From positions 1-59,229 of the forward strand of contig CAZAVF010000002.1 of NCBI GenBank assembly GCA_964488935.1: DNA of 59,229 nt, in the 5' to 3' direction. The first letter of the stretch is position 1. Every line of letters begins with the position of its first letter. The position numbers and the translations under genes are program-made. This document shows positions 1-59,229 of this stretch, piece by piece. Under the pieces are notes generated by a model. The model worked only from the letters and a program-made list of their open reading frames with translations, ran no database searches and was not told the DNA's origin. The stretch is from an uncultured Planctomycetales bacterium. GTDB taxonomy: Bacteria; Omnitrophota; Gorgyraeia; Gygaellales; Profunditerraquicolaceae.

Positions 1-839
1 GAGCTATGGGGATTACTTTCGAAGAGGCGGATTTTTTCATGCGCGGATTCCGCCAGACCGGGGCGATCGAGCGCAGCGTGCTCTACATAAACCTCGCCAA
101 CGACCCGGCCATCGAAAGGATATCGACCCCGCGCCTGGCGCTCACCGCCGCGGAATACCTGGCCTTCGATCTGGACATGCACGTTCTGGTAATACTCATA
201 GACATGACTTTTTACTGCGAGTCGCTGCGAGAGGTCTCCGCGGCCAGAAAAGAGATCCCCGGCAGGCGCGGCTACCCGGGGTATCTCTATACAGACCTGG
301 CCACTCTTTACGAGCGCGCAGGCAGGATAAAGGACAAAAAGGGCTCCATAACTCTTTTGCCGGTCCTGACCATGCCCGAGGACGACAAGACGCATCCCAT
401 TCCCGACCTTACCGGTTATATCACGGAAGGCCAGATAATCCTGGCCAGAGACCTGCACCGTAAAGGTATATATCCTCCGGTGGACGTTCTCCCGAGTCTA
501 TCCCGCCTGAAAGACAAAGGTATAGGCAGGGGCAAGACCAGGGAAGACCACTCCGACGTGCTGAACCAGCTTTTCGCCTGTTACGCAAAGGGCAAGGAGG
601 CGCGGGAACTGGCGGTGATCCTCGGCGAAGCCGCGCTTTCCGAACTGGACAAATTATATCTGCAGTTCGCCGCTTCCTTCGAGGAGAGGTTCGTGCGCCA
701 GGGGGAGGACGAGGACCGGGGCATAGAGGCGACCCTGGAGCTGGGGTGGGAACTTCTGCGCAAACTGCCGCGCCAGGAACTGAAACGCATCCGGCAGGAA
801 TATCTGGATAAATATTACGGAGCAAAAGAGCAAGCATGA
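1..839 (+). CDS. atpB: V/A-type ATP synthase subunit B, C-terminal part (5' end lies outside the window)
   Basis: The reading frame is open to the window edge. The translation ...[65 protein letters not shown]... matches the conserved V/A-ATPase B-subunit core. It is followed by subunit D with an ATGA stop/start overlap. Confidence 0.9.
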
Positions 840-1456
840 TCCTGCGCGTTAACCCTAACAGAATGGAATTGCTGCGGCTGCGGCGCAGGCTGGCGCTGGC
901 CAGGCGCGGGCACAAACTTCTCCAGGACAAGCTGGAGGAGATGATGCGCAGGTTCATGCTGATGCTGAAGGAGATAGACACCGCCAAAGAGGAATTCCGC
1001 GTCAAGACGGCGGGGACGCTGCGCGCGCTCACTTACTGCCGGATCACCTCTTCTCCGGAACAGTTCCTGTCGGCGGCGGGAAAAGTGGATGTCGATCTGC
1101 GTCTTGATGTCTCCAGGTCCAGGATCATGAACGTGAGCGTCCCGGCGCTCAGGCTGGAAGGGCTGTCCGTGAGCAGACATTATCCGCTGCTGGGGATCTC
1201 CGGGGAGTTCGACCTGGCCGTGGATTCCTCAAGGGACTATATTCAGGCCATATTGAAGCTTGCCGGTATATTCAAATCGCTGGAGATACTTGCCGACGAG
1301 ATCGAGCGCACCAGGCGCCGCGTGAACGCCCTGGAATACATGTTGATCCCTTCATTGCGGGACACCATACGCTATATCACCCAGAAACTCAACGAGATCG
1401 AGCGCGGCAATCTGACCCGTCTCATGCGCGTGAAGGATATCGTGCGGGCGCATTGA
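836..1456 (+). CDS. atpD: V/A-type ATP synthase subunit D
   Basis: 206 aa. The N-terminus [37 protein letters not shown] is the typical coiled-coil subunit D signature. The start overlaps the subunit B stop. Confidence 0.9.
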
Positions 1457-1485
1457 CAGCGGCGGATTTATAAATTATACTTGTT

Positions 1486-1520
1486 TCTCTGCGGGGGGAT
1501 ACGGTTCCCGCTCCGCAGAG
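1486..1520 (+). terminator. Imperfect GC-rich hairpin after the ATPase operon (possible terminator, no clear U-tract)
   Basis: CTCTGCGG(GGGGA TACGGT TCCCG)CTCCGCAGAG inverted repeat 30 nt after the atpD stop. No T-run follows, so the terminator call is weak. Confidence 0.3.
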
Positions 1521-1604
1521 GGCGGTTGGCGCGGCCCCGGCATCCAAGGTCCGGATAATAGCCGCTCAGGAAAAAGCCGGGACCGGTGCCGTATATAAGC
1601 TTCA

Positions 1605-1678
1605 GGGCGATTAGCTCAGTTGGTTAGAGCATCTGCTTTACACGCAGAGGGTCAGGGGTTCAAGTCCTCTATCGCCCA
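1605..1678 (+). tRNA. tRNA-Val (anticodon TAC)
   Basis: Hand-folded cloverleaf. Acceptor GGGCGAT/ATCGCCC; D arm GCTC-AGTTGGTTA-GAGC; anticodon stem TCTGC/GCAGA with loop TTTACAC; T arm AGGGG-TTCAAGT-CCTCT; discriminator A. No CCA is encoded. Confidence 0.9.
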
Positions 1679-1808
1679 TTTTTATTTTTCTGCCCGTTCA
1701 TAACGGGAGAACCGCGCAAGCCGGCCCCGGCACAGGTGCCGGCAGGAATTCATCTCTCTGCGCGGCAAGATGTTGCGGCGATGCCCGCCTTCGCGGTTAA
1801 ACAAAAGA

Positions 1809-1836
1809 TTGCAAAAATCCGGAATTGGGGTATAAT
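1809..1836 (+). promoter_or_regulatory. Sigma70-like promoter upstream of tRNA-Asp
   Basis: TTGCAA (1809-1814), 16-nt spacer, TATAAT (1831-1836), about 22 nt upstream of the mature tRNA 5' end. Confidence 0.55.
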
Positions 1837-1857
1837 AGCAACCATTCTGTAATTTTA

Positions 1858-1933
1858 GGGGTCGTAGTGTAGTCTGGTTTAACACGTCGCCCTGTCACGG
1901 CGAAGATCGCGAGTTCAAATCTCGTCGACCCCG
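1858..1933 (+). tRNA. tRNA-Asp (anticodon GTC)
   Basis: Hand-folded cloverleaf. Acceptor GGGGTCG/CGACCCC; D arm GTGT-AGTCTGGTTTA-ACAC; anticodon stem TCGCC/GGCGA with loop CTGTCAC; T arm GCGAG-TTCAAAT-CTCGT; discriminator G. Confidence 0.9.
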
Positions 1934-2107
1934 TTATTATACTGCCGAAGTAAGAGACAACGGAGAGATAGCAAGAACTATTAAGGAACCGCTCTTTCCT
2001 CCGGCGCCCGCCTTCTCCTTTTTTCCTTCTTATCGTAGAAATACAGTAAAAACCGGTCCTGCCCGGGGTCTCTCTATGATATAATACGGGGAACAGGAGG
2101 GAACAAC

Positions 2108-2428
2108 ATGGCTAGCATAGATGATTTCAAAAAGCTTGAATTCAGGATCGCCGAGATAAAAGAGGCCGTCGAGCATCCGCAGGCGGACAGGCTTTACGTG
2201 CTGAAGGTCGACGTGGGGGGCAGCGAGAAACAGATCGTCGCCGGCATACGCGCCGGTTACGGCAAGGAAGACCTGGTCGGGAAACAGGTCGTGCTGGTGA
2301 ATAATCTCGAGCCCGCGGTGCTGCGCGGAGTGGAGAGCCAGGGTATGCTGCTGGCGGCTTCTGATGAACAGGGGGTATGTCTGGTGTCCCCTCTGCGCAA
2401 GGTAGCCCCGGGCAGCGTGGTGAAATGA
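2108..2428 (+). CDS. Stand-alone tRNA-binding domain protein (CsaA/Trbp111 / MetRS C-terminal-domain-like OB fold)
   Basis: 106 aa. FRIAEIKEAVEHPQADRLYVLKVDVGG..KQIVAGI...LVGKQVVLVNNLEPAVLRGVESQGMLLAA is the canonical tRNA_bind pattern. AGGAGG RBS lies 7 nt upstream, with an extended -10 TGATATAAT at about 2079-2087. Confidence 0.85.
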   Translation: MASIDDFKKLEFRIAEIKEAVEHPQADRLYVLKVDVGGSEKQIVAGIRAGYGKEDLVGKQVVLVNNLEPAVLRGVESQGMLLAASDEQGVCLVSPLRKVAPGSVVK

Positions 2429-2922
2429 TCGGGCAGCTGCCGGGCAGCGATGTTTGCCTGAAATGCCGGGGGTGCTGCCGTTTCCGGGAGAAGAATTCCG
2501 TCTGGACCCCTCTCCTGAGCAGCGAGGAGCGGGACCGCGTTTCCATGTCCTTCCCCGGGGAGGAACTCGTTGCCGGGGGGAGACTCTCCACCGTCCCGGC
2601 CCCCGAAGAAGGCCTTCATTATTGCGCTCTTTTTTCCCCTTCCGGGAATTCCTGCCGGTTTTATTCCCGCCGCCCGCTGGAGTGCCGGCTCTATCCTTTC
2701 TTGATCAACCTCGACCCGGGCAGCGGCAGGGTTTTTCTCTGCGTGGACACCAACTGTCCGTTCGCCGCCGAGCATTACAACGACGCATCTTTCCGCGAAT
2801 ACGCCTCTTGTCTGGCGGATTATCTTAATTCTCCCGAGATACTGGAGCTCTTTCGCAGGGAGAGGCGGCTGCTTCAATCGTATCCGGGAAAGATGCCGGA
2901 GTTTGCCGAGATCAGGGTTTAA
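2425..2922 (+). CDS. YkgJ-family cysteine-cluster protein (CxxCxxCC, UPF0153)
   Basis: CLKCRGCCRF motif near the N-terminus plus later Cys residues. I moved the start to the internal ATG at 2425, which gives an ATGA overlap with the upstream stop; the 2377 start in the ORF track would overlap the upstream gene by 52 nt. Confidence 0.7.
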   Translation: MIGQLPGSDVCLKCRGCCRFREKNSVWTPLLSSEERDRVSMSFPGEELVAGGRLSTVPAPEEGLHYCALFSPSGNSCRFYSRRPLECRLYPFLINLDPGSGRVFLCVDTNCPFAAEHYNDASFREYASCLADYLNSPEILELFRRERRLLQSYPGKMPEFAEIRV

Positions 2923-2924
2923 CG

Positions 2925-3830
2925 ATGGACCCGACCGAGCTCCTACCGGGACACAAACCGCGCCTGCAGGAATATTTGCGTCTTTCCAGCGGCTGCCGCC
3001 TGAGCGCTTACGCCGCGGAGAACATCTACATCTGGAGCGGGCTTTACCGGATCAGTTGGACGATAGTGGAGGGCTGTCTCTGCGTTTTTTTCGAGGACGG
3101 GACCGGGCGGTTCCTTTATCTCCCGCCGCTGGGGAAAGATGAGGGGGGCAGGAGGGAAGCGGCGCGCAGAAGTTTTCTTTATATGCGCGGGAAGAACGGG
3201 GACTCCGGCGGGATCTCCAGGATCGAGAACGTTCCGGGTGAAATGCTCGCCTCTTTCGGCGACGGTTATCTGTCCCGGCCGTCGATGCGCGAATATATTT
3301 GTTCCAGGGAAGAACTGGCGGAATTGCGCGGCAACGCCTTCAAACACAAGCGCGCCTGCTGTAATCATTTCGCAGTAAATCACAGGTACGAATACCGCGA
3401 TTTCCGTTCGGCCGCGCGCGAGGAGATAGACGAACTTTTCGGCACCTGGGCCGGACAACGCAGGAAGAAGCATGACAGGGTGTACGAGGGGATGATCGCC
3501 GACTCCCGCCTGGCGCTGAATAAGGCGCTGCAGGCTTCCGGCGTTCTCGATTACAGGGGGGGGGCGCTTTTCGCGGAGGGGAGGCTTAAAGGGTTCACTC
3601 TCGGTTACGCCCTGGACGCCGACACCTTCTGCGTGCTTTACGAATTCACCGATCTTTCCTGCAGGGGCGCCGCGCAGTTCATTTTTCGGGAATTCTGCCG
3701 CAGCCTGAACGGATACCGGTGCATAAACGTGATGGACGATTCCGGACTGGAGAACCTGCGCAGGGTGAAGATGTCTTACCGCCCGCGCGAGATCCTGCAG
3801 GCATATTCCGTCTTCCCCGCGGGGGCATAA
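2925..3830 (+). CDS. DUF2156-family protein (fold of the MprF/LysX C-terminal aminoacyl-tRNA-dependent transferase domain)
   Basis: 301 aa. The N-terminal pattern ...LSAYAAENIYIWSGLYRISWTIVEGCLCVFFED..GRFLYLPPLG resembles the DUF2156 N-terminus (x-y-s-F-x-N-l-y-i-W...pP-G). Recognised from memory only. Confidence 0.55.
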   Translation: MDPTELLPGHKPRLQEYLRLSSGCRLSAYAAENIYIWSGLYRISWTIVEGCLCVFFEDGTGRFLYLPPLGKDEGGRREAARRSFLYMRGKNGDSGGISRIENVPGEMLASFGDGYLSRPSMREYICSREELAELRGNAFKHKRACCNHFAVNHRYEYRDFRSAAREEIDELFGTWAGQRRKKHDRVYEGMIADSRLALNKALQASGVLDYRGGALFAEGRLKGFTLGYALDADTFCVLYEFTDLSCRGAAQFIFREFCRSLNGYRCINVMDDSGLENLRRVKMSYRPREILQAYSVFPAGA

Positions 3831-3902
3831 AATAACTATGCAACCGGCGGCTAAAGAGATAAAATGTAGGACAAAAGCGGCAGTGATCCCAACCAGTCTA
3901 TT

Positions 3903-6266
3903 ATGACAGATAAAAGTCGTATAATACCGGCAGTTATGTCGGCCGCGGGCGCGGCGTTGCTGTTTTTCGCCGCCGGCTGCGGTGACGGATCTCCCGTTTC
4001 CGAAGCGCGGAATTATGTCTACCGCTCCGATGTCTTCTATAAACGCGCGGCGGCCCTTTACCGCAGCATAAAGGGGCCGCAGGCGAGGCTGGAGCTGGGG
4101 AGTCTCTATTTCTCTCGGGGGGAATACGAGCAGGCGGCCGCGGAATTGTCCGGCCTGGATTTCCCGGAGGCTCAGCGCATGCTGGCCATGTCTTATTTCC
4201 GTTCCGGAGACTTTACCGGCGCCCTGGAAATATTCAAAAAGAATCCCGGCGGTGAGGGGGAGTATTTATATTATTACGGGCGGACCTGCGAGAAACTTAA
4301 TCTGTTCGACGACGCGCTTTCCGTTTACAGGAAGATAAAGTCCGGGAGATTCCTGGCCCTTGCCTCCGAAAGGGTGGGATCCATCGCCAAGTCCGCCGAA
4401 TCCGGCAAGGCCGGCGGGGAGATGCGCGCCCTGATAGCCGCGTCGGGAGGGCAGGCCGAGTACCCGGAGGCAGGAGCCCTGATCCTGTTCGCCCGTGAGT
4501 CGATGGAGATCACCCCGGACAACAGGGAGATCAGCGGCTGTCATTACGCGGTGAAGATATTGAACCAGCGCGGCAAAGAGGATTTCTCGGAGGCCAAGAT
4601 AGAGTATGACTCCACCTACGAGAAAGTGGAGCTGGAATTCGCGCGGGTGATCAAGCCGGACGGTTCGATGGTCGAGGTCGGAGAAAGGCACCTGCGGGAT
4701 GTTTCTAAATACCTGAATTTCCCGCTCTACAGCAATGCCAGGGTGCTCATTATTTCCTTCCCGGAGATAGGGGAAGGCGCGGTCATAGAATATAAATTCC
4801 GTATAGTGCGCAGCGAACTTCTGGCGGGGAAGGAATTCGTCGCTCATTATCCGGTAAAGAGCTCGGAACCGGTACTGCGCGCCGATTTCTCCCTGCGTCT
4901 TCCCGCCGGCAGGGAGGCTAAAATAAAGCTGTTGAACGAGCCGTTCAACGATTCCGGGGCCAAGCTTGCCCCCGCCGTGGAGAGGGATGAGGATTCGGTG
5001 GTCTACAGGTGGAGTTTCCGTTCCATCCCGCAGATAATCCCGGAACCGCAGATGCCGCCCTCCGCGGAGATAAATCCCTCCGTGCTGATATCCTCCTTTT
5101 CCTCCTGGCGGGAGATATACGATTGGTGGGACGCTCTTTCCCGGGACAAGACCGTAAGCGACGAAGCCGTCCGCCGCAAGGTGAAAGAGCTGCTGCGTAA
5201 ATGCCGATCCGACGAGGAGAAAGCCCGGGCGGTCTATAATTATTGCGCCGGGCAGATCAGGTACGTGGCCGTGGAATACGGGCAGGCCGGCTACGAGCCG
5301 CACAATGCCGGGGACATCTTCCGCAATAAATACGGGGATTGCAAGGACCAGGCGGTGCTGCTGGTGACCATGCTGCGCGAAGCCGGTCTGAAGGCGTGGC
5401 TGGTGCTGATACCCACGCAGGATACCTATAACCTGAACCCGGATTTTCCGGCGGTCATTTTCGACCACTGCATCGCGGCGGTCGATTTGAACGGCGGGCC
5501 GGTGTTCATGGACCCCACGGCCGAGACCTGTTCTTTCGGGGACCTTCCCCCCGCGGACCAGGCGCGCAGAGTGCTGGTTTTCCGCTCTGCAGGCTGCGAG
5601 ATCGCCGAGACCCCTCTTTTTCCGGCGGCGCATAATCTGCTTGTGCAGGGATTGAAGATATTTCCGCAGAAGCAATACGGGATATCGGCCTTGAGGACGG
5701 TCTCCGCCTGCGGAGTCTACGGTCAGGGCCAGAGATACTGGCTGCAGTATACCCAGCCGGATATGATCAAGCAGTCGCTTACCCAGCGGGTCCAGGAGAT
5801 CGCCGTGGGCGCGGAACTTGAGAAGTACGACATCTCCGGCCTGAATAACCTGGACCTTCCGGTGGTCCTGAGTTATTCATTCCGCGGGGGGGATTATTTC
5901 ATACCCGCGGGGGATCTGCGCATCCTTCCACAGATGGCCTCCGCGGACACCTCCCTGACGGCGAGGGAAAAGCGGACCTACGATATAGAATTCGATATGC
6001 TGGACCGCCGGGAGAGCGCGCAGGAGATCGTCCTGCCCGCCGGCTGGAAGGTCAGATACCTGCCCGGGAGTTTCAGCGAGGACAGCCCGTGGGTGAGGGT
6101 GGACGTTGAATATTCCGTCAAGGGGGACAGCCTTTTCTTCCGGCAGAAGACGGAGCTCAAACGCCGAAGGATACCGGCCGCCGAATACGGGGATTTCCGG
6201 GAATTCTGCCGGCGGCTGGCGTTGAGGACTAAAGAGCGCGTGGTGCTCGAAGAGGACAGAAGATGA
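3903..6266 (+). CDS. Lipoprotein with TPR-like N-terminus, DUF3857-like region and transglutaminase-like cysteine protease core
   Basis: Signal peptide with lipobox LLFFAAGC. The motif NKYGDCKDQAVLLVTMLREAGLKAWLVL is the transglutaminase-core Cys motif. 787 aa. Confidence 0.75.
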   Translation: MTDKSRIIPAVMSAAGAALLFFAAGCGDGSPVSEARNYVYRSDVFYKRAAALYRSIKGPQARLELGSLYFSRGEYEQAAAELSGLDFPEAQRMLAMSYFRSGDFTGALEIFKKNPGGEGEYLYYYGRTCEKLNLFDDALSVYRKIKSGRFLALASERVGSIAKSAESGKAGGEMRALIAASGGQAEYPEAGALILFARESMEITPDNREISGCHYAVKILNQRGKEDFSEAKIEYDSTYEKVELEFARVIKPDGSMVEVGERHLRDVSKYLNFPLYSNARVLIISFPEIGEGAVIEYKFRIVRSELLAGKEFVAHYPVKSSEPVLRADFSLRLPAGREAKIKLLNEPFNDSGAKLAPAVERDEDSVVYRWSFRSIPQIIPEPQMPPSAEINPSVLISSFSSWREIYDWWDALSRDKTVSDEAVRRKVKELLRKCRSDEEKARAVYNYCAGQIRYVAVEYGQAGYEPHNAGDIFRNKYGDCKDQAVLLVTMLREAGLKAWLVLIPTQDTYNLNPDFPAVIFDHCIAAVDLNGGPVFMDPTAETCSFGDLPPADQARRVLVFRSAGCEIAETPLFPAAHNLLVQGLKIFPQKQYGISALRTVSACGVYGQGQRYWLQYTQPDMIKQSLTQRVQEIAVGAELEKYDISGLNNLDLPVVLSYSFRGGDYFIPAGDLRILPQMASADTSLTAREKRTYDIEFDMLDRRESAQEIVLPAGWKVRYLPGSFSEDSPWVRVDVEYSVKGDSLFFRQKTELKRRRIPAAEYGDFREFCRRLALRTKERVVLEEDRR

Positions 6267-8188
6267 CTCAGCAGCAGAAGAGCCAGGCCGATCAGGAACG
6301 CAGGCAATATATACGTCTTGATTCCGTGCTGCCGGTGCAGTTCCGCGTTTTCGGCAGGGACAAGAAGGAATATTCTGCGGATTGGCTGCAGGGATTTACC
6401 AGCGACATCAGCAAGGGCGGCATTTGTCTTGCCGTCAACAATCCTTCCCGCCAGCTGCTGGAATTCGTCTCGGACCCCCAGGCGGAACTGGAGCTGGTCA
6501 TAGAGATCCCACTGATAAAGACTCCGGTCACCGCCAGCGGCCGGGTCGCCTGGGTCAAGGAAGTCCCCGGCCAGGGACGCAAATGCCTGCTGGGGCTCAT
6601 ATACGAGAAGATCGACGAGGGGCAGAACGACCGTATCATGCGGTACGCCATAACGAAAAAGGTCATTTTCCCCTCTTCGGTGGCGGCGATTGTTCTCCTC
6701 GGTCTGTTCCTGGGCGTCAACAGCTATATGAACATGAGGCTGTTGAAGGGGAATAAGATGCTGGTCAAACAGCTGGTCACCATCCTGCAGGAATCGGTGA
6801 TGGCCAAACAGAAGATAAGCGATATAAGCAAGGAAAAACAGGACCTGCAGCTCAAGATGCAGGCCCTGCAGGTGCGCATGGATTCTCTGGAAGAGGAACG
6901 CCGGAAAGAGAGCGAGGAGAAACGCAAGGCGGAGAAACTTACCGCGGCGCTCAACGACCTGACAAAAGAGAAAAATGAGCTGCAGGCGCAGTTGATAATC
7001 CTTCAGCATAAAGAAAGCAAGGTCACGGAGGAACTGCTGCAGCTGGACAAGCAGCGGACCGAGGTGGAGAAGGCCAATTTCGACAAGATATATCACTGGC
7101 TGACGGTCCATCAGAATCCGAGGACCGGGCTGGTGATGAGTTTCGAAGGCGACGATTCCCTGAAGGACTGGGCCTTCATCTACGACCAGTCGCTGGCCAT
7201 GCAGGCTTATTTATTGTTCTCCGACACGGAGAGGGCCAAGAGCATGCTTGATTTCTTCTCCAGGAAAGCCAGGCGCGGGGACGGGCTCTTCTACAACGCC
7301 TATTACGCCGACGACGGCTCGCCGGCGGAATACGTGGTCCACTGCGGGCCGAACATCTGGCTCGGTATAGCGGCGCTTCATTACACCGACAGGACGGGAG
7401 ACAGATCGTACCTGCCCCTGGCCGAGGAGATATATGCCGGCGTGATGAAAATGCAGGGCGCCGACGGCGGGCTGCGCGGCGGACCGGGGGTGGAATGGTT
7501 CTCCACCGAGCATAACCTGGACGCCTATTCTTTCTGCAACATGCTCTATAAAATTACGGGGGACGCCAAGTATCTCGTCGGCAGGGACAAGATCCTGAAC
7601 TGGCTGGTGGTCAACACTTATAACCGCGGCGATATCCCGATAAACCGGGGCAAGGGGGATTCCACGATAGCCACCGATACCTACGCCTGGGCGATCGCAG
7701 CCGTGGGCCCGTCCCAGCTGGAGGCCGTGGGGATGAATCCCGACAAGATCATGGAATTCGCCGAAGAGCATTGCGCGGTGGAGGCGGAATACGTAAAGCA
7801 GGATAACCGGACGGTCATGATCAAAGGGTTCGATTTCTCCGCAGCGGAGCACCTCGCCCGCGGCGGGGTGGTATCTTCCGAGTGGACCGCCCAGATGATA
7901 CTGGCATTCCGTATCATGGCCGATTTCTACGGCGCCAAGGGCGTGGATTCGAAAGTCCAGATGTACGAGGCGAAAGCGGACGAGTATTTGAACGGGCTGG
8001 TCAATCTTATCGTCACCAGCCCTTCTCCCTCCGGCCAGGGGCAGAGCTGCCTGCCTTATGCCACCCAAGACTGCGTGGACACCGGCCACGGCTGGACATC
8101 CCCTAAGGGCAAGTGCACAGGTTCGGTCTCCGGCACCGCATACACTCTTTTCGCCTATTACCGTTACAACCCGCTGGAAATAAAATAA
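6263..8188 (+). CDS. PilZ domain - TM - coiled coil - C-terminal (alpha/alpha)6-barrel-like domain protein
   Basis: Canonical c-di-GMP-binding PilZ motifs RxxxR (RQYIR, aa 14-18) and DxSxxG (DISKGG, aa 48-53). Hydrophobic segment VIFPSSVAAIVLLGLFLGV. Heptad-rich region LQLKMQALQVRMDSLEEERRKESEEKRK... The C-terminal approximately 350 aa is rich in W/Y/G-D repeats, as in six-hairpin glycosidase folds. Confidence 0.75.
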   Translation: MTQQQKSQADQERRQYIRLDSVLPVQFRVFGRDKKEYSADWLQGFTSDISKGGICLAVNNPSRQLLEFVSDPQAELELVIEIPLIKTPVTASGRVAWVKEVPGQGRKCLLGLIYEKIDEGQNDRIMRYAITKKVIFPSSVAAIVLLGLFLGVNSYMNMRLLKGNKMLVKQLVTILQESVMAKQKISDISKEKQDLQLKMQALQVRMDSLEEERRKESEEKRKAEKLTAALNDLTKEKNELQAQLIILQHKESKVTEELLQLDKQRTEVEKANFDKIYHWLTVHQNPRTGLVMSFEGDDSLKDWAFIYDQSLAMQAYLLFSDTERAKSMLDFFSRKARRGDGLFYNAYYADDGSPAEYVVHCGPNIWLGIAALHYTDRTGDRSYLPLAEEIYAGVMKMQGADGGLRGGPGVEWFSTEHNLDAYSFCNMLYKITGDAKYLVGRDKILNWLVVNTYNRGDIPINRGKGDSTIATDTYAWAIAAVGPSQLEAVGMNPDKIMEFAEEHCAVEAEYVKQDNRTVMIKGFDFSAAEHLARGGVVSSEWTAQMILAFRIMADFYGAKGVDSKVQMYEAKADEYLNGLVNLIVTSPSPSGQGQSCLPYATQDCVDTGHGWTSPKGKCTGSVSGTAYTLFAYYRYNPLEIK

Positions 8189-8196
8189 GCACCGTC

Positions 8197-8835
8197 ATGA
8201 GAAGACGTCTCAATACCGTTTACCGCAGGCTTTTCGCCTGTTTCGGCAGCCAGCACTGGTGGCCTGCGAAGACGCCGCTGGAAGTAGCCGTCGGCGCCGT
8301 GTTGACGCAGAATACCAGCTGGCGCAACGTGGAGAGGGCGATCTCCAATCTGCGGAAGGCAAGGGCGCTTTCTTTCAGGGCCTTGCGCGGTCTGCCGCGG
8401 GAGCGGCTTTCGGCCTTGATACGGCCGGCAGGATATTATAATATAAAGGCCGCCCGGCTGGCCTGTCTGGTGGAGTTTTTCGACAGGGAATACGGCGGCG
8501 ATCTGGGCAGGGCGGGAAATACCGCTACCGGGGAACTGCGCGAGCGGCTGCTTGCCGTTAAAGGGATCGGCCCGGAAACAGCCGATTCAATACTTCTTTA
8601 CGCTTTCAACAGGCCGGTGTTCGTGGTGGACGCCTATACACGCAGGTTCGCTTTGAGGCACGGCTTCCTGTCCGGCGATGAGGACTATACGGCGGTGCAA
8701 AAATTGTTTATGCATAATCTGAAATGTGATGTAAAATTATTCAATGAATATCACGCCTTGATCGTGCGTTTGAACAAGGATTTCTGCCGCAAAAACGACC
8801 CTTTATGCGGCAATTGCCCTTTAAAAGAGGTGTGA
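8197..8835 (+). CDS. Endonuclease III-related HhH-GPD family protein
   Basis: WWPAKTPLEVAVGAVLTQNTSWRNVERAI...LLAVKGIGPETADSILLYAF..PVFVVDAYTRR pattern, with a C-terminal Cys pair (CGNCP). The start was moved to the ATG at 8197, just after the upstream stop. Confidence 0.8.
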   Translation: MRRRLNTVYRRLFACFGSQHWWPAKTPLEVAVGAVLTQNTSWRNVERAISNLRKARALSFRALRGLPRERLSALIRPAGYYNIKAARLACLVEFFDREYGGDLGRAGNTATGELRERLLAVKGIGPETADSILLYAFNRPVFVVDAYTRRFALRHGFLSGDEDYTAVQKLFMHNLKCDVKLFNEYHALIVRLNKDFCRKNDPLCGNCPLKEV

Positions 8836-8856
8836 GCGGCGGAGAGCCGCAGCAAA

Positions 8857-9075
8857 ATGCCTATATATGAATATAATTGCCGGGATTGCGGCAGGCGTTC
8901 CGAGTGCTTCCTGCGCAGTCCCGGGGAAGAACCGGTATGCCAGTGGTGCGGCGGCCGTGACCTGGAGCGGCTCGTTTCGCGTTTCGCCTTCAAGTCCGGT
9001 CCTTCGTCGGAAGGCCGTTCGTCCGGAGGTTGCAGCGGATGTTCCGGCGGAAATTGTTCAACGTGCGGGCATTAA
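8857..9075 (+). CDS. FmdB-family zinc-ribbon protein (CxxC...CxxC)
   Basis: MPIYEYNCRDCG....CQWCGG..LERLVS is the signature N-terminus of the FmdB/CxxC_CxxC_SSSS family. The tail is Gly/Ser/Cys-rich. Confidence 0.85.
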   Translation: MPIYEYNCRDCGRRSECFLRSPGEEPVCQWCGGRDLERLVSRFAFKSGPSSEGRSSGGCSGCSGGNCSTCGH

Positions 9076-9132
9076 GCCCCTCCGCACTATCGCAGGGATG
9101 ATAAAACGGGGAATGAACTACAGAGGCAAGAG

Positions 9133-10281
9133 ATGATCAAAAAAAGCAGGCTGGTTTCCCTGTTGAGAAAGCTTATCTCCATAAATTCGGAGAATCCCGG
9201 CGGGAATGAATTCCGTATAGCCAGATTTGCCGGCGACTATCTTGCCAGGCTGGGGCTTAAGATACAGATATATGAGTTCAAAGAGAAACGCTCCAACCTG
9301 ATCGCCCTCCTGGAAGGGAAAGACCGCAGGCGCTCCCTGCTGCTGACGCCGCATCTTGATACCGTTCCGCGCGGCGGAAGCTGGACAAAGAAACCGTTCG
9401 CGGGCACCATAAGCAACGGCAGGCTTTACGGCCTGGGAGCGACGGACAGGAAAGGCGACCTCTCCGCGGCGATGGAGGCGATCACCAGTATTGTCGAGAG
9501 CGGCAGGAAACTCGATTACAATCTCATTCTGGCCGCCACGGCGGACGAAGAGACCGGGTCTCATTACGGCATCATACCCCTGCTGGAGAAACGTATTCTC
9601 AACCCTGACGCCGCCGTGGTCCTGGATTCGGACGATTTCAGCATCGTGGTGGCGCAGAAAGGGCTGATACATCTTACTGTGAGCATCCGGGGCAAGAGGG
9701 CCCACGGCGCTTATCCCTGGCTTGGCGACAGCGCCATAGACAGGGCGGCGGCGGTCATAAACGATATCAGGAGGCACCGTTTTCCGTCCCGGCCGCACGA
9801 ATACCTGCGCCCGCCGACGGTCAACGTGGGGACGATCCGCGGCGGTGACAAGGTCAACGTGGTGGCCGACCGGTGCGACTTCGAACTGGACATAAGGTTT
9901 TTGCCGGGGACCACGGCAGCCGGCATACTCTCGGAGCTCAAAAGCATATTGAAAAAGAACGCCGGCCGGCGTTATAAAATAGCCGTGCAGAGCCTGCAGC
10001 AGCCGTACAGCATCGGACTGGAGCATCCGCTGGTGGAGCATCTTCGGGCCGCGATGCGCATCCGCCGGGTAAGGCCGAATATCAGCGGATCGGAGGGGGC
10101 TACGGTCATCACCTTCTTCCAGGAACGGGGTATCCCGGCGGTCGCCACCGGATTCGGCTGCGAAGGATGCAACCACATCAGCGACGAGTACGTCAAAATA
10201 GATAATCTTTACAAGGGAGCCGGGATACTGGAAACATTCCTGAGGAACTACAGTTTTTCTTCTGCGAAAGACCTACGATAA
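9133..10281 (+). CDS. M20-family metallopeptidase (ArgE/DapE-like deacylase)
   Basis: 382 aa. LLLTPHLDTVP, YGLGATDRKG and ADEETGS motifs match the M20 metal ligands. Confidence 0.8.
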   Translation: MIKKSRLVSLLRKLISINSENPGGNEFRIARFAGDYLARLGLKIQIYEFKEKRSNLIALLEGKDRRRSLLLTPHLDTVPRGGSWTKKPFAGTISNGRLYGLGATDRKGDLSAAMEAITSIVESGRKLDYNLILAATADEETGSHYGIIPLLEKRILNPDAAVVLDSDDFSIVVAQKGLIHLTVSIRGKRAHGAYPWLGDSAIDRAAAVINDIRRHRFPSRPHEYLRPPTVNVGTIRGGDKVNVVADRCDFELDIRFLPGTTAAGILSELKSILKKNAGRRYKIAVQSLQQPYSIGLEHPLVEHLRAAMRIRRVRPNISGSEGATVITFFQERGIPAVATGFGCEGCNHISDEYVKIDNLYKGAGILETFLRNYSFSSAKDLR

Positions 10282-10291
10282 GGAGCAATTC

Positions 10292-11260
10292 ATGAAGAAC
10301 GAAGGCATAAAAATATACAGGAAGCCCCGGTTAAAGAACCCATTTCTGATACTTGCGTGGCCGGGGATGGGGGAGGTGGCGTTCAAGTCGGCATCTTATC
10401 TCATCGAGAAGCTGCGCGCGGAACCGCTGGCTTCGATAGACCCGGGCAAATCTTTTTATCTTACCGGATGCAGCGTCCAGGACGGCATCGTGTCATTGCC
10501 CGATCTGCCGGAGAGCAATTTCTACGTCTGGAAGAACAGGGCCGGACAGAACGATATCGTGATCTTTCTGGGGAGCGCCCAGCCCGATCTCGCGGGTGCG
10601 GAGGAATACGCCGGGAAGATAATACAGGTGGCCGGGCAGCTGAAGATAAAGACCGTCGTTAACCTGGCGGCGATCCCCCAGCCGATAGAGCACACGCAGC
10701 CTCCGGCGGTATGGTTCAGCGGCACTTCCGCTGCGGTGAACGCGGAACTGAAGAAATACAGCCTTAACCGGCTGAATGAAGGCCAGATCAGCGGGATGAA
10801 CGGGCTGTTTCTCGGCATAGCCAAACGCGCCGGTTTCGAAGGTTTTTGCCTGCTGGGGGAGATCCCGTTGTATACGATCCAGATAGAGAATCCGCGCGCC
10901 TCTTACGCCGTCCTGGAGGCCCTTTGCCGCATACTCAAGCTCGATATAGATCTTAACCCTTTGCTGGAACAGGCCCAGAGCATGGAAAGCGAGATAAACA
11001 AACTGATGGATTTTCTCAAATCGGGACCGCAGTCCAGCCCGATAGGGGAGGACGAGATAGAGAGGATAAAGAAAAGCCTCGGGCAGCTTACCCGGCTGCC
11101 TTCCTCGGTCAAAGAGAAGATAGAAAGGCTCTTTTCCCAGGTCAAGAGCGACATAAGCAAGGCGGCGGAATTGAAGCTGGAACTGGACAAGTGGAACGTT
11201 TATAAGGAATACGAAGACCGTTTCCTGGACCTGTTCAAGAAGAATGAGCAAAGCAACTAA
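10292..11260 (+). CDS. PAC2 (proteasome-assembly-chaperone-2-like) family protein
   Basis: The N-terminus LKNPFLILAWPGMGEVAFKSASYLIEKL matches the PAC2 pattern (P-x-l-i-x-g-x-p-G-x-G-x-v-a). The C-terminal tail is coiled-coil/acidic. Confidence 0.55.
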   Translation: MKNEGIKIYRKPRLKNPFLILAWPGMGEVAFKSASYLIEKLRAEPLASIDPGKSFYLTGCSVQDGIVSLPDLPESNFYVWKNRAGQNDIVIFLGSAQPDLAGAEEYAGKIIQVAGQLKIKTVVNLAAIPQPIEHTQPPAVWFSGTSAAVNAELKKYSLNRLNEGQISGMNGLFLGIAKRAGFEGFCLLGEIPLYTIQIENPRASYAVLEALCRILKLDIDLNPLLEQAQSMESEINKLMDFLKSGPQSSPIGEDEIERIKKSLGQLTRLPSSVKEKIERLFSQVKSDISKAAELKLELDKWNVYKEYEDRFLDLFKKNEQSN

Positions 11261-11999
11261 AGACCGCGGGTTCCAGCCGCGTTTTTACCGGGACTGGATG
11301 AGGACGGAAGGTCTGCATTCCGGGCGGGTGGCCGTGTGCGAGACGGATTTGCAGATAATCACCGATCTGCCGTTTGATTATGCTTATTGCCGCGCGGAGG
11401 TGGAGGCCTTACGCGGCGATATCCGCGCCTATATAGAGAAGGACGATCGTTTTCTGAAGAGCCTGGAGCCGTTGAAGGTCCCTTCTTCGGCTGCGCCGCT
11501 GGTGAGACGCATGGCATCCGCCGGCAGGAAAGCCGGGGTCGGTCCGATGGCCGCGGTAGCCGGGGCCGTCGCCGAAGCCGTCGGCCGCCGTCTGCTGGAT
11601 AAGGGGTGTCTGGAGGTGATCGTTGAGAACGGCGGGGACGTCTTCCTCGCGGGAAAGACCGCCAAACGCGTGGGGATATTCGCCGGAAACGACCTCCCCT
11701 GCTGGCGGGACCTGACGATCAGTATCCCTCCGGAGGATATGCCTTCGGGCGTATGCACGTCTTCCGGCATTTTCGGGCATTCTTTCAGTTTCGGCCGCGC
11801 CGACAGCGTGGTCATTATGTCTCCGGACGCCGCCCTGGCCGACGCGGCGGCCACCGCGGTCTGCAACCGCGTTTCCGCGGCGGAAGACATGCGGGAAGCT
11901 CTCTCTTTCGGGCGTTCGATCCGGGGGGTGTCCGGGATAGTCATTATCGTCGGCAATAAACTCGCTAGCTGGGGTAAGGTAGAATTCGTTTCCCGATAA
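11244..11999 (+). CDS. UPF0280 / ApbE-like family protein
   Basis: 251 aa. RFYRDW......V.V.ETDLQI N-terminus, and GPMAAVAGAVAEAVG as in the ApbE-related UPF0280 family. Recognised from memory only. Confidence 0.5.
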   Translation: MSKATKDRGFQPRFYRDWMRTEGLHSGRVAVCETDLQIITDLPFDYAYCRAEVEALRGDIRAYIEKDDRFLKSLEPLKVPSSAAPLVRRMASAGRKAGVGPMAAVAGAVAEAVGRRLLDKGCLEVIVENGGDVFLAGKTAKRVGIFAGNDLPCWRDLTISIPPEDMPSGVCTSSGIFGHSFSFGRADSVVIMSPDAALADAAATAVCNRVSAAEDMREALSFGRSIRGVSGIVIIVGNKLASWGKVEFVSR

Positions 12000-12003
12000 C
12001 CTT

Positions 12004-13173
12004 GTGGTCATGCCGACGCGCAATCTTTTATATGTCATAACCAAACTGGAACTGGGCGGGGCCCAGACCCAGTTGCTGTGTCTGGCCGGAGGGATAGACA
12101 AGCTGGAATTCAGTCCGCGGCTGGCCGCTTCTCCGGGAATTCTCAGCGGCGCTTTTTCTTCCCTTGAAGGGGTGATCCCGGAAAAGGTCCGGTTCCTTGT
12201 CAGGCCGGTGCATCCGTTGAAAGACCTCTGCGCGGTTTTCGAGCTGGCGTATTTGATGCGCCGGCGCGGGATCCAGATTGTCCATACCCACAGCTCGAAG
12301 GCGGGTATCATCGGGCGGCTGGCAGCGCGGCTGGCCGGCGTCAAGGTGATAATACATACCGTGCACGGCTGGAGTTTCAACGACCGGCAGCCGCTCCCGC
12401 TAAGGGGACTTTATGTTTTCTTTGAGCGGGTCTGCGCCGGGTTCAGCGACGCCATTATCGCGGTCTCGGAACATGACAGGCTGACCGGCCTGTCCCTCGG
12501 GATCGGCGGTCCGGACAGGTATGAATTGATCCGTTACGGCATAGATTTCAACCGTTATCCCCGGGGGGACAGGGAATATCTGCGGCGTTCTTTCGGCCTG
12601 GCGCCAGAAGATAAGGTCGTATGCATGGCGGGATGTTTCAAACCGCAGAAGGCCCCTCTTGATTTCATAAGGGCCGCCGCCTTCGTTTCCGCCCGCTGCC
12701 CTTCGTCCAGGTTCCTGCTGGCCGGCGACGGGATAATGCGTCCGGCTGTAGAACAGGCGGTGCGCGGATACGGGCTGCAGGGACGCGTTATCCTCGCAGG
12801 CTGGAGATACGACCTGCCGGAACTGCTGGCCGGGGCGGACGTTTTCGTCCTTACCTCTCTCTGGGAAGGGCTGCCGGTGTCTGCGCTCGAGGCCCTGAAA
12901 AGCGGAGTCCCCGTGATCGCCACCGACACCGGGGGCATAAAGGAAGCGGTCGTGGACGGGGTCAACGGTTATATCGTCCCGCGGAGCGACGCGCAGGCTA
13001 TGAGCCGCCGTATATGCTGCCTGCTGCAGGATGAGGCGTTAAGAATGAGGATGGCGGAGAACGCGGCGCGCAGCCTGGGCAACGAGTATTCCCTGCAGGA
13101 GATGCTTCTTAACACGCAGAATCTATACAGGGAGAAATCAAGGGAGAAAACGGGAGATGTCCCAATTCCTTAG
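12004..13173 (+). CDS. Glycosyltransferase family 4 (GT-B)
   Basis: ITKLELGGAQ N-terminus, HTHSSKAG, and a C-terminal E-G-x-P-x-x-x-x-E-A motif (WEGLPVSALEALKSGVPVIATDTGG). Confidence 0.85.
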   Translation: MVMPTRNLLYVITKLELGGAQTQLLCLAGGIDKLEFSPRLAASPGILSGAFSSLEGVIPEKVRFLVRPVHPLKDLCAVFELAYLMRRRGIQIVHTHSSKAGIIGRLAARLAGVKVIIHTVHGWSFNDRQPLPLRGLYVFFERVCAGFSDAIIAVSEHDRLTGLSLGIGGPDRYELIRYGIDFNRYPRGDREYLRRSFGLAPEDKVVCMAGCFKPQKAPLDFIRAAAFVSARCPSSRFLLAGDGIMRPAVEQAVRGYGLQGRVILAGWRYDLPELLAGADVFVLTSLWEGLPVSALEALKSGVPVIATDTGGIKEAVVDGVNGYIVPRSDAQAMSRRICCLLQDEALRMRMAENAARSLGNEYSLQEMLLNTQNLYREKSREKTGDVPIP

Positions 13174-14131
13174 GATGTCCGTCATTGCCGTCTCGGCGTT
13201 CGTCTGCTCGCGGGTACTGACCGCTTTTTATATACGCGCCGCCGGCAGGTTCTCGCATCCTTCCTCCTCCGGGATCCCTTCCGGCGCCGGGATCGTCTTC
13301 GGGGCATGTTCCCTGGCGGCCGCGTCTATTTTCAGTCCGGGCGGCGGGAATGCCTTCTTTCTGCCGGCTGTTTTTATACTATTGTCGGGTATACTGGACG
13401 ATATCTTCGAGTTCTCCGTGGCGGTCAAGATACTCGTCCAGACGGCGGCGGTGGCATTGCTGGTGCATAACGGTCTGTCTTTGGGAATACTGCCAGGCAA
13501 GGCGGACGCGGCCCTGACGTTCCTCTGGGTGCTCGGCATAACCAACGCCTTCAATTATCTGGACATCGTCGACGGACTGGCCGCTTCCCTGGGGATCATC
13601 TCTTCGCTCGCTTTCTTCATTCTTTTCGCCGCCTGCGGCGACCTTTCAAGGGCCGCCGTCTTCCTCTCTCTTTGCCTGGCGTTATCGGGTTTCTTCCTCA
13701 GCAATTATCCGCCTGCGAAAGTCTACATGGGAAATACCGGCAGTCATTTCATAGGCTTTATGCTGGCGCTCGCCCCGCTGCCGTCGGTTTGCGCTCCGGC
13801 TGCGGCGGGGGCAGGCGTTAACGTCCTGCCGGCGGCGGTCTTGATCGCCGGAGTGCCGGTTTTTGATACCGCTTTCGTGACGCTGCTGCGTTTTTGCCGG
13901 CGCCAGCCTCTTTTCAAGAAAAGCGGAGATCATCTTGCCCTGCGTCTTATCGGGCAGGGGGTCCCGTTGAACGGAATACTCAGGAAAATGACCGCGGCTT
14001 CGGCGTTTTTCTGTCTCTCCGGACTGCTGTTTTGTTATCCCCGGTTGAGGTTATTGTCCGCGGTAGTCGTGCTGCCGGCTTTGTTCATCTGCTTCCGGCT
14101 GGCCAGCGCTGCCGTGCAGAGCGGAAGATGA
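13157..14131 (+). CDS. Polyprenyl-phosphate sugar-1-phosphate transferase (MraY/WecA, glycosyltransferase 4 family)
   Basis: Multi-TM protein with LGITNAFNYLDIVDGLA (NxxNxxDGxDGLA motif). Confidence 0.8.
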   Translation: MSQFLRMSVIAVSAFVCSRVLTAFYIRAAGRFSHPSSSGIPSGAGIVFGACSLAAASIFSPGGGNAFFLPAVFILLSGILDDIFEFSVAVKILVQTAAVALLVHNGLSLGILPGKADAALTFLWVLGITNAFNYLDIVDGLAASLGIISSLAFFILFAACGDLSRAAVFLSLCLALSGFFLSNYPPAKVYMGNTGSHFIGFMLALAPLPSVCAPAAAGAGVNVLPAAVLIAGVPVFDTAFVTLLRFCRRQPLFKKSGDHLALRLIGQGVPLNGILRKMTAASAFFCLSGLLFCYPRLRLLSAVVVLPALFICFRLASAAVQSGR

Positions 14132-15426
14132 ACGGCAGAAAACGGGTGGTGGTCATCGGGGCAGGGCTGTCCGGGTTGAGCGCCGGTATCCGTCTTAAGG
14201 AAAGGGACGCCGATTTCGTCGTTCTGGAGCAGGAGAGCGAACCGGGCGGGCTTTGCCGGTCTAGGAAAAACGGCCGGTTCATTTTTGATTGCTCGGGACA
14301 CCTGCTGCATTTCCGGACCGCCGCCGGCTTCAGCATGGTGGACAGGATGCTCAAGGGCGGATTGGTGGAATTCTCCAGGGACGCCTCGGTCAGGTTGCGG
14401 GAATACGATATCCCGTATCCTTTCCAGGCCAATCTTTACGCGCTGCCGGAGAAATTGCGCCTTGAATGCGTGCGCGGCCTGCAACACCGCGGCCGGTCCG
14501 GCAGGGACCAGGATTTCGCTTCCTGGATCGCGGCAAAGTTCGGTCCCGGCATCGCGAGGCATTTTATGCTGCCGTACAACAGGAAGTTCTGGCGGTATCC
14601 TTTGAGCAGAATGACCTGCGGCTGGACGAAGTCTTTCGTTCCCGCGCCGTCCGCCGGGAGAATGCTTTCCGGCGCGCGCGGGAGGAACGGAGAATCCTTG
14701 GGATATAATGCCAGGTTCTGGTATCCGTCGGCGGGAAGGATAGATGTTCTGCCGCGCAGCATGGCGGAAACCTGCGGTAACATTCTTTACGGCCGCAGGG
14801 TCGTGCGTATAGACGCCAAGCGCCGCGTAGTGCGCACCTCGCGGGGGGAGGAGTTCTCTTATCGCAGATTGATCTCCACTATGCCGATGCCGGACCTCGG
14901 CTCCGCATGCCCCGGTATGGGCAGGGAGGAAATGTCGTGTCTCCGGCGGCTGAGGTGGAATTCGCTGCTGGTATTCAGTTTCGGACTTTCGGAGAGGCCG
15001 GCTCCTTCCAGACATTGGATTTATTTCCCGGGGAAGGAATTCGTTTTCTACCGCGTCTGCTTCCCTCACAATTTTTCTCCCTCCGCCGCTCCGGAAGGAC
15101 AGGGGAGTCTTTACGCGGAAGTGTCCTTTCCCCCGGGAAAGAGACCCGGGGGGAAGCGGTTGAAGAGGGAAATACTTTCGGGTTTACGCAGGGCCGGCAT
15201 CGTCTCCGGAAAGGCGCGGGTCTGCGCGGAGGACGTCCTGGAGATAAAATACGCCTATCCAGTTTACGACCGGGAATATGCCGCGTCGCGCAGGCGTATA
15301 GTCTCAAGTTTTCTTTCCGGCGGAGCGGTTTTGTGCGGGAGATACGGTAACTGGCGTTATTTTTCCATGGAGGACGCGATCCTGGACGGGATATCGGCTG
15401 CGGAAAGAGCGGTGGAGAATGCGTAG
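14128..15426 (+). CDS. FAD/NAD(P)-binding oxidoreductase (amine-oxidase / UDP-galactopyranose-mutase superfamily)
   Basis: Rossmann motif VVVIGAGLSGLSAG...VVLEQESEPGGLCRS. The start was moved to the ATG at 14128 (ATGA overlap with the upstream stop). Confidence 0.7.
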   Translation: MNGRKRVVVIGAGLSGLSAGIRLKERDADFVVLEQESEPGGLCRSRKNGRFIFDCSGHLLHFRTAAGFSMVDRMLKGGLVEFSRDASVRLREYDIPYPFQANLYALPEKLRLECVRGLQHRGRSGRDQDFASWIAAKFGPGIARHFMLPYNRKFWRYPLSRMTCGWTKSFVPAPSAGRMLSGARGRNGESLGYNARFWYPSAGRIDVLPRSMAETCGNILYGRRVVRIDAKRRVVRTSRGEEFSYRRLISTMPMPDLGSACPGMGREEMSCLRRLRWNSLLVFSFGLSERPAPSRHWIYFPGKEFVFYRVCFPHNFSPSAAPEGQGSLYAEVSFPPGKRPGGKRLKREILSGLRRAGIVSGKARVCAEDVLEIKYAYPVYDREYAASRRRIVSSFLSGGAVLCGRYGNWRYFSMEDAILDGISAAERAVENA

Positions 15427-16195
15427 TTCATTCAGACTTATCTGGGATAACCGGGGGATATTGCGCAGCATCGCGCTTTCGCAGCTGCGCGCCAAATACG
15501 CGGGAACGGCGCTGGGCGCGGCATGGGGCGTCCTGAATCCGATCGCCGTCACCCTGGCCATAATCTTCGCCTTCTCCGCGGTGCTGAAGATAAACATGGA
15601 AAAGTTCCCGCTTTTCGTCCTCGCCGGGTTTTTCCCGTGGAATTTCTTTTCTTCTTCCGTGAGCGAAGCCTCGCGCTCCCTGCTGGAAAGAAAGGATATC
15701 ATGCGGCAGCTGGATTTTCCCAGGGCGGCGGTGCCGCTGGCGTACGGACTGGCCGGATTCGCGGATTATCTCAGAGAATGGATATTCATTCTGCCGCTGT
15801 TCGCCGTATTCAACCCCAAGACGCTGTTATTTCTTCCCTGGCTGCCGGTGATCCTGTTCCTTCACCTGCTTTTTGTCTGCGGGATGTGTCTTTTAGTCGC
15901 GGCGGTCAACGTATATTGCCGCGATACGTCGCACCTGCTGAATCTGGGACTCATGTTCTGGTTCTGGATCACGCCGATATTCTATACATCGGACATGATC
16001 CCCGGCAGGTTTTACTGGATAATAGCCTTTAACCCGCTGGCGCAGTTCCTGGAGGCGTACCGGGCGGTCCTTTTCTCGGCGCACGCCCCGGCTGCGGGCG
16101 TGCTCGCCGCGTCGGCGGCGTGGTCCTGTCTCAGCGCCGCCGCCGGGATCGCGGTGTTCCGCGGGCTGGAAGGGGATATACTGAAGAGGCTGTAG
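15419..16195 (+). CDS. ABC-2 type polysaccharide/teichoic-acid exporter permease (Wzm/TagG-like)
   Basis: 258 aa, about 6 TM segments. The N-terminus LSQLRAKYAGTALGAAWGVLNP is typical of ABC-2 permeases. Immediately precedes the ATPase gene. Confidence 0.8.
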   Translation: MRSSFRLIWDNRGILRSIALSQLRAKYAGTALGAAWGVLNPIAVTLAIIFAFSAVLKINMEKFPLFVLAGFFPWNFFSSSVSEASRSLLERKDIMRQLDFPRAAVPLAYGLAGFADYLREWIFILPLFAVFNPKTLLFLPWLPVILFLHLLFVCGMCLLVAAVNVYCRDTSHLLNLGLMFWFWITPIFYTSDMIPGRFYWIIAFNPLAQFLEAYRAVLFSAHAPAAGVLAASAAWSCLSAAAGIAVFRGLEGDILKRL

Positions 16196-16205
16196 ACGGC
16201 GGGGA

Positions 16206-18935
16206 ATGATAAAGGGGGATGGCGGACGAATGAGTATCGTAAAGTTCAGCGACGTCTGGGAGATGTTCAGGATAAGGTTTTCCGGAGAAGGGCGTTCCTG
16301 CTGGGAGAACTACTGGGCGCTGCGAGGGATAACTTTCTCCGTCTCAGAGGGGGAGATCCTGGGCATCATGGGGGAGAACGGATCGGGAAAGACCACGATA
16401 CTCAAGCTTGCCGCCGGGATCCTCCGTCCGGACCGCGGCAGCGTGGAAGTGAAAGGAAAAGCCGCCGGTCTTCTTGAGCTCGGGGCGGGATTCCAGCCGG
16501 AACTTACCGGCAGGGAGAACGTTCTTATCTGCGCCGGCATGCACGGTTATTCCGGAGAGGCCGCCGCCAAAAAACTGGAAGAGGTGTCCGGTTTCGCCCG
16601 TATCGGAGATTTCATGAACGCCCCGGTGAAGAATTATTCGCAGGGCATGTTCGTCAGGCTCGCTTTTTCTTTCGCCGTCAGCCTGGAGCCGGACGTTCTC
16701 CTTATCGACGACAGTCTGGCCGTCGGGGACGCCGATTTCCAGAAAAGCTGTATCGAAAAGATACTGTTCCTGAAAGACTCCGGGCGCACCATAATTTTCG
16801 TCACGCACGATACGGGGCTGCTGAACAAGATCGCCACCCGCGCGCTGCTTTTGAAGAACGGCAGGATAATGGAGGATTCGCAGCCGGAGCGCGTCGGCGC
16901 CCTCTATGCACTTGTCTGCGGAAGCCGGGAAGGGAAGGCTTCCCTTGAACAGGGCAGACTTCAGATGGTGTTCAACAACGGTAGATTGTTCTTTTCCTGG
17001 AACGGACTGCAGGTGACTTCCGAGAAAGGCATTGCCGCGTATCTGCTCTGCTCCGGAGAATGGGCGTTTTCCTATTCCGGGGAATGGAAGATAACCGGCG
17101 GCGGCGGGAACAAGATAGAGGCGGAAGGGGTTTTCGCGGACAAAGGGCTGTCGTTGAAGTGGGTCGCCGAGATCCTGGATAACGGCGGCGGCGTCCAGTG
17201 GGACATATACGCGTATTCCGCCGAGGGAACGGCTCCTGTTTCCGACTGCCGGATGGAGCTTTGTTTCGACCGGGACTACAGCGAGTGGTTCACAAACGTT
17301 TCGCGGGGGAGATTGGGGGCGGTGTCCTCCGATCCGGAGACCGAACCCGTTTCCGACAGGATCCGTTACGCAGCGGTCAAACCGGAGGCGCGGGGAAAAG
17401 ACCGGGACGCCGCGCTGCCGGAGGTAGTGGTGGAGCCCCGCAGAGAGAGAGACGACCTGGACGCGGTGGAGATCCTGGACGGGAAGGAGAACTTCGGCAG
17501 GATGATGCTGCGGAGCGCCCACCCCCCGTTGTCCTCGGCCCCGAAATGGCGCTCTGCGGCGGCCTGTTTCTCCGGCAGGATATTTTTCCGCGGACAGCAG
17601 TCGCCGCCGCCGGTCCCGGAGGCCGAGGACGGCAAAGACCTTGTCTCCGGGGACAGCAGGTTCCTTTTCCGTAACGGAGAGTTGTTGATAATCAGCGCGG
17701 GCGTGCCGCTTACCTTTTCCCGGCATATATGCGCGGAGTTATACGGTGACAGACGTATATACGATTCCCGGGAGGCCGTCTGGAAAATCAGGAAGACGGG
17801 GCCGGACAGGATAGTGGCCTGCGGTTCCTGGCCGGGAACGCTGTTCCGGCAGCTCTGGGAAATCCTGCTGGCCGCGGACGGAACGCTGCGCCTGAAGATA
17901 TGGGCGGTATGCCGTTCCTCTTCCGTCTTCATCCGGAGCAGGCTGCAGGTCATGTGCCTGCCGGCATATTCGTCTTATTTCAGCTGTTTCGGCTCGGGAG
18001 AATTCCCTCCCAGGTTCTTCACCGAGGAGTACGACGTGCTGCAGAGATGCCTGCCATGCGGCGACCTGGGGGTCTGCGACAACGGCGGCAAACTCCCCAC
18101 CTTGTCGCTTTCGTTCGAGGGAGAGGAGAATAATTTCGCGAAGGTCCTGAATTCCGACCTTTTCAACCGCAGCCGCATATTGAGAGTGGAAAAAGTTGAA
18201 CCGGAGGATAAGACGCTGTTCCCTCCCGGCATGCACCGCTGTTTTTCCGTTTCCATCAGGGCTTTCCCCCCGGGAACAGACCTTTCTTCGGGGGCGGAAT
18301 TACATTCAGGCAAAGCCGGACTGTATTTTTCCGGCGGAAGATTCGCGCTTCTATACGAAGGTATGCCCCTGAGCGGAGACCTGGGGTTGTACGTTTCTTT
18401 CCGTTCCGGCGGGCGGTGGCATGATTCCGTTTCCAAGGCGGTATGGGAAATGGAGTATTGTAAAGATGGGAAGCTGGCCTGTTCCGCGCAATGGCGGCAT
18501 CTGCCGGTAAAACAGGCGTGGAGCATCGAAGCAAAAGGGAAGGGGAGGTTCGGCATACGTGTGGTCTTGATCGTTAGCGGGGACATCGTGCTGGAAAGAC
18601 AGCAGTTCAACCTGGCGCTCCGCGAGGCTTACAGCCTTTGGTCTCATCGTTCCGGCGGCGGCGGATTCGCTGCGTTCCTGCGGGATACCGGCGATGACTG
18701 GCAAACGGTGGCGACGGTGCCTCCCGGCGCGCAGCCGCTAAGCGCCTCCGGCAGGGAGAACGGCGTGCCGGACGTGGAGCTGTCCGTAGATGAAATAAAG
18801 GAAGGCTGGAAACTGGAAGCGGTCAATTCCGATCTCTGCTACCGTTCAAGGGTCCTGCGGTTGAGCAATTCCGGCAAGACCGCGCTTTCCCCCGGGGAAA
18901 CCGTGTTTTTTTCCGGAACACTGACGGTGGAATGA
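16206..18935 (+). CDS. ABC transporter ATP-binding protein (Wzt/TagH-like) with about 670-aa C-terminal extension made of three repeats
   Basis: Walker A GENGSGKTT, signature-like YSQGM, Walker B LLIDDSLAVGD in the first 240 aa or so. The rest is a three-fold internal repeat (see findings). The start could instead be the ATG at 16230. Confidence 0.85.
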   Translation: MIKGDGGRMSIVKFSDVWEMFRIRFSGEGRSCWENYWALRGITFSVSEGEILGIMGENGSGKTTILKLAAGILRPDRGSVEVKGKAAGLLELGAGFQPELTGRENVLICAGMHGYSGEAAAKKLEEVSGFARIGDFMNAPVKNYSQGMFVRLAFSFAVSLEPDVLLIDDSLAVGDADFQKSCIEKILFLKDSGRTIIFVTHDTGLLNKIATRALLLKNGRIMEDSQPERVGALYALVCGSREGKASLEQGRLQMVFNNGRLFFSWNGLQVTSEKGIAAYLLCSGEWAFSYSGEWKITGGGGNKIEAEGVFADKGLSLKWVAEILDNGGGVQWDIYAYSAEGTAPVSDCRMELCFDRDYSEWFTNVSRGRLGAVSSDPETEPVSDRIRYAAVKPEARGKDRDAALPEVVVEPRRERDDLDAVEILDGKENFGRMMLRSAHPPLSSAPKWRSAAACFSGRIFFRGQQSPPPVPEAEDGKDLVSGDSRFLFRNGELLIISAGVPLTFSRHICAELYGDRRIYDSREAVWKIRKTGPDRIVACGSWPGTLFRQLWEILLAADGTLRLKIWAVCRSSSVFIRSRLQVMCLPAYSSYFSCFGSGEFPPRFFTEEYDVLQRCLPCGDLGVCDNGGKLPTLSLSFEGEENNFAKVLNSDLFNRSRILRVEKVEPEDKTLFPPGMHRCFSVSIRAFPPGTDLSSGAELHSGKAGLYFSGGRFALLYEGMPLSGDLGLYVSFRSGGRWHDSVSKAVWEMEYCKDGKLACSAQWRHLPVKQAWSIEAKGKGRFGIRVVLIVSGDIVLERQQFNLALREAYSLWSHRSGGGGFAAFLRDTGDDWQTVATVPPGAQPLSASGRENGVPDVELSVDEIKEGWKLEAVNSDLCYRSRVLRLSNSGKTALSPGETVFFSGTLTVE

Positions 18936-21067
18936 CAATATCGGGCAGAACTTCGGAAAACGGCGGTGTCCGCGCAGCGGTAAAGCCGGCAAAAGTATTT
19001 TCCGCCTCAAGCGGGCGGGCCGTCTGTATCGCGCTTTTTTTGTCCCTCTGCTGCTGCGGATACGTGTTCCGGTCGGCGGAATCACCGGCGAAGGCGTTTT
19101 ACTCCGCACAGTGGCGGATATTGACGGATTCCGGCTGGGCCGCGGCTTCCGGCGGTCAGGCCGAACTGTACAGCGGGACGAAAAGTTTTCCGGTAAAGCT
19201 GCGCTATTTATTGAAGAAAACAGATCTTTGGCAATGGCCGGAAATAACGTTCTCTCTGGATCTCCCGGAGGCGGCGGATCTAAGCGGTTTCTCATGGCTC
19301 AAGGTCCGCCTGAGGGGTCCGGCAAAAGAAGAGATGTACATCGTCGTGACGGTCGAGGATAAGAACACCGGGGCGTTGAAGCCGTGCATATGCCGGATCC
19401 GCACGGCCGGTTATCCTATAGATTACAAACTGCCTTTTTCCGCGTTTGTTGTCGCTCCGGACTGGACGGTGCGCAATCCCGGGTATTCCAAGGGCATTGA
19501 ATGGGGAAGAACGCGTTCGATAGGAGTGCATAAAAAGGGGGCGGACGGCGGCAGCGGCAGCCTTTTATGGGAGCGCCTGGCTTTTTACGGCGGAGATTGT
19601 CCTTCGCCTTACGATATAGAAAAAGACAGGAGTTCGCTTCCGCGGCGCTCTTTGATTTCACTGGAACAGCGCGGGAAAAAAGACGCTTACCCCGGCCGCG
19701 TGGAGATATTTCCCGGCAAAGGGAACAGCAGAACAGTGGGCAGGTATTTATACGGAGTGAACCTGGCCAGCTGGCTGGATCTTCCGGACGAGGAACAGGT
19801 CAGGCTTTTGAGACCGTCGTTACTGCGCCTGGGAGGCCCTTTCCTTGACCGTTATTCCTGGCGCAGCGGCAGTTATACTTTCCCCGGATCCGAGTTCCCG
19901 GTACGGATGTTCGGGCTGGACAGGTTCGTGCGGTTCTGCCGTTCCGTGGGGAGCGAACCGTTGATCCAGGTAAATGCCCTGGGGTTAAGCGGCGAAGCCG
20001 GGGACGGCAGCGATGCGGATAAAGAGGCCGCGGAGATGGTGCGGTATTTGAACGGCGGACCGGGCCGCGGCGTACAGTTCTTCGAGATAGGGAACGAGCC
20101 GTTCATCTGGCACCTGACGCACCGCGACCTGCATCCGCGGCCCTGCTCCGCGGAGGAATATACTCTCCGTTTCGGGAAGATAGCCGGGGCCATGCGCCGC
20201 GCCCAGCGTGGATTGCGAAACGGACGGGACATCAGGATATTCGCCCCGGCGATCTCCACATCCTGGCAGGGATGGCGTGATTGTCTGGGCGGAGAGAAGA
20301 GCGCCGTGGAGAAATTCCTTGCCGGCTGCGCTTCTCTGAAGGACGGAACCGACGGCAGGCCTTTGCTGGACGTTTTGAGCTTCCATCTGTTCGATTGCTT
20401 TTCCTCCGCAGGGAACCCGGATGTGCAGCACGGTAATGCGGCCCTGCTTGACGCTACCGCCGTATGGTGGAAAGAAGATTACGTCAACAGCTACGACAAG
20501 GCGTTTGCCGCAGGGGACAGGCCGGCGGTATTGCCGCGTTTCAGGAAATGGATGTCCGGCTGCAGGCCGGGGCTCGAGCTGGCGGTGACGGAGTTCAATA
20601 TCGAATCCGAATCAATGGTAAATTACGATATGATCTGGAAGGTGCTGTATTTAAGCGACCTCTACGGCATTCTCGCGGAGGAAGGCGTCGATTACGCCGC
20701 GCAATTCTGTCTGAACTCGTCCGACCAGAACATAGCGATGCTGGACGATACCGGGAAAAAGACAGCCCTGTATCATCCGTTCCGGATGTATTCCAATTAT
20801 TTTTCCGGGGTGTTGCTGGATAAGAAAGTCATCCCTTCGGACTGGGTGAGCGTATATGCTTCCCGCCCGGGCCGGGATTATACGATCATGGCGGTCAACA
20901 AGGCAAACGAGGCCCGGGATACGGAGTTCCTGGTCGGAAAAGATGACGGGAGCCGCATAGTATTTCACCGCAGGCTGCCCGCTTTGAGCTTAAGCTGCAT
21001 CAGGTTGAAAGGCCCCGCTTACAAGGAAGCGGAAGTATGGGAATATGGCAGAGAACAGATCAATTGA
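18932..21067 (+). CDS. Membrane-anchored protein with N-terminal carbohydrate-binding-like domain and clan GH-A-like glycoside hydrolase domain
   Basis: Hydrophobic anchor AVCIALFLSLCCCGYVF. FFEIGNEPFIW (acid/base-type NEP motif) and LAVTEFNIES (nucleophile-type motif) are spaced about 180 aa apart, as in (beta/alpha)8 clan GH-A enzymes. Confidence 0.6.
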   Translation: MTISGRTSENGGVRAAVKPAKVFSASSGRAVCIALFLSLCCCGYVFRSAESPAKAFYSAQWRILTDSGWAAASGGQAELYSGTKSFPVKLRYLLKKTDLWQWPEITFSLDLPEAADLSGFSWLKVRLRGPAKEEMYIVVTVEDKNTGALKPCICRIRTAGYPIDYKLPFSAFVVAPDWTVRNPGYSKGIEWGRTRSIGVHKKGADGGSGSLLWERLAFYGGDCPSPYDIEKDRSSLPRRSLISLEQRGKKDAYPGRVEIFPGKGNSRTVGRYLYGVNLASWLDLPDEEQVRLLRPSLLRLGGPFLDRYSWRSGSYTFPGSEFPVRMFGLDRFVRFCRSVGSEPLIQVNALGLSGEAGDGSDADKEAAEMVRYLNGGPGRGVQFFEIGNEPFIWHLTHRDLHPRPCSAEEYTLRFGKIAGAMRRAQRGLRNGRDIRIFAPAISTSWQGWRDCLGGEKSAVEKFLAGCASLKDGTDGRPLLDVLSFHLFDCFSSAGNPDVQHGNAALLDATAVWWKEDYVNSYDKAFAAGDRPAVLPRFRKWMSGCRPGLELAVTEFNIESESMVNYDMIWKVLYLSDLYGILAEEGVDYAAQFCLNSSDQNIAMLDDTGKKTALYHPFRMYSNYFSGVLLDKKVIPSDWVSVYASRPGRDYTIMAVNKANEARDTEFLVGKDDGSRIVFHRRLPALSLSCIRLKGPAYKEAEVWEYGREQIN

Positions 21068-22949
21068 CATATCGGTGGTGATCCCCACCTATAACCGTAA
21101 ACACCTGCTGGCGGATTGTCTTGATTCGCTGCTGCGCCAGGGACTGCCTGGAAGGGCCTTCGAAATAATCGTGGTGGATGACGGTTCCTCGGACGGCACG
21201 GATGTTCTCGCCGGAGAAGCCGGCAGGAGAGAGGGCAATGTCCGGTATATAAGGCAGGAGCGCCGCGGTCCGGCCGCGGCCAGGAATAACGGAGCAGCGC
21301 ATTGCGGCGGCAGGATAGTCGCCTTCATAGACGACGATTGCCGCGCCTGCCCGGGCTGGCTTCAGGGTATGCTGGATGCCCACCGGCTGCATCCTGATGC
21401 GGCGGCCGTGGGCGGATATACTCTGCCGGATCCGGAAGGCGACGCCGCGCAGGAAGTAAGCCAGTTCCTGAGCAACAGCAGCATCGAGATCGACTGCGGC
21501 GGAGGCCGGGAGCCGATATTCTTCCCTACCTGCAACGTCTCCCTGAAGAAAGACGTCCTCTCGCGCTGCAAGTTCGATCCTTCTTTCCCTTTCCCCGCCG
21601 GAGAAGACCTGGAATTCTTCTGGAGGCTGCATAAGCAGGGGGCGGGACTGGTTTTCGATCCGGAGATCAGGGTTACTCACCGCCGCCTCCCGGGCACGGC
21701 GGCCTTCTGCAGGCAGGCGTATCTTTACGGCAGGGGCAATCTGTTGGTGCAGCGCATTCACCGCGACCACGTGCTGCTTAAGGAGTTGAAGACCGGACGG
21801 TTCGGCTTCTGGGCCGGCACACTGGTCAACATTGCCGGGATACCCCGGTTCGCTTACTGTCTCTACAGGCTCTTCATGCGTTCCAGAGGGAGATCTTACG
21901 GACTGTTGAAAAAAGCCGGCGTGTTCTTTTATTTCTGCCTGCATAAGACGGCGTACATCCTCGGCAATATGGCGGAATTCCGCAGCCGGCGCAGACTTCC
22001 TTTCACCGCTCCGCAGCTTTTAATACTGGACGTCACGCATAAATGCAATCTGCATTGCCGTATCTGCGATATCTGGAAGAACGCGGGACGGGAAAAAGAC
22101 ATCCCCGGAAGGTACGTCAGGAAGCTGCTGAAAGAAGCGGCGTCGCTGGGCATAAAAGAGGTGACCTTTTCCGGCGGGGAAGCCATGCTGCGCAGCGACA
22201 TCCTGGATCTTCTGGCATATGCCCGGGGCCAGGGGCTTAAAGGAGTAGGGCTGCTTTCCAACGGGATCGCCGTGCGGAAGAACCTCGGGAAGATAGAGCC
22301 GTTCCTGCGCGACGGGACGGCGGTCCCTGTCCTGTCCCTGGATTCCCTGCGCCCGGAACTGCATAATTACGTGAGGGCCGACGGGCGGGCCTGGGAGAAT
22401 TCGATCGAAACGCTCAAGTCCCTGGGCGCTTTAAGGAAACAGGCCCCGGAGGTTAAGTTCAGCCTGATCAGCATCGTTTTCGAGCGTAACCTTGAGGAGC
22501 TCGAAGACCTCTATGTTTTCGCGCGCGAACTGGGCGCGTGTAATATCCAGTACCAGCCGCTGCTGGCAAATAATTTGAGGATGTCGGAGAGAAAGAACGC
22601 GGAGTTATGGGTGAAACCGGGGAGTTTCGACAGGCTGGAAAGCGCGGTCGAGAGACTCGCCGCGCGCGGGCGCTCGGACGGCGGGTTCCTGCGGAATTCC
22701 GGGGAAAATCTCAGGCTGTTCAGAAAATATTTTGCCGGTGAGCTGGTCCCCGGCGATTGCGCGTGTTCTTCCGCCGGCAGGACCGTTCTTATCGCCAACG
22801 ACGGGCATTGCCGGACCTGTTTTTCCGCTTACGGGGATATCCGCCGGCAGAGCCTTGAGGATATCCTTGCCGGGCCGCGGATCATCGAGGCCAGGGGGAG
22901 CGTGCGTAAATGCCCCTGGCCGTGCCTGCTGCCCTGTTTTTGCGATTGA
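21045..22949 (+). CDS. Fusion protein: GT2 glycosyltransferase (N) - hydrophobic linker - radical SAM domain with C-terminal Cys cluster (C)
   Basis: N-terminal ISVVIPTYNRKHLLADCLDSLL....IIVVDDGSSDGT (GT2). From about aa 320, LDVTHKCNLHCRICD (CxxxCxxC) and FSGGEAMLRSDI. The C-terminus has ...CRTCF...CPWPCLLPCFCD. Confidence 0.85.
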   Translation: MAENRSIDISVVIPTYNRKHLLADCLDSLLRQGLPGRAFEIIVVDDGSSDGTDVLAGEAGRREGNVRYIRQERRGPAAARNNGAAHCGGRIVAFIDDDCRACPGWLQGMLDAHRLHPDAAAVGGYTLPDPEGDAAQEVSQFLSNSSIEIDCGGGREPIFFPTCNVSLKKDVLSRCKFDPSFPFPAGEDLEFFWRLHKQGAGLVFDPEIRVTHRRLPGTAAFCRQAYLYGRGNLLVQRIHRDHVLLKELKTGRFGFWAGTLVNIAGIPRFAYCLYRLFMRSRGRSYGLLKKAGVFFYFCLHKTAYILGNMAEFRSRRRLPFTAPQLLILDVTHKCNLHCRICDIWKNAGREKDIPGRYVRKLLKEAASLGIKEVTFSGGEAMLRSDILDLLAYARGQGLKGVGLLSNGIAVRKNLGKIEPFLRDGTAVPVLSLDSLRPELHNYVRADGRAWENSIETLKSLGALRKQAPEVKFSLISIVFERNLEELEDLYVFARELGACNIQYQPLLANNLRMSERKNAELWVKPGSFDRLESAVERLAARGRSDGGFLRNSGENLRLFRKYFAGELVPGDCACSSAGRTVLIANDGHCRTCFSAYGDIRRQSLEDILAGPRIIEARGSVRKCPWPCLLPCFCD

Positions 22950-23007
22950 ACGCGCCGGAAAGTTGACAAACTCCGACGGCAGCGGATAATATTATAGGGA
23001 ACTTATC

Positions 23008-24372
23008 ATGAGAATAGCTTTGGTCATGCCGCCGCTTTACGGCGTGGATATGCCCCCTTTAGGTATCGCTTACGTGGCGGGGCGCCTGATGCGGGACGGG
23101 CATGAAGTCCGCGTGTTCTGCCTGAACTCCGAGCTTTTTCATCATAACCCGGATAAGCGGTATCTCTGGGACTGGGACAGTTCCGACGAATGGCGGTCTC
23201 TGGAAAGGGTGGGCGCGCATTTCGATCTCCCGGCGCTTTTGCGGGAATGGACCGGCAGGATATCAGCTTTTGCCCCGGGGATGGTGGGATTCAGCGTGAA
23301 CAGTCATTCTTTGCCGCTTGCCGGGGCGCTCGCGGGGAGTATCCGCGCGGCCGTGAAAGGCGTCCCTTTGATCTTCGGCGGGCCGATGTGTTCCGAAAGC
23401 GATATCTCAAAGGAGACGCGTCCCTGCGCCGACATATACGTGCGGGGAGAAGGGGAAGAGACGGTTTCGGCGATCGCGGCGGCCGCCGGGTCGGGGGCCG
23501 ACCTGCGGGCCCTGACCCTGCCGGGAACGGTGGTAGACACCGGTTCCGGGCTGCGCGACAACGGGCCGGCCGTAAGGATAGGCGATATAGATTCCATCCC
23601 GATCCCGGCGCTGGAGTTATTCGACCTGGAAAGGTATACCAATAAAGAAGAGATACCGATACTTTTTTCCCGGGGCTGCGACTTTTCCTGCAGGTTTTGC
23701 ACCGATAAGCCTATGTGGGGGAACTACCGGGTGAGGACCCCCGAAAGCATCTTCGCGGAGATGAAAAAGCGTTATGCCTCCTGCGGCAGAAAAAAGTTCA
23801 AGTGCAACGATCTGATGGTCAACGGCTCCCCCGCAGCGCTCGACAGGCTGAGTTCGATGATAGCTTCCTCGGGCAGCGGTTTTTCCTGGGGTGGTATGGC
23901 CAGGGCATCCGAGAAGATGACGGCACGGCAGGCCGCCGGATGGAAGGCCGGCGGGTGCGGGTATCTTACTTACGGCGTGGAGAGCGGGTCCCAGGCGGTA
24001 TTGTCGGACATGGGCAAGCCTTCGAGGAGGGCCCTGTCCGTTTCCTTCTCGGCGGCGCACAAGGCGGGGATCAAGGTCAATACCCTCTGGATGGTAGGCT
24101 ATCCCAGCGAGAGATGGCGGGATTTCTTCCGGACCATGTCTTTCCTGCTGCTCCAGCGCGGCAATATCGACGAATTCGTCAGCGTGAGCTGTTGTTATAT
24201 CCCGAGACTTTCCTGGCTGGGGAGGCACAGCCGGGAACTGGGAATAGATTATGATCCCGGCGGCAACTGGTATAACAGGAAAGGGAATAACGCGGGGTTG
24301 CGCCGCCTGCGCAGAAAGCTCCTGCTTATTTACGCCCGTTTGATCGGGATCTACAGAGGGGGGATATCTTAG
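23008..24372 (+). CDS. B12-binding-domain radical SAM protein (class B rSAM)
   Basis: N-terminus MRIALVMPP...PLGIAYVAG (B12-binding Rossmann-like). rSAM motif FSRGCDFSCRFCTD. Confidence 0.85.
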   Translation: MRIALVMPPLYGVDMPPLGIAYVAGRLMRDGHEVRVFCLNSELFHHNPDKRYLWDWDSSDEWRSLERVGAHFDLPALLREWTGRISAFAPGMVGFSVNSHSLPLAGALAGSIRAAVKGVPLIFGGPMCSESDISKETRPCADIYVRGEGEETVSAIAAAAGSGADLRALTLPGTVVDTGSGLRDNGPAVRIGDIDSIPIPALELFDLERYTNKEEIPILFSRGCDFSCRFCTDKPMWGNYRVRTPESIFAEMKKRYASCGRKKFKCNDLMVNGSPAALDRLSSMIASSGSGFSWGGMARASEKMTARQAAGWKAGGCGYLTYGVESGSQAVLSDMGKPSRRALSVSFSAAHKAGIKVNTLWMVGYPSERWRDFFRTMSFLLLQRGNIDEFVSVSCCYIPRLSWLGRHSRELGIDYDPGGNWYNRKGNNAGLRRLRRKLLLIYARLIGIYRGGIS

Positions 24373-24380
24373 GAGAAAAG

Positions 24381-25442
24381 ATGCGCAAATTCACGGGTTT
24401 TCTACGGCTTGCCGGATTCTGGGCGTCCAGGCGGGTAAATTATCCGTTTATCTGCCCGGAGACGGTGCAGTTTTCTTTGACTTCGCGCTGCAACCTGCGC
24501 TGCAAAATGTGCAGTATCGCCGGGCGGCAGCCGGAGGAGGAGGAACTTTCCACTTCCTGTATAAAAGGGCTGATAGACCAGGCGGCGGCATGGGGTGTAA
24601 AAGAAGTCCTGTTCACGGGAGGAGAGCCTTTCCTGCGGAACGACATCTACGAGCTGTGCTCTCACGCCGGAAGGAACAGGATGAGAAGCATCATAACTAC
24701 CAACGGGACTCTTCTCGACCGGGATTCCTGCCGCAGGCTCGCCGAATGCGGAGCCGGGCACGTTCACTTCTCCCTGGACGGGTTGGAAAGGACGCACGAT
24801 CTTCTCCGCGGCAAAGGAACGTTCGCGTCAGCGGTCAGGGCGTTCGGGATGCTGAACGAGGAGAGGGCCCGCGGCGCGGGTTTTTCCCTCGGCGCGGCCT
24901 TCACGGTAATGGATATCAACGCGGGGGAACTTTGCGATTTTGTCCGCCTCTGCGCGGAACTGGGGATGGACGTGGTCAATTTTCAGCCGTTCACTACCGA
25001 TAACGGGGATTTCAGCGCCGATGATCACGGCCTGCGTTTCTGGCCGGGGCCGGAGAAAATAGCGCTGTTGAGGGAGCAGATCAAGGAGCTTGAGAGGACG
25101 AAACCGGATAGGCCGACGATTTTTCAGGAGCCGTCCCTGCGTCTTCTCCCCGCGTATTACGCCGGCACCCTCGGCCCGCGCGACTGGACCTGCTTCGGGG
25201 GGTTCAAGACGGCATTCGTCTGCTATTCAAAAAGGGAGCCGCTGCTTTATACCTGCCACGGTATTTGCGGCGGCCTGGATAAAATGAAAATGCCGGAAGC
25301 ATGGAAATCTTCCGAGGCATACCGCCTGCGTCTGCATTCCCGTTCCTGTCCCAAGCCCTGTCTGCAGAGCTGCTATTCTCTCTCTGCCGCCTCCAGCCTG
25401 GGGGCGGTACTGAAGAAATGCCTGAAAGGGAGCTGCGCATGA
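24381..25442 (+). CDS. Radical SAM protein with SPASM/twitch-like C-terminal Cys motif (paralog 1)
   Basis: LTSRCNLRCKMCS (CxxxCxxC), FTGGEPFLRNDI, and C-terminal Cys residues (CFGG...CHGICGG...CPKPCLQSC). Confidence 0.85.
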   Translation: MRKFTGFLRLAGFWASRRVNYPFICPETVQFSLTSRCNLRCKMCSIAGRQPEEEELSTSCIKGLIDQAAAWGVKEVLFTGGEPFLRNDIYELCSHAGRNRMRSIITTNGTLLDRDSCRRLAECGAGHVHFSLDGLERTHDLLRGKGTFASAVRAFGMLNEERARGAGFSLGAAFTVMDINAGELCDFVRLCAELGMDVVNFQPFTTDNGDFSADDHGLRFWPGPEKIALLREQIKELERTKPDRPTIFQEPSLRLLPAYYAGTLGPRDWTCFGGFKTAFVCYSKREPLLYTCHGICGGLDKMKMPEAWKSSEAYRLRLHSRSCPKPCLQSCYSLSAASSLGAVLKKCLKGSCA

Positions 25443-26698
25443 ACAAAATCGGATATTCCGTTCTTTTCGAAGAGTTGTTCGGTTTCTACGCGGGCAGGGA
25501 AATAGGCGTTCCCCTGGTGCCGCCGGAACACGTCTATTTCTCTTTGACCAACCGCTGCAACCTGAAATGCAGGATGTGTTCCGTCTCCGGCGGCGGGGAC
25601 TGCGAGATGGGGACCGGAGAAGTCTGCGCGATAATCAGGCAGGTTAAGGATCTGGGGGTGCGCCATCTTATATTGTCGGGGGGCGAAGCCCTGCTGCGCC
25701 GGGACCTTAAGGAAATAGTGTCTTTCTCCGTCTCGTGCGGCATAGAGATGGTGGACGTCATCACGAACGGCACTCTCCTGAATGAAGAGACGGCCGATTT
25801 CTTCGTTAAAGAGGGGTTGAACCATTTGACGGTCTCCCTGGACGGGCTGAGAAAGAACAACGATCATATACGCGGCGAAGGGGTGTTCGACAGGGTGGAG
25901 GCGGCCATGGACATTCTCAACCGCGTTAAAAAGACCCGCGGCAGGCGTAACCCGACCCTGGGGATCAATTTCACGGTAATGGACAGGAATGTGGAGGATA
26001 TGCTTCCCATGCTCGATTTTGCCCGCGGCAAGGAGTGCAATATCGTGGTCTTCCAGCCGGTGCTGTTCGATAACGTCAAAATGCACGTGAAGCAAAAGAG
26101 TCCCCTGTGGCCGTGCGGGGATAAATTGCGTCTGCTGGAGGGGAACCTCAAGAGGCTGCAGGAGTTGAAAAGAGATCCGGGGCATTCCCCCATGATCTAT
26201 ACCTCCGGGCAGGTTTTGTCTTCCATGCCGGCGTACTTTCGCGGCAGGATGCCGGCGGGCAGGATCGGCTGTTACGAGGGGATAAAAAGGATGGTTATAA
26301 CCTCCGGCGGACAGGTCTGGAGCTGTCTTGGCGTATACGGCGACGCGCGCAGGGAAAAGCTGGCGGATATCTGGGTTTCCGCGCCGGCGCGCCGCGTCAG
26401 AAAAAAGGCCAGGCGCTGCCGCAGGCATTGCCTGCAGGATTGCGTGTATTTCCCCTCCTCGGTGGCGGAAGAGGCCCTTAAAGTGGTCGCCGGCGCGCCG
26501 GATGAAGAAAAAGGACTGGCCGCATCCTCTCTGGAAGCGGTCCTGGAGAAGACGGGAACCGCGCTTGCCGCGGCCGACGCCGGATTCCTCGGAAAAATAC
26601 GCGGCAGGAACGCGCTCGGTTCGCTGAAAGCGGAGATCAGGTCTGCCGGGGTGATGCGTGAGAGCGCCGGCGGGAGAGAGGACCGGGTATGCAGATAG
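25439..26698 (+). CDS. Radical SAM protein with SPASM/twitch-like C-terminal Cys motif (paralog 2)
   Basis: LTNRCNLKCRMCS, LSGGEALLRRDL, C-terminal CYEG...WSCLG...CRRHCLQDC. The start was moved to the ATG at 25439 (ATGA overlap with the upstream stop). Confidence 0.85.
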   Translation: MNKIGYSVLFEELFGFYAGREIGVPLVPPEHVYFSLTNRCNLKCRMCSVSGGGDCEMGTGEVCAIIRQVKDLGVRHLILSGGEALLRRDLKEIVSFSVSCGIEMVDVITNGTLLNEETADFFVKEGLNHLTVSLDGLRKNNDHIRGEGVFDRVEAAMDILNRVKKTRGRRNPTLGINFTVMDRNVEDMLPMLDFARGKECNIVVFQPVLFDNVKMHVKQKSPLWPCGDKLRLLEGNLKRLQELKRDPGHSPMIYTSGQVLSSMPAYFRGRMPAGRIGCYEGIKRMVITSGGQVWSCLGVYGDARREKLADIWVSAPARRVRKKARRCRRHCLQDCVYFPSSVAEEALKVVAGAPDEEKGLAASSLEAVLEKTGTALAAADAGFLGKIRGRNALGSLKAEIRSAGVMRESAGGREDRVCR

Positions 26699-27876
26699 AA
26701 GGTAATTGCGTAAAAGAATTCAAACGGGATCTCGCTTATCATTTCTCCGAGGAACTGAACCATCCTTTCTCCAGGCCGAAATGGGTCTATATAAGTTTAA
26801 GCCATAAATGCACATATTCCTGTAAAATGTGCGGAGTGGTGAATATTCTTAAGGGGTACGAACTGCCCGGGGAGACGGTTATGCGGGCGCTTGACGAGAT
26901 AGCGTCCTGGGAATGGGGCAGCACGGTCGTCCTGACCGGCGGCGAGCCGTTCCTGCGCCGGGACATCTTTGATATCATCAACCGCGCCGTTTCGGCCGGG
27001 GTGCACACGGAGGCGGTTTCCAACGGCTCCCTTATAGACGAAAATATGGCTGGGCGCATCGTCTCCAGCGGTTTAAAGAACATAGCGGTCTCGCTGGACG
27101 GGGCGCTTCCCGGGACACACGATTATTTCCGCGGCAAAGGCGCTTTCGATTCCGCTTTGCGCGCGGTAAGGAACCTGGCCGCGGCAAAAAAGAAGCTGGG
27201 ACGCGGTCCGCAGATATCTGTCTGGAGCACGATCATGAAAGAGAATATCCCGGAGTTGTCCCGCATGCCGGCCCTGGCCGTTTCCGCCGGGGCGGAATGT
27301 TTCGTAATGCATCCGGTGATCGTTGCGCAGGACGATATGCAGAACACTTCCGGCAGCGCGCCGTTCTGGCCGGGAGAAAAGGAGATAGATATCCTGCGCG
27401 GACAGATAAGGGCGCTCGCCGCTCCTGAAGGCGGCTGCGGGATCACGGCCTTCCTGCACGACCCCTTTCTCTGGACGGAATATTTCTCCGGGCGGTTGAC
27501 CAGACGGCATTGGAAGTGTAATCCTTTCGTTTTCATCAATATCGGTCCGGACGGGGAGATCAGGAGCTGCGGGGAGTCTTTCGGCAATATAAAGGATGCC
27601 GGTATAACGGCCGCGCTTTTCACCAGGGAGGCGTCGGCGGCCCGGGAAAAGATGAAACAATGCCGCAAACCCTGCCTGCAGACGTGCTGGGCACATCCCG
27701 ACGCCGACACCATCTCCGGGCTTACGGCAAAAATGATCGGGGCCTCCCGTAACGTCCCCGGGCGCGCGGCATTGCTGCGCGAGTGCCTCGCGGAATTAAA
27801 AGAATACAAAAATATCCTGAAGGAAGCGTCCGCAGCCCGCAAAGGCCGCGCAAAAGGAGAAAAATGTTCAAACTGA
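26689..27876 (+). CDS. Radical SAM protein with SPASM/twitch-like C-terminal Cys motif (paralog 3)
   Basis: LSHKCTYSCKMCG, LTGGEPFLRRDI, C-terminal WKCNP...IRSCG...CRKPCLQTC. Confidence 0.85.
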   Translation: MQIEGNCVKEFKRDLAYHFSEELNHPFSRPKWVYISLSHKCTYSCKMCGVVNILKGYELPGETVMRALDEIASWEWGSTVVLTGGEPFLRRDIFDIINRAVSAGVHTEAVSNGSLIDENMAGRIVSSGLKNIAVSLDGALPGTHDYFRGKGAFDSALRAVRNLAAAKKKLGRGPQISVWSTIMKENIPELSRMPALAVSAGAECFVMHPVIVAQDDMQNTSGSAPFWPGEKEIDILRGQIRALAAPEGGCGITAFLHDPFLWTEYFSGRLTRRHWKCNPFVFINIGPDGEIRSCGESFGNIKDAGITAALFTREASAAREKMKQCRKPCLQTCWAHPDADTISGLTAKMIGASRNVPGRAALLRECLAELKEYKNILKEASAARKGRAKGEKCSN

Positions 27877-29048
27877 AAGAGATTATATTTTCTGTGACCG
27901 CCAGATGCAATTTGAAGTGCATAATGTGCGACATCCCTGCTTCCCGCGGCGTGGAATTGCCCACGGGCGTCCTTTTCTCGGCCCTGGAAGATGCCGCGGC
28001 ATTGGGCGCTTCTACCGCGGTATTCAGCGGGGGGGAACCGCTTTTGCGCCGGGATATTTTCGAACTGGCGGAGTTCTCCAGGAAGCTGGGACTGAACGCC
28101 TGCCTTACCTCTAACGGCTGCCTTATCGATGAAGAGGCCGCCGGAAGGATCGCGGACAGCGGTGTTAACGTGGTGAACGTTTCACTGGAAGGCGACAGAC
28201 AGGTGCACGAGAGATTGCGCGGCGCCGGGACTTATGACAAGGCATTGCTGGCGCTGCGGCTGCTGCGGGCCAGGGGCGTGGAAACCACCATCGCCTCCAC
28301 GGTCTCAAGATATAATTATTCCTCCCTGGAGCATATAGTGGAGCTGGCCGGGGAAACAGGGGCCACCACGCTCAAGTTCCAGCCCTTCAGCCGCATATTC
28401 GTCTCCCCGGGCAGGAACTGCAGCGAGTTCCTTCTCGGGGAGGTTGAAGCCGGTATCGCTATGGACATCCTGCGTAACATACATAAGCTTTGCGGACAGC
28501 GCGGGATATCGGTCAATCCTTTACCGTATCTGGAACGTATCCCCGCCTATCTGTCCAGGGGGATCGGCGGCAGCGCGGCCAGCTGCAGGGCGCTTTTTTC
28601 TTCCTGCCCGGTGGACTCCTCCGGAAAGGTCTTTCCCTGCTGGGTGTTGTCCGGCAAGGACATGCTGATAGGCGATATCTCGCGCACCCCTTTAAGGGAA
28701 ATATGGGGTAATCCCAGGCACCGCGATATCATAGGTCATATCAGCAGCCGTAACTGCGGTGGATGCCTGATGAGTTGTTACGACGCAAACTTCGGCCGTA
28801 CCGTTTTCAGCCCGGCAGCCGGATTATCAGGCAGTGCGGCGTCTTCGGGGCGGGGATCGGCGCTGCGTAAACTGAAGAGGAAGATAATGTTCTACTCCGC
28901 TTATCGGGGATCTCTTCCGCGTTTGCTGCGGCGTCTCTTGCCGGCTGCGCGGCGCCGCGGCGCCGCGGCGCGGACAATCCCGGGAATAAAGACCTCCGAG
29001 ATAGAAAAAGCGGAGGAGATGATCCGCAAGGAATTGAGACGTTCTTAA
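27864..29048 (+). CDS. Radical SAM protein with SPASM/twitch-like C-terminal Cys motif (paralog 4)
   Basis: VTARCNLKCIMCD, FSGGEPLLRRDI, C-terminal CRALFSSCPVDSSGKVFPCW...CGGCLMSC. The start was moved to the ATG at 27864. Confidence 0.85.
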   Translation: MFKLKEIIFSVTARCNLKCIMCDIPASRGVELPTGVLFSALEDAAALGASTAVFSGGEPLLRRDIFELAEFSRKLGLNACLTSNGCLIDEEAAGRIADSGVNVVNVSLEGDRQVHERLRGAGTYDKALLALRLLRARGVETTIASTVSRYNYSSLEHIVELAGETGATTLKFQPFSRIFVSPGRNCSEFLLGEVEAGIAMDILRNIHKLCGQRGISVNPLPYLERIPAYLSRGIGGSAASCRALFSSCPVDSSGKVFPCWVLSGKDMLIGDISRTPLREIWGNPRHRDIIGHISSRNCGGCLMSCYDANFGRTVFSPAAGLSGSAASSGRGSALRKLKRKIMFYSAYRGSLPRLLRRLLPAARRRGAAARTIPGIKTSEIEKAEEMIRKELRRS

Positions 29049-30319
29049 TGAAGATATCCTGTTACGTCCCGCTGTATAATAACGCGGACACGATAGCTTA
29101 TTGTCTGGATTCTCTGCTGCGGCAGTCTTTGGCGCCGGAAGAGATACTGGTCGTGGACGACGCTTCTTCCGACCGAAGTCCGCAGATCGCGGCGCGGTAC
29201 CCGGTGAAATTGATCAGGCATCCCAGGAATCTGGGGCTGGCCGCGGCCAGGAACACCGCTCTTAATAACGCCGGCGGGGAATTCATCGCTTCCATAGACG
29301 CCGACTGCACGGCAGATCCCGGATGGCTTCATATCCTCTCCGGAGCCCTGGCATCTTCGCCGCGCGCGGCCGGGGCCGGCGGCAGGGTCATGGAGACGCA
29401 GGCTTCTTCGGTCTTCGATATGTGGAGGGCGGCGCATATGCGCCAGCTCTGGCAGGAAAGCGAGACCAACCCGCCGTTCCTTTTCGGGGCCAACACTATT
29501 TTCCGCTCCGGCAGCCTGCGGATGGTCGGCATGTACGACGAGGCCCTCGGGAACAACGCCGAGGATGTTGATATCTGCGGCAGGCTGAAATCCGCCGGTA
29601 ACGACCTGATATATTGTCATAACGCCGTCGTGTATCATCAAAAGAAAGACAGCCTGAAGTCGCTGTTTAACAGCCACTGGAACTGGCACAGGTTGTATTA
29701 TGAGAAAACAGGGTGGTTCCGCGGCGATCTCGGCGCCAAGATCAGGGAGAATATCGGGGCCGCCAACCATTATCTTGAGGAGGATCTGTCCGCCGGCCGG
29801 CATCAGTTGTTGTACCTGGATTTCCTGCTCGGGCTGTTTTATTCTTTTAAGGACCTCCTTTATATAAAGGGCAGCTATGTTATCCCTTCCCCCGCGGTCT
29901 TATGGGCTGCGTTGACCGACCTGAGATTGAGCGAAGCGTTTTCCCGGGGAAACAACCGGGTGTTCCGTTTCGACAGAGGGGAGACCGGCTACGCCGCCGA
30001 CTTCCTGTCCGCGGCCCTGTCCATCGGAGGAACGATCAAGCGAAAGTTCCCGAACGACGATTTCCTGACGCGCATATACGCCGACCTGCAGGAAGCCGTC
30101 TATGGTATAGAGGACAGGCAGTTGGCGAGAGCGATAGAGGCGTGCTCATGCGTTGACTGGGACTGGTTGCCCGACGGTAATTACCCCCTCTCGGGGGAGC
30201 AGCTGCTCCCTGTCTTAAAGGAGGAGTTATCTTCCTGGCTGGACATGGTCGTCACCAAGTCCGGGGAGACCCCGACTTTGATAGAACTGGCTTCAAGAGA
30301 ACAGGCGTCCAGACATTGA
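29048..30319 (+). CDS. GT2 glycosyltransferase with about 170-aa C-terminal extension
   Basis: ISCYVPLYNNADTIAYCLDSLLRQSLAPEEILVVDDASSDRS plus a DxD-like IDAD. TAATG stop/start overlap with the upstream gene. Confidence 0.85.
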   Translation: MKISCYVPLYNNADTIAYCLDSLLRQSLAPEEILVVDDASSDRSPQIAARYPVKLIRHPRNLGLAAARNTALNNAGGEFIASIDADCTADPGWLHILSGALASSPRAAGAGGRVMETQASSVFDMWRAAHMRQLWQESETNPPFLFGANTIFRSGSLRMVGMYDEALGNNAEDVDICGRLKSAGNDLIYCHNAVVYHQKKDSLKSLFNSHWNWHRLYYEKTGWFRGDLGAKIRENIGAANHYLEEDLSAGRHQLLYLDFLLGLFYSFKDLLYIKGSYVIPSPAVLWAALTDLRLSEAFSRGNNRVFRFDRGETGYAADFLSAALSIGGTIKRKFPNDDFLTRIYADLQEAVYGIEDRQLARAIEACSCVDWDWLPDGNYPLSGEQLLPVLKEELSSWLDMVVTKSGETPTLIELASREQASRH

Positions 30320-30459
30320 ATCAATCTCCTCGCCTATATATCGTATTCAGGCGGGAGGGATTGTCCGCGTCCTTAAGGGCGCTGTTTTAGCGCCGCCCGA
30401 GTATAAATACCGCCGCCCGCAGCGCGGCCTTAGATCTTACCGCATGGAAAGGAGACAAT

Positions 30460-31212
30460 ATGTCGCGTAAAAAAACACCGGTCGCAAGGGTTTTGATGTT
30501 CTTTTCCTGGTCCGTCCCGTTGATCACGGCCGCCGCCGCCGCATCGGGAGTATTCCTGCAGGGCGGCCCGTTGTTCGTATCGGGAATATTCTTGCTGGTG
30601 ACGGCAAGCTTGATCCTTTCTGCCCTTCTGCGCATGTGCGCGAATCTTACGCAGATGATCTTCGAGATACAGAATACCATGCAGTATGCTTATAAGGAGC
30701 ATTCGGAGATGTTCTCTTCGCTCGCGGCGAACGTGCAGAGTATGCGCAGGGAGGACATCCCGGCCATAATAAGGGAGATGAACGCGCGGCTGCTTGCCGG
30801 GAATTCCGAGGCGGCTGAGGGGGTCTCGGACATGACCAGACTTCTTTCCCGGATAGCGGAAGGGCTCGACGCCCTGCCCGGCAAGGTGGGGCCGCTCCAC
30901 GAAGAAGATATGCTTATGATCATGAGAGAGCTGAACGCAAGGATGCTCTCCGGCAATGTGGAAGTTGTAGAGGGGATTAACGCTCTGTCCGCGCAGAATG
31001 AGAAAGTGCTGAATGAGTCTGCCGCGCGCCTGGAAGCCCTGCATGCCGAGCTGCAGAGGATCGGTAAGGATGAACATAAGGAGGAACTGCGTTCCTGCCT
31101 GGAAGACCTGCGGGAGATCAAAAGCAACTGCGCGCAGGTGTCCTGCGATACCAGGGACATCTCCTCTTTCTTCAGCCTGATGGAAAAACACCTGAACATT
31201 AAAAAGACATGA
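30460..31212 (+). CDS. Hypothetical membrane protein (2 TM) with coiled-coil cytoplasmic region containing an internal duplication
   Basis: GGAAAGGAGA RBS upstream. Two hydrophobic helices at aa 11-60. The repeat REDIPAIIREMNARLLAGNSEAAEGV pairs with EEDMLMIMRELNARMLSGNVEVVEGI. No family recognised. Confidence 0.6.
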   Translation: MSRKKTPVARVLMFFSWSVPLITAAAAASGVFLQGGPLFVSGIFLLVTASLILSALLRMCANLTQMIFEIQNTMQYAYKEHSEMFSSLAANVQSMRREDIPAIIREMNARLLAGNSEAAEGVSDMTRLLSRIAEGLDALPGKVGPLHEEDMLMIMRELNARMLSGNVEVVEGINALSAQNEKVLNESAARLEALHAELQRIGKDEHKEELRSCLEDLREIKSNCAQVSCDTRDISSFFSLMEKHLNIKKT

Positions 31213-32567
31213 TGCGGGTGGCTTTGGTCAATCTTCCCTGGAGCAGCGAAGGAAGGCTGGGCGTAAGGGCCGGATCCCGCTGGCCTTTTACCAGCGAACC
31301 CGTTCCCGGCGGCCGGCTGCTTTATCTGCCGTTCCCTTTTTTCCTGGCTTACGCGGCGGCGCTGTTGAAAAAGAACGGTTTCCCGGTGACGCTTGCGGAT
31401 TGTATCGCTTCCGGGGAGGGATACGCCGAGTTGTGCGGCAGGCTGTCCGCCGCACAGCCGCAGCTGCTGGCCGCGGAGATATCCGCCCCATCCCTTTCCT
31501 GCGATCTGAAGATGCTGAAAGATCTGCGGGAGGCTTTCCCCGCGATGAAGATCGCCGTTTGCGGGGCCCACGCCACGGCGAGATACGCGGAACTGCTCGA
31601 GAACGGCCCGTTCATAGATTTTGTCCTGCGCGGGGAATACGAACCTGTCCTGCTCGATCTTTCCAGGGCGCTGGATTCCGGCCGCGGGCCGGACGGTATA
31701 CTGGGACTCGTCTGCCGCGGTCCCGGGGGGGAGATCAGGGCGAACGGTGCCCGCCGCATTCAGGATCTCGACAACCTGCCCTGGCCGGAACGCGGTGACC
31801 TGCCGCTGTTGAATTACAACGACGGGTTCTGCGGGCTGCCTTCCCCCAACGTCCAGATGCTTTCCAGCCGCGGTTGTCCGCTGGGATGCTCGTTCTGCCT
31901 CTGGCCGCAGACCGTATATTCCGGGGGGGAATACCGCTGCAGGTCGGTTGTCGATGTAGCCGATGAGTTTGAATCCCTCGCCGCAAAAAAGGTGTTCAGA
32001 GCCGTTTATTTCGACGACGATACATTCAACCTGCGCAGGGAGCGCGTTTTGTCCCTCTGCGCCGAAATAAAGAGAAGAAAATTGAACGTGCCGTGGGCGG
32101 CCATGGCGCGGGCGGACCTGATGGACGAAGAATTGCTCTCCGTCATGGCGGATGCCGGGGCGTACGCGGTGAAATACGGTATAGAATCGGCAGATCCCCG
32201 CGTGAACGAGCTGTGCGGCAAACGCGCGGACCTCCGGCGTTCCCTGGAGATGATACGTTCCACCCGCAGGCACGGGATAAAAGTCCATCTCGCTTTTTGC
32301 GTCGGCCTGCCAGGGGAAGATAAGGGCACCCTGGCCAAGAACACGGAGTTTGTCGGCATGGCCTCCCCCGATTCCCTGCAGGTCTCTTTCGCCGTACCTT
32401 TCCCGGGCACGGCGTATTACGACCTCGTTTTAAAAGAGGGGCTGCTTGCGTCCGGCAACCTGGATGATTATGACGGCAGCCGCATGTGCGTGGTGAAGAA
32501 CCCGGGGCTTTCCCCGTCGGATATGGAAAAGGCGAGAGATGCTCTCTATAGTTGTTGCCGTTTATAA
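31209..32567 (+). CDS. B12-binding-domain radical SAM protein (class B rSAM), second copy
   Basis: N-terminus MRVALVNLPW...; rSAM motif SSRGCPLGCSFCLWP. ATGA overlap with the upstream gene. Confidence 0.85.
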   Translation: MMRVALVNLPWSSEGRLGVRAGSRWPFTSEPVPGGRLLYLPFPFFLAYAAALLKKNGFPVTLADCIASGEGYAELCGRLSAAQPQLLAAEISAPSLSCDLKMLKDLREAFPAMKIAVCGAHATARYAELLENGPFIDFVLRGEYEPVLLDLSRALDSGRGPDGILGLVCRGPGGEIRANGARRIQDLDNLPWPERGDLPLLNYNDGFCGLPSPNVQMLSSRGCPLGCSFCLWPQTVYSGGEYRCRSVVDVADEFESLAAKKVFRAVYFDDDTFNLRRERVLSLCAEIKRRKLNVPWAAMARADLMDEELLSVMADAGAYAVKYGIESADPRVNELCGKRADLRRSLEMIRSTRRHGIKVHLAFCVGLPGEDKGTLAKNTEFVGMASPDSLQVSFAVPFPGTAYYDLVLKEGLLASGNLDDYDGSRMCVVKNPGLSPSDMEKARDALYSCCRL

Positions 32568-33411
32568 CGGTTCTTCCGTGATCGAAAGATGTCTGGAGTC
32601 CCTGCTTTCCCAGGAGTGCCTGGAGGCCCCGGAGATCATAGTGGTGGACAATGGCTCTTCCGACGGCACCGCCGGCATCGTCCGGGAACGGTTCCCCTCG
32701 GTGACCCTGCTGGAGAACGGGAAAAATCTCGGCGCGGCGGCGGCGAGGAACCTCGGCATATCGGCGTCCCGGGGGGAGTGGGTCTTTACTTTCGACTGCG
32801 ATACGGTGGCCGGCAAAGGTTTCCTCTCGGCGGTCGAGTTCCTGACCGGAGCGGAAGAGGGGTCTATGGTAGGGATAATCCAGCCTCTGATATTAGGCTC
32901 CGGGGGCGGAAAGGTATTCTCCCGCGGGATAAGTCTGGATTTCTTCTGGCGTTTCAGCGATATAGACAGGGACGAATCCTGCCGGAAGAGCGAGCGCAAC
33001 CCGGAACGCATAGACGCCGCCTGTTCGGCGTGCGCCGGTTACCGCAGGCGCATGCTGGAAGAGATAAAAGACGGCCACGGGTATTTCGACGAAAGATTCT
33101 TTTTCATGGTGGAGGACGTCGACCTCGGGATGAGGGCCGGTATGGCCGGATGGAAGACCGCGTTCTGCCCGGGCGCGACGGCTTATCATTACGGCAACTC
33201 TTCCGGATTTTCCCGCAGGGAAAGACAGTATCTTTGCTGGAGGAACAGGAAGTTTATGCTGAAGAAGATGAAAAAAACGCCGCTGCGCGCCTGCGCCGCC
33301 CGCTTGTGCTACGATCTGCCGAAAGACACCGTTCTGTTCTTTCGCAACTTTCATGTGAGACGCGCCGTGCTCCGCGGCAGATATGACAATCCCCGGACGT
33401 CTGCCGTTTGA
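32539..33411 (+). CDS. GT2 glycosyltransferase
   Basis: LSIVVAVYNGSSVIERCLESLLSQ....IIVVDNGSSDGT, and a DxD-like FDCD. Confidence 0.85.
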   Translation: MLSIVVAVYNGSSVIERCLESLLSQECLEAPEIIVVDNGSSDGTAGIVRERFPSVTLLENGKNLGAAAARNLGISASRGEWVFTFDCDTVAGKGFLSAVEFLTGAEEGSMVGIIQPLILGSGGGKVFSRGISLDFFWRFSDIDRDESCRKSERNPERIDAACSACAGYRRRMLEEIKDGHGYFDERFFFMVEDVDLGMRAGMAGWKTAFCPGATAYHYGNSSGFSRRERQYLCWRNRKFMLKKMKKTPLRACAARLCYDLPKDTVLFFRNFHVRRAVLRGRYDNPRTSAV

Positions 33412-33500
33412 GGATTCCCTTGTTCCCTCCGGAGGGGTAAGCGGTCTTGGCGCGGGGATGCGCCGGGTTTTTCCCGGCCGCGGCCGGACTATGTCACTTA

Positions 33501-33509
33501 TGGTATAAT
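33501..33509 (+). promoter_or_regulatory. Extended -10 promoter element (TGGTATAAT) in the 377-bp gap upstream of the GT2/RiPP-like cassette
   Basis: TGgTATAAT at 33501-33509. The same extended -10 wording recurs upstream of other operon starts in this window (45216, 58615, 1828). Confidence 0.45.
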
Positions 33510-33788
33510 TGTGTTATACTGAAAACCGGGGCATCCCGGGGGCTGCCAGGGGGGCCGGGTTCTATACCTGCGCGGCCGGGAGACCGCGTCATCTCCGGCC
33601 CTTATGGGATCCGGCCGTTTCTTCGGGGATTACGAAGGACGGCGCATTGTTCCTTTCCGGAATAACCGCGGGCGCCTGTGCCGGACAGCTTGAGAGGCCC
33701 GCTGCTGAAGTCCGTCCAAGGATCAGTCAGCGGCGCGCCGAATTGATCGCGCGAAAGATCCCTTTCACGCGCCGCAGAAAGGTTTTTT

Positions 33789-34502
33789 ATGCCGGGGCTG
33801 GAGATCATAGTTCCCGTACATAACGAAGAAGAGACGATCGCGGAAACCCTGTCGAGATTAAGAAAAGAGGTCAGGTACAGTAACCGCGTGACCATAGTGG
33901 ATGATCATTGCGACGACGGCTCCCTGGAGCGGCTGAAGGGGCCGGATGCGGCAGGCGATAATACAGAACTGGTCAGCAATGAGAACCGCAGGGGATTCGC
34001 GAATGCCCTGAGAAGGGGTATAAAGAATGTCCGCGGATCGGAGGACGCGGTGGTCTTCGTGATGGCGGACGGGTGCGATGATCCGGCCGACATAAACAGG
34101 ATGTTCGAATTAGTGAAGAACGGTTACGACGTCGTTTGCGCCTCGCGTTTCCTGCCCGGCGGTAAAAGAGAGGGCGGCGACCCGGTGAAAAGCCTGTTCT
34201 CTTACTTCGGGAACAGGATATTGACCGTCTTGTTGCCGGGCAGGTTCACCGACTGGACGAATTCTTTCAAGATATACAGAAAAAGGGTCATTGACGAAAT
34301 AAGCCCGTTGAGCAGCGGTTTTGAGATTTCCCTGGAACTGGCGGTGAAGGCATCGGAAGGCGCTTATTCGATCAAGGAAGTTCCCACGGTATGGAGGGAG
34401 CGGGACAAGGGCGTCTCCAAATTCGGCTTTAAGGACGTCCGCGGATATTTAAGGTGGGTCATGTTTGCGCTGGCCTTTAGAATCGGGTTGAGAAAAACGT
34501 GA
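33789..34502 (+). CDS. GT2 glycosyltransferase, polyprenol-phosphate sugar synthase (DPM1/ArnC)-like
   Basis: LEIIVPVHNEEETIAETL.....VTIVDDHCDDGS, ...VFVMADGCDDP, CASRF. Size 237 aa. Confidence 0.8.
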   Translation: MPGLEIIVPVHNEEETIAETLSRLRKEVRYSNRVTIVDDHCDDGSLERLKGPDAAGDNTELVSNENRRGFANALRRGIKNVRGSEDAVVFVMADGCDDPADINRMFELVKNGYDVVCASRFLPGGKREGGDPVKSLFSYFGNRILTVLLPGRFTDWTNSFKIYRKRVIDEISPLSSGFEISLELAVKASEGAYSIKEVPTVWRERDKGVSKFGFKDVRGYLRWVMFALAFRIGLRKT

Positions 34503-34515
34503 GGTTCACGCCGTT

Positions 34516-35562
34516 ATGGAAGAGATGAAACTGGTAAGTTTTTACGTGACCCAGAAATGCGGCCTGTCGTGCTCGCATTGTTTCGGTCTGGGCCGTGACC
34601 TTTTCCCGGATGAAGAGCTTTCCGGGGAGGATTTCTGCCGCGTGCTGGACGAATTATCCGATATAGACGTGATAAGGCTGCTGGGAGGAGAATGTCTGTG
34701 CGAGTGGGACAAGGTGCTTGAGATCACCCGGCACGCTTCGCGTCTGGGGAAGAGAACGGTGATCCTGACCAATACAGAGCTGCTGAACGGGGAACGGGTG
34801 CGGCTGCTTAAAGAGGCCGGCAATTGCATCATACAGGTCTCCTGCGAAGGCATGGGCGCGGTACAGGATTGCGTCAGGGGCGACGGGTATTTCGAGAGAG
34901 TGCTGTGGAAGATCAAGCTGATCAGAGAGCACTCCATCCGCTGCAATATGGTGGTAACTTTGACGCCTCATAACATCGGGCAGATCGCGGATATCTATGC
35001 CATGGCCGCCAATCTCGGCATAATGAAGGTCGTATTCTCGATGGTGCTTGAGGTGAACGGACGGGACGGACTGCGCCTGCCGTTCGGGCAGTTTGAGAAG
35101 GGGATGGATGATCTCGCCGGGGTCTTTAAGGATCACGGCGGCAGAAAACCGGTGCAGATAGGTTTTTCCCCCCTTCTGGTGAATTATCTTTACGCCTGCG
35201 ATAATCCCTGGCTGCGGGACAATTGCGGCAGCGAGATCCGGGAGGCGGCCCATAGGCTGAGAAAATGCGTCCATCAGGGGAAGTTCTGTTTGTTCCCCAA
35301 CGGGGACGTTTATCCCTGCCCGTTCCTCCCTTATCTGAAAAACCCGCCGCCTCCGGCCGGTAATATTAAGAAGCAGCCGGTAACGTTGATCCGCCGGAGC
35401 ATAAAAGAGATGTTCGGCAGGATCAATGTGAAGGATCAGGAGTGCAACAATTGTAATTTATTCATGGACTGCGGCGGGGGGTGCCGCGCCAGGGCTTACA
35501 GGGATACCGGCAGCCTGGATGGGGTAGACGGGGGATGTCCGGTAAGGTCAGCAGGGGTGTAA
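34516..35562 (+). CDS. Radical SAM/SPASM-domain peptide-maturase-like protein
   Basis: FYVTQKCGLSCSHCFG (CxxxCxxC). C-terminal SPASM-type cluster CVHQGKFCLFPNGDVYPCPF...CNNCNLFMDCGGGCRARAY. Confidence 0.85.
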   Translation: MEEMKLVSFYVTQKCGLSCSHCFGLGRDLFPDEELSGEDFCRVLDELSDIDVIRLLGGECLCEWDKVLEITRHASRLGKRTVILTNTELLNGERVRLLKEAGNCIIQVSCEGMGAVQDCVRGDGYFERVLWKIKLIREHSIRCNMVVTLTPHNIGQIADIYAMAANLGIMKVVFSMVLEVNGRDGLRLPFGQFEKGMDDLAGVFKDHGGRKPVQIGFSPLLVNYLYACDNPWLRDNCGSEIREAAHRLRKCVHQGKFCLFPNGDVYPCPFLPYLKNPPPPAGNIKKQPVTLIRRSIKEMFGRINVKDQECNNCNLFMDCGGGCRARAYRDTGSLDGVDGGCPVRSAGV

Positions 35563-35589
35563 TAATTAGAGAAGAGAAAGGGGTATTCC

Positions 35590-35751
35590 ATGCATATGCA
35601 GCGTAAATGGCGGGATAAAGAGGCGGGAGGGGAACCCGCCGCCGGGAAAATGAAATACGTCAAGCCGGCGATGGAAAAGGTGGTCATCCCCAGACCGGAA
35701 GAAAAAGATTTCCATGCCGGGTGCACATGCTGCACCTGCGGCTGCAGTTGA
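35590..35751 (+). CDS. Unannotated small ORF: candidate RiPP precursor peptide with Cys/Thr-rich C-terminus (53 aa; possible alternative 33-aa form from the ATG at 35650)
   Basis: Hand translation: MHMQRKWRDKEAGGEPAAGKMKYVKPAMEKVVIPRPEEKDFHAGCTCCTCGCS*. AAAGGGG RBS about 7 nt upstream of 35590. It fills a 204-bp gap in an otherwise tightly packed cassette. It is below the 60-aa cutoff of the ORF track. Confidence 0.6.
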   Translation: MHMQRKWRDKEAGGEPAAGKMKYVKPAMEKVVIPRPEEKDFHAGCTCCTCGCS

Positions 35752-35766
35752 GCATTCAGCGGTAAG

Positions 35767-36759
35767 ATGCGAAGCGGACCGTTTTCGGGGGGGGAGATGG
35801 AGAAATCCGGCGCCGGGGAAAGAGCCGACTTCAGGATATTCCTGGGAATAGAGAAAGGCAACGGTTTCCTGCAGAAGATAGTCTCACATCTGGAGATATT
35901 CGAATGCCGGCAGGCTTCTTCCAGGGAGGAGGCGGATATTGTGCTGGAATTCAGCGATATCTCCTGCCTGGAAGAAAAAACATGCCGTCTCCCGGAAATG
36001 GACGGTAATATATCTATCTGGGGCCCCTGGCATTACAAGTATCCGGACAACAGCAAGATCGTCGCGAGCTGGGGATTAAAGAACCCTTCCCGGGCGGTGA
36101 TCGATATAGATAGAAGAAGCATACGGTTCTTTATTTCCCCGTATCACTGGGACAAGCCGGATCTGGTACCCATAAGGTTCATCAAAGGGGCGATATACCT
36201 GCTTTTATTGTACAGCGACGTTTATTCTTTCCACAGTTCATGCCTGGCCGACGACCGCGACAACGCCTATATGTTCATAGCCCCTTCCGGGCAGGGGAAA
36301 AGCACGGTGTTGAGGAATCTCCTTAAAGAAGGTTTCCGGTGGATCGCCGACGACCAGGTTTTCCTGAAGGCCGCCGGAAGCAGGATATGGGCCTTCTCCA
36401 TATTCAACCAGGTCGGGCGGAATAACGATATAAACCTGGTCAGGGAATTAGGCAGGGCAAATTGCGTGAGTTCAGGGGCTTTTCTGAAATCGGTGGTCGT
36501 GCTTTCCGTGGCGCCCGGGGAAAGGACCGTCATATCTTCCCTGTCCGGTGATGAGGTGCAGGATATCTTCCGGCGTTCCCGCAAGTTCTTTAACTCTACA
36601 TACCTGGAATCGGATCACGATTATCTCAAGGAGCTGTATGAACGGTGGAGCGGGGCGCTGAGGCGGTCCTGCGCGTTCTTCAGAATGGAGTGCGGAGAGG
36701 ACGTCAAGGACGATCCGGCGCTCCTGCATGAAATACTGTCAAACGCCGCCGTATTGTAA
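35767..36759 (+). CDS. HPr-kinase-C-terminal-domain-like P-loop protein (HprK-related kinase / ScmC-like)
   Basis: The P-loop in context, YMFIAPSGQGKSTVLRNLLKEGFRWIADDQVFL, resembles the HprK/P C-terminal kinase domain (G-x-S-G-x-G-K-S...aDD). The start is uncertain (35767 or 35797). Confidence 0.6.
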   Translation: MRSGPFSGGEMEKSGAGERADFRIFLGIEKGNGFLQKIVSHLEIFECRQASSREEADIVLEFSDISCLEEKTCRLPEMDGNISIWGPWHYKYPDNSKIVASWGLKNPSRAVIDIDRRSIRFFISPYHWDKPDLVPIRFIKGAIYLLLLYSDVYSFHSSCLADDRDNAYMFIAPSGQGKSTVLRNLLKEGFRWIADDQVFLKAAGSRIWAFSIFNQVGRNNDINLVRELGRANCVSSGAFLKSVVVLSVAPGERTVISSLSGDEVQDIFRRSRKFFNSTYLESDHDYLKELYERWSGALRRSCAFFRMECGEDVKDDPALLHEILSNAAVL

Positions 36760-36770
36760 GGGAGGACTAT

Positions 36771-37043
36771 ATGGAAAAAGAAGTTTACGGGATAGACAAG
36801 GAAAGGGTAGCCTGGAGGGACATCGAAGGGGAGATAACGATACTAGACAAAAAGGCCGGGGAATTCTTTCATTTGAACGCCGCGGCCTGCAGGATATGGC
36901 ATTTGATCCAGGACGGAGCTTCGGTAGATGAGATTATTTCCGATCTCGGGGGACATTTTGACGCCGGAGAAGAAACGCTGCGCGGGGACATAACCGCTTT
37001 TGTGGGCGAACTTTCCGGGAAAGGGTTCATTAAACGGCAATGA
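36771..37043 (+). CDS. PqqD-family peptide chaperone (RiPP recognition element)
   Basis: 90 aa. VAWRDIEGEITILDKKAGEFFHLNAAACRIWHLIQDGASVDEIISDL...DITAFVGELSGKGFI is the textbook PqqD pattern. Confidence 0.85.
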   Translation: MEKEVYGIDKERVAWRDIEGEITILDKKAGEFFHLNAAACRIWHLIQDGASVDEIISDLGGHFDAGEETLRGDITAFVGELSGKGFIKRQ

Positions 37044-38116
37044 GCGTCGACAGCGGCATAGTCCTGAATAAAGGGATATCCCTGCAGTGGCACATCACTG
37101 AGCGCTGCAACTGGGACTGCCGGCACTGCTACCGCGGCGATATAGCCTCGGAACTGCCGCTCGAGAAACTCTACGCCGTTTTTCTGCAGTTCATCCAGTT
37201 CCTCGATATTTTCGGGATCCCGCGCAGCATGGCCAGATTGAACCTCGTCGGAGGAGAGATATTCATGCGGGAGGACTTCCTCGATTTCCTGGACAGGATA
37301 AGCCCGTATAACGACAGGTACCGTCTTAAGATCCTGACCAACGGCTCTTTGCTGAATAAGGAGGTGGTGGCGAGGATAAAGGCGGCCGGCGTTCACACAC
37401 TTCAATTGAGCGTGGAAGGCATAGGTGAGACGAACGATAGAATAAGGGGGCAGGGCACATTTTCCGGCGTGTTGAAAACGATCGAATTCCTGACCGCCAG
37501 CGGGATGTCGGTGGTGGTCTCCGTTACGCTGGCGAAATACAACCTGCGCGAGATACCGGAGCTCATAGATACTTTTACGGGGATGGGGGTCATGAAACTG
37601 GGTATCCGGCGGCTGGTCCCCATAGGGAATCACCGGAAGGAACTTTTCTCAGGGATGCTCAGTCCCGGGGAGCAGAGGGATTTCTATATGATGCGTTATG
37701 ACCTGGCGAAAGCGGACGCGCGCGGCAAGCAGGCGGTCTATAATCATCTTTGCTGCGAGGACGGCATTTTCTTCCAGGAGGAAGGTCCGGCCGGGGAGTA
37801 TGACAGTCCGGCGATACCCTTATGCGGGGTGCTGAGCAACCGTATCCTGACCGTCATGCCCAACGGCGATGTCCTGCCTTGCCGGAGGCTGCCGATCGTC
37901 CTGGGCAACGTGTTGGAGAGCAGTCTGGTGGACATATGGTTCAGTTCGAAGGTCCTCAACGCTCTGAAGGACCCGCGGCGCGCGGCCCCGGAATGTAAAG
38001 AGTGTAAATATTTCGATTCGTGCAGGGGAGGGGCCAGGTGCGTGAGTTACGGGTATTTCGGTAAACTGGATGCCCCCGATCCCCAGTGCTGGAGATTATT
38101 TAAACGGCTGCCTTAA
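37040..38116 (+). CDS. Radical SAM/SPASM-domain peptide-maturase-like protein (PqqE-like)
   Basis: HITERCNWDCRHCYRG. C-terminal SPASM cluster LCGVLSNRILTVMPNGDVLPCRRL...CKECKYFDSCRGGARCVSY. ATGA overlap with the PqqD gene. Confidence 0.85.
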   Translation: MSVDSGIVLNKGISLQWHITERCNWDCRHCYRGDIASELPLEKLYAVFLQFIQFLDIFGIPRSMARLNLVGGEIFMREDFLDFLDRISPYNDRYRLKILTNGSLLNKEVVARIKAAGVHTLQLSVEGIGETNDRIRGQGTFSGVLKTIEFLTASGMSVVVSVTLAKYNLREIPELIDTFTGMGVMKLGIRRLVPIGNHRKELFSGMLSPGEQRDFYMMRYDLAKADARGKQAVYNHLCCEDGIFFQEEGPAGEYDSPAIPLCGVLSNRILTVMPNGDVLPCRRLPIVLGNVLESSLVDIWFSSKVLNALKDPRRAAPECKECKYFDSCRGGARCVSYGYFGKLDAPDPQCWRLFKRLP

Positions 38117-38132
38117 GTATCAGAGGAGGATT

Positions 38133-39110
38133 ATGAGAAAGAATAGAGCGGTTTTGGCCTGCGGGATAATTCTGGCGCTGGCGGTCAACGCCCGGTACGC
38201 GTACGCGGAGACCGTCCTTCTAAAGTCGGGAAAGAAGGTAGAAGGCAAGATCGTGGAAAGGAACGAGGTCTATATAAAGGTCATGATCGGGGAAGGGATA
38301 ACCGCCCCTTATTTCCTGAGCGAGATAGCCGGGATCGACGGTGTCCCTCCCGTCTCGCGCGCGTCCGGAGAGGGGGTGGAGGAGAAAGAGGTAAAGAAAG
38401 AAGGGAAGGGCGGCCCGGAAGAATTGAACGCAGGCGAGATCGTCTCCAGGATGCTGGATGTTTACGGCGGAGCCGCAAAATGGGAACAAATAGAAGGGTG
38501 GACCTGCGTAACCAGGGTGGCGTTCCCGGGGACGGGAGAAACATGGGAAACGACAAGCTACGTCAGACTGCCGGAACAATTCCGTTTTGACCTGAAAGTG
38601 AGCGGCGGCAAAGGCGCAGGGGAATTCAGCCTGGTCTCTTATAAAGGGGCCGTGAAATATTTTTCCGGCGGAAGGCAGACGAAAGACATCCCGGAGGCAT
38701 ATAAGAGGCAGCTCTATAAGACCCTTCAAAAGGCGAGGAGGACCAGGGCCCCCGCCCAGACCCTGTATTTCTACGAGATCAGGAACCAGATGGTATTTGC
38801 CGGTAAACAGGATGTCAACGGCAGGGAATGTTATATACTGAAATATGAAGACGACGAGGGACCCAAAGGAAGGCTTTTTGTGGATGCGAAGGATTTTCGC
38901 AGTCTTAAGCTGGAATTGGACGAGGATTCCGGCAGACAGGGACAGGAGTGTTTCCTGGGGGAAAAGCTGATAGGGGACCGGGGAATAAGTTTTCCCGCTT
39001 CCAAGTCGGTATATAGCGGCAAGACGCTGGTAATGAGTTCCGAGACGGTGTCCCTGTCTTTTTCCCCTCCGGGGGAGACCTCCTTTGTGACCGGTAAAGA
39101 GAACCGATGA
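38133..39110 (+). CDS. Secreted hypothetical protein, paralog A (LolA/RseB-like fold suspected)
   Basis: GAGGAGGA RBS. Signal peptide MRKNRAVLACGIILALAVNARYAYA. Shares MLDVYGGAAKWEQIEGW...GRECYILKYED blocks with the next two genes. Confidence 0.65.
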   Translation: MRKNRAVLACGIILALAVNARYAYAETVLLKSGKKVEGKIVERNEVYIKVMIGEGITAPYFLSEIAGIDGVPPVSRASGEGVEEKEVKKEGKGGPEELNAGEIVSRMLDVYGGAAKWEQIEGWTCVTRVAFPGTGETWETTSYVRLPEQFRFDLKVSGGKGAGEFSLVSYKGAVKYFSGGRQTKDIPEAYKRQLYKTLQKARRTRAPAQTLYFYEIRNQMVFAGKQDVNGRECYILKYEDDEGPKGRLFVDAKDFRSLKLELDEDSGRQGQECFLGEKLIGDRGISFPASKSVYSGKTLVMSSETVSLSFSPPGETSFVTGKENR

Positions 39111-39919
39111 TCAGGAGCACCCAGGTTCTTTTCTCTTTAGTTCTTTCTGCCGGATTGACGCTTAACGTGTTCTCTTTCTGCCGGGCCGGCGACGTCCGGG
39201 CGGGACATGCCGTAAAAAGAGGGAACGGCGCCTCCGGGAAGACGTCCCCGGATGTCCCGGAGATTATTGCGAGAATGATGAACGCCTATGGCGGCGTAGA
39301 GCAGTGGCGGAACATAAACGGCTGGAGCATATTTTATACCGGGCTGTATAACTGCAAGCGGCCTTATGATCTCAGGATCTATGCTTCCCTGCCGGATAAA
39401 TTCAGGCTGGATTTCAAGTACACGGAAGGGAAACCGGACCTGTTCCAGATATTTTGTTCCGGAGACCGGGTGGAATATCTTAAGAACGGCGTCCGACTGG
39501 GGGACGCGGGGGAAAGCGCGGAACTGCAGGATATGGAACACATCCTTGCGGCGGCGAGAAGGCGGCAGGCCCCCGGGAGCCCGGTGGATTTCTACGACGA
39601 CCGCGGGCAGTATTATTTCGCCGGGGAAAGGACGCTCGGGGGCAGGAAGCATTACGTCCTGGAGAAAAAGGAACCGGTGCAGCGCGAAAAAAGAAGGGTC
39701 TTTGTCGACGAAGAGACATTTTTCGTGACCAAACGGGAGTTCGACAAAATAAGAGGCAAGTTCGTGGAGCTGTATATAAAAGGGGAACCTTTCAGGATCG
39801 GCGGGCTCGTTTATCCTTCGCAGCGCTGGGCTTACCATGACGGCAGGCTCGTCGACAAGCTGAAGGTGACTTTTTTATCCCTGGACTCTCCGGACGATAA
39901 AGTGTTCGACCTCCCCTGA
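39107..39919 (+). CDS. Secreted hypothetical protein, paralog B
   Basis: Signal-like N-terminus. MMNAYGGVEQWRNINGW...GRKHYVLEKKE blocks. ATGA overlap with paralog A. Confidence 0.65.
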   Translation: MIRSTQVLFSLVLSAGLTLNVFSFCRAGDVRAGHAVKRGNGASGKTSPDVPEIIARMMNAYGGVEQWRNINGWSIFYTGLYNCKRPYDLRIYASLPDKFRLDFKYTEGKPDLFQIFCSGDRVEYLKNGVRLGDAGESAELQDMEHILAAARRRQAPGSPVDFYDDRGQYYFAGERTLGGRKHYVLEKKEPVQREKRRVFVDEETFFVTKREFDKIRGKFVELYIKGEPFRIGGLVYPSQRWAYHDGRLVDKLKVTFLSLDSPDDKVFDLP

Positions 39920-39934
39920 GGCGAAGGAGGCATC

Positions 39935-40756
39935 TTGAAAAAGACACGGTTGGCGGCTGTCGTTGTTATGTTGTTCATCGCGGCTGCGGGCGCATATGTT
40001 TGTTCCCGTTCCCGCATCTCTCCCGGGCCCGCGCCGGACGCGGACGGATTGACCCCAAAGCAGATAACCGCCAGGATGATGGCGGCGGTGGGCGGAGAGG
40101 CGAATTGGCGGAAGGCGGAACGCAGCGGTTACAGTATGGCGTTCTCCATGGTGGATTACGCGGCGGGAGTGGACAGAAGGGTATGCGCCTCGATGCTGCC
40201 CGGCGGCAGGATGAGAATAGAATTCGAGACCTTCCGGGGGCCGCGGAAATTGACGCATTTGCTGCTTATCGAGACCCCGGGCAAACAGGCGGTCTTCGAG
40301 AACGGGAAACGGGTGTATCCGCCGTGGAACGGGCCGGAATATCAGTATCTACTGGAAAGCAGGCTGCAGGAAGAGCTGCCGAACCTGCCCACTTTCTTTC
40401 TCAAAATACACGAAGACGCGGATAGCGCCAGGTTAGTCGGCAAGAAGAATGTCCTCGGGAGCCCGTGCTATATCCTCTCGTGGAAGGGGCTTTTCAAGGA
40501 GAAACGCGCGGCCATCGACGCCGAGACTTTCTATCTGCGGGAAATAGAGATACTGAAACCGCACAAACGCATAGAGAAATATTATCAGAGGGACCGGAGA
40601 TTCGGCGACGTCTTCTTCCGCAGGGTCAAGGAGGTGTGGATCAACGGAAAGCCGAGGACCATATTACTGTTCTCGTATCTGTCGTTCGATCCCCCCGACG
40701 AAAGCCTGTTCCGTGCCGAAGATGACCGGCCGGAGCGCGCCGTCGGCGGCGAATAG
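39935..40756 (+). CDS. Secreted hypothetical protein, paralog C
   Basis: TTG start with GAAGGAGG RBS. Signal-like MKKTRLAAVVVMLFIAAAGAYVC. MMAAVGGEANWRKAE...GSPCYILSWKG blocks. Confidence 0.6.
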   Translation: MKKTRLAAVVVMLFIAAAGAYVCSRSRISPGPAPDADGLTPKQITARMMAAVGGEANWRKAERSGYSMAFSMVDYAAGVDRRVCASMLPGGRMRIEFETFRGPRKLTHLLLIETPGKQAVFENGKRVYPPWNGPEYQYLLESRLQEELPNLPTFFLKIHEDADSARLVGKKNVLGSPCYILSWKGLFKEKRAAIDAETFYLREIEILKPHKRIEKYYQRDRRFGDVFFRRVKEVWINGKPRTILLFSYLSFDPPDESLFRAEDDRPERAVGGE

Positions 40757-40842
40757 CGGCATCCGGCTCCTCCGCGTCATCGGCTCTGTACTTCTTAACC
40801 AGTGAAACATGTCCCCAGGTCCAACCGGAGCCCCGGAACCCG

Positions 40843-42378
40843 TCAAAACCCCCAGATTTTCCTGCCGATAGTTTTATTTATCGTCTCCCTGTCTTTTTCC
40901 TCGAATCCTTTATTGAAGAAGGACACGGCCAGATAAAGTGACACCGCGCACAAGAATGCGCCTGCCAGCGAGAACGCGTCTTTTATGAGCGGGCGCAGCA
41001 GGAATAACGGGACGGCGGACAGCAATATGTTGACGGTGAAGACGGCGAAAGACCTCCAGGGATATGCCAGGGGGATGATCCTGCCGGTGGCGGAACGGAA
41101 ATAGAGGATTATCGCGATCCCGGTGATCCCGGTGGCGAAGACCGCCCCCGGCACCCCGTAAAGCGGTATCAAGATAAGGTCCAGTGCCAGATTGAGCAGG
41201 GAGATCAGCCCGGTGATGAATATTATCCGCGTCCTTTCCAGCGTGAATAAAAGCGGTGTGTATACGAACCCGAACTGGTGCACGGCTATGAATGCCAGGG
41301 AAAGCCTGAACAGGTTGGCCGAACCGGCGTATTCCGGGTTCAGCAGGAAGAGGATTATCTTGTCCGCCAGCACCATGGCGAAGACGAACAGCGGGATCAT
41401 CAGGAAGTAAGTGATCCGGTTAAGGAACGAGAAGAGGTAGAAGAAATTACCGGTATCCTTTTCTTTCGTATAATTCCTGATGGAGACCGTTTTCAGGACG
41501 GGATGGAGCTTGTTCGCCGGTGAGAGCTGCATCAGCAGCAGGGGGATGCCGAAACAGACGGAGTATACGCCGACCTCCCGCTGTCCGAGAAAATAAGAGA
41601 TCAGGAAGATATCCAGGCCTTTTCTGCGGAAGAACTGCGTCAGTTTGTGGAAATAAAGGAACTTGGCGAAGTCGAAGAACCTTCTCAGCGGCAGCTTCAC
41701 TATATCCTCTTTCTTTACCGGCAGGAAGAAGATGTCCCTGCAGGCTTTGCCCATCAAGAGCGTGAAAAGCAGCGCCTCCGATATCAGCCAGCCCAGCAGT
41801 ATCCCGTTGATGCCGCGATGCAGCCGGAAAGCCAGGTAGAAGGAAACCAGCTTCACGAAGCTATAGGTTATGCTGCACAGGCTCCAGTAGAGGTTCTTGA
41901 AGAGGGAGACCATTGCGATGTCCCCCAGGAGATAGGATTCCGTGCTCAGCAGGGTTATGGCGGCGAGGACGGAGAACAGTTTGGCGGAATGCAGCGGGAG
42001 GTTGAAAACAGCCGCTATCTTCGTCCTGGCGAGAAATACGGCGGAGAGAACGGCCAAAAGCGAAAGCAGGCACAGCAGCATGGCGAAAGCCAGCACGCGT
42101 TTCTTCAGGTAGTTGTTCCCGGTCTCTTCGTATTCCGGAAGATATCTTTGTATTATCGAGTCGGTCCCGGCGAAGGCGACCGTCTGTATGAAGAATACTG
42201 CGGCGAGGAGGAAATTATAAAAGCCGAATTCTCCCACCGCGAGCTTCTTGAGCACGTAGATAAGGGAGAGAAAATTAAAAAGAGAGGCGGCCGCGGCGGT
42301 GAAATACTGGAAGAGAGAGGCGTGGAATCCGGCGCTCAGCAGCTTCAGCGAGAAAGAGGGACCGCCGGTCTTATCCAT
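40843..42378 (-). CDS. Polysaccharide/oligosaccharide flippase (MOP superfamily, Wzx-like)
   Basis: 511 aa, about 12-14 hydrophobic helices, with the typical basic loops of polysaccharide biosynthesis (Wzx) proteins. Confidence 0.7.
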   Translation of the reverse strand: MDKTGGPSFSLKLLSAGFHASLFQYFTAAAASLFNFLSLIYVLKKLAVGEFGFYNFLLAAVFFIQTVAFAGTDSIIQRYLPEYEETGNNYLKKRVLAFAMLLCLLSLLAVLSAVFLARTKIAAVFNLPLHSAKLFSVLAAITLLSTESYLLGDIAMVSLFKNLYWSLCSITYSFVKLVSFYLAFRLHRGINGILLGWLISEALLFTLLMGKACRDIFFLPVKKEDIVKLPLRRFFDFAKFLYFHKLTQFFRRKGLDIFLISYFLGQREVGVYSVCFGIPLLLMQLSPANKLHPVLKTVSIRNYTKEKDTGNFFYLFSFLNRITYFLMIPLFVFAMVLADKIILFLLNPEYAGSANLFRLSLAFIAVHQFGFVYTPLLFTLERTRIIFITGLISLLNLALDLILIPLYGVPGAVFATGITGIAIILYFRSATGRIIPLAYPWRSFAVFTVNILLSAVPLFLLRPLIKDAFSLAGAFLCAVSLYLAVSFFNKGFEEKDRETINKTIGRKIWGF

Positions 42379-43552
42379 GTTTGACCACGGTTGTATTCTC
42401 CGGCTCCCCTCCGCCGGAGAACAGCCTGCAGAGCATGAACAGGAAGCGTATCCTGTAGAGGGTTTCCGTTTTCTTCGCGTACAAGGGCAGCCCGTAGAAT
42501 TTGGCGAATTCCTCCCTGGTAACGCGGAGCACGTATTGCGCCGGCTCCAACAGGCAGTCGTAGAGAAGAAAATGGGACTGTAGATAAAGACGTTTCGGAC
42601 GGGAAAGCGCCCGCATATTCATGGCGTTCCTTTCCACGAACATCCTTATAAGCAGGCGTTTCCACGCCGGCACACGCAGCCGCTTCATTACCTGCCGCGG
42701 CGGACGGTAACCGGCGAAAAGTTCCGCCTGTATCAGCGCGAAGAAAAGTGTCGTCCGCATCCCGCCTTCCTCCGCTTCCCGGCAGACGTAGTCCCAATCG
42801 AAACTCCCGGCGTGCCGTTCGAGCAGGAGGGCGGCGTCGAGCGAGTTTTTAAGGCATAAGGGATCCCCGAACCTTCGCTGGTGCAGCGCCAGACTGAACA
42901 GAGTGTCCTCGGGAGAAAGCATATTTATCTGCGTCCCGCCGGTCCGGAACGCGCCGGTCCTTTTCCACATTTCCGGCAGTATGCGCTTGCGTCTTTTAAG
43001 GTCGACGGCAAAATGCAGCTCCAGCAGCCAGTTGCCGTCTTCCTTGAGAAAGGGGATATTGAGGTTCCGGTATCTCCAATAGTGATACGAGCCTTTCCCG
43101 AGATGTTTCCTGTAACCGTGTCTCTCCAGGAGACTTTCCGCTTTCTCCAGGTCCTCTTCCCGTACCAGGATATCCATGTCTTTCATCGGCCTGACGGGGT
43201 ATTGGCTGTAAATATCCGCCAGGAGGGCCAGACCTTTAAAAGGGAAGATATCGATATTCTCTCCCTTGAATATATTATGCAGTCTGATAAATTCCTCCTG
43301 GAACCGTATATTCCTGGCAAGGTTGAGGTCGTATTTCCTTTTCAGGTCGTCCAGTAACATTTTATCCGCCGTATCCTCGGAGCGCCTGAAGAGAAGATAG
43401 GCGAACGGCGTCAATTTATGATATTGCAGCATTTTTATAAGCGTCCAGCGGTCTATCCCGGCGTCGAGAGGGACCGGAACGGCCCCGGGATCGGCCCAGG
43501 CGGAGAGGATCTGTTTGAGAATAACCGCGGCCGGTTCCTTATCTTTTTTCAT
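42371..43552 (-). CDS. Nucleotidyltransferase-family protein (NTP_transf_5-like)
   Basis: ...ENIDIFPFKGLALLADIYSQYPVRPMKDMDILVREEDLEKAESLLERHGY....LLELHFAVD matches the 'uncharacterised nucleotidyltransferase' pattern (lKG..la...Y....R...DiDlLV......a...L...GY....lElH). Confidence 0.65.
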   Translation of the reverse strand: MKKDKEPAAVILKQILSAWADPGAVPVPLDAGIDRWTLIKMLQYHKLTPFAYLLFRRSEDTADKMLLDDLKRKYDLNLARNIRFQEEFIRLHNIFKGENIDIFPFKGLALLADIYSQYPVRPMKDMDILVREEDLEKAESLLERHGYRKHLGKGSYHYWRYRNLNIPFLKEDGNWLLELHFAVDLKRRKRILPEMWKRTGAFRTGGTQINMLSPEDTLFSLALHQRRFGDPLCLKNSLDAALLLERHAGSFDWDYVCREAEEGGMRTTLFFALIQAELFAGYRPPRQVMKRLRVPAWKRLLIRMFVERNAMNMRALSRPKRLYLQSHFLLYDCLLEPAQYVLRVTREEFAKFYGLPLYAKKTETLYRIRFLFMLCRLFSGGGEPENTTVVKHG

Positions 43553-45092
43553 AGCAATACACCCACATCCCCTGGAATTCCTTTTCCAGCTTCAATCTAA
43601 GACGGTCATCCAGTCTCTTTTTAACGAGATAAGAATTATAGTCCACGGTTTTTCCTCTCGGCCAGTCGCAGGCGAGGACGAAAAGCCTTTTGAACTCCAT
43701 GTCCCCGGTCTTGTCCAGCGGGATATTGAACTCGCTCTCTTTTTTGGGTTCCATATAACTCGGCGTAAGGCAGCCGGGGGCGAAAATAAAACGGAATCTG
43801 CCCAGGCGTCCGGCCTCGTTCTTTTTGCGCTTGTCGAAGAAAACGTGGTTTTTCCCTTCGCTGTACCAGATCAGGGGCAGTTTGAGGGAATCGTTGGTGA
43901 AGGCTATTATGTCCCCGTCCCCGGAATTCGCCTTGAGGAATTCCACCGCCGCTTTGAACGGTTTCTTCAGATGCACGCCGACGTGGTGGCTTAAGGCGGC
44001 CGGCATACGGTCGGTAAAGAAGCCGTGTATGCCCAAGGCGACAAGGAAAAAGGCCGCCGCCAGGAATACCGCGCGCAGTTTTCTTCCCAGGGCGTCCAAT
44101 CCGGCCCCCAGCAGCAGGTAGTAAAAAGGCGCGGAGACGATAAGCCCGCGGTCGAGGTACATAGGCACGAATAGACGTGAGAAGGCGAACGCGGCCAGCA
44201 CCGGGAAGGCGAGGAGCAGGCAGGAGAAGCCGGCCGTTTTCCTCTCCGCAGGATTTCTTTGTATCCTGCGGAGAGCGGCTGCGCACAGGACAACGGCGAC
44301 CGCATCGAAGAGCCGGTAGGCAGCCAGGGAGCTGTTATAGCCCAGCACGAAATTCTCGAGGGTTATCGGCAGCGATCTCCATCCCGGGGGAGGTATCCAG
44401 TATGCGTTGAGCGTGTGAGACAGTCTTGTCCAGGATTGCGCCAGCAGGGGGATAAAAGCGGCCGCGGTCAGCGCCGTCCACAACGCCGATCCCGACAGGC
44501 GGTCCTTCCCGGAATAAACGAAAAAACAGATCACCTGCGCCGCCGCGAAGAAAATGTAATAAGGATGGGTATAAATACCGGCTATGGCGCACGCCAGCGA
44601 CACGAAAATGTATTTGCGCGTTCCGTATGCGGGTCCTCCGTTGTCCTGCCGGACGATGGAAAGATACTGGAAATAGGCGGAGGCAAGGGCGCAGCATGCA
44701 AGCATACTGTAACAGCGCGCTTCCTGGGCGTACCACAACTGGAAAGGGGAGAGGGCCGTCAATAGCGCGGCATACAGCCCGCACCGCCTGTTGAAAAGCT
44801 CCTTGCCTAAAAGGTATACCAGGAGTACGCATATCGAATTGAACAACAATGAGGGGAACCGCAGGCTTGCCTCTGAGAATCCGAAGATCTTCGTCCAGCC
44901 GGCCATAATAAAATAATACAGCGAGGGATCCGGGATCTTGAATATGCTCAATTTGCATATCCGTATCACGGTAATTATTTCATCATACCAAAGGTCGTGG
45001 TATCCTATATGCCAGGCCCTGATGATAACGCCGGCCGTAAGGATCAGGCATGGTATCGCTGGGATACGTTTGGGGAAAGGGTCGTTGGTCAT
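43539..45092 (-). CDS. GT-C fold glycosyltransferase (family 39 / ArnT-PMT-like) with C-terminal soluble domain
   Basis: Multi-TM N-terminus with an early HDLWYDEIIT (D-E motif in the first loop) and about 11 helices. About 150-aa C-terminal non-membrane domain. Confidence 0.7.
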   Translation of the reverse strand: MTNDPFPKRIPAIPCLILTAGVIIRAWHIGYHDLWYDEIITVIRICKLSIFKIPDPSLYYFIMAGWTKIFGFSEASLRFPSLLFNSICVLLVYLLGKELFNRRCGLYAALLTALSPFQLWYAQEARCYSMLACCALASAYFQYLSIVRQDNGGPAYGTRKYIFVSLACAIAGIYTHPYYIFFAAAQVICFFVYSGKDRLSGSALWTALTAAAFIPLLAQSWTRLSHTLNAYWIPPPGWRSLPITLENFVLGYNSSLAAYRLFDAVAVVLCAAALRRIQRNPAERKTAGFSCLLLAFPVLAAFAFSRLFVPMYLDRGLIVSAPFYYLLLGAGLDALGRKLRAVFLAAAFFLVALGIHGFFTDRMPAALSHHVGVHLKKPFKAAVEFLKANSGDGDIIAFTNDSLKLPLIWYSEGKNHVFFDKRKKNEAGRLGRFRFIFAPGCLTPSYMEPKKESEFNIPLDKTGDMEFKRLFVLACDWPRGKTVDYNSYLVKKRLDDRLRLKLEKEFQGMWVYCYEKR

Positions 45093-45215
45093 ACATTCAC
45101 GGGCATGAGGTCCCTGTTTCAGGGAACATTTTACAATACCGGTATGTTTATGTCAAAAGCAAAAGAACTGCCGGTCGGTCATACGTTAAAATCCTGAGGG
45201 ATACCGGTTTAAAAA

Positions 45216-45224
45216 TGGTATAAT
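45216..45224 (+). promoter_or_regulatory. Extended -10 promoter element (TGGTATAAT) in the divergent intergenic region
   Basis: TGgTATAAT at 45216-45224, about 95 nt upstream of the 45318 start. Confidence 0.45.
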
Positions 45225-45317
45225 TATTTATGCGCGCGCGGCCGGATGATATCACGGGATACTCCCCCGGCGTTTTGCTTCCCGGGAGGAACGGATGAAG
45301 GAGCGGACTGAAGGTAT

Positions 45318-46103
45318 ATGGGTAATATGCGTATATTCTGGTTGACGGCTGTATTCATCGTTCTTTTTTTCCCCCCGGCCAGGTGCGAAAAGCTGCATCT
45401 CAAGGACGGCAGGGCAGTGAAGGGGGTCATAATAGAGGAGAACGGCAAATATGTGGAAATAGTGGATGCCGTTTACGGAAGCCCCAGGTTGTATTTCTCC
45501 GGTGAGATCGACAGGATAACCGACGACTCAGGCCGGCCCAGGAAAGATCTGCCGGTGCCGGATAATCTTCCAGTCCCGGCATATCCTCTTTACAGCAACT
45601 CCGAGTTCGGGTTTGAAATACCGGTGCCGGACGGCTGGGCGATGTCAGCTTCCGGGTCCGCGCATTCCCGCCCGGGGAAAAAGCTGCTTATGGAGGCGAC
45701 CTTTCTCCCGGAGAAGGATAAAACGATACCCTATCTGCGTATCCAGGTGTTCGACACGGATAATTCCCGGGATCTTTTACTGTCGGTAAAGGACAGGATG
45801 AGGAAACAGCTGCTGGTCTGGAAAAAGAAAGGTATCCTTGCTCTTCAGGTCAAGGAATGGCCGCGCATCCGCGCCGCCGGGGGGCAGGAATATATAAGCA
45901 GGGAACTGCTTTTTATAGCTCCGGAAAAAAGCAGACGCCGGTATCAGCCGGGCACGCAGATAGTGCTGGTGGACACTTTTTTCCCGGGGAAGAGGTATAT
46001 AGTTAAGGTTTCCCTGTGCGTGTATCTTGAAGAAAGCAGCCGGTACAAGGCGCTGTACGGGGAGTTGGTCGAAGGCTTTCGTTTCAACGGGCAGGACCGG
46101 TAA
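45318..46103 (+). CDS. Secreted hypothetical protein
   Basis: Signal-like MRIFWLTAVFIVLFFPPARC. The N-terminal module KLHLKDGRAVKGVIIEENGKYVEIV....YFSGEIDRI is shared with the 38133 protein. Confidence 0.55.
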   Translation: MGNMRIFWLTAVFIVLFFPPARCEKLHLKDGRAVKGVIIEENGKYVEIVDAVYGSPRLYFSGEIDRITDDSGRPRKDLPVPDNLPVPAYPLYSNSEFGFEIPVPDGWAMSASGSAHSRPGKKLLMEATFLPEKDKTIPYLRIQVFDTDNSRDLLLSVKDRMRKQLLVWKKKGILALQVKEWPRIRAAGGQEYISRELLFIAPEKSRRRYQPGTQIVLVDTFFPGKRYIVKVSLCVYLEESSRYKALYGELVEGFRFNGQDR

Positions 46104-46153
46104 GCGTCCGCCGTTTTCTCCCGGCGGCGGCAAAGCGGCTGCCATATGAAGAG

Positions 46154-47593
46154 GTGAAGGTGCGTCCAGGAAAAACAATAAAGATAATGATCGTGTCGGC
46201 GGCGGCGGTTTTTTTCGCGGCGGCGTGGTATGTTTCGGAGTTGAAAAAGGCCGAACGGGCATACCGCGAACTGTATGGCGTTTTCCAGGAATACCTGAGC
46301 GCGGAGGATGACATGTTCAAAGCGCTCTCTCTGCGCATTGACCAGACCAGGCGCTGGCTTACCTGGGGGCAGTCGGCGAAAATAGTCCTGAGCGACCCTT
46401 TAGGACAACAGTGGATATTCAAACCATGCCTGCTGCAGGATAGAAGCGGTTTTACATCTTTTTTAAGCTGCAGCGAGAAGTTCAGCGCCGTGGCTATTTA
46501 CCGTATCTACAAGCTTTTCGGGGTGGCCACTCCGAGAGTCGGTGTGATTAACCTGAAAGTGAACGGGAAGGTCCTTTCCGGATCTCTGCAGGAGTACGTC
46601 CCCAATGAAGGCGTGTTAAGGACGGAATATTTCCCTTATCTGTCTCCTGAAGCGTGCGCGTATCTCCAGAAGTCCTACGCGCTGGACTGGATATTCGCCA
46701 ACGTGGATTTCAATCTTACCAATTTTCTGGTGGTTTCCTACAAGGACGGCCTTTCTCCCCATTGTATAATGCGCCTGGACAACGGCTATTCCATGTTCTC
46801 GAGACAGAATTGCCATTTTTATTATGCGGTGGATACGCCGGTCAAGTTCCTGCCCGGTCCGGAAGGGGACGGTGCGCGCTGGGAATACCGCAACGACGCT
46901 TATTTCTGGTTCTGGGACGATTATATCAGAGGCAGGCTTGGCCGCAGGGTCCCTTCCATTTCGGATTTCCTGTTTTTTGTGCGCGATTTTCCGGAGGACT
47001 ATCTCCACGAGCTTGTTCTTTACCAAAAAGTCCCGCGGCTGTCCTGTTCTTCCGAATGCTTCGGGATGCGTAATTATCGCGGTAACGCCGTTGCCCGGGA
47101 AGAAGAGATATACGGGAGAAAAAGAAAAGTTGTGGACGATTTCGGGAAGTTCTACCGCAATATCTCCCGCATACGAAAGAGGATCCGGATCCCCCTGATA
47201 CACAATCCGGCCGGGGTCTCAAGATACATTGCCTTTGTCGCCGGCGGTTTAAAGGAGGAGACGGCCCGCTTGCGGAAGCAGGCGGAGGCGCTGCGGAGCG
47301 AGCCGCGGTTCTCTCCCGACATCACCGCGGTCTTCTCTCTGGAAGGGCTGGCGGAAGTAAGAAAGGTGTACGATGCGTATGATCAGGATAAGGTAAAAGG
47401 AGGATTGAAAGAAGCCGTGTCATCGGCCCTGGATAATCTGCAAGGTCTTTTACGTTCGGCGTCCTGCGCCCCGGAGCGGGAGGCCTTGAATGCGTATATA
47501 GAAGAGATCACGAACATCTCCAACGGCGGCGCGCCTTCCCAGAAACTTGTCACCATAAACCGTATCATTGATTCCTGGCCGCCGGAACGCTGA
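46154..47593 (+). CDS. Membrane-anchored hypothetical protein with divergent PI3K/PI4K-like (atypical kinase) motifs
   Basis: GTG start. TM helix IMIVSAAAVFFAAAWYV. Motifs QQWIFKP, LDWIFANVDFNLTNFLV (compare DRHxxN catalytic loops) and RLDNGYSMF (compare DFG). Confidence 0.5.
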   Translation: MKVRPGKTIKIMIVSAAAVFFAAAWYVSELKKAERAYRELYGVFQEYLSAEDDMFKALSLRIDQTRRWLTWGQSAKIVLSDPLGQQWIFKPCLLQDRSGFTSFLSCSEKFSAVAIYRIYKLFGVATPRVGVINLKVNGKVLSGSLQEYVPNEGVLRTEYFPYLSPEACAYLQKSYALDWIFANVDFNLTNFLVVSYKDGLSPHCIMRLDNGYSMFSRQNCHFYYAVDTPVKFLPGPEGDGARWEYRNDAYFWFWDDYIRGRLGRRVPSISDFLFFVRDFPEDYLHELVLYQKVPRLSCSSECFGMRNYRGNAVAREEEIYGRKRKVVDDFGKFYRNISRIRKRIRIPLIHNPAGVSRYIAFVAGGLKEETARLRKQAEALRSEPRFSPDITAVFSLEGLAEVRKVYDAYDQDKVKGGLKEAVSSALDNLQGLLRSASCAPEREALNAYIEEITNISNGGAPSQKLVTINRIIDSWPPER

Positions 47594-47630
47594 TTTACCG
47601 CCTGACCGGTTTTACTGAGCCGGGGTGGCG

Positions 47631-48527
47631 TCAACGCGATGCGTGCAGGACGGCGATGTATACGCCGGAGATTATCAGCGCAGCGCTGAATAATATCTTT
47701 TTGGTTATCCTTTCGTGTTCCCGGAGAAAGACGCGGCTGAGAAGCAGGGTGGCAAGCGGAGTGACGGCGAAGACGGGGACGACCAGCGAGACCTTCCCGT
47801 AAAGAAGGGATCCCAGGTCGGTGATCTCTCCCATTGAGGTCAGCAGGGCGGCGGAGACGATATATGCGGTCTCCCTGCGGTGAACGAAGAATTCCTTCAC
47901 CTCCTGCCGGTATTTCCCTCTTCTGCAGATAATATAAACGCTCATGCATGCGGAAGCGCTTGTCGCCGCCACCGCCGAGGCGAATACCGGATGCGGCATG
48001 ATACCGAGACCGTATTTTCTCAAGTTCGCGGCAAGTCCGGCCAGGACGGCCGCGCACACCGGGTAGAGCAGATGGGCCTTTCTGTAGCGCTCCGAGTCCC
48101 CCTGTTCGCGGGTTATCAGCACCGTGCCGGCGATTATCAGCGCGATGCCGGCGAATATCGGCGGCCCGGGCGATTCCCCCAGCATCCTGACCGCGATAAG
48201 CACGGCGAAGAGAGGCGTCAGCGCCCGCAGCGGGGCGGCGCGTCCGGCTCCGAGCGTGTGTATGCCGTAATAAGTGAGCGTTCTTACCAAAGGGGGGGCG
48301 AACATCCCTATGACCGCGAAGACGATTATCCCTGCGCGGCAGGAAAAATAAGCTTCCCCGCCGGTGCAGAAAGTTATCAGCCAGAGGAATACCGTGCTGA
48401 GCAGCACCGAAAAGAAGGATACCAGGAACGGGCTAAGCCTGGCAAAGCCTTTCTTAAGCAGGATATTGGAGGACGCGGTGATCAGGGCCATCAGCAATGC
48501 CAGAAATACGGCCGTTTGCATATACAC
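47631..48527 (-). CDS. EamA/DMT-superfamily transporter
   Basis: 298 aa, about 10 TM segments in two-fold repeat organisation. The N-terminus ...ALITASSNILLKKGF is typical of EamA. Confidence 0.75.
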   Translation of the reverse strand: MYMQTAVFLALLMALITASSNILLKKGFARLSPFLVSFFSVLLSTVFLWLITFCTGGEAYFSCRAGIIVFAVIGMFAPPLVRTLTYYGIHTLGAGRAAPLRALTPLFAVLIAVRMLGESPGPPIFAGIALIIAGTVLITREQGDSERYRKAHLLYPVCAAVLAGLAANLRKYGLGIMPHPVFASAVAATSASACMSVYIICRRGKYRQEVKEFFVHRRETAYIVSAALLTSMGEITDLGSLLYGKVSLVVPVFAVTPLATLLLSRVFLREHERITKKILFSAALIISGVYIAVLHASR

Positions 48528-48684
48528 TCCCGTTTTTCAGCCCGCCGGAGGAATACGGTTGAAAATACCCCCGGGCGGCAGATACAGACCAGCATAACAC
48601 AGGTTTTCAGACGATGTCAACAGCTTAGGCTTTACTTCCGGGTAACGATCACCGGTGCGCGGCATCCCGTAACTAAGGATTGAT

Positions 48685-48713
48685 TTGACAAGCCGGAACA
48701 GGTATTTTAATAT
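48685..48713 (+). promoter_or_regulatory. Strong sigma70-like promoter
   Basis: TTGACA (48685-48690), 17-nt spacer, TAATAT (48708-48713). About 210 nt upstream of the SDR start codon. Confidence 0.6.
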
Positions 48714-48927
48714 ATAGTTTAATCCCCTCTTCCAGGGATCTCCGGATTAAAGCCAGGGGATAAATATGGGAATGCTTCGGGGATGTCGCGGGAAAAGGCA
48801 AGAGCCTCCGGTTTTAACCCGGGGAACTTCACCCGCTGTGGTCCCGTATGTAAATACGGCCGTTTACGGCGGCTCCCCGGAACAGCGTGTACGGACAGCC
48901 GTTGCACAGGCAAAGGAGAAGAATAGA

Positions 48928-49704
48928 ATGGATCAAGGGATGCAAGGAAAAACAGCCATCGTTACCGGGGCCAGCAGGGGCATCGGCAGGGCCCTGGCTT
49001 GCAGCGCCGCCGGACTGGGGGTAAACCTGGCCATCGCCGCCCGGCAGTATGAGCCGCTTAAAGCCACTGCGGAGGAGATATCGGGAAAATTCGGGGTCAA
49101 GGTACTGCCGGTTGCCGCCGACGTCACCAAACTCGACGATCTGCGCGCCCTGGTGGATAAGACCAGGGAGGAATTCGGCTCAATAGATATACTTATAAAC
49201 AATGCCGGCGTCTCCAGCCAGTATCCTTTCCAGCAGCAGCCGATAGAGGATTTCGAGAAACTGGTCTATACGAACTATCTCGGCTACGTCAGATTGATAA
49301 GACTGGTGATAGATGAGATGATACAGAAACGCTCCGGCGCCATCATCAATATGGTTTCCGGCTCCACGCTTTGCGATCCCATACCGAGAAATTTCCTCGT
49401 TTACAGTTCCCTTAAAGTAGGCCTGCGGGCTTTTTCCAAAGGGTTGTTCTGGGAATTGCGCGATTACGGGATCAAGGTGACCTCCATCCTTCCGGGAGTC
49501 ACCGATACCGATCTTACCGGCAAGCTCAGCGAAATAACGGCCGATGCCTCCAGGTTGATGAGCACCGAGGCCATAGAGAACGCGGTGAAATTCGCCCTTA
49601 CCGTTCCGGCCAACGTCTGCCCGCTGGAGATATCCGTGATCAACCAGCAGACGCCCTGGACGGCCCCGGTCATCCCTTTTAAACAGCAGCATCCCGGCAA
49701 ATAA
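48928..49704 (+). CDS. Short-chain dehydrogenase/reductase (SDR)
   Basis: GKTAIVTGASRGIGRALA (TGxxxGxG), NNAG, and the YSSLK (YxxxK) catalytic motif. The start was moved to the ATG at 48928, preceded by an AAGGAGAAG RBS. Confidence 0.85.
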   Translation: MDQGMQGKTAIVTGASRGIGRALACSAAGLGVNLAIAARQYEPLKATAEEISGKFGVKVLPVAADVTKLDDLRALVDKTREEFGSIDILINNAGVSSQYPFQQQPIEDFEKLVYTNYLGYVRLIRLVIDEMIQKRSGAIINMVSGSTLCDPIPRNFLVYSSLKVGLRAFSKGLFWELRDYGIKVTSILPGVTDTDLTGKLSEITADASRLMSTEAIENAVKFALTVPANVCPLEISVINQQTPWTAPVIPFKQQHPGK

Positions 49705-49717
49705 AAGGAGCGGCGCC

Positions 49718-50134
49718 TTGGACGAGAAAGACGTTCTATCCCTGAAAAGGAGGTATCTGCTCTGGCTTTACAAGACCACCAAGGAGGCATTTGACCGTTA
49801 CGAGCGCAAATTCACCCAGCTGGAGATAGACAGATTCATCCTGGAGGAGATCTCCAGGGAGTGCCGGCAGGCGTATCTTTCCGATGAAAAAGAGGAGATC
49901 GGCAAGCAGGTGGAAGCGATGCGCGGTTATGTGTCGGAAAAAGAGAACGCCTGTCTTAAACTGAAATACCGGGGGAAAAAGATAAACCCGGAATATCTGT
50001 TCCTGGACATAAAACTTCAGGCGCTGGAGAAAGCGATCGTCAGGGAACTCGGCAACGAGGAATTGCAGCGTATTAAAACTCTCTACGAGCAGGAGATGTC
50101 GGAGAGGATACTCCATTCCAGGGAAGAAAAATAG
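49718..50134 (+). CDS. Hypothetical protein (helical, charged)
   Basis: TTG start 7 nt after an AAGGAG RBS. 138 aa, no recognisable family. Confidence 0.5.
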   Translation: MDEKDVLSLKRRYLLWLYKTTKEAFDRYERKFTQLEIDRFILEEISRECRQAYLSDEKEEIGKQVEAMRGYVSEKENACLKLKYRGKKINPEYLFLDIKLQALEKAIVRELGNEELQRIKTLYEQEMSERILHSREEK

Positions 50135-50161
50135 GTCCCTGCCCAATGAAAGGCCGCAGTA

Positions 50162-51079
50162 ATGATAATCGACGCCCACTGCCATTGGCTGCCGGAAGAG
50201 ATAATCACCAGCGCGCATTTTTTCTCCAGGGCCTGGGGTGATATCGAGGCCGGCCTGTCCTCCATGGAGGCCAACGGCATAGACGCCGCGGTCCTGACGT
50301 ACCCCTCCAGCGACGCGCATCTTAAGCTGGGCGGTTACGCGGCGGCCGCGGATATATTCAACGCCAACCTCGCGCTCCTGGTAAAAAAGTATCCCGGCAG
50401 GGTCATCGGTTCGGCGGTGCTGCCTTTCGGGGACGGGAAAGCTATGGCGGATGCGGTACGCCGCGCCCATGAAGAGCAGGGGCTGCGCGCGGTTTCCCTG
50501 GCGAGCAGTTACGGCGGGGTGTTCCTGGATGACGCGATGTTCGAACCCGCTTACCGGGCCGCCGCCGGGGCCGGTATGCCGGTATTCGTGCATTCCCAGA
50601 CGGTATCCCCGGCCGGCAGCGAGCGCGTCGACGATCCGCTGTTGACCCCGGTGGTGGAATACGTTTTCGACATCACGCTCTGCATCGGGAAGATGCTTAT
50701 GTCCGGCCTCCTGCGGGAATACGCGGGGGGCATAAAGTTCATTTTCGCCAATTCCGGCGGGGCGATACCTTATCTCGCCGCGCGTTTCGACGACACTTAC
50801 AGGATGCTGCGCGGGGTGAATTTCGTCAAGGACCTCGGCTCCGATCCCTCGGAGCAGCTGCGCGGCATCTACGCGGACACCGGGGGGGAAAGGGAAAGCG
50901 CCGCCCTGCTGCCGGCCCTGCGGTTCTTCGGACCCGACAAGCTGCTCTGGGGCAGCGACTGGCCGGCGAAAAAGGACGCCGCCGCATCGTTGAAAGCGGT
51001 GAGGGGACTGGGGCTGGGGAAAAGGGAAGAAGATGGGATAACCGGAGGCACTCTTGCCTCCCTTTTGGGCATCTCATAG
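50162..51079 (+). CDS. Amidohydrolase_2 (ACMSD-like metal-dependent hydrolase/decarboxylase) family protein
   Basis: MIIDAHCHWLPEE N-terminal metal-binding HxH motif, and a C-terminal LLWGSDWP motif. Confidence 0.75.
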   Translation: MIIDAHCHWLPEEIITSAHFFSRAWGDIEAGLSSMEANGIDAAVLTYPSSDAHLKLGGYAAAADIFNANLALLVKKYPGRVIGSAVLPFGDGKAMADAVRRAHEEQGLRAVSLASSYGGVFLDDAMFEPAYRAAAGAGMPVFVHSQTVSPAGSERVDDPLLTPVVEYVFDITLCIGKMLMSGLLREYAGGIKFIFANSGGAIPYLAARFDDTYRMLRGVNFVKDLGSDPSEQLRGIYADTGGERESAALLPALRFFGPDKLLWGSDWPAKKDAAASLKAVRGLGLGKREEDGITGGTLASLLGIS

Positions 51080-51112
51080 AGGACCGGGCTCAACAACAGC
51101 AAGGAGCGATTC

Positions 51113-51865
51113 ATGAAAATGGTGAAGGACGTGCATCTGACCGGAAAAGATCTTACAGCGATGGTCCAGCTCAGGCCGCAGGACGTGGGTAAATACGCGG
51201 TCGTGCCGGGCCCCCGCGACAGGCTTGACGTGCTGATGAAGAAGATAGAGGAGCCCGTGCGCAATTTTTCCTTCATGGAATACACTATGTATACCGGGAC
51301 ATACAAAGGGGTGAAGATCACCGCCATCAACGGCGGCAGGTTCTCCACCGATACCGCCATCACCGCCGAGGTGATCTGTCATTCCGGCATAAAGAACGTC
51401 GTCCGCATCGGCACCTGCGGCGCCCTGGACGAGAAGATGAAGGTCGGGGACCTGGTTATTGCGGATACAGTGCTGCGGGGCGACGGGGTAACTCCTTATT
51501 ACGTGGACGGTTCTTTCGTCACAAAGGCGGACAAACAGCTCTCCGACGTGCTTTTCTCGTCGGCGGAGGCGGCCGGGGCGTCCGTGCACCGCGGATGCGT
51601 CTGGAGCACCGACGCTTTATTGAGGGAGACCAGGGAGATAGTGGAGGACAAACGCGCCAAAGGGGCGGTGGCGGTGGACATGGTCTCCTCTTCCCTGTTG
51701 ACCATCGCGCAGTTCTATAACGTGCGCGCTGCCTCCATTCTGGCGGTCAGCGACAACGTTATCACCGGGGAAATGGGTTTTATGAACCCTCTGTATTACA
51801 TGGCGGAGACGAAATTGATAGAAATAGCGCTGGCGGCAGTGCTGCAACTGGAAGGGAAGAAATGA
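51113..51865 (+). CDS. Nucleoside phosphorylase, PNP_UDP_1 family (uridine / purine / MTA-5'-deoxyadenosine phosphorylase-like)
   Basis: YAVVPGPRDRLDVL (GDPxR-like), VVRIGTCGAL and AVAVDMVSS motifs typical of hexameric nucleoside phosphorylases. Confidence 0.75.
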   Translation: MKMVKDVHLTGKDLTAMVQLRPQDVGKYAVVPGPRDRLDVLMKKIEEPVRNFSFMEYTMYTGTYKGVKITAINGGRFSTDTAITAEVICHSGIKNVVRIGTCGALDEKMKVGDLVIADTVLRGDGVTPYYVDGSFVTKADKQLSDVLFSSAEAAGASVHRGCVWSTDALLRETREIVEDKRAKGAVAVDMVSSSLLTIAQFYNVRAASILAVSDNVITGEMGFMNPLYYMAETKLIEIALAAVLQLEGKK

Positions 51866-52794
51866 AATCCTCCCCGTTATTCTGGCCGGTCTTCCTTAAA
51901 GGAAGGACTATAAGCGTACTGGACGAGACGTCGCTTCCCGGCGTTCCCCGCTATCTTAAGGTCGCGGGTTACCGGCAATCGGTGCAGGTGATCAGGCGCA
52001 TGCAGACCAGGGCGATCGGGCAGGTGCTGCTCGTGATGTATACTTTCCTGCTGGAGATCAGGAAAAGCGGGGGAAAGCCGGACCTGCAGGGTCTGGAAAG
52101 GGCCGCGCAGGCGCTTAATTCGGCCCGTCCCACACTGCCGTTCAAAATGCTTACCGGCATGGTCCTGGGCTGGGCGCAGGCCGGGGAACCGGTGGAACAG
52201 AGGATATCGGGTTTCCTTGATAAATTGAAAGCCGCCAGGACAGCGCAGGCCGGGGAAGCCTCCGCGCTTTTCAATGACGGGGACAGCGTGCTTACGCACT
52301 GCAACGTCAGCGGGCTTCTGCCTTTGATCGCGGGCCTTTGCCGGCAAAAAGGCAAAGTCATTTCTTTTTATGCCACCGAGACCAGGCCTTACTGGCAGGG
52401 CAGCCGCCTGACGGCCTGGGAATTGAAAAAAGCCGGGGTGCAGGTGACGGTGATAACCGACGGCATGGCGGCGCAGGTGATGAAGGAGAAAAGAGTCAAT
52501 AAGGTCATCACCGGGGCCGACCATCTTGCGGCCAACGGGGACATCGCCAACAAGATCGGCACGCTGCAGCTGGCGATCTGCGCGAAATACTTCGGGCTGC
52601 CTTTTTACGTGCTTTGTCCGCCTCCTTCGAAGGCGGACAGCGGGGAGGATATAAAGATCGAGGTCAGGGAAGGGAAGGAATTGCTCTCTTACCGCGGGCT
52701 GAAGTTCGCCCCGTCCGGAGTGGAGGCTTATTACCCGGCTTTCGACGTCACCCCCGCAGGGCTTATCACTCAACATATCCATATGAGGTTTTGA
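51862..52794 (+). CDS. mtnA: eIF-2B alpha/beta/delta-related sugar-1-phosphate isomerase (MtnA-like 5-methylthioribose-1-P / 5-deoxyribose-1-P isomerase)
   Basis: ETRPYWQGSRLTAWEL and VITGADHLAANGDIANKIGTLQLAICAK match the MtnA/M1Pi signatures. ATGA overlap with the upstream gene. Confidence 0.75.
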   Translation: MKSSPLFWPVFLKGRTISVLDETSLPGVPRYLKVAGYRQSVQVIRRMQTRAIGQVLLVMYTFLLEIRKSGGKPDLQGLERAAQALNSARPTLPFKMLTGMVLGWAQAGEPVEQRISGFLDKLKAARTAQAGEASALFNDGDSVLTHCNVSGLLPLIAGLCRQKGKVISFYATETRPYWQGSRLTAWELKKAGVQVTVITDGMAAQVMKEKRVNKVITGADHLAANGDIANKIGTLQLAICAKYFGLPFYVLCPPPSKADSGEDIKIEVREGKELLSYRGLKFAPSGVEAYYPAFDVTPAGLITQHIHMRF

Positions 52795-52796
52795 AG

Positions 52797-53810
52797 ATGA
52801 CGCAGAGACCGGGGAAAGAAAAGGCCGAGGCAGAACTGATTGAGACGGGCAGGGAGCTTTACCGCTGCGGCATGGCGGTGGCGTCCTCCGGTAACCTGAG
52901 CGTACGGCTCGACGATAAATATATCCTGATCACCGCTTCCGGAAGCAGGCTCGGCAGGCTTTGCCCCGAAGACATGGTCTGCGTGGAGCTTGATCCCGGG
53001 GTGTCCGGGGATGGCAGGGCCCCCAGTTCCGAACTGCCGATGCATGCGATGATATATAAAGAATTCCCGGAGATAAAAGCCGTCCTGCATTGCCATCCGC
53101 CTTTCGTAAACGGTTATTTCAGCGTAAGGGATTCTTTCAAGCCGCTTACTTTCGAGGCGTCTTTTTATCTCGGGAATGTCCCGGTGGTGCCGCAGGACAC
53201 CCCCACCGTGACCAGGCCGCAGGAGGTCATCCCGGCCCTGCGGCAGGGGAATCTTATAGTCCTGAAGAACCACGGCATAGTCTCGGCGGCCTGCGATATG
53301 GCCAAGGCCCTTGACCTGGCGCAGACGCTGGAGGAGTCCATAAAGACCGCGGCGCTGGCGCGCCTGTTCTCCTGCGGACCGGGATCTTCGTCCGCGGACG
53401 CGAAAACGGACCGCGCGGCGGCCGCCGGAGAGGCTTACCGGATGTTCTCCCCGGAGCATATAGACGCCATCGTAGACCTGGTGAACAGCGACGCCTTTAT
53501 CTCCGCAAAAGGCAGGGAACTGGAGCTTACCCTGCAGCTTTCGGTGGTGCTGGATGAAGACGGGACCGCTTATAAGTTCTTTTTTCAGCAGGGCAGGATC
53601 GTTTCCGTGGACCGCAATTCAGACGCTCCGTTCGTGATCTCGGCCCCGGCATCGGCCTGGAGAGAGGTCTTCTCCGGACGGCTCGACCCGTTCACGGCGG
53701 TGACCCAGGGGAAAATGAAGCTCAAGGGACAGCTCGGCCAGCTTTCCCGCTGGTACGTGCCGTTCAGCAGGCTGTTCGAGCTTTTCAAACAGGTGCCGGT
53801 ATCGTCATGA
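52797..53810 (+). CDS. Class II aldolase/adducin-family protein fused to a C-terminal SCP2 sterol-carrier-like domain
   Basis: SGNLSVRLDDKYILITASGSRLGRL, ELPMHAMIYKEFPEIKAVLHCHPP (metal His ligands). C-terminal ...FTAVTQGKMKLKGQLGQLSRW resembles the SCP2 GKlkikGdm motif. The start was moved to the ATG at 52797. Confidence 0.75.
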   Translation: MTQRPGKEKAEAELIETGRELYRCGMAVASSGNLSVRLDDKYILITASGSRLGRLCPEDMVCVELDPGVSGDGRAPSSELPMHAMIYKEFPEIKAVLHCHPPFVNGYFSVRDSFKPLTFEASFYLGNVPVVPQDTPTVTRPQEVIPALRQGNLIVLKNHGIVSAACDMAKALDLAQTLEESIKTAALARLFSCGPGSSSADAKTDRAAAAGEAYRMFSPEHIDAIVDLVNSDAFISAKGRELELTLQLSVVLDEDGTAYKFFFQQGRIVSVDRNSDAPFVISAPASAWREVFSGRLDPFTAVTQGKMKLKGQLGQLSRWYVPFSRLFELFKQVPVSS

Positions 53811-55291
53811 ATACCAGGCTTTTCATAGACGGCAGGTTCGTTCCCGGGAGCTTAAGGAAGACAGTGTTCAATCCCTCCAGCGGAGAGCCGTTGTGCGAAG
53901 CGGAGCTGGCCATGGAGCCGGAACTGGAAGCGGCGCTGGAGCGCGCGCGCAGGGCTTGCGATTCCGGCTGCTGGAAGGACTTTTCTCCCGACAGACGGCG
54001 GGAATGCCTGTTTAAGATGGCCTCCGGTATCCGCGAGCGCGCCGCGGAACTGGCGCAGTTGGAGACTTTGAACGCCGGCAAGCCGATAAAAGAGACCACC
54101 TTCATGGACGTCCCTTCTTCCGCCCGGGCCTTTGAGGAGATCGCCGCCCATTTCGAGGAATACCTGATAGATCCGGCGGCGGCAGGGCTCCCGCCCGAGG
54201 CCGAGAGCCGTCTGCTGCGGGAGCCGCTGGGCGTGGTCCTGCTTATCGTCCCCTGGAATTATCCTCTTTTGATAGCCTGCTGGAAACTCTCCTGCGCCCT
54301 TGCCGCCGGCAACTGCGTGATATTGAAACCGTCGTCGCTTACTCCTTTAAGCGCGATAGCCCTGGCCGAAATAGCCTGCGCGGCGGGAATACCGCCGGGG
54401 GTGTTGAACGTGGTCAATTGCGAAGGGGAACTGGCGGGGAGAAAGCTCTGCGCCGACTCCAGAGTAGATATGGTATCGTTTACCGGCAGTAACGAAAGCG
54501 GAGGGACCATCCTCGGGCACACCGCCCTTTCCCCGAAGAAGACGCTGATGGAACTGGGAGGGAAATCCGCAGCCATGGTCTTCGCCGGCAGCGATCTGGA
54601 GACCGCGGTGAACAGCTGCCTGGTCTCCGTGTTCCTGAACCAGGGGCAGATGTGCACGGCGATGTCGCGCATACTGGTGGAAGAGAGCATTTACGACGCT
54701 TTCTGTTCGAAATTCGCCTCCGGGGCCGGAAGGATCTCGGTCGGCGACGCCGCCGATTTCCAGACGCAGATGGGACCGCTTATATCGCAGAGGCAGAGGG
54801 AACTGGTCTCTTCCCGGGTGGAGGAGGCTTTGAGCCGGAAGGCGGAATTGCTTTGCGGGGGCAGGGCGCCGGCAGGAGAGGGCCTTGGCCGCGGGTTTTT
54901 TTACGAACCGACGGTGTTGGCGGGAGTGACCGCGGAAATGGATATCTTCCGCCGCGAGGTCTTCGGACCTGTGGCGGCGCTGTGCAGGTTCAAAGGGCAG
55001 GAAGAGGCGCTGCGTCTTTGCAACGACTCCGATTACGGGCTTGCCGCTTCCATCTGGACGGGGGATGAAGACGCGGCCCTGAAACTTGCGGCGGGGGTAA
55101 ACTCCGGCACGGTCTGGATAAATACCTACGGGATGTTCTATCCGGGGCTGCCGTACGGCGGATTCAAAAAAAGCGGGTTCGGCAAAGAGTTGGGGCTGGC
55201 GGGATTCCTTGAATACACGCGCCTGAAGAACGTGGTGCTGGACAGGAGCGAAGGCGGCAAACCACTGGTGAATTACTGGTACGGTTTCTGA
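53807..55291 (+). CDS. NAD(P)+-dependent aldehyde dehydrogenase
   Basis: VPWNYPLL, ELGGKSA and NQGQMCTAMSR (catalytic Cys) motifs. ATGA overlap with the upstream gene. Confidence 0.9.
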   Translation: MNTRLFIDGRFVPGSLRKTVFNPSSGEPLCEAELAMEPELEAALERARRACDSGCWKDFSPDRRRECLFKMASGIRERAAELAQLETLNAGKPIKETTFMDVPSSARAFEEIAAHFEEYLIDPAAAGLPPEAESRLLREPLGVVLLIVPWNYPLLIACWKLSCALAAGNCVILKPSSLTPLSAIALAEIACAAGIPPGVLNVVNCEGELAGRKLCADSRVDMVSFTGSNESGGTILGHTALSPKKTLMELGGKSAAMVFAGSDLETAVNSCLVSVFLNQGQMCTAMSRILVEESIYDAFCSKFASGAGRISVGDAADFQTQMGPLISQRQRELVSSRVEEALSRKAELLCGGRAPAGEGLGRGFFYEPTVLAGVTAEMDIFRREVFGPVAALCRFKGQEEALRLCNDSDYGLAASIWTGDEDAALKLAAGVNSGTVWINTYGMFYPGLPYGGFKKSGFGKELGLAGFLEYTRLKNVVLDRSEGGKPLVNYWYGF

Positions 55292-55325
55292 ATGGATAAA
55301 GCGTGATTTCTTACAAGGGGGGGGA

Positions 55326-56834
55326 ATGAACGCAGCTGCATTACTGGAAAAACAGGCGCTGGAGCATCCGGAAAAAACGGCTTTCGTTTTCCGGGGAGAG
55401 GAATTCAGTTTCCGGAGGTTAAAGGAGACGGTTTTTCCCTTGGCATCGGCCTTGTCTTCCCGCGGCATAGTCAAAGGGGATAGTGTCGCTTTATACCTGC
55501 CGGGCTGCCCGGAATACATCTTCAGCTACCTGGCTGTCTGGTGTATCGGCGCGACCGCGGTGCCGCTTGATTTTATGCTTACCACCGACGAATTGCTCTC
55601 CTGCCTGGGGCATTGCGGGGCGAAAACGCTGATCATGCGCGAAAAGGCAGGGGTTTCGGCCTGCGGGTTAAAAGAAAGACTGCCCGCGCTCTCTTCGGTC
55701 TTTGTCTGCAATCCCAAAGATACGCCTTTGCCATCCGGAGTATTCCCGTTCAAGGCGCTCCTGGAAAAAGAGCGCGATTTTTCCGGGTTCCCCGTCCCGG
55801 CGGATTCCGATCCGGCGATAATCTTCTACACTTCCGGCACCACCGGCAAGCCCAAGGGCGTGCTCGTAAACTACCGTCAGCTGGAAGCGCCGCCTAAGGC
55901 CATGGAGTATTTCGTGGACCTCAGCGGAAAAGACGCGGCCCTCTGCGCGCTGCCTTTCTCTCATCTCGGAGGTCTGATCTATATCCAGGGCTGCCTCGTG
56001 TATTCGCTTACTTTCGTGCTTATGGAGCGTTTTATTCCTGCGGAGTTCCTGAAGACGGTGGCGGAAAGAAAGATCACCTGTTTCTGGATAGTCCCTTCCA
56101 TGTATTACGCCCTGCTGCAATTGAAAGAGTTCGAGAGTTCCGACCTGTCGAGCCTGCGCTGGGTGGTGACTTTCGGCGCTTCCAGCTCTCCGGAAGCGCT
56201 GCGCAGGTTCCAGAAATTCTGTCCCGGCGCGCAGCTCCTGAACGGCTGGGGCATGACCGAGACCAACGCCCCGACCGTGGTGCTTCCCAGGGGTTCGTCG
56301 AAGATAGAAAGCGTGGGGAGGCCTGCGCCGTGGGTTGACATAAGCATATTGGATGAGAACGACAGGCCTGCGCCCGCCGGCGCGGTGGGCGAAGTGGCGG
56401 TGCGCGGCTGGGTGGTCACCGACGGTTATTTCAAGGACCCGGCGCTGACGGCAGAGAGTATGCGCGGGGGGTGGTTTCATACCGGGGACCTGGGGCGCAT
56501 AGACGCCGAGGGGGATCTTTTCATCGTGGGCCGGAAGAAAGAGATGATCAAGGTCGGGGGGGAGATCGTTTTTGAGCCGGAAGTGGAGTCGGTGTTGCTG
56601 CGTCATCCTGCCGTGGCTGAAGCCGCGGTGGTCGGAGTCCCCGACAAACTGCGCGGGGAAGTCCCCAAGGCATGGGTGGTGCTGAAACAGGAAGCCGCCG
56701 TTTCCGCGGAAGACCTGCGGTATTTCTGCCGCGAACATCTGGCGCGTTTCAAGGTCCCGCACCAGATAGAATTCCTGTCCGTCCTGCCCAAGAACCGCTC
56801 CGGCAAGAACGATAAAGAACGATTGCGCCTGTAG
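55326..56834 (+). CDS. AMP-dependent synthetase/ligase (acyl-CoA synthetase family)
   Basis: IFYTSGTTGKPKGV (AMP-binding motif), GWGMTET, WFHTGDLG, and the C-terminal PKNRSGK. Confidence 0.9.
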   Translation: MNAAALLEKQALEHPEKTAFVFRGEEFSFRRLKETVFPLASALSSRGIVKGDSVALYLPGCPEYIFSYLAVWCIGATAVPLDFMLTTDELLSCLGHCGAKTLIMREKAGVSACGLKERLPALSSVFVCNPKDTPLPSGVFPFKALLEKERDFSGFPVPADSDPAIIFYTSGTTGKPKGVLVNYRQLEAPPKAMEYFVDLSGKDAALCALPFSHLGGLIYIQGCLVYSLTFVLMERFIPAEFLKTVAERKITCFWIVPSMYYALLQLKEFESSDLSSLRWVVTFGASSSPEALRRFQKFCPGAQLLNGWGMTETNAPTVVLPRGSSKIESVGRPAPWVDISILDENDRPAPAGAVGEVAVRGWVVTDGYFKDPALTAESMRGGWFHTGDLGRIDAEGDLFIVGRKKEMIKVGGEIVFEPEVESVLLRHPAVAEAAVVGVPDKLRGEVPKAWVVLKQEAAVSAEDLRYFCREHLARFKVPHQIEFLSVLPKNRSGKNDKERLRL

Positions 56835-56871
56835 CCTGCCGGTAATTGACCGCCCGCCGGCGAGAGGGTAT

Positions 56872-57900
56872 ATGCTCGACATAAAAGATCTGTCTTTAGG
56901 GGAGCTCAAGGAACGGTTTGAGGCCGGAGGTATACGGCCTTTTCACGCGGAGCAGGTTTTTTCCTGGATATACAAGAAGACGGCGGAGACGTTCCGGGAA
57001 ATGAGCGACCTGCCAGCGCCACTCAGGGAATATCTCTCTTCGGCTTTTCTTGTATACGGCGCCGTTGTCGCGCACAGACTGGTCTCAAAGGACGGGACCG
57101 TGAAACTCCTTTCCAGGCTGGCGGACGGGAACATGATAGAATCCGTGCTTATCCCGGCGGAGCGCAGGATGACGGGGTGTATCTCCGTCCAGGCCGGCTG
57201 CAGGCTGCGCTGCGCCTTTTGCGCCAGCGGCGCTCTGGGATTGAAAAGGGACCTGACCTGCGGGGAACTGCTGGAGCAGGTCTGCCGTCTGCAGAAAGAG
57301 GCCGGAGGCCGGCTCACCCACCTGGTCTTTATGGGAACCGGGGAGCCTTTCGAGAATTACGACAATCTTATCAAGGCCGTCAGGATGATCAATTCAAAAG
57401 AGTCATTCCATATCGGCGCCAGGCGCATTACCGTTTCCACGTCGGGCATACTGCCCGGGATAGCCCGTCTCGCCGGGGAAAAGCTGCAGGTCGAGCTTTC
57501 CGTATCTTTGCACGCCGCGGACAATGAATTAAGGAGCCGGCTCATGCCGGTAAACAAGGTTTATCCTTTACCGCGGCTGCTGGCGGCCTGCAGGGATTAT
57601 TCACGCAAGACAGGCAGGCAGGTGACGTTTGAATACATATTGATCAAAGGGGTAAATTCCTCTTTGCCAAACGCGGTTAAATTATGTAAAATATTAAGAG
57701 GCGGGGGATACAAGGTCAATCTGATCCCGCTTAATCCTCTGCCGTCCATGGAATGGCGTCCGCCTTCCGCGGCGGAAACGGCCGTGTTCAGCTCGTTCCT
57801 GCGGAAACATGGCGTGCAGGCCACGGTCAGACAGCCGCGCGGGCGGGACATAGAGGCTGCCTGCGGACAATTGAGACTGCAATACGCGCACAACCGGTAG
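56872..57900 (+). CDS. rlmN: 23S rRNA (adenine2503-C2)/tRNA methyltransferase RlmN (radical SAM)
   Basis: The N-terminus L..LS..EL.......G..PFHAEQVFSWIYKK, then SVQAGCRLRCAFCASG, GTGEPFENYDN and a C-terminal EAACGQL. Confidence 0.9.
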   Translation: MLDIKDLSLGELKERFEAGGIRPFHAEQVFSWIYKKTAETFREMSDLPAPLREYLSSAFLVYGAVVAHRLVSKDGTVKLLSRLADGNMIESVLIPAERRMTGCISVQAGCRLRCAFCASGALGLKRDLTCGELLEQVCRLQKEAGGRLTHLVFMGTGEPFENYDNLIKAVRMINSKESFHIGARRITVSTSGILPGIARLAGEKLQVELSVSLHAADNELRSRLMPVNKVYPLPRLLAACRDYSRKTGRQVTFEYILIKGVNSSLPNAVKLCKILRGGGYKVNLIPLNPLPSMEWRPPSAAETAVFSSFLRKHGVQATVRQPRGRDIEAACGQLRLQYAHNR

Positions 57901-57908
57901 ACCGAGAG

Positions 57909-58577
57909 ATGCGTAGAATAAAAACAGCGGCAACCATATCCGGCATTTGCTCCCTTCCCCTGCTGCTTTTCTTTCTGGCAGGCTGCGTGGATTTTAACAT
58001 CCGCAATCTAAACTCTTCCGGCAAGAACATAATCTGTTTCGGGGACAGCCTTACGGCAGGATACGGGGCCGAGCCCAACAGGTCCTACCCCGTTATTCTC
58101 GCGGGTCTTACTTCATTTAACGTGATAAACGCGGGACTATCGGGAGAGAACACAAGGGAAGCCCTGCAAAGATTAAAGACGGAAGTCATTGACAGGGAAC
58201 CTGTTATGGTGATAGTGGAGTTCGGCGGCAACGATCTCTTAAGTAAACTCCCCCTGGAGGAGACGGTGAAGAACATGGGCGAGATCATAGATACGATCCA
58301 GGAAAGCGGCGCCATGGCGGCGGTGGTGGATATAAGCGTAGACCTGTTGATGGAAGAATACGGACAGGCGTTTCGGTCAATTTGCCGGGAAAAAGGCGCC
58401 ATTTTCATAAGGCGCGTTATGGACGGGATAATCACCGACCCGTCGCTGAAAAGCGATTATCTGCATCCCAACAGTTACGGCTACAGGATCATGGCGCACC
58501 GCATATACCGCGCCATCATGCCTTATTTGAACCGTAACCTTATTGCCAGGAACATAGCGGCAGGCAGGCCGCGTTGA
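57909..58577 (+). CDS. SGNH/GDSL hydrolase lipoprotein (arylesterase/TesA-like)
   Basis: Lipobox LFFLAGC. Block I ICFGDSLTAGYG, block III EFGGND, block V DYLHP. The start was moved to the ATG at 57909. Confidence 0.85.
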   Translation: MRRIKTAATISGICSLPLLLFFLAGCVDFNIRNLNSSGKNIICFGDSLTAGYGAEPNRSYPVILAGLTSFNVINAGLSGENTREALQRLKTEVIDREPVMVIVEFGGNDLLSKLPLEETVKNMGEIIDTIQESGAMAAVVDISVDLLMEEYGQAFRSICREKGAIFIRRVMDGIITDPSLKSDYLHPNSYGYRIMAHRIYRAIMPYLNRNLIARNIAAGRPR

Positions 58578-58594
58578 TCAACCGACTATACTGA

Positions 58595-58623
58595 TTGTTT
58601 TTACATATAAAATAGGGTATAAT
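58595..58623 (+). promoter_or_regulatory. Sigma70-like promoter in AT-rich gap upstream of the prepilin-like gene
   Basis: TTGTTT (58595-58600), 17-nt spacer, TATAAT (58618-58623). A second TATAAT lies at 58652-58657. Confidence 0.45.
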
Positions 58624-58667
58624 TTATATAAACGGACTTATTTATGACTTTTATAATATAGGATCAT

Positions 58668-59102
58668 ATGAGGCGGAACGCTTTTACAATAATGGAACTG
58701 ATGGTGGTGGTGGTAATTATAGGAATATTATCATCACTGGCCGTGCTGGATTTCCAGAAGACGGTGGAGAAGAACAAAGCCAAGACCGCGGAGTACCATC
58801 TTAAAAGCATCTATGACGCCCAGAAAAGGTACAAACTGGACAACGGAGACTACTTTGTATGTTCCAATACCACGGGCGTGGTCAAAGAAGAGGAAATAGG
58901 CAAGGCGTTATTCCCTAATTCAATAAACGCCGATGCTTACAGGAATATAAGCGATACGCTTTTTTCTTACGATATACAGGCCACGGAGGACGGAGGTTAT
59001 ACGGCTACGGCGACGCGTAAATCGGGCATGTGTGCCGGATACGTTGTCAGCATCACCGACGCCGGAGGAGTCCCCGACAAGGAGTGCCCGGTATGGAAAT
59101 GA
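58668..59102 (+). CDS. Prepilin-type N-terminal cleavage/methylation domain protein (type IV pilin / T2SS pseudopilin-like)
   Basis: MRRNAFTIMELMVVVVIIGILSSLAV is the class III signal peptide (F-T-x-x-E) followed by a hydrophobic helix. Confidence 0.85.
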   Translation: MRRNAFTIMELMVVVVIIGILSSLAVLDFQKTVEKNKAKTAEYHLKSIYDAQKRYKLDNGDYFVCSNTTGVVKEEEIGKALFPNSINADAYRNISDTLFSYDIQATEDGGYTATATRKSGMCAGYVVSITDAGGVPDKECPVWK

Positions 59103-59229
59103 AGAATAGGGGATTTTTTATATCGGCCGCGGTAGTGCTGTCCCTCGCCGCCGCCCATTTCTACCCGTGGCATACCGCTTACGCCAAGGATAAATACCTT
59201 AAGTACCTGCCTCAGAACCAGTTTGTGGA
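59099..59229 (+). CDS. Hypothetical protein, N-terminal fragment (runs off the window)
   Basis: ATGA overlap with the pilin-like gene. MKNRGFFISAAVVLSLAAAHF... has a signal/TM-like start and the frame stays open to the window end. Confidence 0.4.
   Translation, partial: MKNRGFFISAAVVLSLAAAHFYPWHTAYAKDKYLKYLPQNQFV

Follow-up and report, generated by a model that had tools for sequence, protein, structure and literature searches.

Within the window, the 59,229-nucleotide stretch of DNA analyzed here, a small gene at 35590–35751 probably encodes a 53-residue RiPP precursor that is translated from the ATG at 35590 and whose core is modified by the flanking radical SAM (rSAM) enzymes. The gene is real, begins at the upstream start codon, has a leader and a core, and is tied to the same enzyme set in three divergent lineages. 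Most likely, the peptide would serve as the substrate of the surrounding rSAM enzymes, chaperone, and kinase-like protein. A set of "hypothetical" and generic radical SAM genes would thereby become a testable pathway with a 53-residue substrate, a recognition motif, and a nine-residue core.

A conserved coding gene with a leader and an invariant core

The reading frame, on the forward strand, runs from ATG to TGA (53 codons plus stop; MHMQRKWRDKEAGGEPAAGKMKYVKPAMEKVVIPRPEEKDFHAGCTCCTCGCS) at exactly the coordinates given by the initial annotation, and the ribosome-binding sequence named there, AAAGGGG, lies at 35577–35583 on the same strand, 6 nt ahead of the first ATG. The 204-bp gap in which the ORF was said to sit (35562–35767) is borne out insofar as 35562 is the last position of the upstream rSAM/SPASM gene and 35767 the first of the downstream ORF, but the true start of the downstream kinase-like gene is probably 35797 (MEKSGAGE..., with GGGGGGGAG ahead of it), matching the 90% identical ortholog P0003. 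The gene had also been called unannotated, which is correct for the 60-aa ORF track only: the exact 53-aa sequence is present in the protein collection, with NCBI as its source. The ortholog P0007 is MCK4809547.1, a "hypothetical protein" of Candidatus Omnitrophota.

Six homologous small ORFs occupy the equivalent position. Five distinct orthologs, flanked by enzymes that are 51–91% identical, keep only the ORF frame open, and this plus-strand frame is the sole one of six without a stop across all six loci; the disruption in syntenic cassettes that would have spoken against the gene was not seen. Between KYVKP and the stop codon, dN/dS is 0.04–0.08 in the four pairs of more distant variants where it is computable and 0.33 for the closest pair (L011–L019), the latter from only 5 differences; whole-ORF values are 0.14–0.32 where computable. 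Over the same segment, pS is 0.11–1.0 versus a pN of 0.03–0.14, and substitutions fall mostly at the third codon position (e.g., 5/1/15 by position). These low ratios between orthologous loci indicate strong purifying selection on a genuine coding gene. Compared with L011, the window peptide is 100% identical in the core and 72% identical over the C-terminal 32 residues, whereas the flanking enzymes are merely 51–62% identical. The DNA diverges immediately 3′ of the peptide stop codon.

The layout noted at the outset, a hydrophilic leader followed by a Cys/Thr core, holds across the orthologs, with the leader variable and the core invariant. Residues 1–21 (35590–35652, forward strand, as are the following segments) form a charged, weakly constrained leader part (pN 0.15–0.57) in which all indels are multiples of three and no stops occur. 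The second leader part, K22–G44 (35653–35721), carries a Y-V-K-P-x-M motif common to the orthologs and is the probable recognition site for the chaperone (RRE). The core, C45–S53 (35722–35748), has the sequence CTCCTCGCS, with five Cys, two Thr, and a terminal Ser, and is identical in five orthologs; GCTCCTCGCS is invariant despite codon changes (TGC/TGT, ACA/ACG, ACC/ACT, and GGC/GGG). Of the 1024 segments in the window that span 30 aa or more from one stop to the next, only the one that ends in the tail of this ORF has at least four Cys among its last nine residues. A search of the window for a second peptide copy or other Cys-tailed small ORFs returned only an unrelated FmdB-type zinc-ribbon protein. 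Neither Pfam nor NCBIfam matched the peptide variants scanned (NCBIfam at E ≤ 10 for five orthologs and at E ≤ 1 for the L020 peptide).

Two alternative readings concern the frame itself. The initial annotation favored an internal start, MKYVKP; initiation at this ATG (35650) would give a 33-residue peptide and leave the upstream 20 codons untranslated. Poor conservation of the N-terminal 20–24 codons (pN up to 0.57) and the presence of the ATG in both the window and L001 are consistent with such a start, but the Met is replaced by Leu, Arg, or Lys in three of the five orthologs (L015, L011, and L019), and in L011 the stretch from the upstream ATG to KYVKP contains no further start codon (ATG, GTG, or TTG). 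At the upstream position, by contrast, all orthologs keep an ATG or GTG with an equally spaced purine-rich Shine–Dalgarno sequence (AAGGGGG, AAAGGGG, AAGGAGG, or GGAGGGG); this combination is conserved only there, and the frame that follows is open with indels in threes. Because the internal Met is not conserved, the full 53-residue product is likelier, and we regard internal initiation as very improbable. We give practically no credence to a chance reading frame in a gap that is kept as a regulatory RNA or DNA element. ORF length alone is not significant, since 519 of 5000 shuffled versions of the gap sequence (about 10%) contain a complete ORF of 53 aa or more, and the core-coding stretch can fold into a hairpin (35717–35740). 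This hairpin is a by-product of the TGC/ACN codon repeats, however, and the region scanned (33000–37000) has no Rfam match at E ≤ 1. The RNA-element reading was rejected because RNAalifold showed no meaningful covariation in the gap: the covariation term is merely −0.44 kcal/mol, with mostly invariant pairs. What the gap conserves is instead a coding pattern, evident in the codon positions of the substitutions, the low dN/dS, and the single frame open in all loci, and not the RNA covariation raised earlier as a possible refutation.

The surrounding cassette and its distribution

Domain matches confirm the reported context, in which the peptide gene lies between two rSAM/SPASM genes and near a PqqD chaperone and an HprK-related protein. 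A block of 11 genes, plus a relocated GT2 gene, is syntenic in L001, L011, and L019. On the forward strand, the window cassette opens with this GT2 glycosyltransferase of the polyprenyl-phosphate-sugar synthase type (33789–34502), whose 39–40% identical homolog sits at the opposite cassette end in L011 and L019. It is followed by rSAM/SPASM enzyme 1 (rSAM-1; 34516–35562, 348 aa), which lacks a fused RRE, scores above cut-off for Radical_SAM (57.6 bits) and SPASM (26.1 bits), and is 59–61% identical in L011 and L019. Beyond the peptide and kinase-like genes are a stand-alone PqqD-family peptide chaperone, or RRE (36771–37043; PF05402, 57.2 bits, cut-off 23.4), and the RRE-less rSAM/SPASM enzyme 2 (rSAM-2; 37040–38116, 358 aa), which exceeds the Pfam cut-offs for both Radical_SAM and SPASM. 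In NCBIfam, the chaperone scores best against the lasso PqqD family (43.6 bits, under the cut-off of 70), and the top curated match of rSAM-2 is the rSAM enzyme of the ACGX system (TIGR04340; 155.7 bits, cut-off 400). Every cassette enzyme falls below the cut-off of its nearest NCBIfam family.

Three paralogous secreted proteins complete the forward-strand part (38133–39110, 39107–39919, and 39935–40756). They share an N-terminal hydrophobic signal-like segment and an RMMxAYGG..W motif, are faintly LolA-like (PF17131, E 0.028), and are conserved in L001, L011, and L019. On the reverse strand lie a multi-pass membrane protein resembling MOP/Wzx-type flippases (40843–42378), an NTP_transf_5 nucleotidyltransferase (42371–43552; PF14907, 154 bits), and a GT-C glycosyltransferase of the PMT_2 type (43539–45092; PF13231, 58 bits) that is conserved in L011 and L019. 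The flippase-like window protein has no Pfam match even at E ≤ 10; it shows a weak HfsF match and nine TM-like segments, is 63% identical in L011, and has orthologs with precomputed Polysacc_synt matches (weak in L001). NTP_transf_5 genes accompany HprK-like and PqqD genes in L025, L027, and L029, and the L029 cluster likewise contains a PMT_2 gene. The conserved block holds neither a leader peptidase nor a dedicated ABC exporter. The glycosylation and secreted-protein genes are linked to the peptide by synteny in few lineages.

The HprK-related P-loop protein (35797–36759, forward strand; ORF opening at 35767) matches Hpr_kinase_C and TIGR04352 weakly and falls short of the curated equivalog cut-offs (21 versus 200 bits). 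Profile–profile comparison by hhalign with HprK-related proteins from RiPP clusters gave a match over 286 columns at 99.9% probability (E 6e-35). The protein has the conserved His, a GxGKS/T motif, and, farther downstream, two paired acidic residues (ADD in the window protein and END in P0009); across six sequences, H156, G177-K178, and D196 are invariant, and the first acidic residue is Asp in five and Asn in P0009. By full-length homology and its His, Walker A, and DD motifs, it appears to belong with the HprK-related RiPP kinases (the TIGR04352/TIGR04355/ScmC group), and these motifs suggest kinase activity. Sampled relatives of the family lie mostly in lasso-type or other RiPP clusters, and 16 of 32 weak relatives of the window protein also match ScmC. 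A profile search of the family against PDB sequences returned nothing below E 1, and an AlphaFold2 model built from a five-sequence alignment was unusable (pLDDT 42).

Two more distant loci also encode Cys-tailed peptides. In L020, whose kinase-like protein is 36% identical to that of the window, a small ORF encodes MRQAKQEEKEAEIQHKQKFVKPRIEELIISPSKERRARGAWCACAGCGFGCACSAT and ends in ...CACSAT; in L029, whose rSAM enzyme is 45% identical to rSAM-2, a small ORF encodes ...EFLEPEMKKGQKFNEIISSCGCSNCGCSACW and ends in ...CSACW. All seven peptides contain exactly five Cys, every one within the tail, and a [YF][VL][KE]Px[MI] motif 15–20 residues upstream of the first Cys, although the five-Cys cores of L020 and L029 are unlike CTCCTCGCS. 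In six loci (the window, L001, L015, L011, L019, and L020), the peptide gene is flanked by rSAM-1 and the kinase-like gene; in L029, it lies directly upstream of the rSAM-2 homolog. Two further loci with kinase-like relatives, L032 and L033, are too short to show a peptide. That the five-Cys plan is retained, and not the sequence, gives a helpful guide for locating precursors in ScmC-type cassettes.

The peptide family is extremely rare. A profile search of 5.8 billion proteins recovered four close clusters and nothing else, a scan of GTDB genomes found a single locus in an Omnitrophota MAG, and a scan of JGI metagenomes recovered two already-known loci and no new ones. Metagenomic samples with the cassette include JGI 3300002701 and 3300001592, as well as run SRR943319 and accessions adjacent to it. 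All carriers that have a taxonomic name belong to Candidatus Omnitrophota, whose known members come almost entirely from metagenomes.

Proposed maturation and competing chemistries

In the maturation route that we propose, the stand-alone PqqD chaperone would bind the conserved leader segment K-Y-V-K-P-x-M-E-K-V-x-I-P and then offer the CTCCTCGCS core to both RRE-less rSAM/SPASM enzymes, which would modify this five-Cys segment. Given a RiPP precursor, intramolecular thioether links from Cys sulfur to carbon may be the likeliest core chemistry, a tentative assignment by analogy to which we give somewhat less than an even chance. Among solved structures, both rSAM enzymes come closest to the thioether synthases SkfB (6EFN) and CteB (5WGG), although the resemblance is modest (46–55 bits). 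The earlier suggestion of a sactipeptide or ranthipeptide substrate fits these structures, short of proof, but the enzymes fall well short of the cut-off of every curated maturase family.

The HprK-related protein and the NTP_transf_5 enzyme could phosphorylate a core Ser or Thr and then attach a sugar or nucleotide, with Ser53 as the obvious candidate; this is a possibility we hold with limited confidence, by analogy to paeninodin and pseudomycoidin. In those lasso peptides, the C-terminal Ser is modified in these two steps by the lasso kinase and the NTP-transferase PsmN (PMC6993621). The terminal Ser, named at the outset as a kinase target, is invariant in the close family; terminal-Ser phosphorylation is nevertheless not a general rule, because the distant L020 and L029 peptides end in other residues. 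More speculatively, the flippase, the GT-C enzyme, and the three secreted paralogs might serve export and extracytoplasmic handling.

Two rival readings concern the core. The exported five-Cys tail might act mainly as a metal ligand, as a metallothionein- or chalkophore-like metallophore or for Fe–S, with the rSAM enzymes performing formylglycine formation, epimerization, or methylation, for example. Cys spaced as C-x-C and C-C, with small residues in between, recalls metallothionein motifs, and this spacing is kept as a pattern, not as a sequence, over the three core types; in addition, rSAM-1 weakly matches the anaerobic sulfatase maturase family (TIGR03942, 62 bits; PDB 4K36/4K37). However, the conserved block contains neither a metal transporter nor a metal-responsive regulator, the best structural relatives of the rSAM enzymes are thioether synthases, and two SPASM enzymes with an RRE are customary equipment for covalent core modification, so we consider a metal ligand unlikely. 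Rather less likely still are lanthionine-like rings as in class III/IV lanthipeptides, for which the HprK-related protein would phosphorylate core Thr or Ser, elimination would give dehydro-amino acids that react with Cys, and the rSAM enzymes would add other changes. A core of almost nothing but Cys and Thr/Ser (CTCCTCGCS), at least one Ser beside Cys in each of the three core types, and the kinase-like protein as the peptide's most constant partner would suit this chemistry. Against it, domain scans found no lyase or lanthionine cyclase domain in the cassette, the five Cys of the L020 core are accompanied by just a single Ser and a single Thr, and the kinase-like relatives sampled lie mostly in lasso-type or other RiPP clusters. 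The retention of the phosphate on the peptide in characterized lasso systems also counts against it (PMC6993621).

Relation to known systems

With a gene beside its maturases, a two-part peptide, and a PqqD-like RRE, the cassette appears to have the generic features of an RRE-dependent RiPP system, and it is most likely a rare peptide natural-product cassette not described before. The literature search found no description of two rSAM/SPASM enzymes combined with an HprK-type kinase, PqqD, and nucleotidyltransferase. It is conceivable, if doubtful, that a new RiPP class begins here, with the cassette as the first member to be defined by its precursor. Such a class would combine short peptides that have a lasso-like YxxPx(M/I/L) leader and a five-Cys "CxC" core with RRE-less rSAM/SPASM enzymes served by PqqD in trans, an HprK-type kinase, NTP_transf_5, and possibly extracytoplasmic GT2/flippase/GT-C glycosylation, and would also supply the long-missing substrate type for ScmC/SynChlorMet-like cassettes.

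The SynChlorMet (SCM) cassette of NCBIfam has the same four-protein make-up of an HprK-like protein (ScmC, TIGR04249), a stand-alone PqqD-like protein (ScmD, TIGR04248), and two rSAM/SPASM enzymes (ScmE/ScmF, TIGR04250/04251), and distant relatives have precomputed Pfam ScmC matches. The window proteins themselves score far lower (ScmE, 123.7 and 70.9 versus 400 bits; ScmF, 64.3 and 43.8 versus 400; ScmD, 25.1 versus 100), with no ScmC match. To our knowledge, the SCM family descriptions identify no precursor, and the literature searched did not mention this cassette. The Syntrophobacter fumaroxidans cassette is an example with a true ScmC member.

Sactipeptide and ranthipeptide systems (SkfB/SkfA, CteB with the SCIFF peptide, and PapB) likewise pair an rSAM/SPASM maturase with a short precursor that has Cys in a C-terminal core. 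Their maturases have a fused N-terminal RRE (our alignments begin at PDB chain residues 99–113), whereas the window has a separate PqqD protein. The scores of rSAM-1 against the curated thioether families are 50 versus 425 bits for the SCIFF maturase (TIGR03974), 58.9 versus 340 for PapB (NF047865), 55 versus 300 for SkfB (TIGR04403), and 72.3 versus 625 for StsB (NF045574); rSAM-2 reaches 55.9 bits for StsB, far under the cut-off, and the other three families are absent among the best 25 of its 73 matches. The window core is also denser in Cys (5 of 9 residues), and the cassette adds the kinase-like protein, nucleotidyltransferase, and glycosylation genes. In a core as dense as CxCCxCxC, few residues are left to act as acceptors for bridges of the classical sacti or ranthi type.

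The paeninodin and pseudomycoidin lasso systems combine an HprK-type kinase, a PqqD-like B1 protein, and the NTP-transferase PsmN. The window shares an HprK-related protein, a PqqD chaperone, an NTP_transf_5 nucleotidyltransferase, and a precursor ending in Ser, and relatives of its kinase-like protein occur in lasso-type clusters with Transglut_core3. Its conserved leader motif YVKPxM (YVKPAM) resembles YxxPxL, a conserved actinobacterial lasso leader motif discussed in connection with leader–RRE binding (PMC6784204), and the lasso match of its PqqD protein is the sub-threshold one noted above. The core, however, lacks a ring-forming Asp or Glu, two rSAM/SPASM enzymes replace the cyclase and B2 protease, and the distant peptides do not share the terminal Ser. 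We rejected a lasso peptide system because the conserved block (33789–45092) contains neither an Asn-synthetase-like cyclase nor a Transglut_core3 leader protease (B2). Among the window ORFs scanned, the sole transglutaminase-like protein (3903–6266; Transglut_core with DUF3857 and TPR) is encoded some 30 kb from this block. The cassette joins two rSAM/SPASM enzymes to a kinase/chaperone/nucleotidyltransferase trio otherwise known from tailored lasso peptides.

The ACGX-repeat system (TIGR04340) differs in that the peptides here carry no ACGX repeats and, even with the limit set at E ≤ 10, hit none of the NCBIfam models, and in the low score of rSAM-2 (155.7 versus 400 bits); the literature searched contained nothing relevant on it. 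Nonetheless, rSAM-2 aligns with this model end to end (residues 13–352 on model positions 3–339), and ACGX peptides are rich in Cys and small residues and paired with an rSAM/SPASM enzyme, an arrangement comparable to that of the window cassette.

The peptide gene and its coding evidence

We confirmed in the sequence that the 204-bp gap between the rSAM/SPASM gene at 34516-35562 and the next ORF (35767-36759) holds the small ORF proposed in the initial annotation. This ORF (35590-35751, +) runs from ATG to TGA, encodes MHMQRKWRDKEAGGEPAAGKMKYVKPAMEKVVIPRPEEKDFHAGCTCCTCGCS, and carries AAAGGGG 6 nt 5' of its ATG. Its length is unremarkable by itself, since 519 of 5000 shuffled versions of the gap hold such an ORF. 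Its five-Cys tail stands alone: of all stop-to-stop segments in the window that reach 30 aa (1024), no other has four or more Cys among its last nine residues. Only one other Cys-tailed small ORF is noteworthy (8836-9075, +; tail ...GCSGCSGGNCSTCGH); its product is a small zinc-ribbon protein of FmdB type (PF09723, 44 bits), which falls in an established family of regulators and has no relation to the peptide. A GC-rich hairpin, GGCGGGAGGGGAACCCGCC (35622-35640), flagged by the scan as terminator-like on the minus strand, lies inside the variable leader-coding part, in a stretch that is not conserved in the orthologous loci L011 and L019.

A search of 5.8 billion proteins returned P0002 as the sole relative of the peptide. 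Only four relatives of its kinase-like neighbor were found; their contigs yielded five distinct orthologous loci, whose enzymes share 51-91% identity with their window counterparts. All five carry a small ORF at the equivalent position; the peptides are (V)HMQRKWKDNDGVSRQGEPAAGKMKYVKPQMEKVVIPRPEEKDFHAGCTCCTCGCS in L001, (V)HMQRKGQDQGGVPGDEHVARKLKYVKPLMEKVVVPKPEEKDFHAGCTCCTCGCS in L015, MHNEEEEKPFPNIQARDANQQRKYVKPAMEKVIIPEPEKKDFDSGCTCCTCGCS in L011, and MHMHKRDKERRDAGIQEEHVNQEKKYVKPTMEKIIIPEPEKKEFDSGCTCCTCGCS in L019, alongside that of the window. In codon alignments from KYVKP to the stop, third-position differences predominate among orthologues (5/1/15 by codon position for the window versus L011), with pS of 0.11-1.0 versus pN of 0.03-0.14. 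For this segment, the four computable pairs of greater distance have dN/dS values of 0.04-0.08, and the closest pair, L011-L019, has 0.33, from only 5 differences. GCTCCTCGCS is invariant among orthologues while its codons differ (TGC/TGT, ACA/ACG, ACC/ACT, GGC/GGG). Constraint is weak over the first 20-24 codons, where the frame is kept and indels come in multiples of three. The ORF frame is the only one free of stops across all loci, and divergence among loci begins right 3' of the stop codon. At the level of sequence, these comparisons show that selection acts on this gene and that its product is divided into leader and core.

A non-coding element in the gap is contradicted by the codon-position pattern, the low dN/dS, and the single open frame. 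Of the two findings that the initial annotation named as speaking against a gene, a disrupted ORF and RNA covariation, neither appeared: the ORF is intact in all five orthologous loci, and RNAalifold detected no notable covariation in the gap (-0.44 kcal/mol). An Rfam scan of 33000-37000 (E<=1) gave no match. Translation from an internal start at MKYVKP, also proposed there, was not borne out: of the five orthologues, three have Leu, Arg, or Lys in place of this Met, and L011 has no ATG, GTG, or TTG from the first ATG to KYVKP. The upstream ATG/GTG, 6 nt 3' of the Shine-Dalgarno site, is the only start kept in all loci, so the product is the full peptide of 53-56 residues.

The surrounding cassette

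Neighboring genes were assigned with Pfam and NCBIfam. A GT2 gene of the polyprenyl-phosphate-sugar synthase type (33789-34502, +) and rSAM-1 (34516-35562) precede the peptide gene, which is followed by a P-loop protein with weak HprK matches (35797-36759), PqqD (36771-37043; top curated match, the lasso PqqD chaperone), and rSAM-2 (37040-38116; top curated match, the ACGX-system rSAM, at 155.7 bits versus a cut-off of 400). Both rSAM/SPASM enzymes lack an RRE domain at the N-terminus (the CxxxCxxC motifs begin at residues 15 and 23), which fits a stand-alone PqqD chaperone. Three paralogous proteins with hydrophobic, signal-like N-terminal segments come next (38133-39110, 39107-39919, and 39935-40756, all +); they share an RMMxAYGG..W motif, are cassette-linked in every lineage, and matched no family beyond a faint LolA_like hit (E 0.028). 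On the minus strand lie a MOP-type flippase-like membrane protein (40843-42378), an NTP_transf_5 protein (42371-43552; 154 bits), and a GT-C glycosyltransferase (PMT_2, 43539-45092). The flippase label derives from precomputed Polysacc_synt matches of orthologues and a weak HfsF match, the window protein itself having no Pfam match. The whole gene set is syntenic in L001, L011, and L019, with GT2 alone moved, to the opposite end.

The 377-bp gap 5' of GT2 contains two features, both consensus matches only, that may mark the start of the cassette transcription unit: a hairpin resembling a terminator, with a T-run (33446-33467), and then a promoter-like site (33491-33520). Upstream, a densely packed run at 21045-33411 (+) holds one GT2-rSAM fusion, two B12-binding rSAM genes, four further rSAM genes (two with SPASM), three GT2 genes, and one unknown gene. 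This run is common only to the closest lineage (L001) and is missing beside the cassette in L011 and L019; no small ORF resembling a precursor was seen for the run.

The kinase-like ORF is open from 35767, and its more likely start is the ATG at 35797, which has a strong G-rich SD before it and coincides with the start in the 90% identical orthologue P0003. At L015, the gene caller ran this gene 5' into the peptide ORF. Direct matches of the protein are weak (Hpr_kinase_C, E 0.0095; TIGR04352, E 1.4e-4). When 1.84 billion representatives were searched exhaustively by HMM, only two close clusters (P0005, P0009) and 239 weak matches emerged. Of 32 sampled relatives (P0009 and 31 weak matches), 30 matched HprK-related kinase A, 29 kinase B, 26 HPr(Ser) kinase, and 16 ScmC, and profile-profile comparison of the family with 23 sampled relatives gave 99.9% probability (E 6e-35, 286 columns). 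A His, the Walker A motif, and an acidic pair (ADD in the window, END in P0009) are kept. By unaligned motif reading, this pair may be the counterpart of D158/D159 of the lasso kinase PsmK, a predicted metal-binding site that has been mutated (PMC6993621). Relatives with long enough loci are mostly found in lasso-type or other RiPP clusters, accompanied by PqqD, NTP_transf_5, Transglut_core3, and sometimes rSAM.

Remote relatives and known systems

Two remote cassettes share the peptide design. The L020 peptide, MRQAKQEEKEAEIQHKQKFVKPRIEELIISPSKERRARGAWCACAGCGFGCACSAT, lies directly 3' of an rSAM/SPASM gene, and the kinase-like protein there is 36% identical to that of the window. The L029 peptide, MKQKAKREKKRRYEKPKGKKEFLEPEMKKGQKFNEIISSCGCSNCGCSACW, lies directly 5' of an rSAM 45% identical to rSAM-2. 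Behind that rSAM come a ScmC-type protein, two PqqD genes, and a Transglut_core3 protease, and upstream lie NTP_transf_5 and PMT_2, side by side. All seven peptides contain exactly five Cys, all within the C-terminal core, behind a charged, Cys-free leader with a [YF][VL][KE]Px[MI] motif 15-20 residues N-terminal to the first Cys. This motif is similar to YxxPxL, which is conserved in the leaders of actinobacterial lasso peptides and which a review considers in relation to leader-RRE binding (PMC6784204). Across three divergent lineages, the peptide gene shows linkage to rSAM/SPASM, PqqD, and HprK-related genes.

The gene composition matches that of the NCBIfam SynChlorMet cassette, but the window proteins reach none of its four models (ScmC/D/E/F). 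A lasso system is ruled out, since cyclase and B2 protease are absent from the conserved block (33789-45092); the TPR, DUF3857, and Transglut_core protein of 787 aa that lies some 30 kb away (3903-6266, +) is not a B2 protein of lasso type. Curated family models likewise ruled out membership in the curated sacti-/ranthipeptide, SCIFF, or ACGX families. We found no description of such a cassette in the literature searched. The peptide family comprises four clusters at 90% identity, including MCK4809547.1, a hypothetical protein of Candidatus Omnitrophota, and the cassette occurs in only one GTDB species genome, an Omnitrophota MAG. We rate the system as an rSAM/RRE-dependent RiPP in which an unusual five-Cys core is combined with tailoring genes of lasso type.

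Proposed maturation

In its main point, the initial proposal of a precursor peptide for the surrounding rSAM/PqqD cassette is borne out. PqqD would bind the YVKPxM leader segment and hand the core to both rSAM/SPASM enzymes, for which thioether bridging is our leading guess by analogy. Among solved enzymes, SkfB and CteB come closest, with modest similarity, and both rSAM enzymes fall short of all curated maturase families by a wide margin. Rival readings of the core are metal binding by the five-Cys tail and kinase-driven dehydration leading to lanthionine-like rings.

The kinase-like protein and NTP_transf_5 may tailor a core Ser, by phosphorylation followed by glycosylation or nucleotidylation. 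The C-terminal Ser is phosphorylated in paeninodin and likewise in pseudomycoidin, where a hexose is then added to the phosphate (PMC6993621). The close family keeps Ser53 without exception; given the SAT and ACW endings of the remote relatives, the modification target need not be the last residue.

GT2, the MOP flippase-like protein, and GT-C make up the trio classically used in extracytoplasmic glycosylation, and this trio is conserved together with the peptide cassette. Its participation in the peptide pathway is speculation, hinted at by PMT_2 recurring with NTP_transf_5 in L029.

Two further clusters surround other relatives of the kinase-like protein. A lasso-type cluster (L025, 3411-9562) comprises a 570-aa protein, Transglut_core3, PqqD, an HprK-related protein, NTP_transf_5, an rSAM gene, and a 58-aa precursor with an FVKPTL leader motif. 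An uncharacterized RiPP-like cluster (L030, 1543-4379) encodes an HprK-related protein, a 2OG-Fe(II) oxygenase, PqqD, and two tandem 53-aa peptides, ...GKLEENTSGFAGSPPVMN and ...GKLKENTSGFNGSPPICL.

Follow-up and report, generated by a model that had tools for sequence, protein, structure and literature searches.

A putative DHAP-shunt-type module accompanies a ketosynthase and B12-radical-SAM gene cluster in Omnitrophota

The Omnitrophota are uncultured, tiny and widespread anaerobes, and to our knowledge nothing has been described of their specialised lipids or polyketides. 'Ladderane-type' clusters with a FabF pair and a B12-radical-SAM enzyme have been reported in this phylum with unknown function (PMC10132072, PMC9902471, PMC13459092), and these three papers do not mention an attached nucleoside-cleaving module for such clusters. 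The DHAP shunt, a route that turns 5'-deoxyadenosine or MTA into DHAP and acetaldehyde or methylthioacetaldehyde, comprises MtnP (or MtnN plus MtnK), MtnA and Ald2, and takes the form DrdK-DrdI-DrdA in Bacillus thuringiensis (PMC6079011, PMC10986504). In the fluoroacetate route of Streptomyces cattleya and the chloroethylmalonyl-CoA route to salinosporamide, a SAM-derived 5'-substituted 5'-deoxyadenosine is phosphorolysed and the ribose carbons are used biosynthetically (PMC9516700). In hopanoid side-chain formation, HpnH is the adenosylhopane synthase and HpnG a phosphorylase homolog (PMC13459092).

We analysed a 59,229-nt stretch of Omnitrophota DNA (the window), in which a tight five-gene operon at 51113-56834 encodes a phosphorylase, an MtnA-like isomerase, an SCP2-fused class II aldolase, an aldehyde dehydrogenase and an acyl-CoA ligase (Table 1). 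The original prediction had described this gene order, coupled by ATGA overlaps, as a DHAP shunt extended by the last two genes. Pfam domains bore out the order. The arrangement recurs in all 80 species-level loci fetched, so it is not due to chance, and the overlaps were read directly on the sequence at 51862-51865 and, at the aldolase-dehydrogenase junction, at 53807-53810. Only 2 nt separate the isomerase stop from the aldolase start, and a terminator scan of the operon region found no convincing terminator inside it. As in the DHAP shunt, the three reaction types follow in the same order and are encoded together (80 loci), and the isomerase is a methionine-salvage paralog, as in Bacillus. 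Phosphorylase, isomerase, aldolase and aldehyde dehydrogenase also act in this order in the fluoroacetate route. However, a search of the window's genome for a SAM_HAT (PF01887) fluorinase or chlorinase gene gave no match, and the SAM-using partner here belongs to the B12-radical-SAM class. A halogenase-fed pathway, prompted by a CrcB fluoride channel inside the cluster of one locus (L008), was dropped for the same lack of SAM_HAT.

Table 1. Features of the operon and its flanks (positions in the window)
Feature	Position	Strand	Evidence
Promoter-like site	48685..48713	+	TTGACA, 17-nt spacer, TAATAT; 10/12 consensus matches, best in region
Leader, ~200 nt, upstream of SDR start	48714..48927	+	Sequence read
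SDR ketoreductase, FabG-like, cluster member	48928..49704	+	Pfam adh_short, E 1e-48
Conserved 138-aa protein	49718..50134	+	41 orthologs
Amidohydro_2 protein	50162..51079	+	Pfam E 3e-22; conserved in cluster
Predicted nucleoside phosphorylase (PNPlike)	51113..51865	+	PNP_UDP_1, E 1e-37
Predicted MtnA-type aldose-1-phosphate isomerase paralog (IF2Blike)	51862..52794	+	IF-2B/MtnA-like, E 3e-53
Class II aldolase (residues 1-192) + SCP2 (residues ~209-337)	52797..53810	+	Pfam, AlphaFold
Predicted NAD(P)-dependent non-acylating aldehyde dehydrogenase	53807..55291	+	Aldedh, E 1e-150
Predicted AMP-forming acyl-CoA or acyl-carrier ligase, FadD type	55326..56834	+	AMP-binding, E 1e-81
RlmN + GDSL hydrolase	56872..58577	+	Conserved neighbours outside module; RlmN at equivalog score

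The first enzyme departs from the DHAP shunt. Judged by its sequence, PNPlike is an atypical hexameric-type nucleoside phosphorylase, similar to DeoD and uridine phosphorylase and not to MtnP. Its best models were uridine phosphorylase and DeoD, all under their cut-offs, and it scored 22.8 bits with the MTAP (MtnP) model TIGR01694 (cut-off 274.85) and 61 bits with the HpnG model TIGR03468 (cut-off 187.1). It retains the Arg, Arg and Thr that bind phosphate as well as the Asp of purine-type enzymes (SDN), and the sugar pocket is remodelled. The ribose-binding ME has become MV (VDMVSS, kept in at least 95% of 54 orthologs), and an FY pair has become LL, within a DALL motif that is conserved in the family consensus. 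PNPlike thus lacks the Glu that binds the ribose 2'/3' hydroxyls in every characterised family member compared, and it also lacks one phosphate-binding Arg contributed by the neighbouring subunit. Because both residues are absent, PNPlike may act on a substrate other than a ribonucleoside, or may be no phosphorylase at all. In the hopanoid system, too, a lipid pathway uses a PNP_UDP_1 phosphorylase after a radical SAM enzyme, with RND/MMPL exporters near. It differs in that no HpnH-type enzyme is present here, PNPlike falls far below the HpnG cut-off, and hopanoid formation lacks the isomerase and aldolase steps.

The catalytic residues of the isomerase, the aldolase and the aldehyde dehydrogenase were intact by sequence comparison. 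IF2Blike keeps the catalytic Cys and Asp of MtnA (LTHCN and GAD..NGDIANK); it scored 217.6 with the MtnA equivalog TIGR00512, below the cut-off of 279, and 190.8 with TIGR00524, above the cut-off of 185.85. It is a short paralog, 36% identical to the canonical MtnA of the same genome, with a 7-residue loop deletion. In the aldolase, the metal ligands H98, H100 and H159, the catalytic E79, and the SGN and SSE motifs of the phosphate site were invariant in 16 homologs. The aldolase reached no NCBIfam cut-off: the MtnB model gave 63.8 bits against 137 and an Aquifex MtnB-like protein 75 bits, both over the N-terminal half only, while DrdA (6btd), 6voq and FucA gave 62.8, 67 and 54 bits. Stand-alone relatives of the aldolase domain at E<=1e-30 formed 16 cluster representatives, the named ones being Omnitrophota proteins or carrying generic 'fuculose aldolase' labels, and none of the 16 linked it to Ald2 or DrdA.

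The fused aldolase is the sole Aldolase_II gene and the sole SCP2 gene of the genome. Pfam matched Aldolase_II at residues 13-184 (E 6e-41) and SCP2 (PF02036) at residues 250-314 (30.6 bits, cut-off 21.3), and the latter domain matches the Thermus SCP2 structures 1wfr and 2cx7. In the AlphaFold model, a disordered linker (residues 193-208) separates the two domains, which places SCP2 at ~53421-53807, close to the ~53484-53807 first assigned to it. The fusion had been called atypical; it is not known from DHAP-shunt aldolases, but it is no local oddity. In this family it is the rule, with 79 of 301 genomes carrying it and further ones showing a split form. At locus L115, for example, the aldolase gene stands next to a separate SCP2 gene. 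Aldolase-linked SCP2, whether as a fusion or as an adjacent gene, occurs only together with the cluster described below, and it is absent where an aldolase remnant alone remains. The SCP2 domain was also more strongly conserved than the aldolase domain.

The aldehyde dehydrogenase belongs to the hydrolytic class, its ELGGK and GQxC motifs being kept in 65 of 65 orthologs. Among solved structures, phenylacetaldehyde and aminobutyraldehyde dehydrogenases come closest to it. The ligase scored 432 bits with PRK06187 against 245 with the acetate-CoA ligase model, and its nearest solved relative is FadD5. These two attached enzymes and the SCP2 domain set the module apart from the described shunt. 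The reading of the operon as an extended DHAP shunt therefore held for the enzyme types, the catalytic residues of isomerase and aldolase and the hydrolytic dehydrogenase; it did not hold for the first enzyme, which is not MtnP-type, and the copies are atypical.

Sequence comparison places the five genes in a cluster of about 17 that is conserved in Omnitrophota. The cluster also encodes an ApbA-like reductase, a KS/CLF-like pair, a B12-radical-SAM enzyme, an ACP, a PF04199 cyclase, an SRPBCC protein, and the SDR, 138-aa and Amidohydro_2 proteins. The last three had been included in the shunt operon; they do lie in it, but they are members of this cluster and not shunt enzymes. The SDR really starts at ~48928, later than the 48766 of the ORF, because its orthologs have 257-258 aa; in most relatives its gene is flanked by SRPBCC/MFS and Amidohydro_2 genes. 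The Amidohydro_2 protein is closest to non-oxidative aromatic-acid decarboxylases (best solved relatives LigW, ACMSD and IDCase). The 138-aa protein had no Pfam or NCBIfam match, and its AlphaFold model, a four-helix bundle (pLDDT 90), had no PDB match at E<=0.001 in Foldseek. As in minimal type II PKS and 'ladderane-type' systems, an active KS and a dead partner are accompanied by an ACP, SDR, SRPBCC protein, cyclase and B12-radical-SAM enzyme. KS1 has Cys, His and His (active type) and KS2 has Arg, Asp and Asn in their place (dead), in the window's own genome (contig C53) and in one relative; the dead partner of this genome thus differs from those systems in having Arg, not Gln, at the Cys position. 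The ACP is known only from relatives, as a gap interrupts the assembly of the window's genome at that place. We rejected a housekeeping FabF/AcpP role for the cluster KS and ACP, as the pair comprises one active and one dead KS and a third KS lies on contig C16. That homolog shares ~33% identity with the KS of the cluster and is a candidate for the housekeeping FabF.

In the window's genus the cluster is split, with the second half in the window under its own predicted promoter and the first half at the ends of contigs C53 and C81. In another genome of the genus, the B12-radical-SAM ortholog (B12rSAM) and the aldolase likewise lie on different contigs. The adjacency of the module to the radical-SAM glycan island is therefore lineage-specific. 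The gene set, which recurs in 80 species-level loci, survived at least four rearrangements, in which the ligase (AMPlig) moved with PNPlike. The orders include AMPlig-PNPlike-ApbA-KS-KS...IF2Blike-AldSCP2-ALDH and AMPlig-PNPlike-IF2Blike-AldSCP2-ALDH-B12rSAM-ApbA-KS-KS-ACP. In a further order, AMPlig-B12rSAM-PNPlike-IF2Blike-AldSCP2, an MMPL/LolA-like lipid exporter comes next and there is no ketosynthase in the vicinity. One contig has the aldolase with ApbA, Aminotran_4, ligase and MMPL genes, without phosphorylase or isomerase. Lipid exporters occur within or next to the cluster. The linked B12rSAM has BchE and HpnJ, rather than HpnH or MqnE, as its nearest relatives.

The distribution follows the same association. 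Among 301 sampled Omnitrophota genomes, the module was present in about 80 (about a quarter). The fused aldolase occurred in 79, the B12rSAM ortholog in 73 and PNPlike in 77; 71 of the 79 genomes with the fused aldolase also had the B12rSAM ortholog, the second pairwise overlap was 74 genomes, and 218 genomes had none of the three. Ten genomes carried an aldolase without SCP2, and all ten lacked the B12rSAM ortholog and PNPlike. Related genomes are not independent, so these co-occurrence counts overstate the support. Canonical MtnA was found in 257 of the 301 genomes irrespective of the module, and first-look counts of B12-radical-SAM-like candidates were similar in module-free genomes, so the module does not follow radical-SAM load. 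The window's genome has canonical MtnP (contig C23) and canonical MtnA as separate genes on other contigs, and searches of the assembly, which is 86.6% complete, turned up no gene for MtnB, ARD or a RuBisCO-like protein.

Taken together, these observations suggest that the five genes are probably a dedicated DHAP-shunt-type module of the cluster, which would cleave a 5'-deoxyadenosine-type nucleoside released by the linked B12-radical-SAM enzyme. Because atypical copies travel with one B12rSAM and a ketosynthase cluster, the module seems to serve the cluster pathway and not general waste disposal for neighbouring radical SAM genes. From family chemistry, the phosphorylase would strip the purine base, the MtnA paralog would convert the sugar 1-phosphate into a ketose 1-phosphate, and the aldolase would yield DHAP and an aldehyde. 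The dehydrogenase would then oxidise the aldehyde to an acid, which the ligase would activate. For the putative link to a radical-SAM product we rely on analogy with the DHAP shunt (PMC6079011) and with HpnH/HpnG (PMC13459092). The 5' substituent could be hydrogen, in which case plain 5'-deoxyadenosine would lead to acetate and acetyl-CoA, or a larger hydrophobic group. We lean slightly toward plain 5'-deoxyadenosine, but a substituent larger than hydrogen is what the FadD-type ligase and the SCP2 domain would suggest.

An unlikely, though tenable, alternative is that the linked enzyme puts 5'-deoxyadenosyl on a hydrophobic intermediate, either acyl or polyketide, in the way HpnH modifies diploptene (PMC13459092), and that the module trims the adenosine. 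A two-carbon aldehyde or acid stub would remain on the lipid and would then become a thioester, with the SCP2 domain holding the hydrophobic part. This would fit the restriction of aldolase-linked SCP2 to loci with the cluster and its strong conservation, the remodelled pockets of phosphorylase and isomerase, the type of the ligase and dehydrogenase, and the exporters. Against it stands the proximity of B12rSAM to BchE and HpnJ, a class for which we know of no adenosylating activity. The lipid ligand of the SCP2 domain is likewise hypothetical, and SCP2 folds can have purely structural roles.

The original prediction had explained the operon as a general shunt for detoxifying the 5'-deoxyadenosine or MTA that the organism's many radical SAM enzymes, island included, give off, with the dehydrogenase and ligase taking acetaldehyde to acetyl-CoA. 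The intact trio, the single class II aldolase and the missing methionine-salvage genes agree with this. The genome is also rich in radical SAM genes, although nine, RlmN included, were verified in the window and not the ten first counted; at least nine of the B12 type lie on contig C3. Paralogy alone is no argument against plain salvage, because the dedicated 5-deoxyribose cluster of Bacillus coexists with paralogous methionine-salvage genes (PMC6079011). Nevertheless, we regard this explanation as rather improbable. About three quarters of the sampled genomes do without the module, despite similar first-look counts of B12-radical-SAM-like candidates and a canonical MtnA, and across rearrangements it stays with the KS cluster and one B12rSAM ortholog. 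Salvage for the adjacent island was not upheld either, as canonical MtnP and MtnA lie elsewhere in the genome and the island adjacency is confined to the window's own lineage. The ligase is FadD-like rather than acetate-specific, and the SCP2 fusion would be left without a role.

Ordinary purine-nucleoside catabolism, running from ribose 1-phosphate through ribulose 1-phosphate to DHAP and glycolaldehyde, and on to glycolate, seems very unlikely. The DeoD-like phosphorylase with its purine-type Asp would suit it, and the aldolase matches the ribulose-1-phosphate aldolase model, but weakly (70 bits, cut-off 300). PNPlike has lost the ribose-binding Glu, and the module is tightly tied to the B12-radical-SAM/KS cluster rather than to genes for pentoses or nucleoside transport. 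The phosphorylase, isomerase and aldolase reactions are all reversible in characterised families. A biosynthetic direction, in which the aldolase would join DHAP to a fatty or other hydrophobic aldehyde held by SCP2, and isomerase and phosphorylase would build a 5'-alkyl nucleoside, is nonetheless barely credible: DrdA is reversible (PMC6079011), but the translationally coupled hydrolytic dehydrogenase would destroy the aldehyde substrate, and the gene order matches cleavage.

If the module is indeed dedicated to one B12-radical-SAM enzyme and ketosynthase system, it could be a by-product recycling loop within a biosynthetic cluster, which would be unusual; alternatively, the SAM ribose carbons could serve as a building block. 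Were the adenosyl-adduct alternative true, it would represent a new O2-free way of building carbon skeletons from SAM. Through the five soluble predicted enzymes, the function of the 'ladderane-type' clusters flagged by genome mining in many anaerobes becomes practically accessible.

Downstream of the module, the adjacency to RlmN and the GDSL hydrolase is kept in the window's own family, is absent from distant arrangements and persists after cluster loss. Upstream, a riboswitch in the leader was dropped as a candidate, since Rfam gave no match at E up to 5. The promoter-like site before it is divergent from an EamA gene on the minus strand (47631-48527).

The genes for a phosphorylase, an isomerase, an aldolase, an aldehyde dehydrogenase (ALDH) and a ligase follow one another as the original prediction had described, and both ATGA overlaps that it named are present in the sequence. 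Its observation of an operon was therefore correct. The fusion of the aldolase to an SCP2 domain was likewise confirmed. These five genes, here called the module, belong to a plus-strand run of ten genes, from the SDR to the GDSL hydrolase, with very short or negative spacers. A single strong, near-consensus promoter-like site lies upstream of the SDR gene.

Layout of the operon and its flanks in the window
Feature	Coordinates	Strand	Remark
EamA transporter gene	47631-48527	minus	divergent from the operon
Leader	48714-48927	plus	about 200 nt, between the promoter-like site and the SDR start
SDR	48928-49704	plus	
138-aa protein	49718-50134	plus	no assigned family
Amidohydro_2	50162-51079	plus	
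Phosphorylase	51113-51865	plus	PNP_UDP_1
Isomerase	51862-52794	plus	IF-2B/MtnA-like
Aldolase	52797-53810	plus	Aldolase_II fused to SCP2
ALDH	53807-55291	plus	
Ligase	55326-56834	plus	AMP-binding
RlmN	56872-57900	plus	
GDSL hydrolase	ends 58577	plus	

The proteins of the window were mapped onto 80 species-level loci retrieved from Omnitrophota. The same larger cluster was found in all 80. Its common order is KS, KS-like, B12-radical SAM, ACP, PF04199 cyclase, (cupin), SRPBCC, (MFS), SDR, (CBM_11-like), 138-aa protein, Amidohydro_2, (variable genes), phosphorylase, isomerase, aldolase-SCP2, ALDH, (variable genes) and ligase. The gene set was retained through changes of gene order. One lineage has the ligase and phosphorylase at the head of the cluster, ahead of an ApbA-like reductase and the KS pair, and the former phosphorylase slot holds a class IV aminotransferase/ADC-lyase-like gene (locus L029, 7296-8105). 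More distant families show the order ligase, phosphorylase, isomerase, aldolase-SCP2, ALDH, B12-radical SAM, ApbA, KS, KS and ACP. Another family has ligase, B12-radical SAM, phosphorylase, isomerase and aldolase-SCP2; a lipid export set (MMPL/LolA-like/DUF1302) comes next, and no ketosynthase is near this arrangement. Minor variation was also seen. In one relative, genes for a CrcB fluoride channel and a DUF190 protein lie between Amidohydro_2 and the phosphorylase (L008, 7605-8305), where other relatives carry MazG or unassigned genes, so this spot behaves as a variable insertion point. Distant families have a second, half-size IF-2B-like ORF of about 140-165 aa between the isomerase and the aldolase (L106, 10699-11115; L107, 13656-14030; L108, 18349-18726; L115, 1450-1947).

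The first KS has a Cys-His-His triad, which in the second is replaced by Arg, Asp and Asn. Judged from these residues, the second KS would be catalytically dead and resembles a chain-length-factor partner. Actinobacterial chain-length factors have Gln at the position of the active-site Cys. In the window's own genome, the corresponding protein (contig C53; L098, 8896-10086) has Arg where this Cys would be.

The cluster is split in the window's genome. The end of contig C53 holds ApbA, a 201-aa protein and the KS pair, the start of contig C81 holds the cyclase, SRPBCC and MFS genes, and the B12 enzyme and ACP fall within an assembly gap. The part of the cluster in the window is thus its second half, preceded by a putative promoter of its own. 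The B12 ortholog and the aldolase are on separate contigs in a same-genus genome too. The leader upstream of the SDR, for which an Rfam search matched no family, may be a new regulatory RNA born with the cluster split in this genus.

The distribution of the genes was surveyed in 301 Omnitrophota genomes. The fused aldolase was present in 79, the cluster's B12-radical-SAM ortholog in 73 and the atypical phosphorylase in 77. The aldolase occurred together with the B12 enzyme in 71 genomes and with the phosphorylase in 74, and 218 had none of the three. The genomes are related, so these co-occurrence counts are descriptive and carry no statistical test. Ten genomes encode an aldolase without SCP2, and neither the phosphorylase nor the B12 enzyme was found in any of the ten; in the examples inspected, this aldolase is a remnant next to RlmN. 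In another, split form, SCP2 is encoded by its own 111-aa gene beside the aldolase, and ALDH and the B12 enzyme come next. Canonical MtnA, found in 257 of the 301, occurs in genomes with and without the module. First-look counts of B12-radical-SAM-like candidates were similar in module-free genomes.

Overall, the module belongs to the KS/B12-radical-SAM cluster. The original prediction had also read it as a salvage route for the adjacent radical-SAM-rich island. This role was not supported, as the module tracks the cluster, and the upstream radical-SAM glycan and peptide island is a lineage-specific neighbor.

The predicted DHAP-shunt chemistry was supported: the catalytic residues are intact. 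The phosphorylase, a member of the hexameric DeoD/uridine phosphorylase branch and the most conserved of the module proteins, still has the Arg, Arg and Thr that bind phosphate, as well as the purine-protonating Asp. In its pocket, Met-Val stands where Met-Glu would hold the hydroxyls of ribose, and Leu-Leu takes the place of Phe-Tyr; in the window's protein, Met replaces the Arg supplied by the adjacent subunit. Of 54 orthologs, at least 95% share the Met-Val change (VDMVSS), and the family consensus conserves the motif in which the Leu-Leu pair sits. The MtnA motifs with the catalytic Cys and Asp are retained in the isomerase, which shares only 36% identity with the canonical MtnA of the genome and lacks seven residues from the post-Cys loop. 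In the aldolase, the three metal-binding His residues, the catalytic Glu and the phosphate site are all retained, and the SCP2 domain is conserved more strongly than the catalytic domain. The hydrolytic ELGGK and GQxC motifs occur in all ALDH orthologs compared, so this enzyme is predicted to oxidize the aldehyde to the acid. The ligase is of the FadD type, remote from acetate-CoA ligase models.

The genome (1.75 Mb, 86.6% complete) encodes a second IF-2B protein that is an MtnA equivalog (414.7 bits; cut-off 279) and a true MTA phosphorylase (304.1 bits; cut-off 274.85), both on contigs other than the window's and among unrelated neighbors. The phosphorylase and isomerase of the operon are therefore additional, divergent copies. 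The class II aldolase of the operon is the sole one in this 86.6%-complete assembly. A search of the same assembly for ARD, RuBisCO-like and SAM-halogenase genes found none; with neither ARD nor a RuBisCO-like gene, there is no full methionine salvage pathway, in line with the original prediction.

Taken together, the module is a variant of a known pathway type, set in an uncharacterized cluster. Comparable known systems are the DHAP shunt (PMC6079011) and the routes that draw on SAM ribose to make fluoroacetate and chloroethylmalonyl-CoA (PMC9516700). "Ladderane-type" and KS/CLF clusters were noted in Omnitrophota (PMC9902471, PMC10132072), and the nucleoside-cleaving module is not mentioned there. 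The pathway is predicted to run in the cleavage direction, and the linked radical-SAM enzyme probably supplies its substrate, a product of the 5'-deoxyadenosine type. If this were plain 5'-deoxyadenosine, the module would be a built-in recycling loop with acetyl-CoA as its output. If it were a hydrophobic adenosyl adduct, this would account for the SCP2 domain and the FadD-type ligase as well as for the remodelled pockets; such a route has a precedent in HpnH/HpnG (PMC13459092).

Homologs of the aldolase carry the name Candidatus Omnitrophota, and the nearest named genome is "Ca. Undivivens industriae". In the window, the stretch from about 33500 to 45200, which houses the peptide cassette, has a G+C of 0.54 versus 0.58 and is absent in the otherwise collinear relatives L001-L003. 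Elsewhere in the genome, a third PNP_UDP_1 family gene (239 aa; contig C19, locus L013, 1396-2115, minus strand), with no NCBIfam match, adjoins a gene for a radical SAM protein similar to spore-photoproduct lyase. Within about 27 kb of contig C3 (about 18.7-45.2 kb) there are nine or more paralogous B12-binding radical SAM genes.
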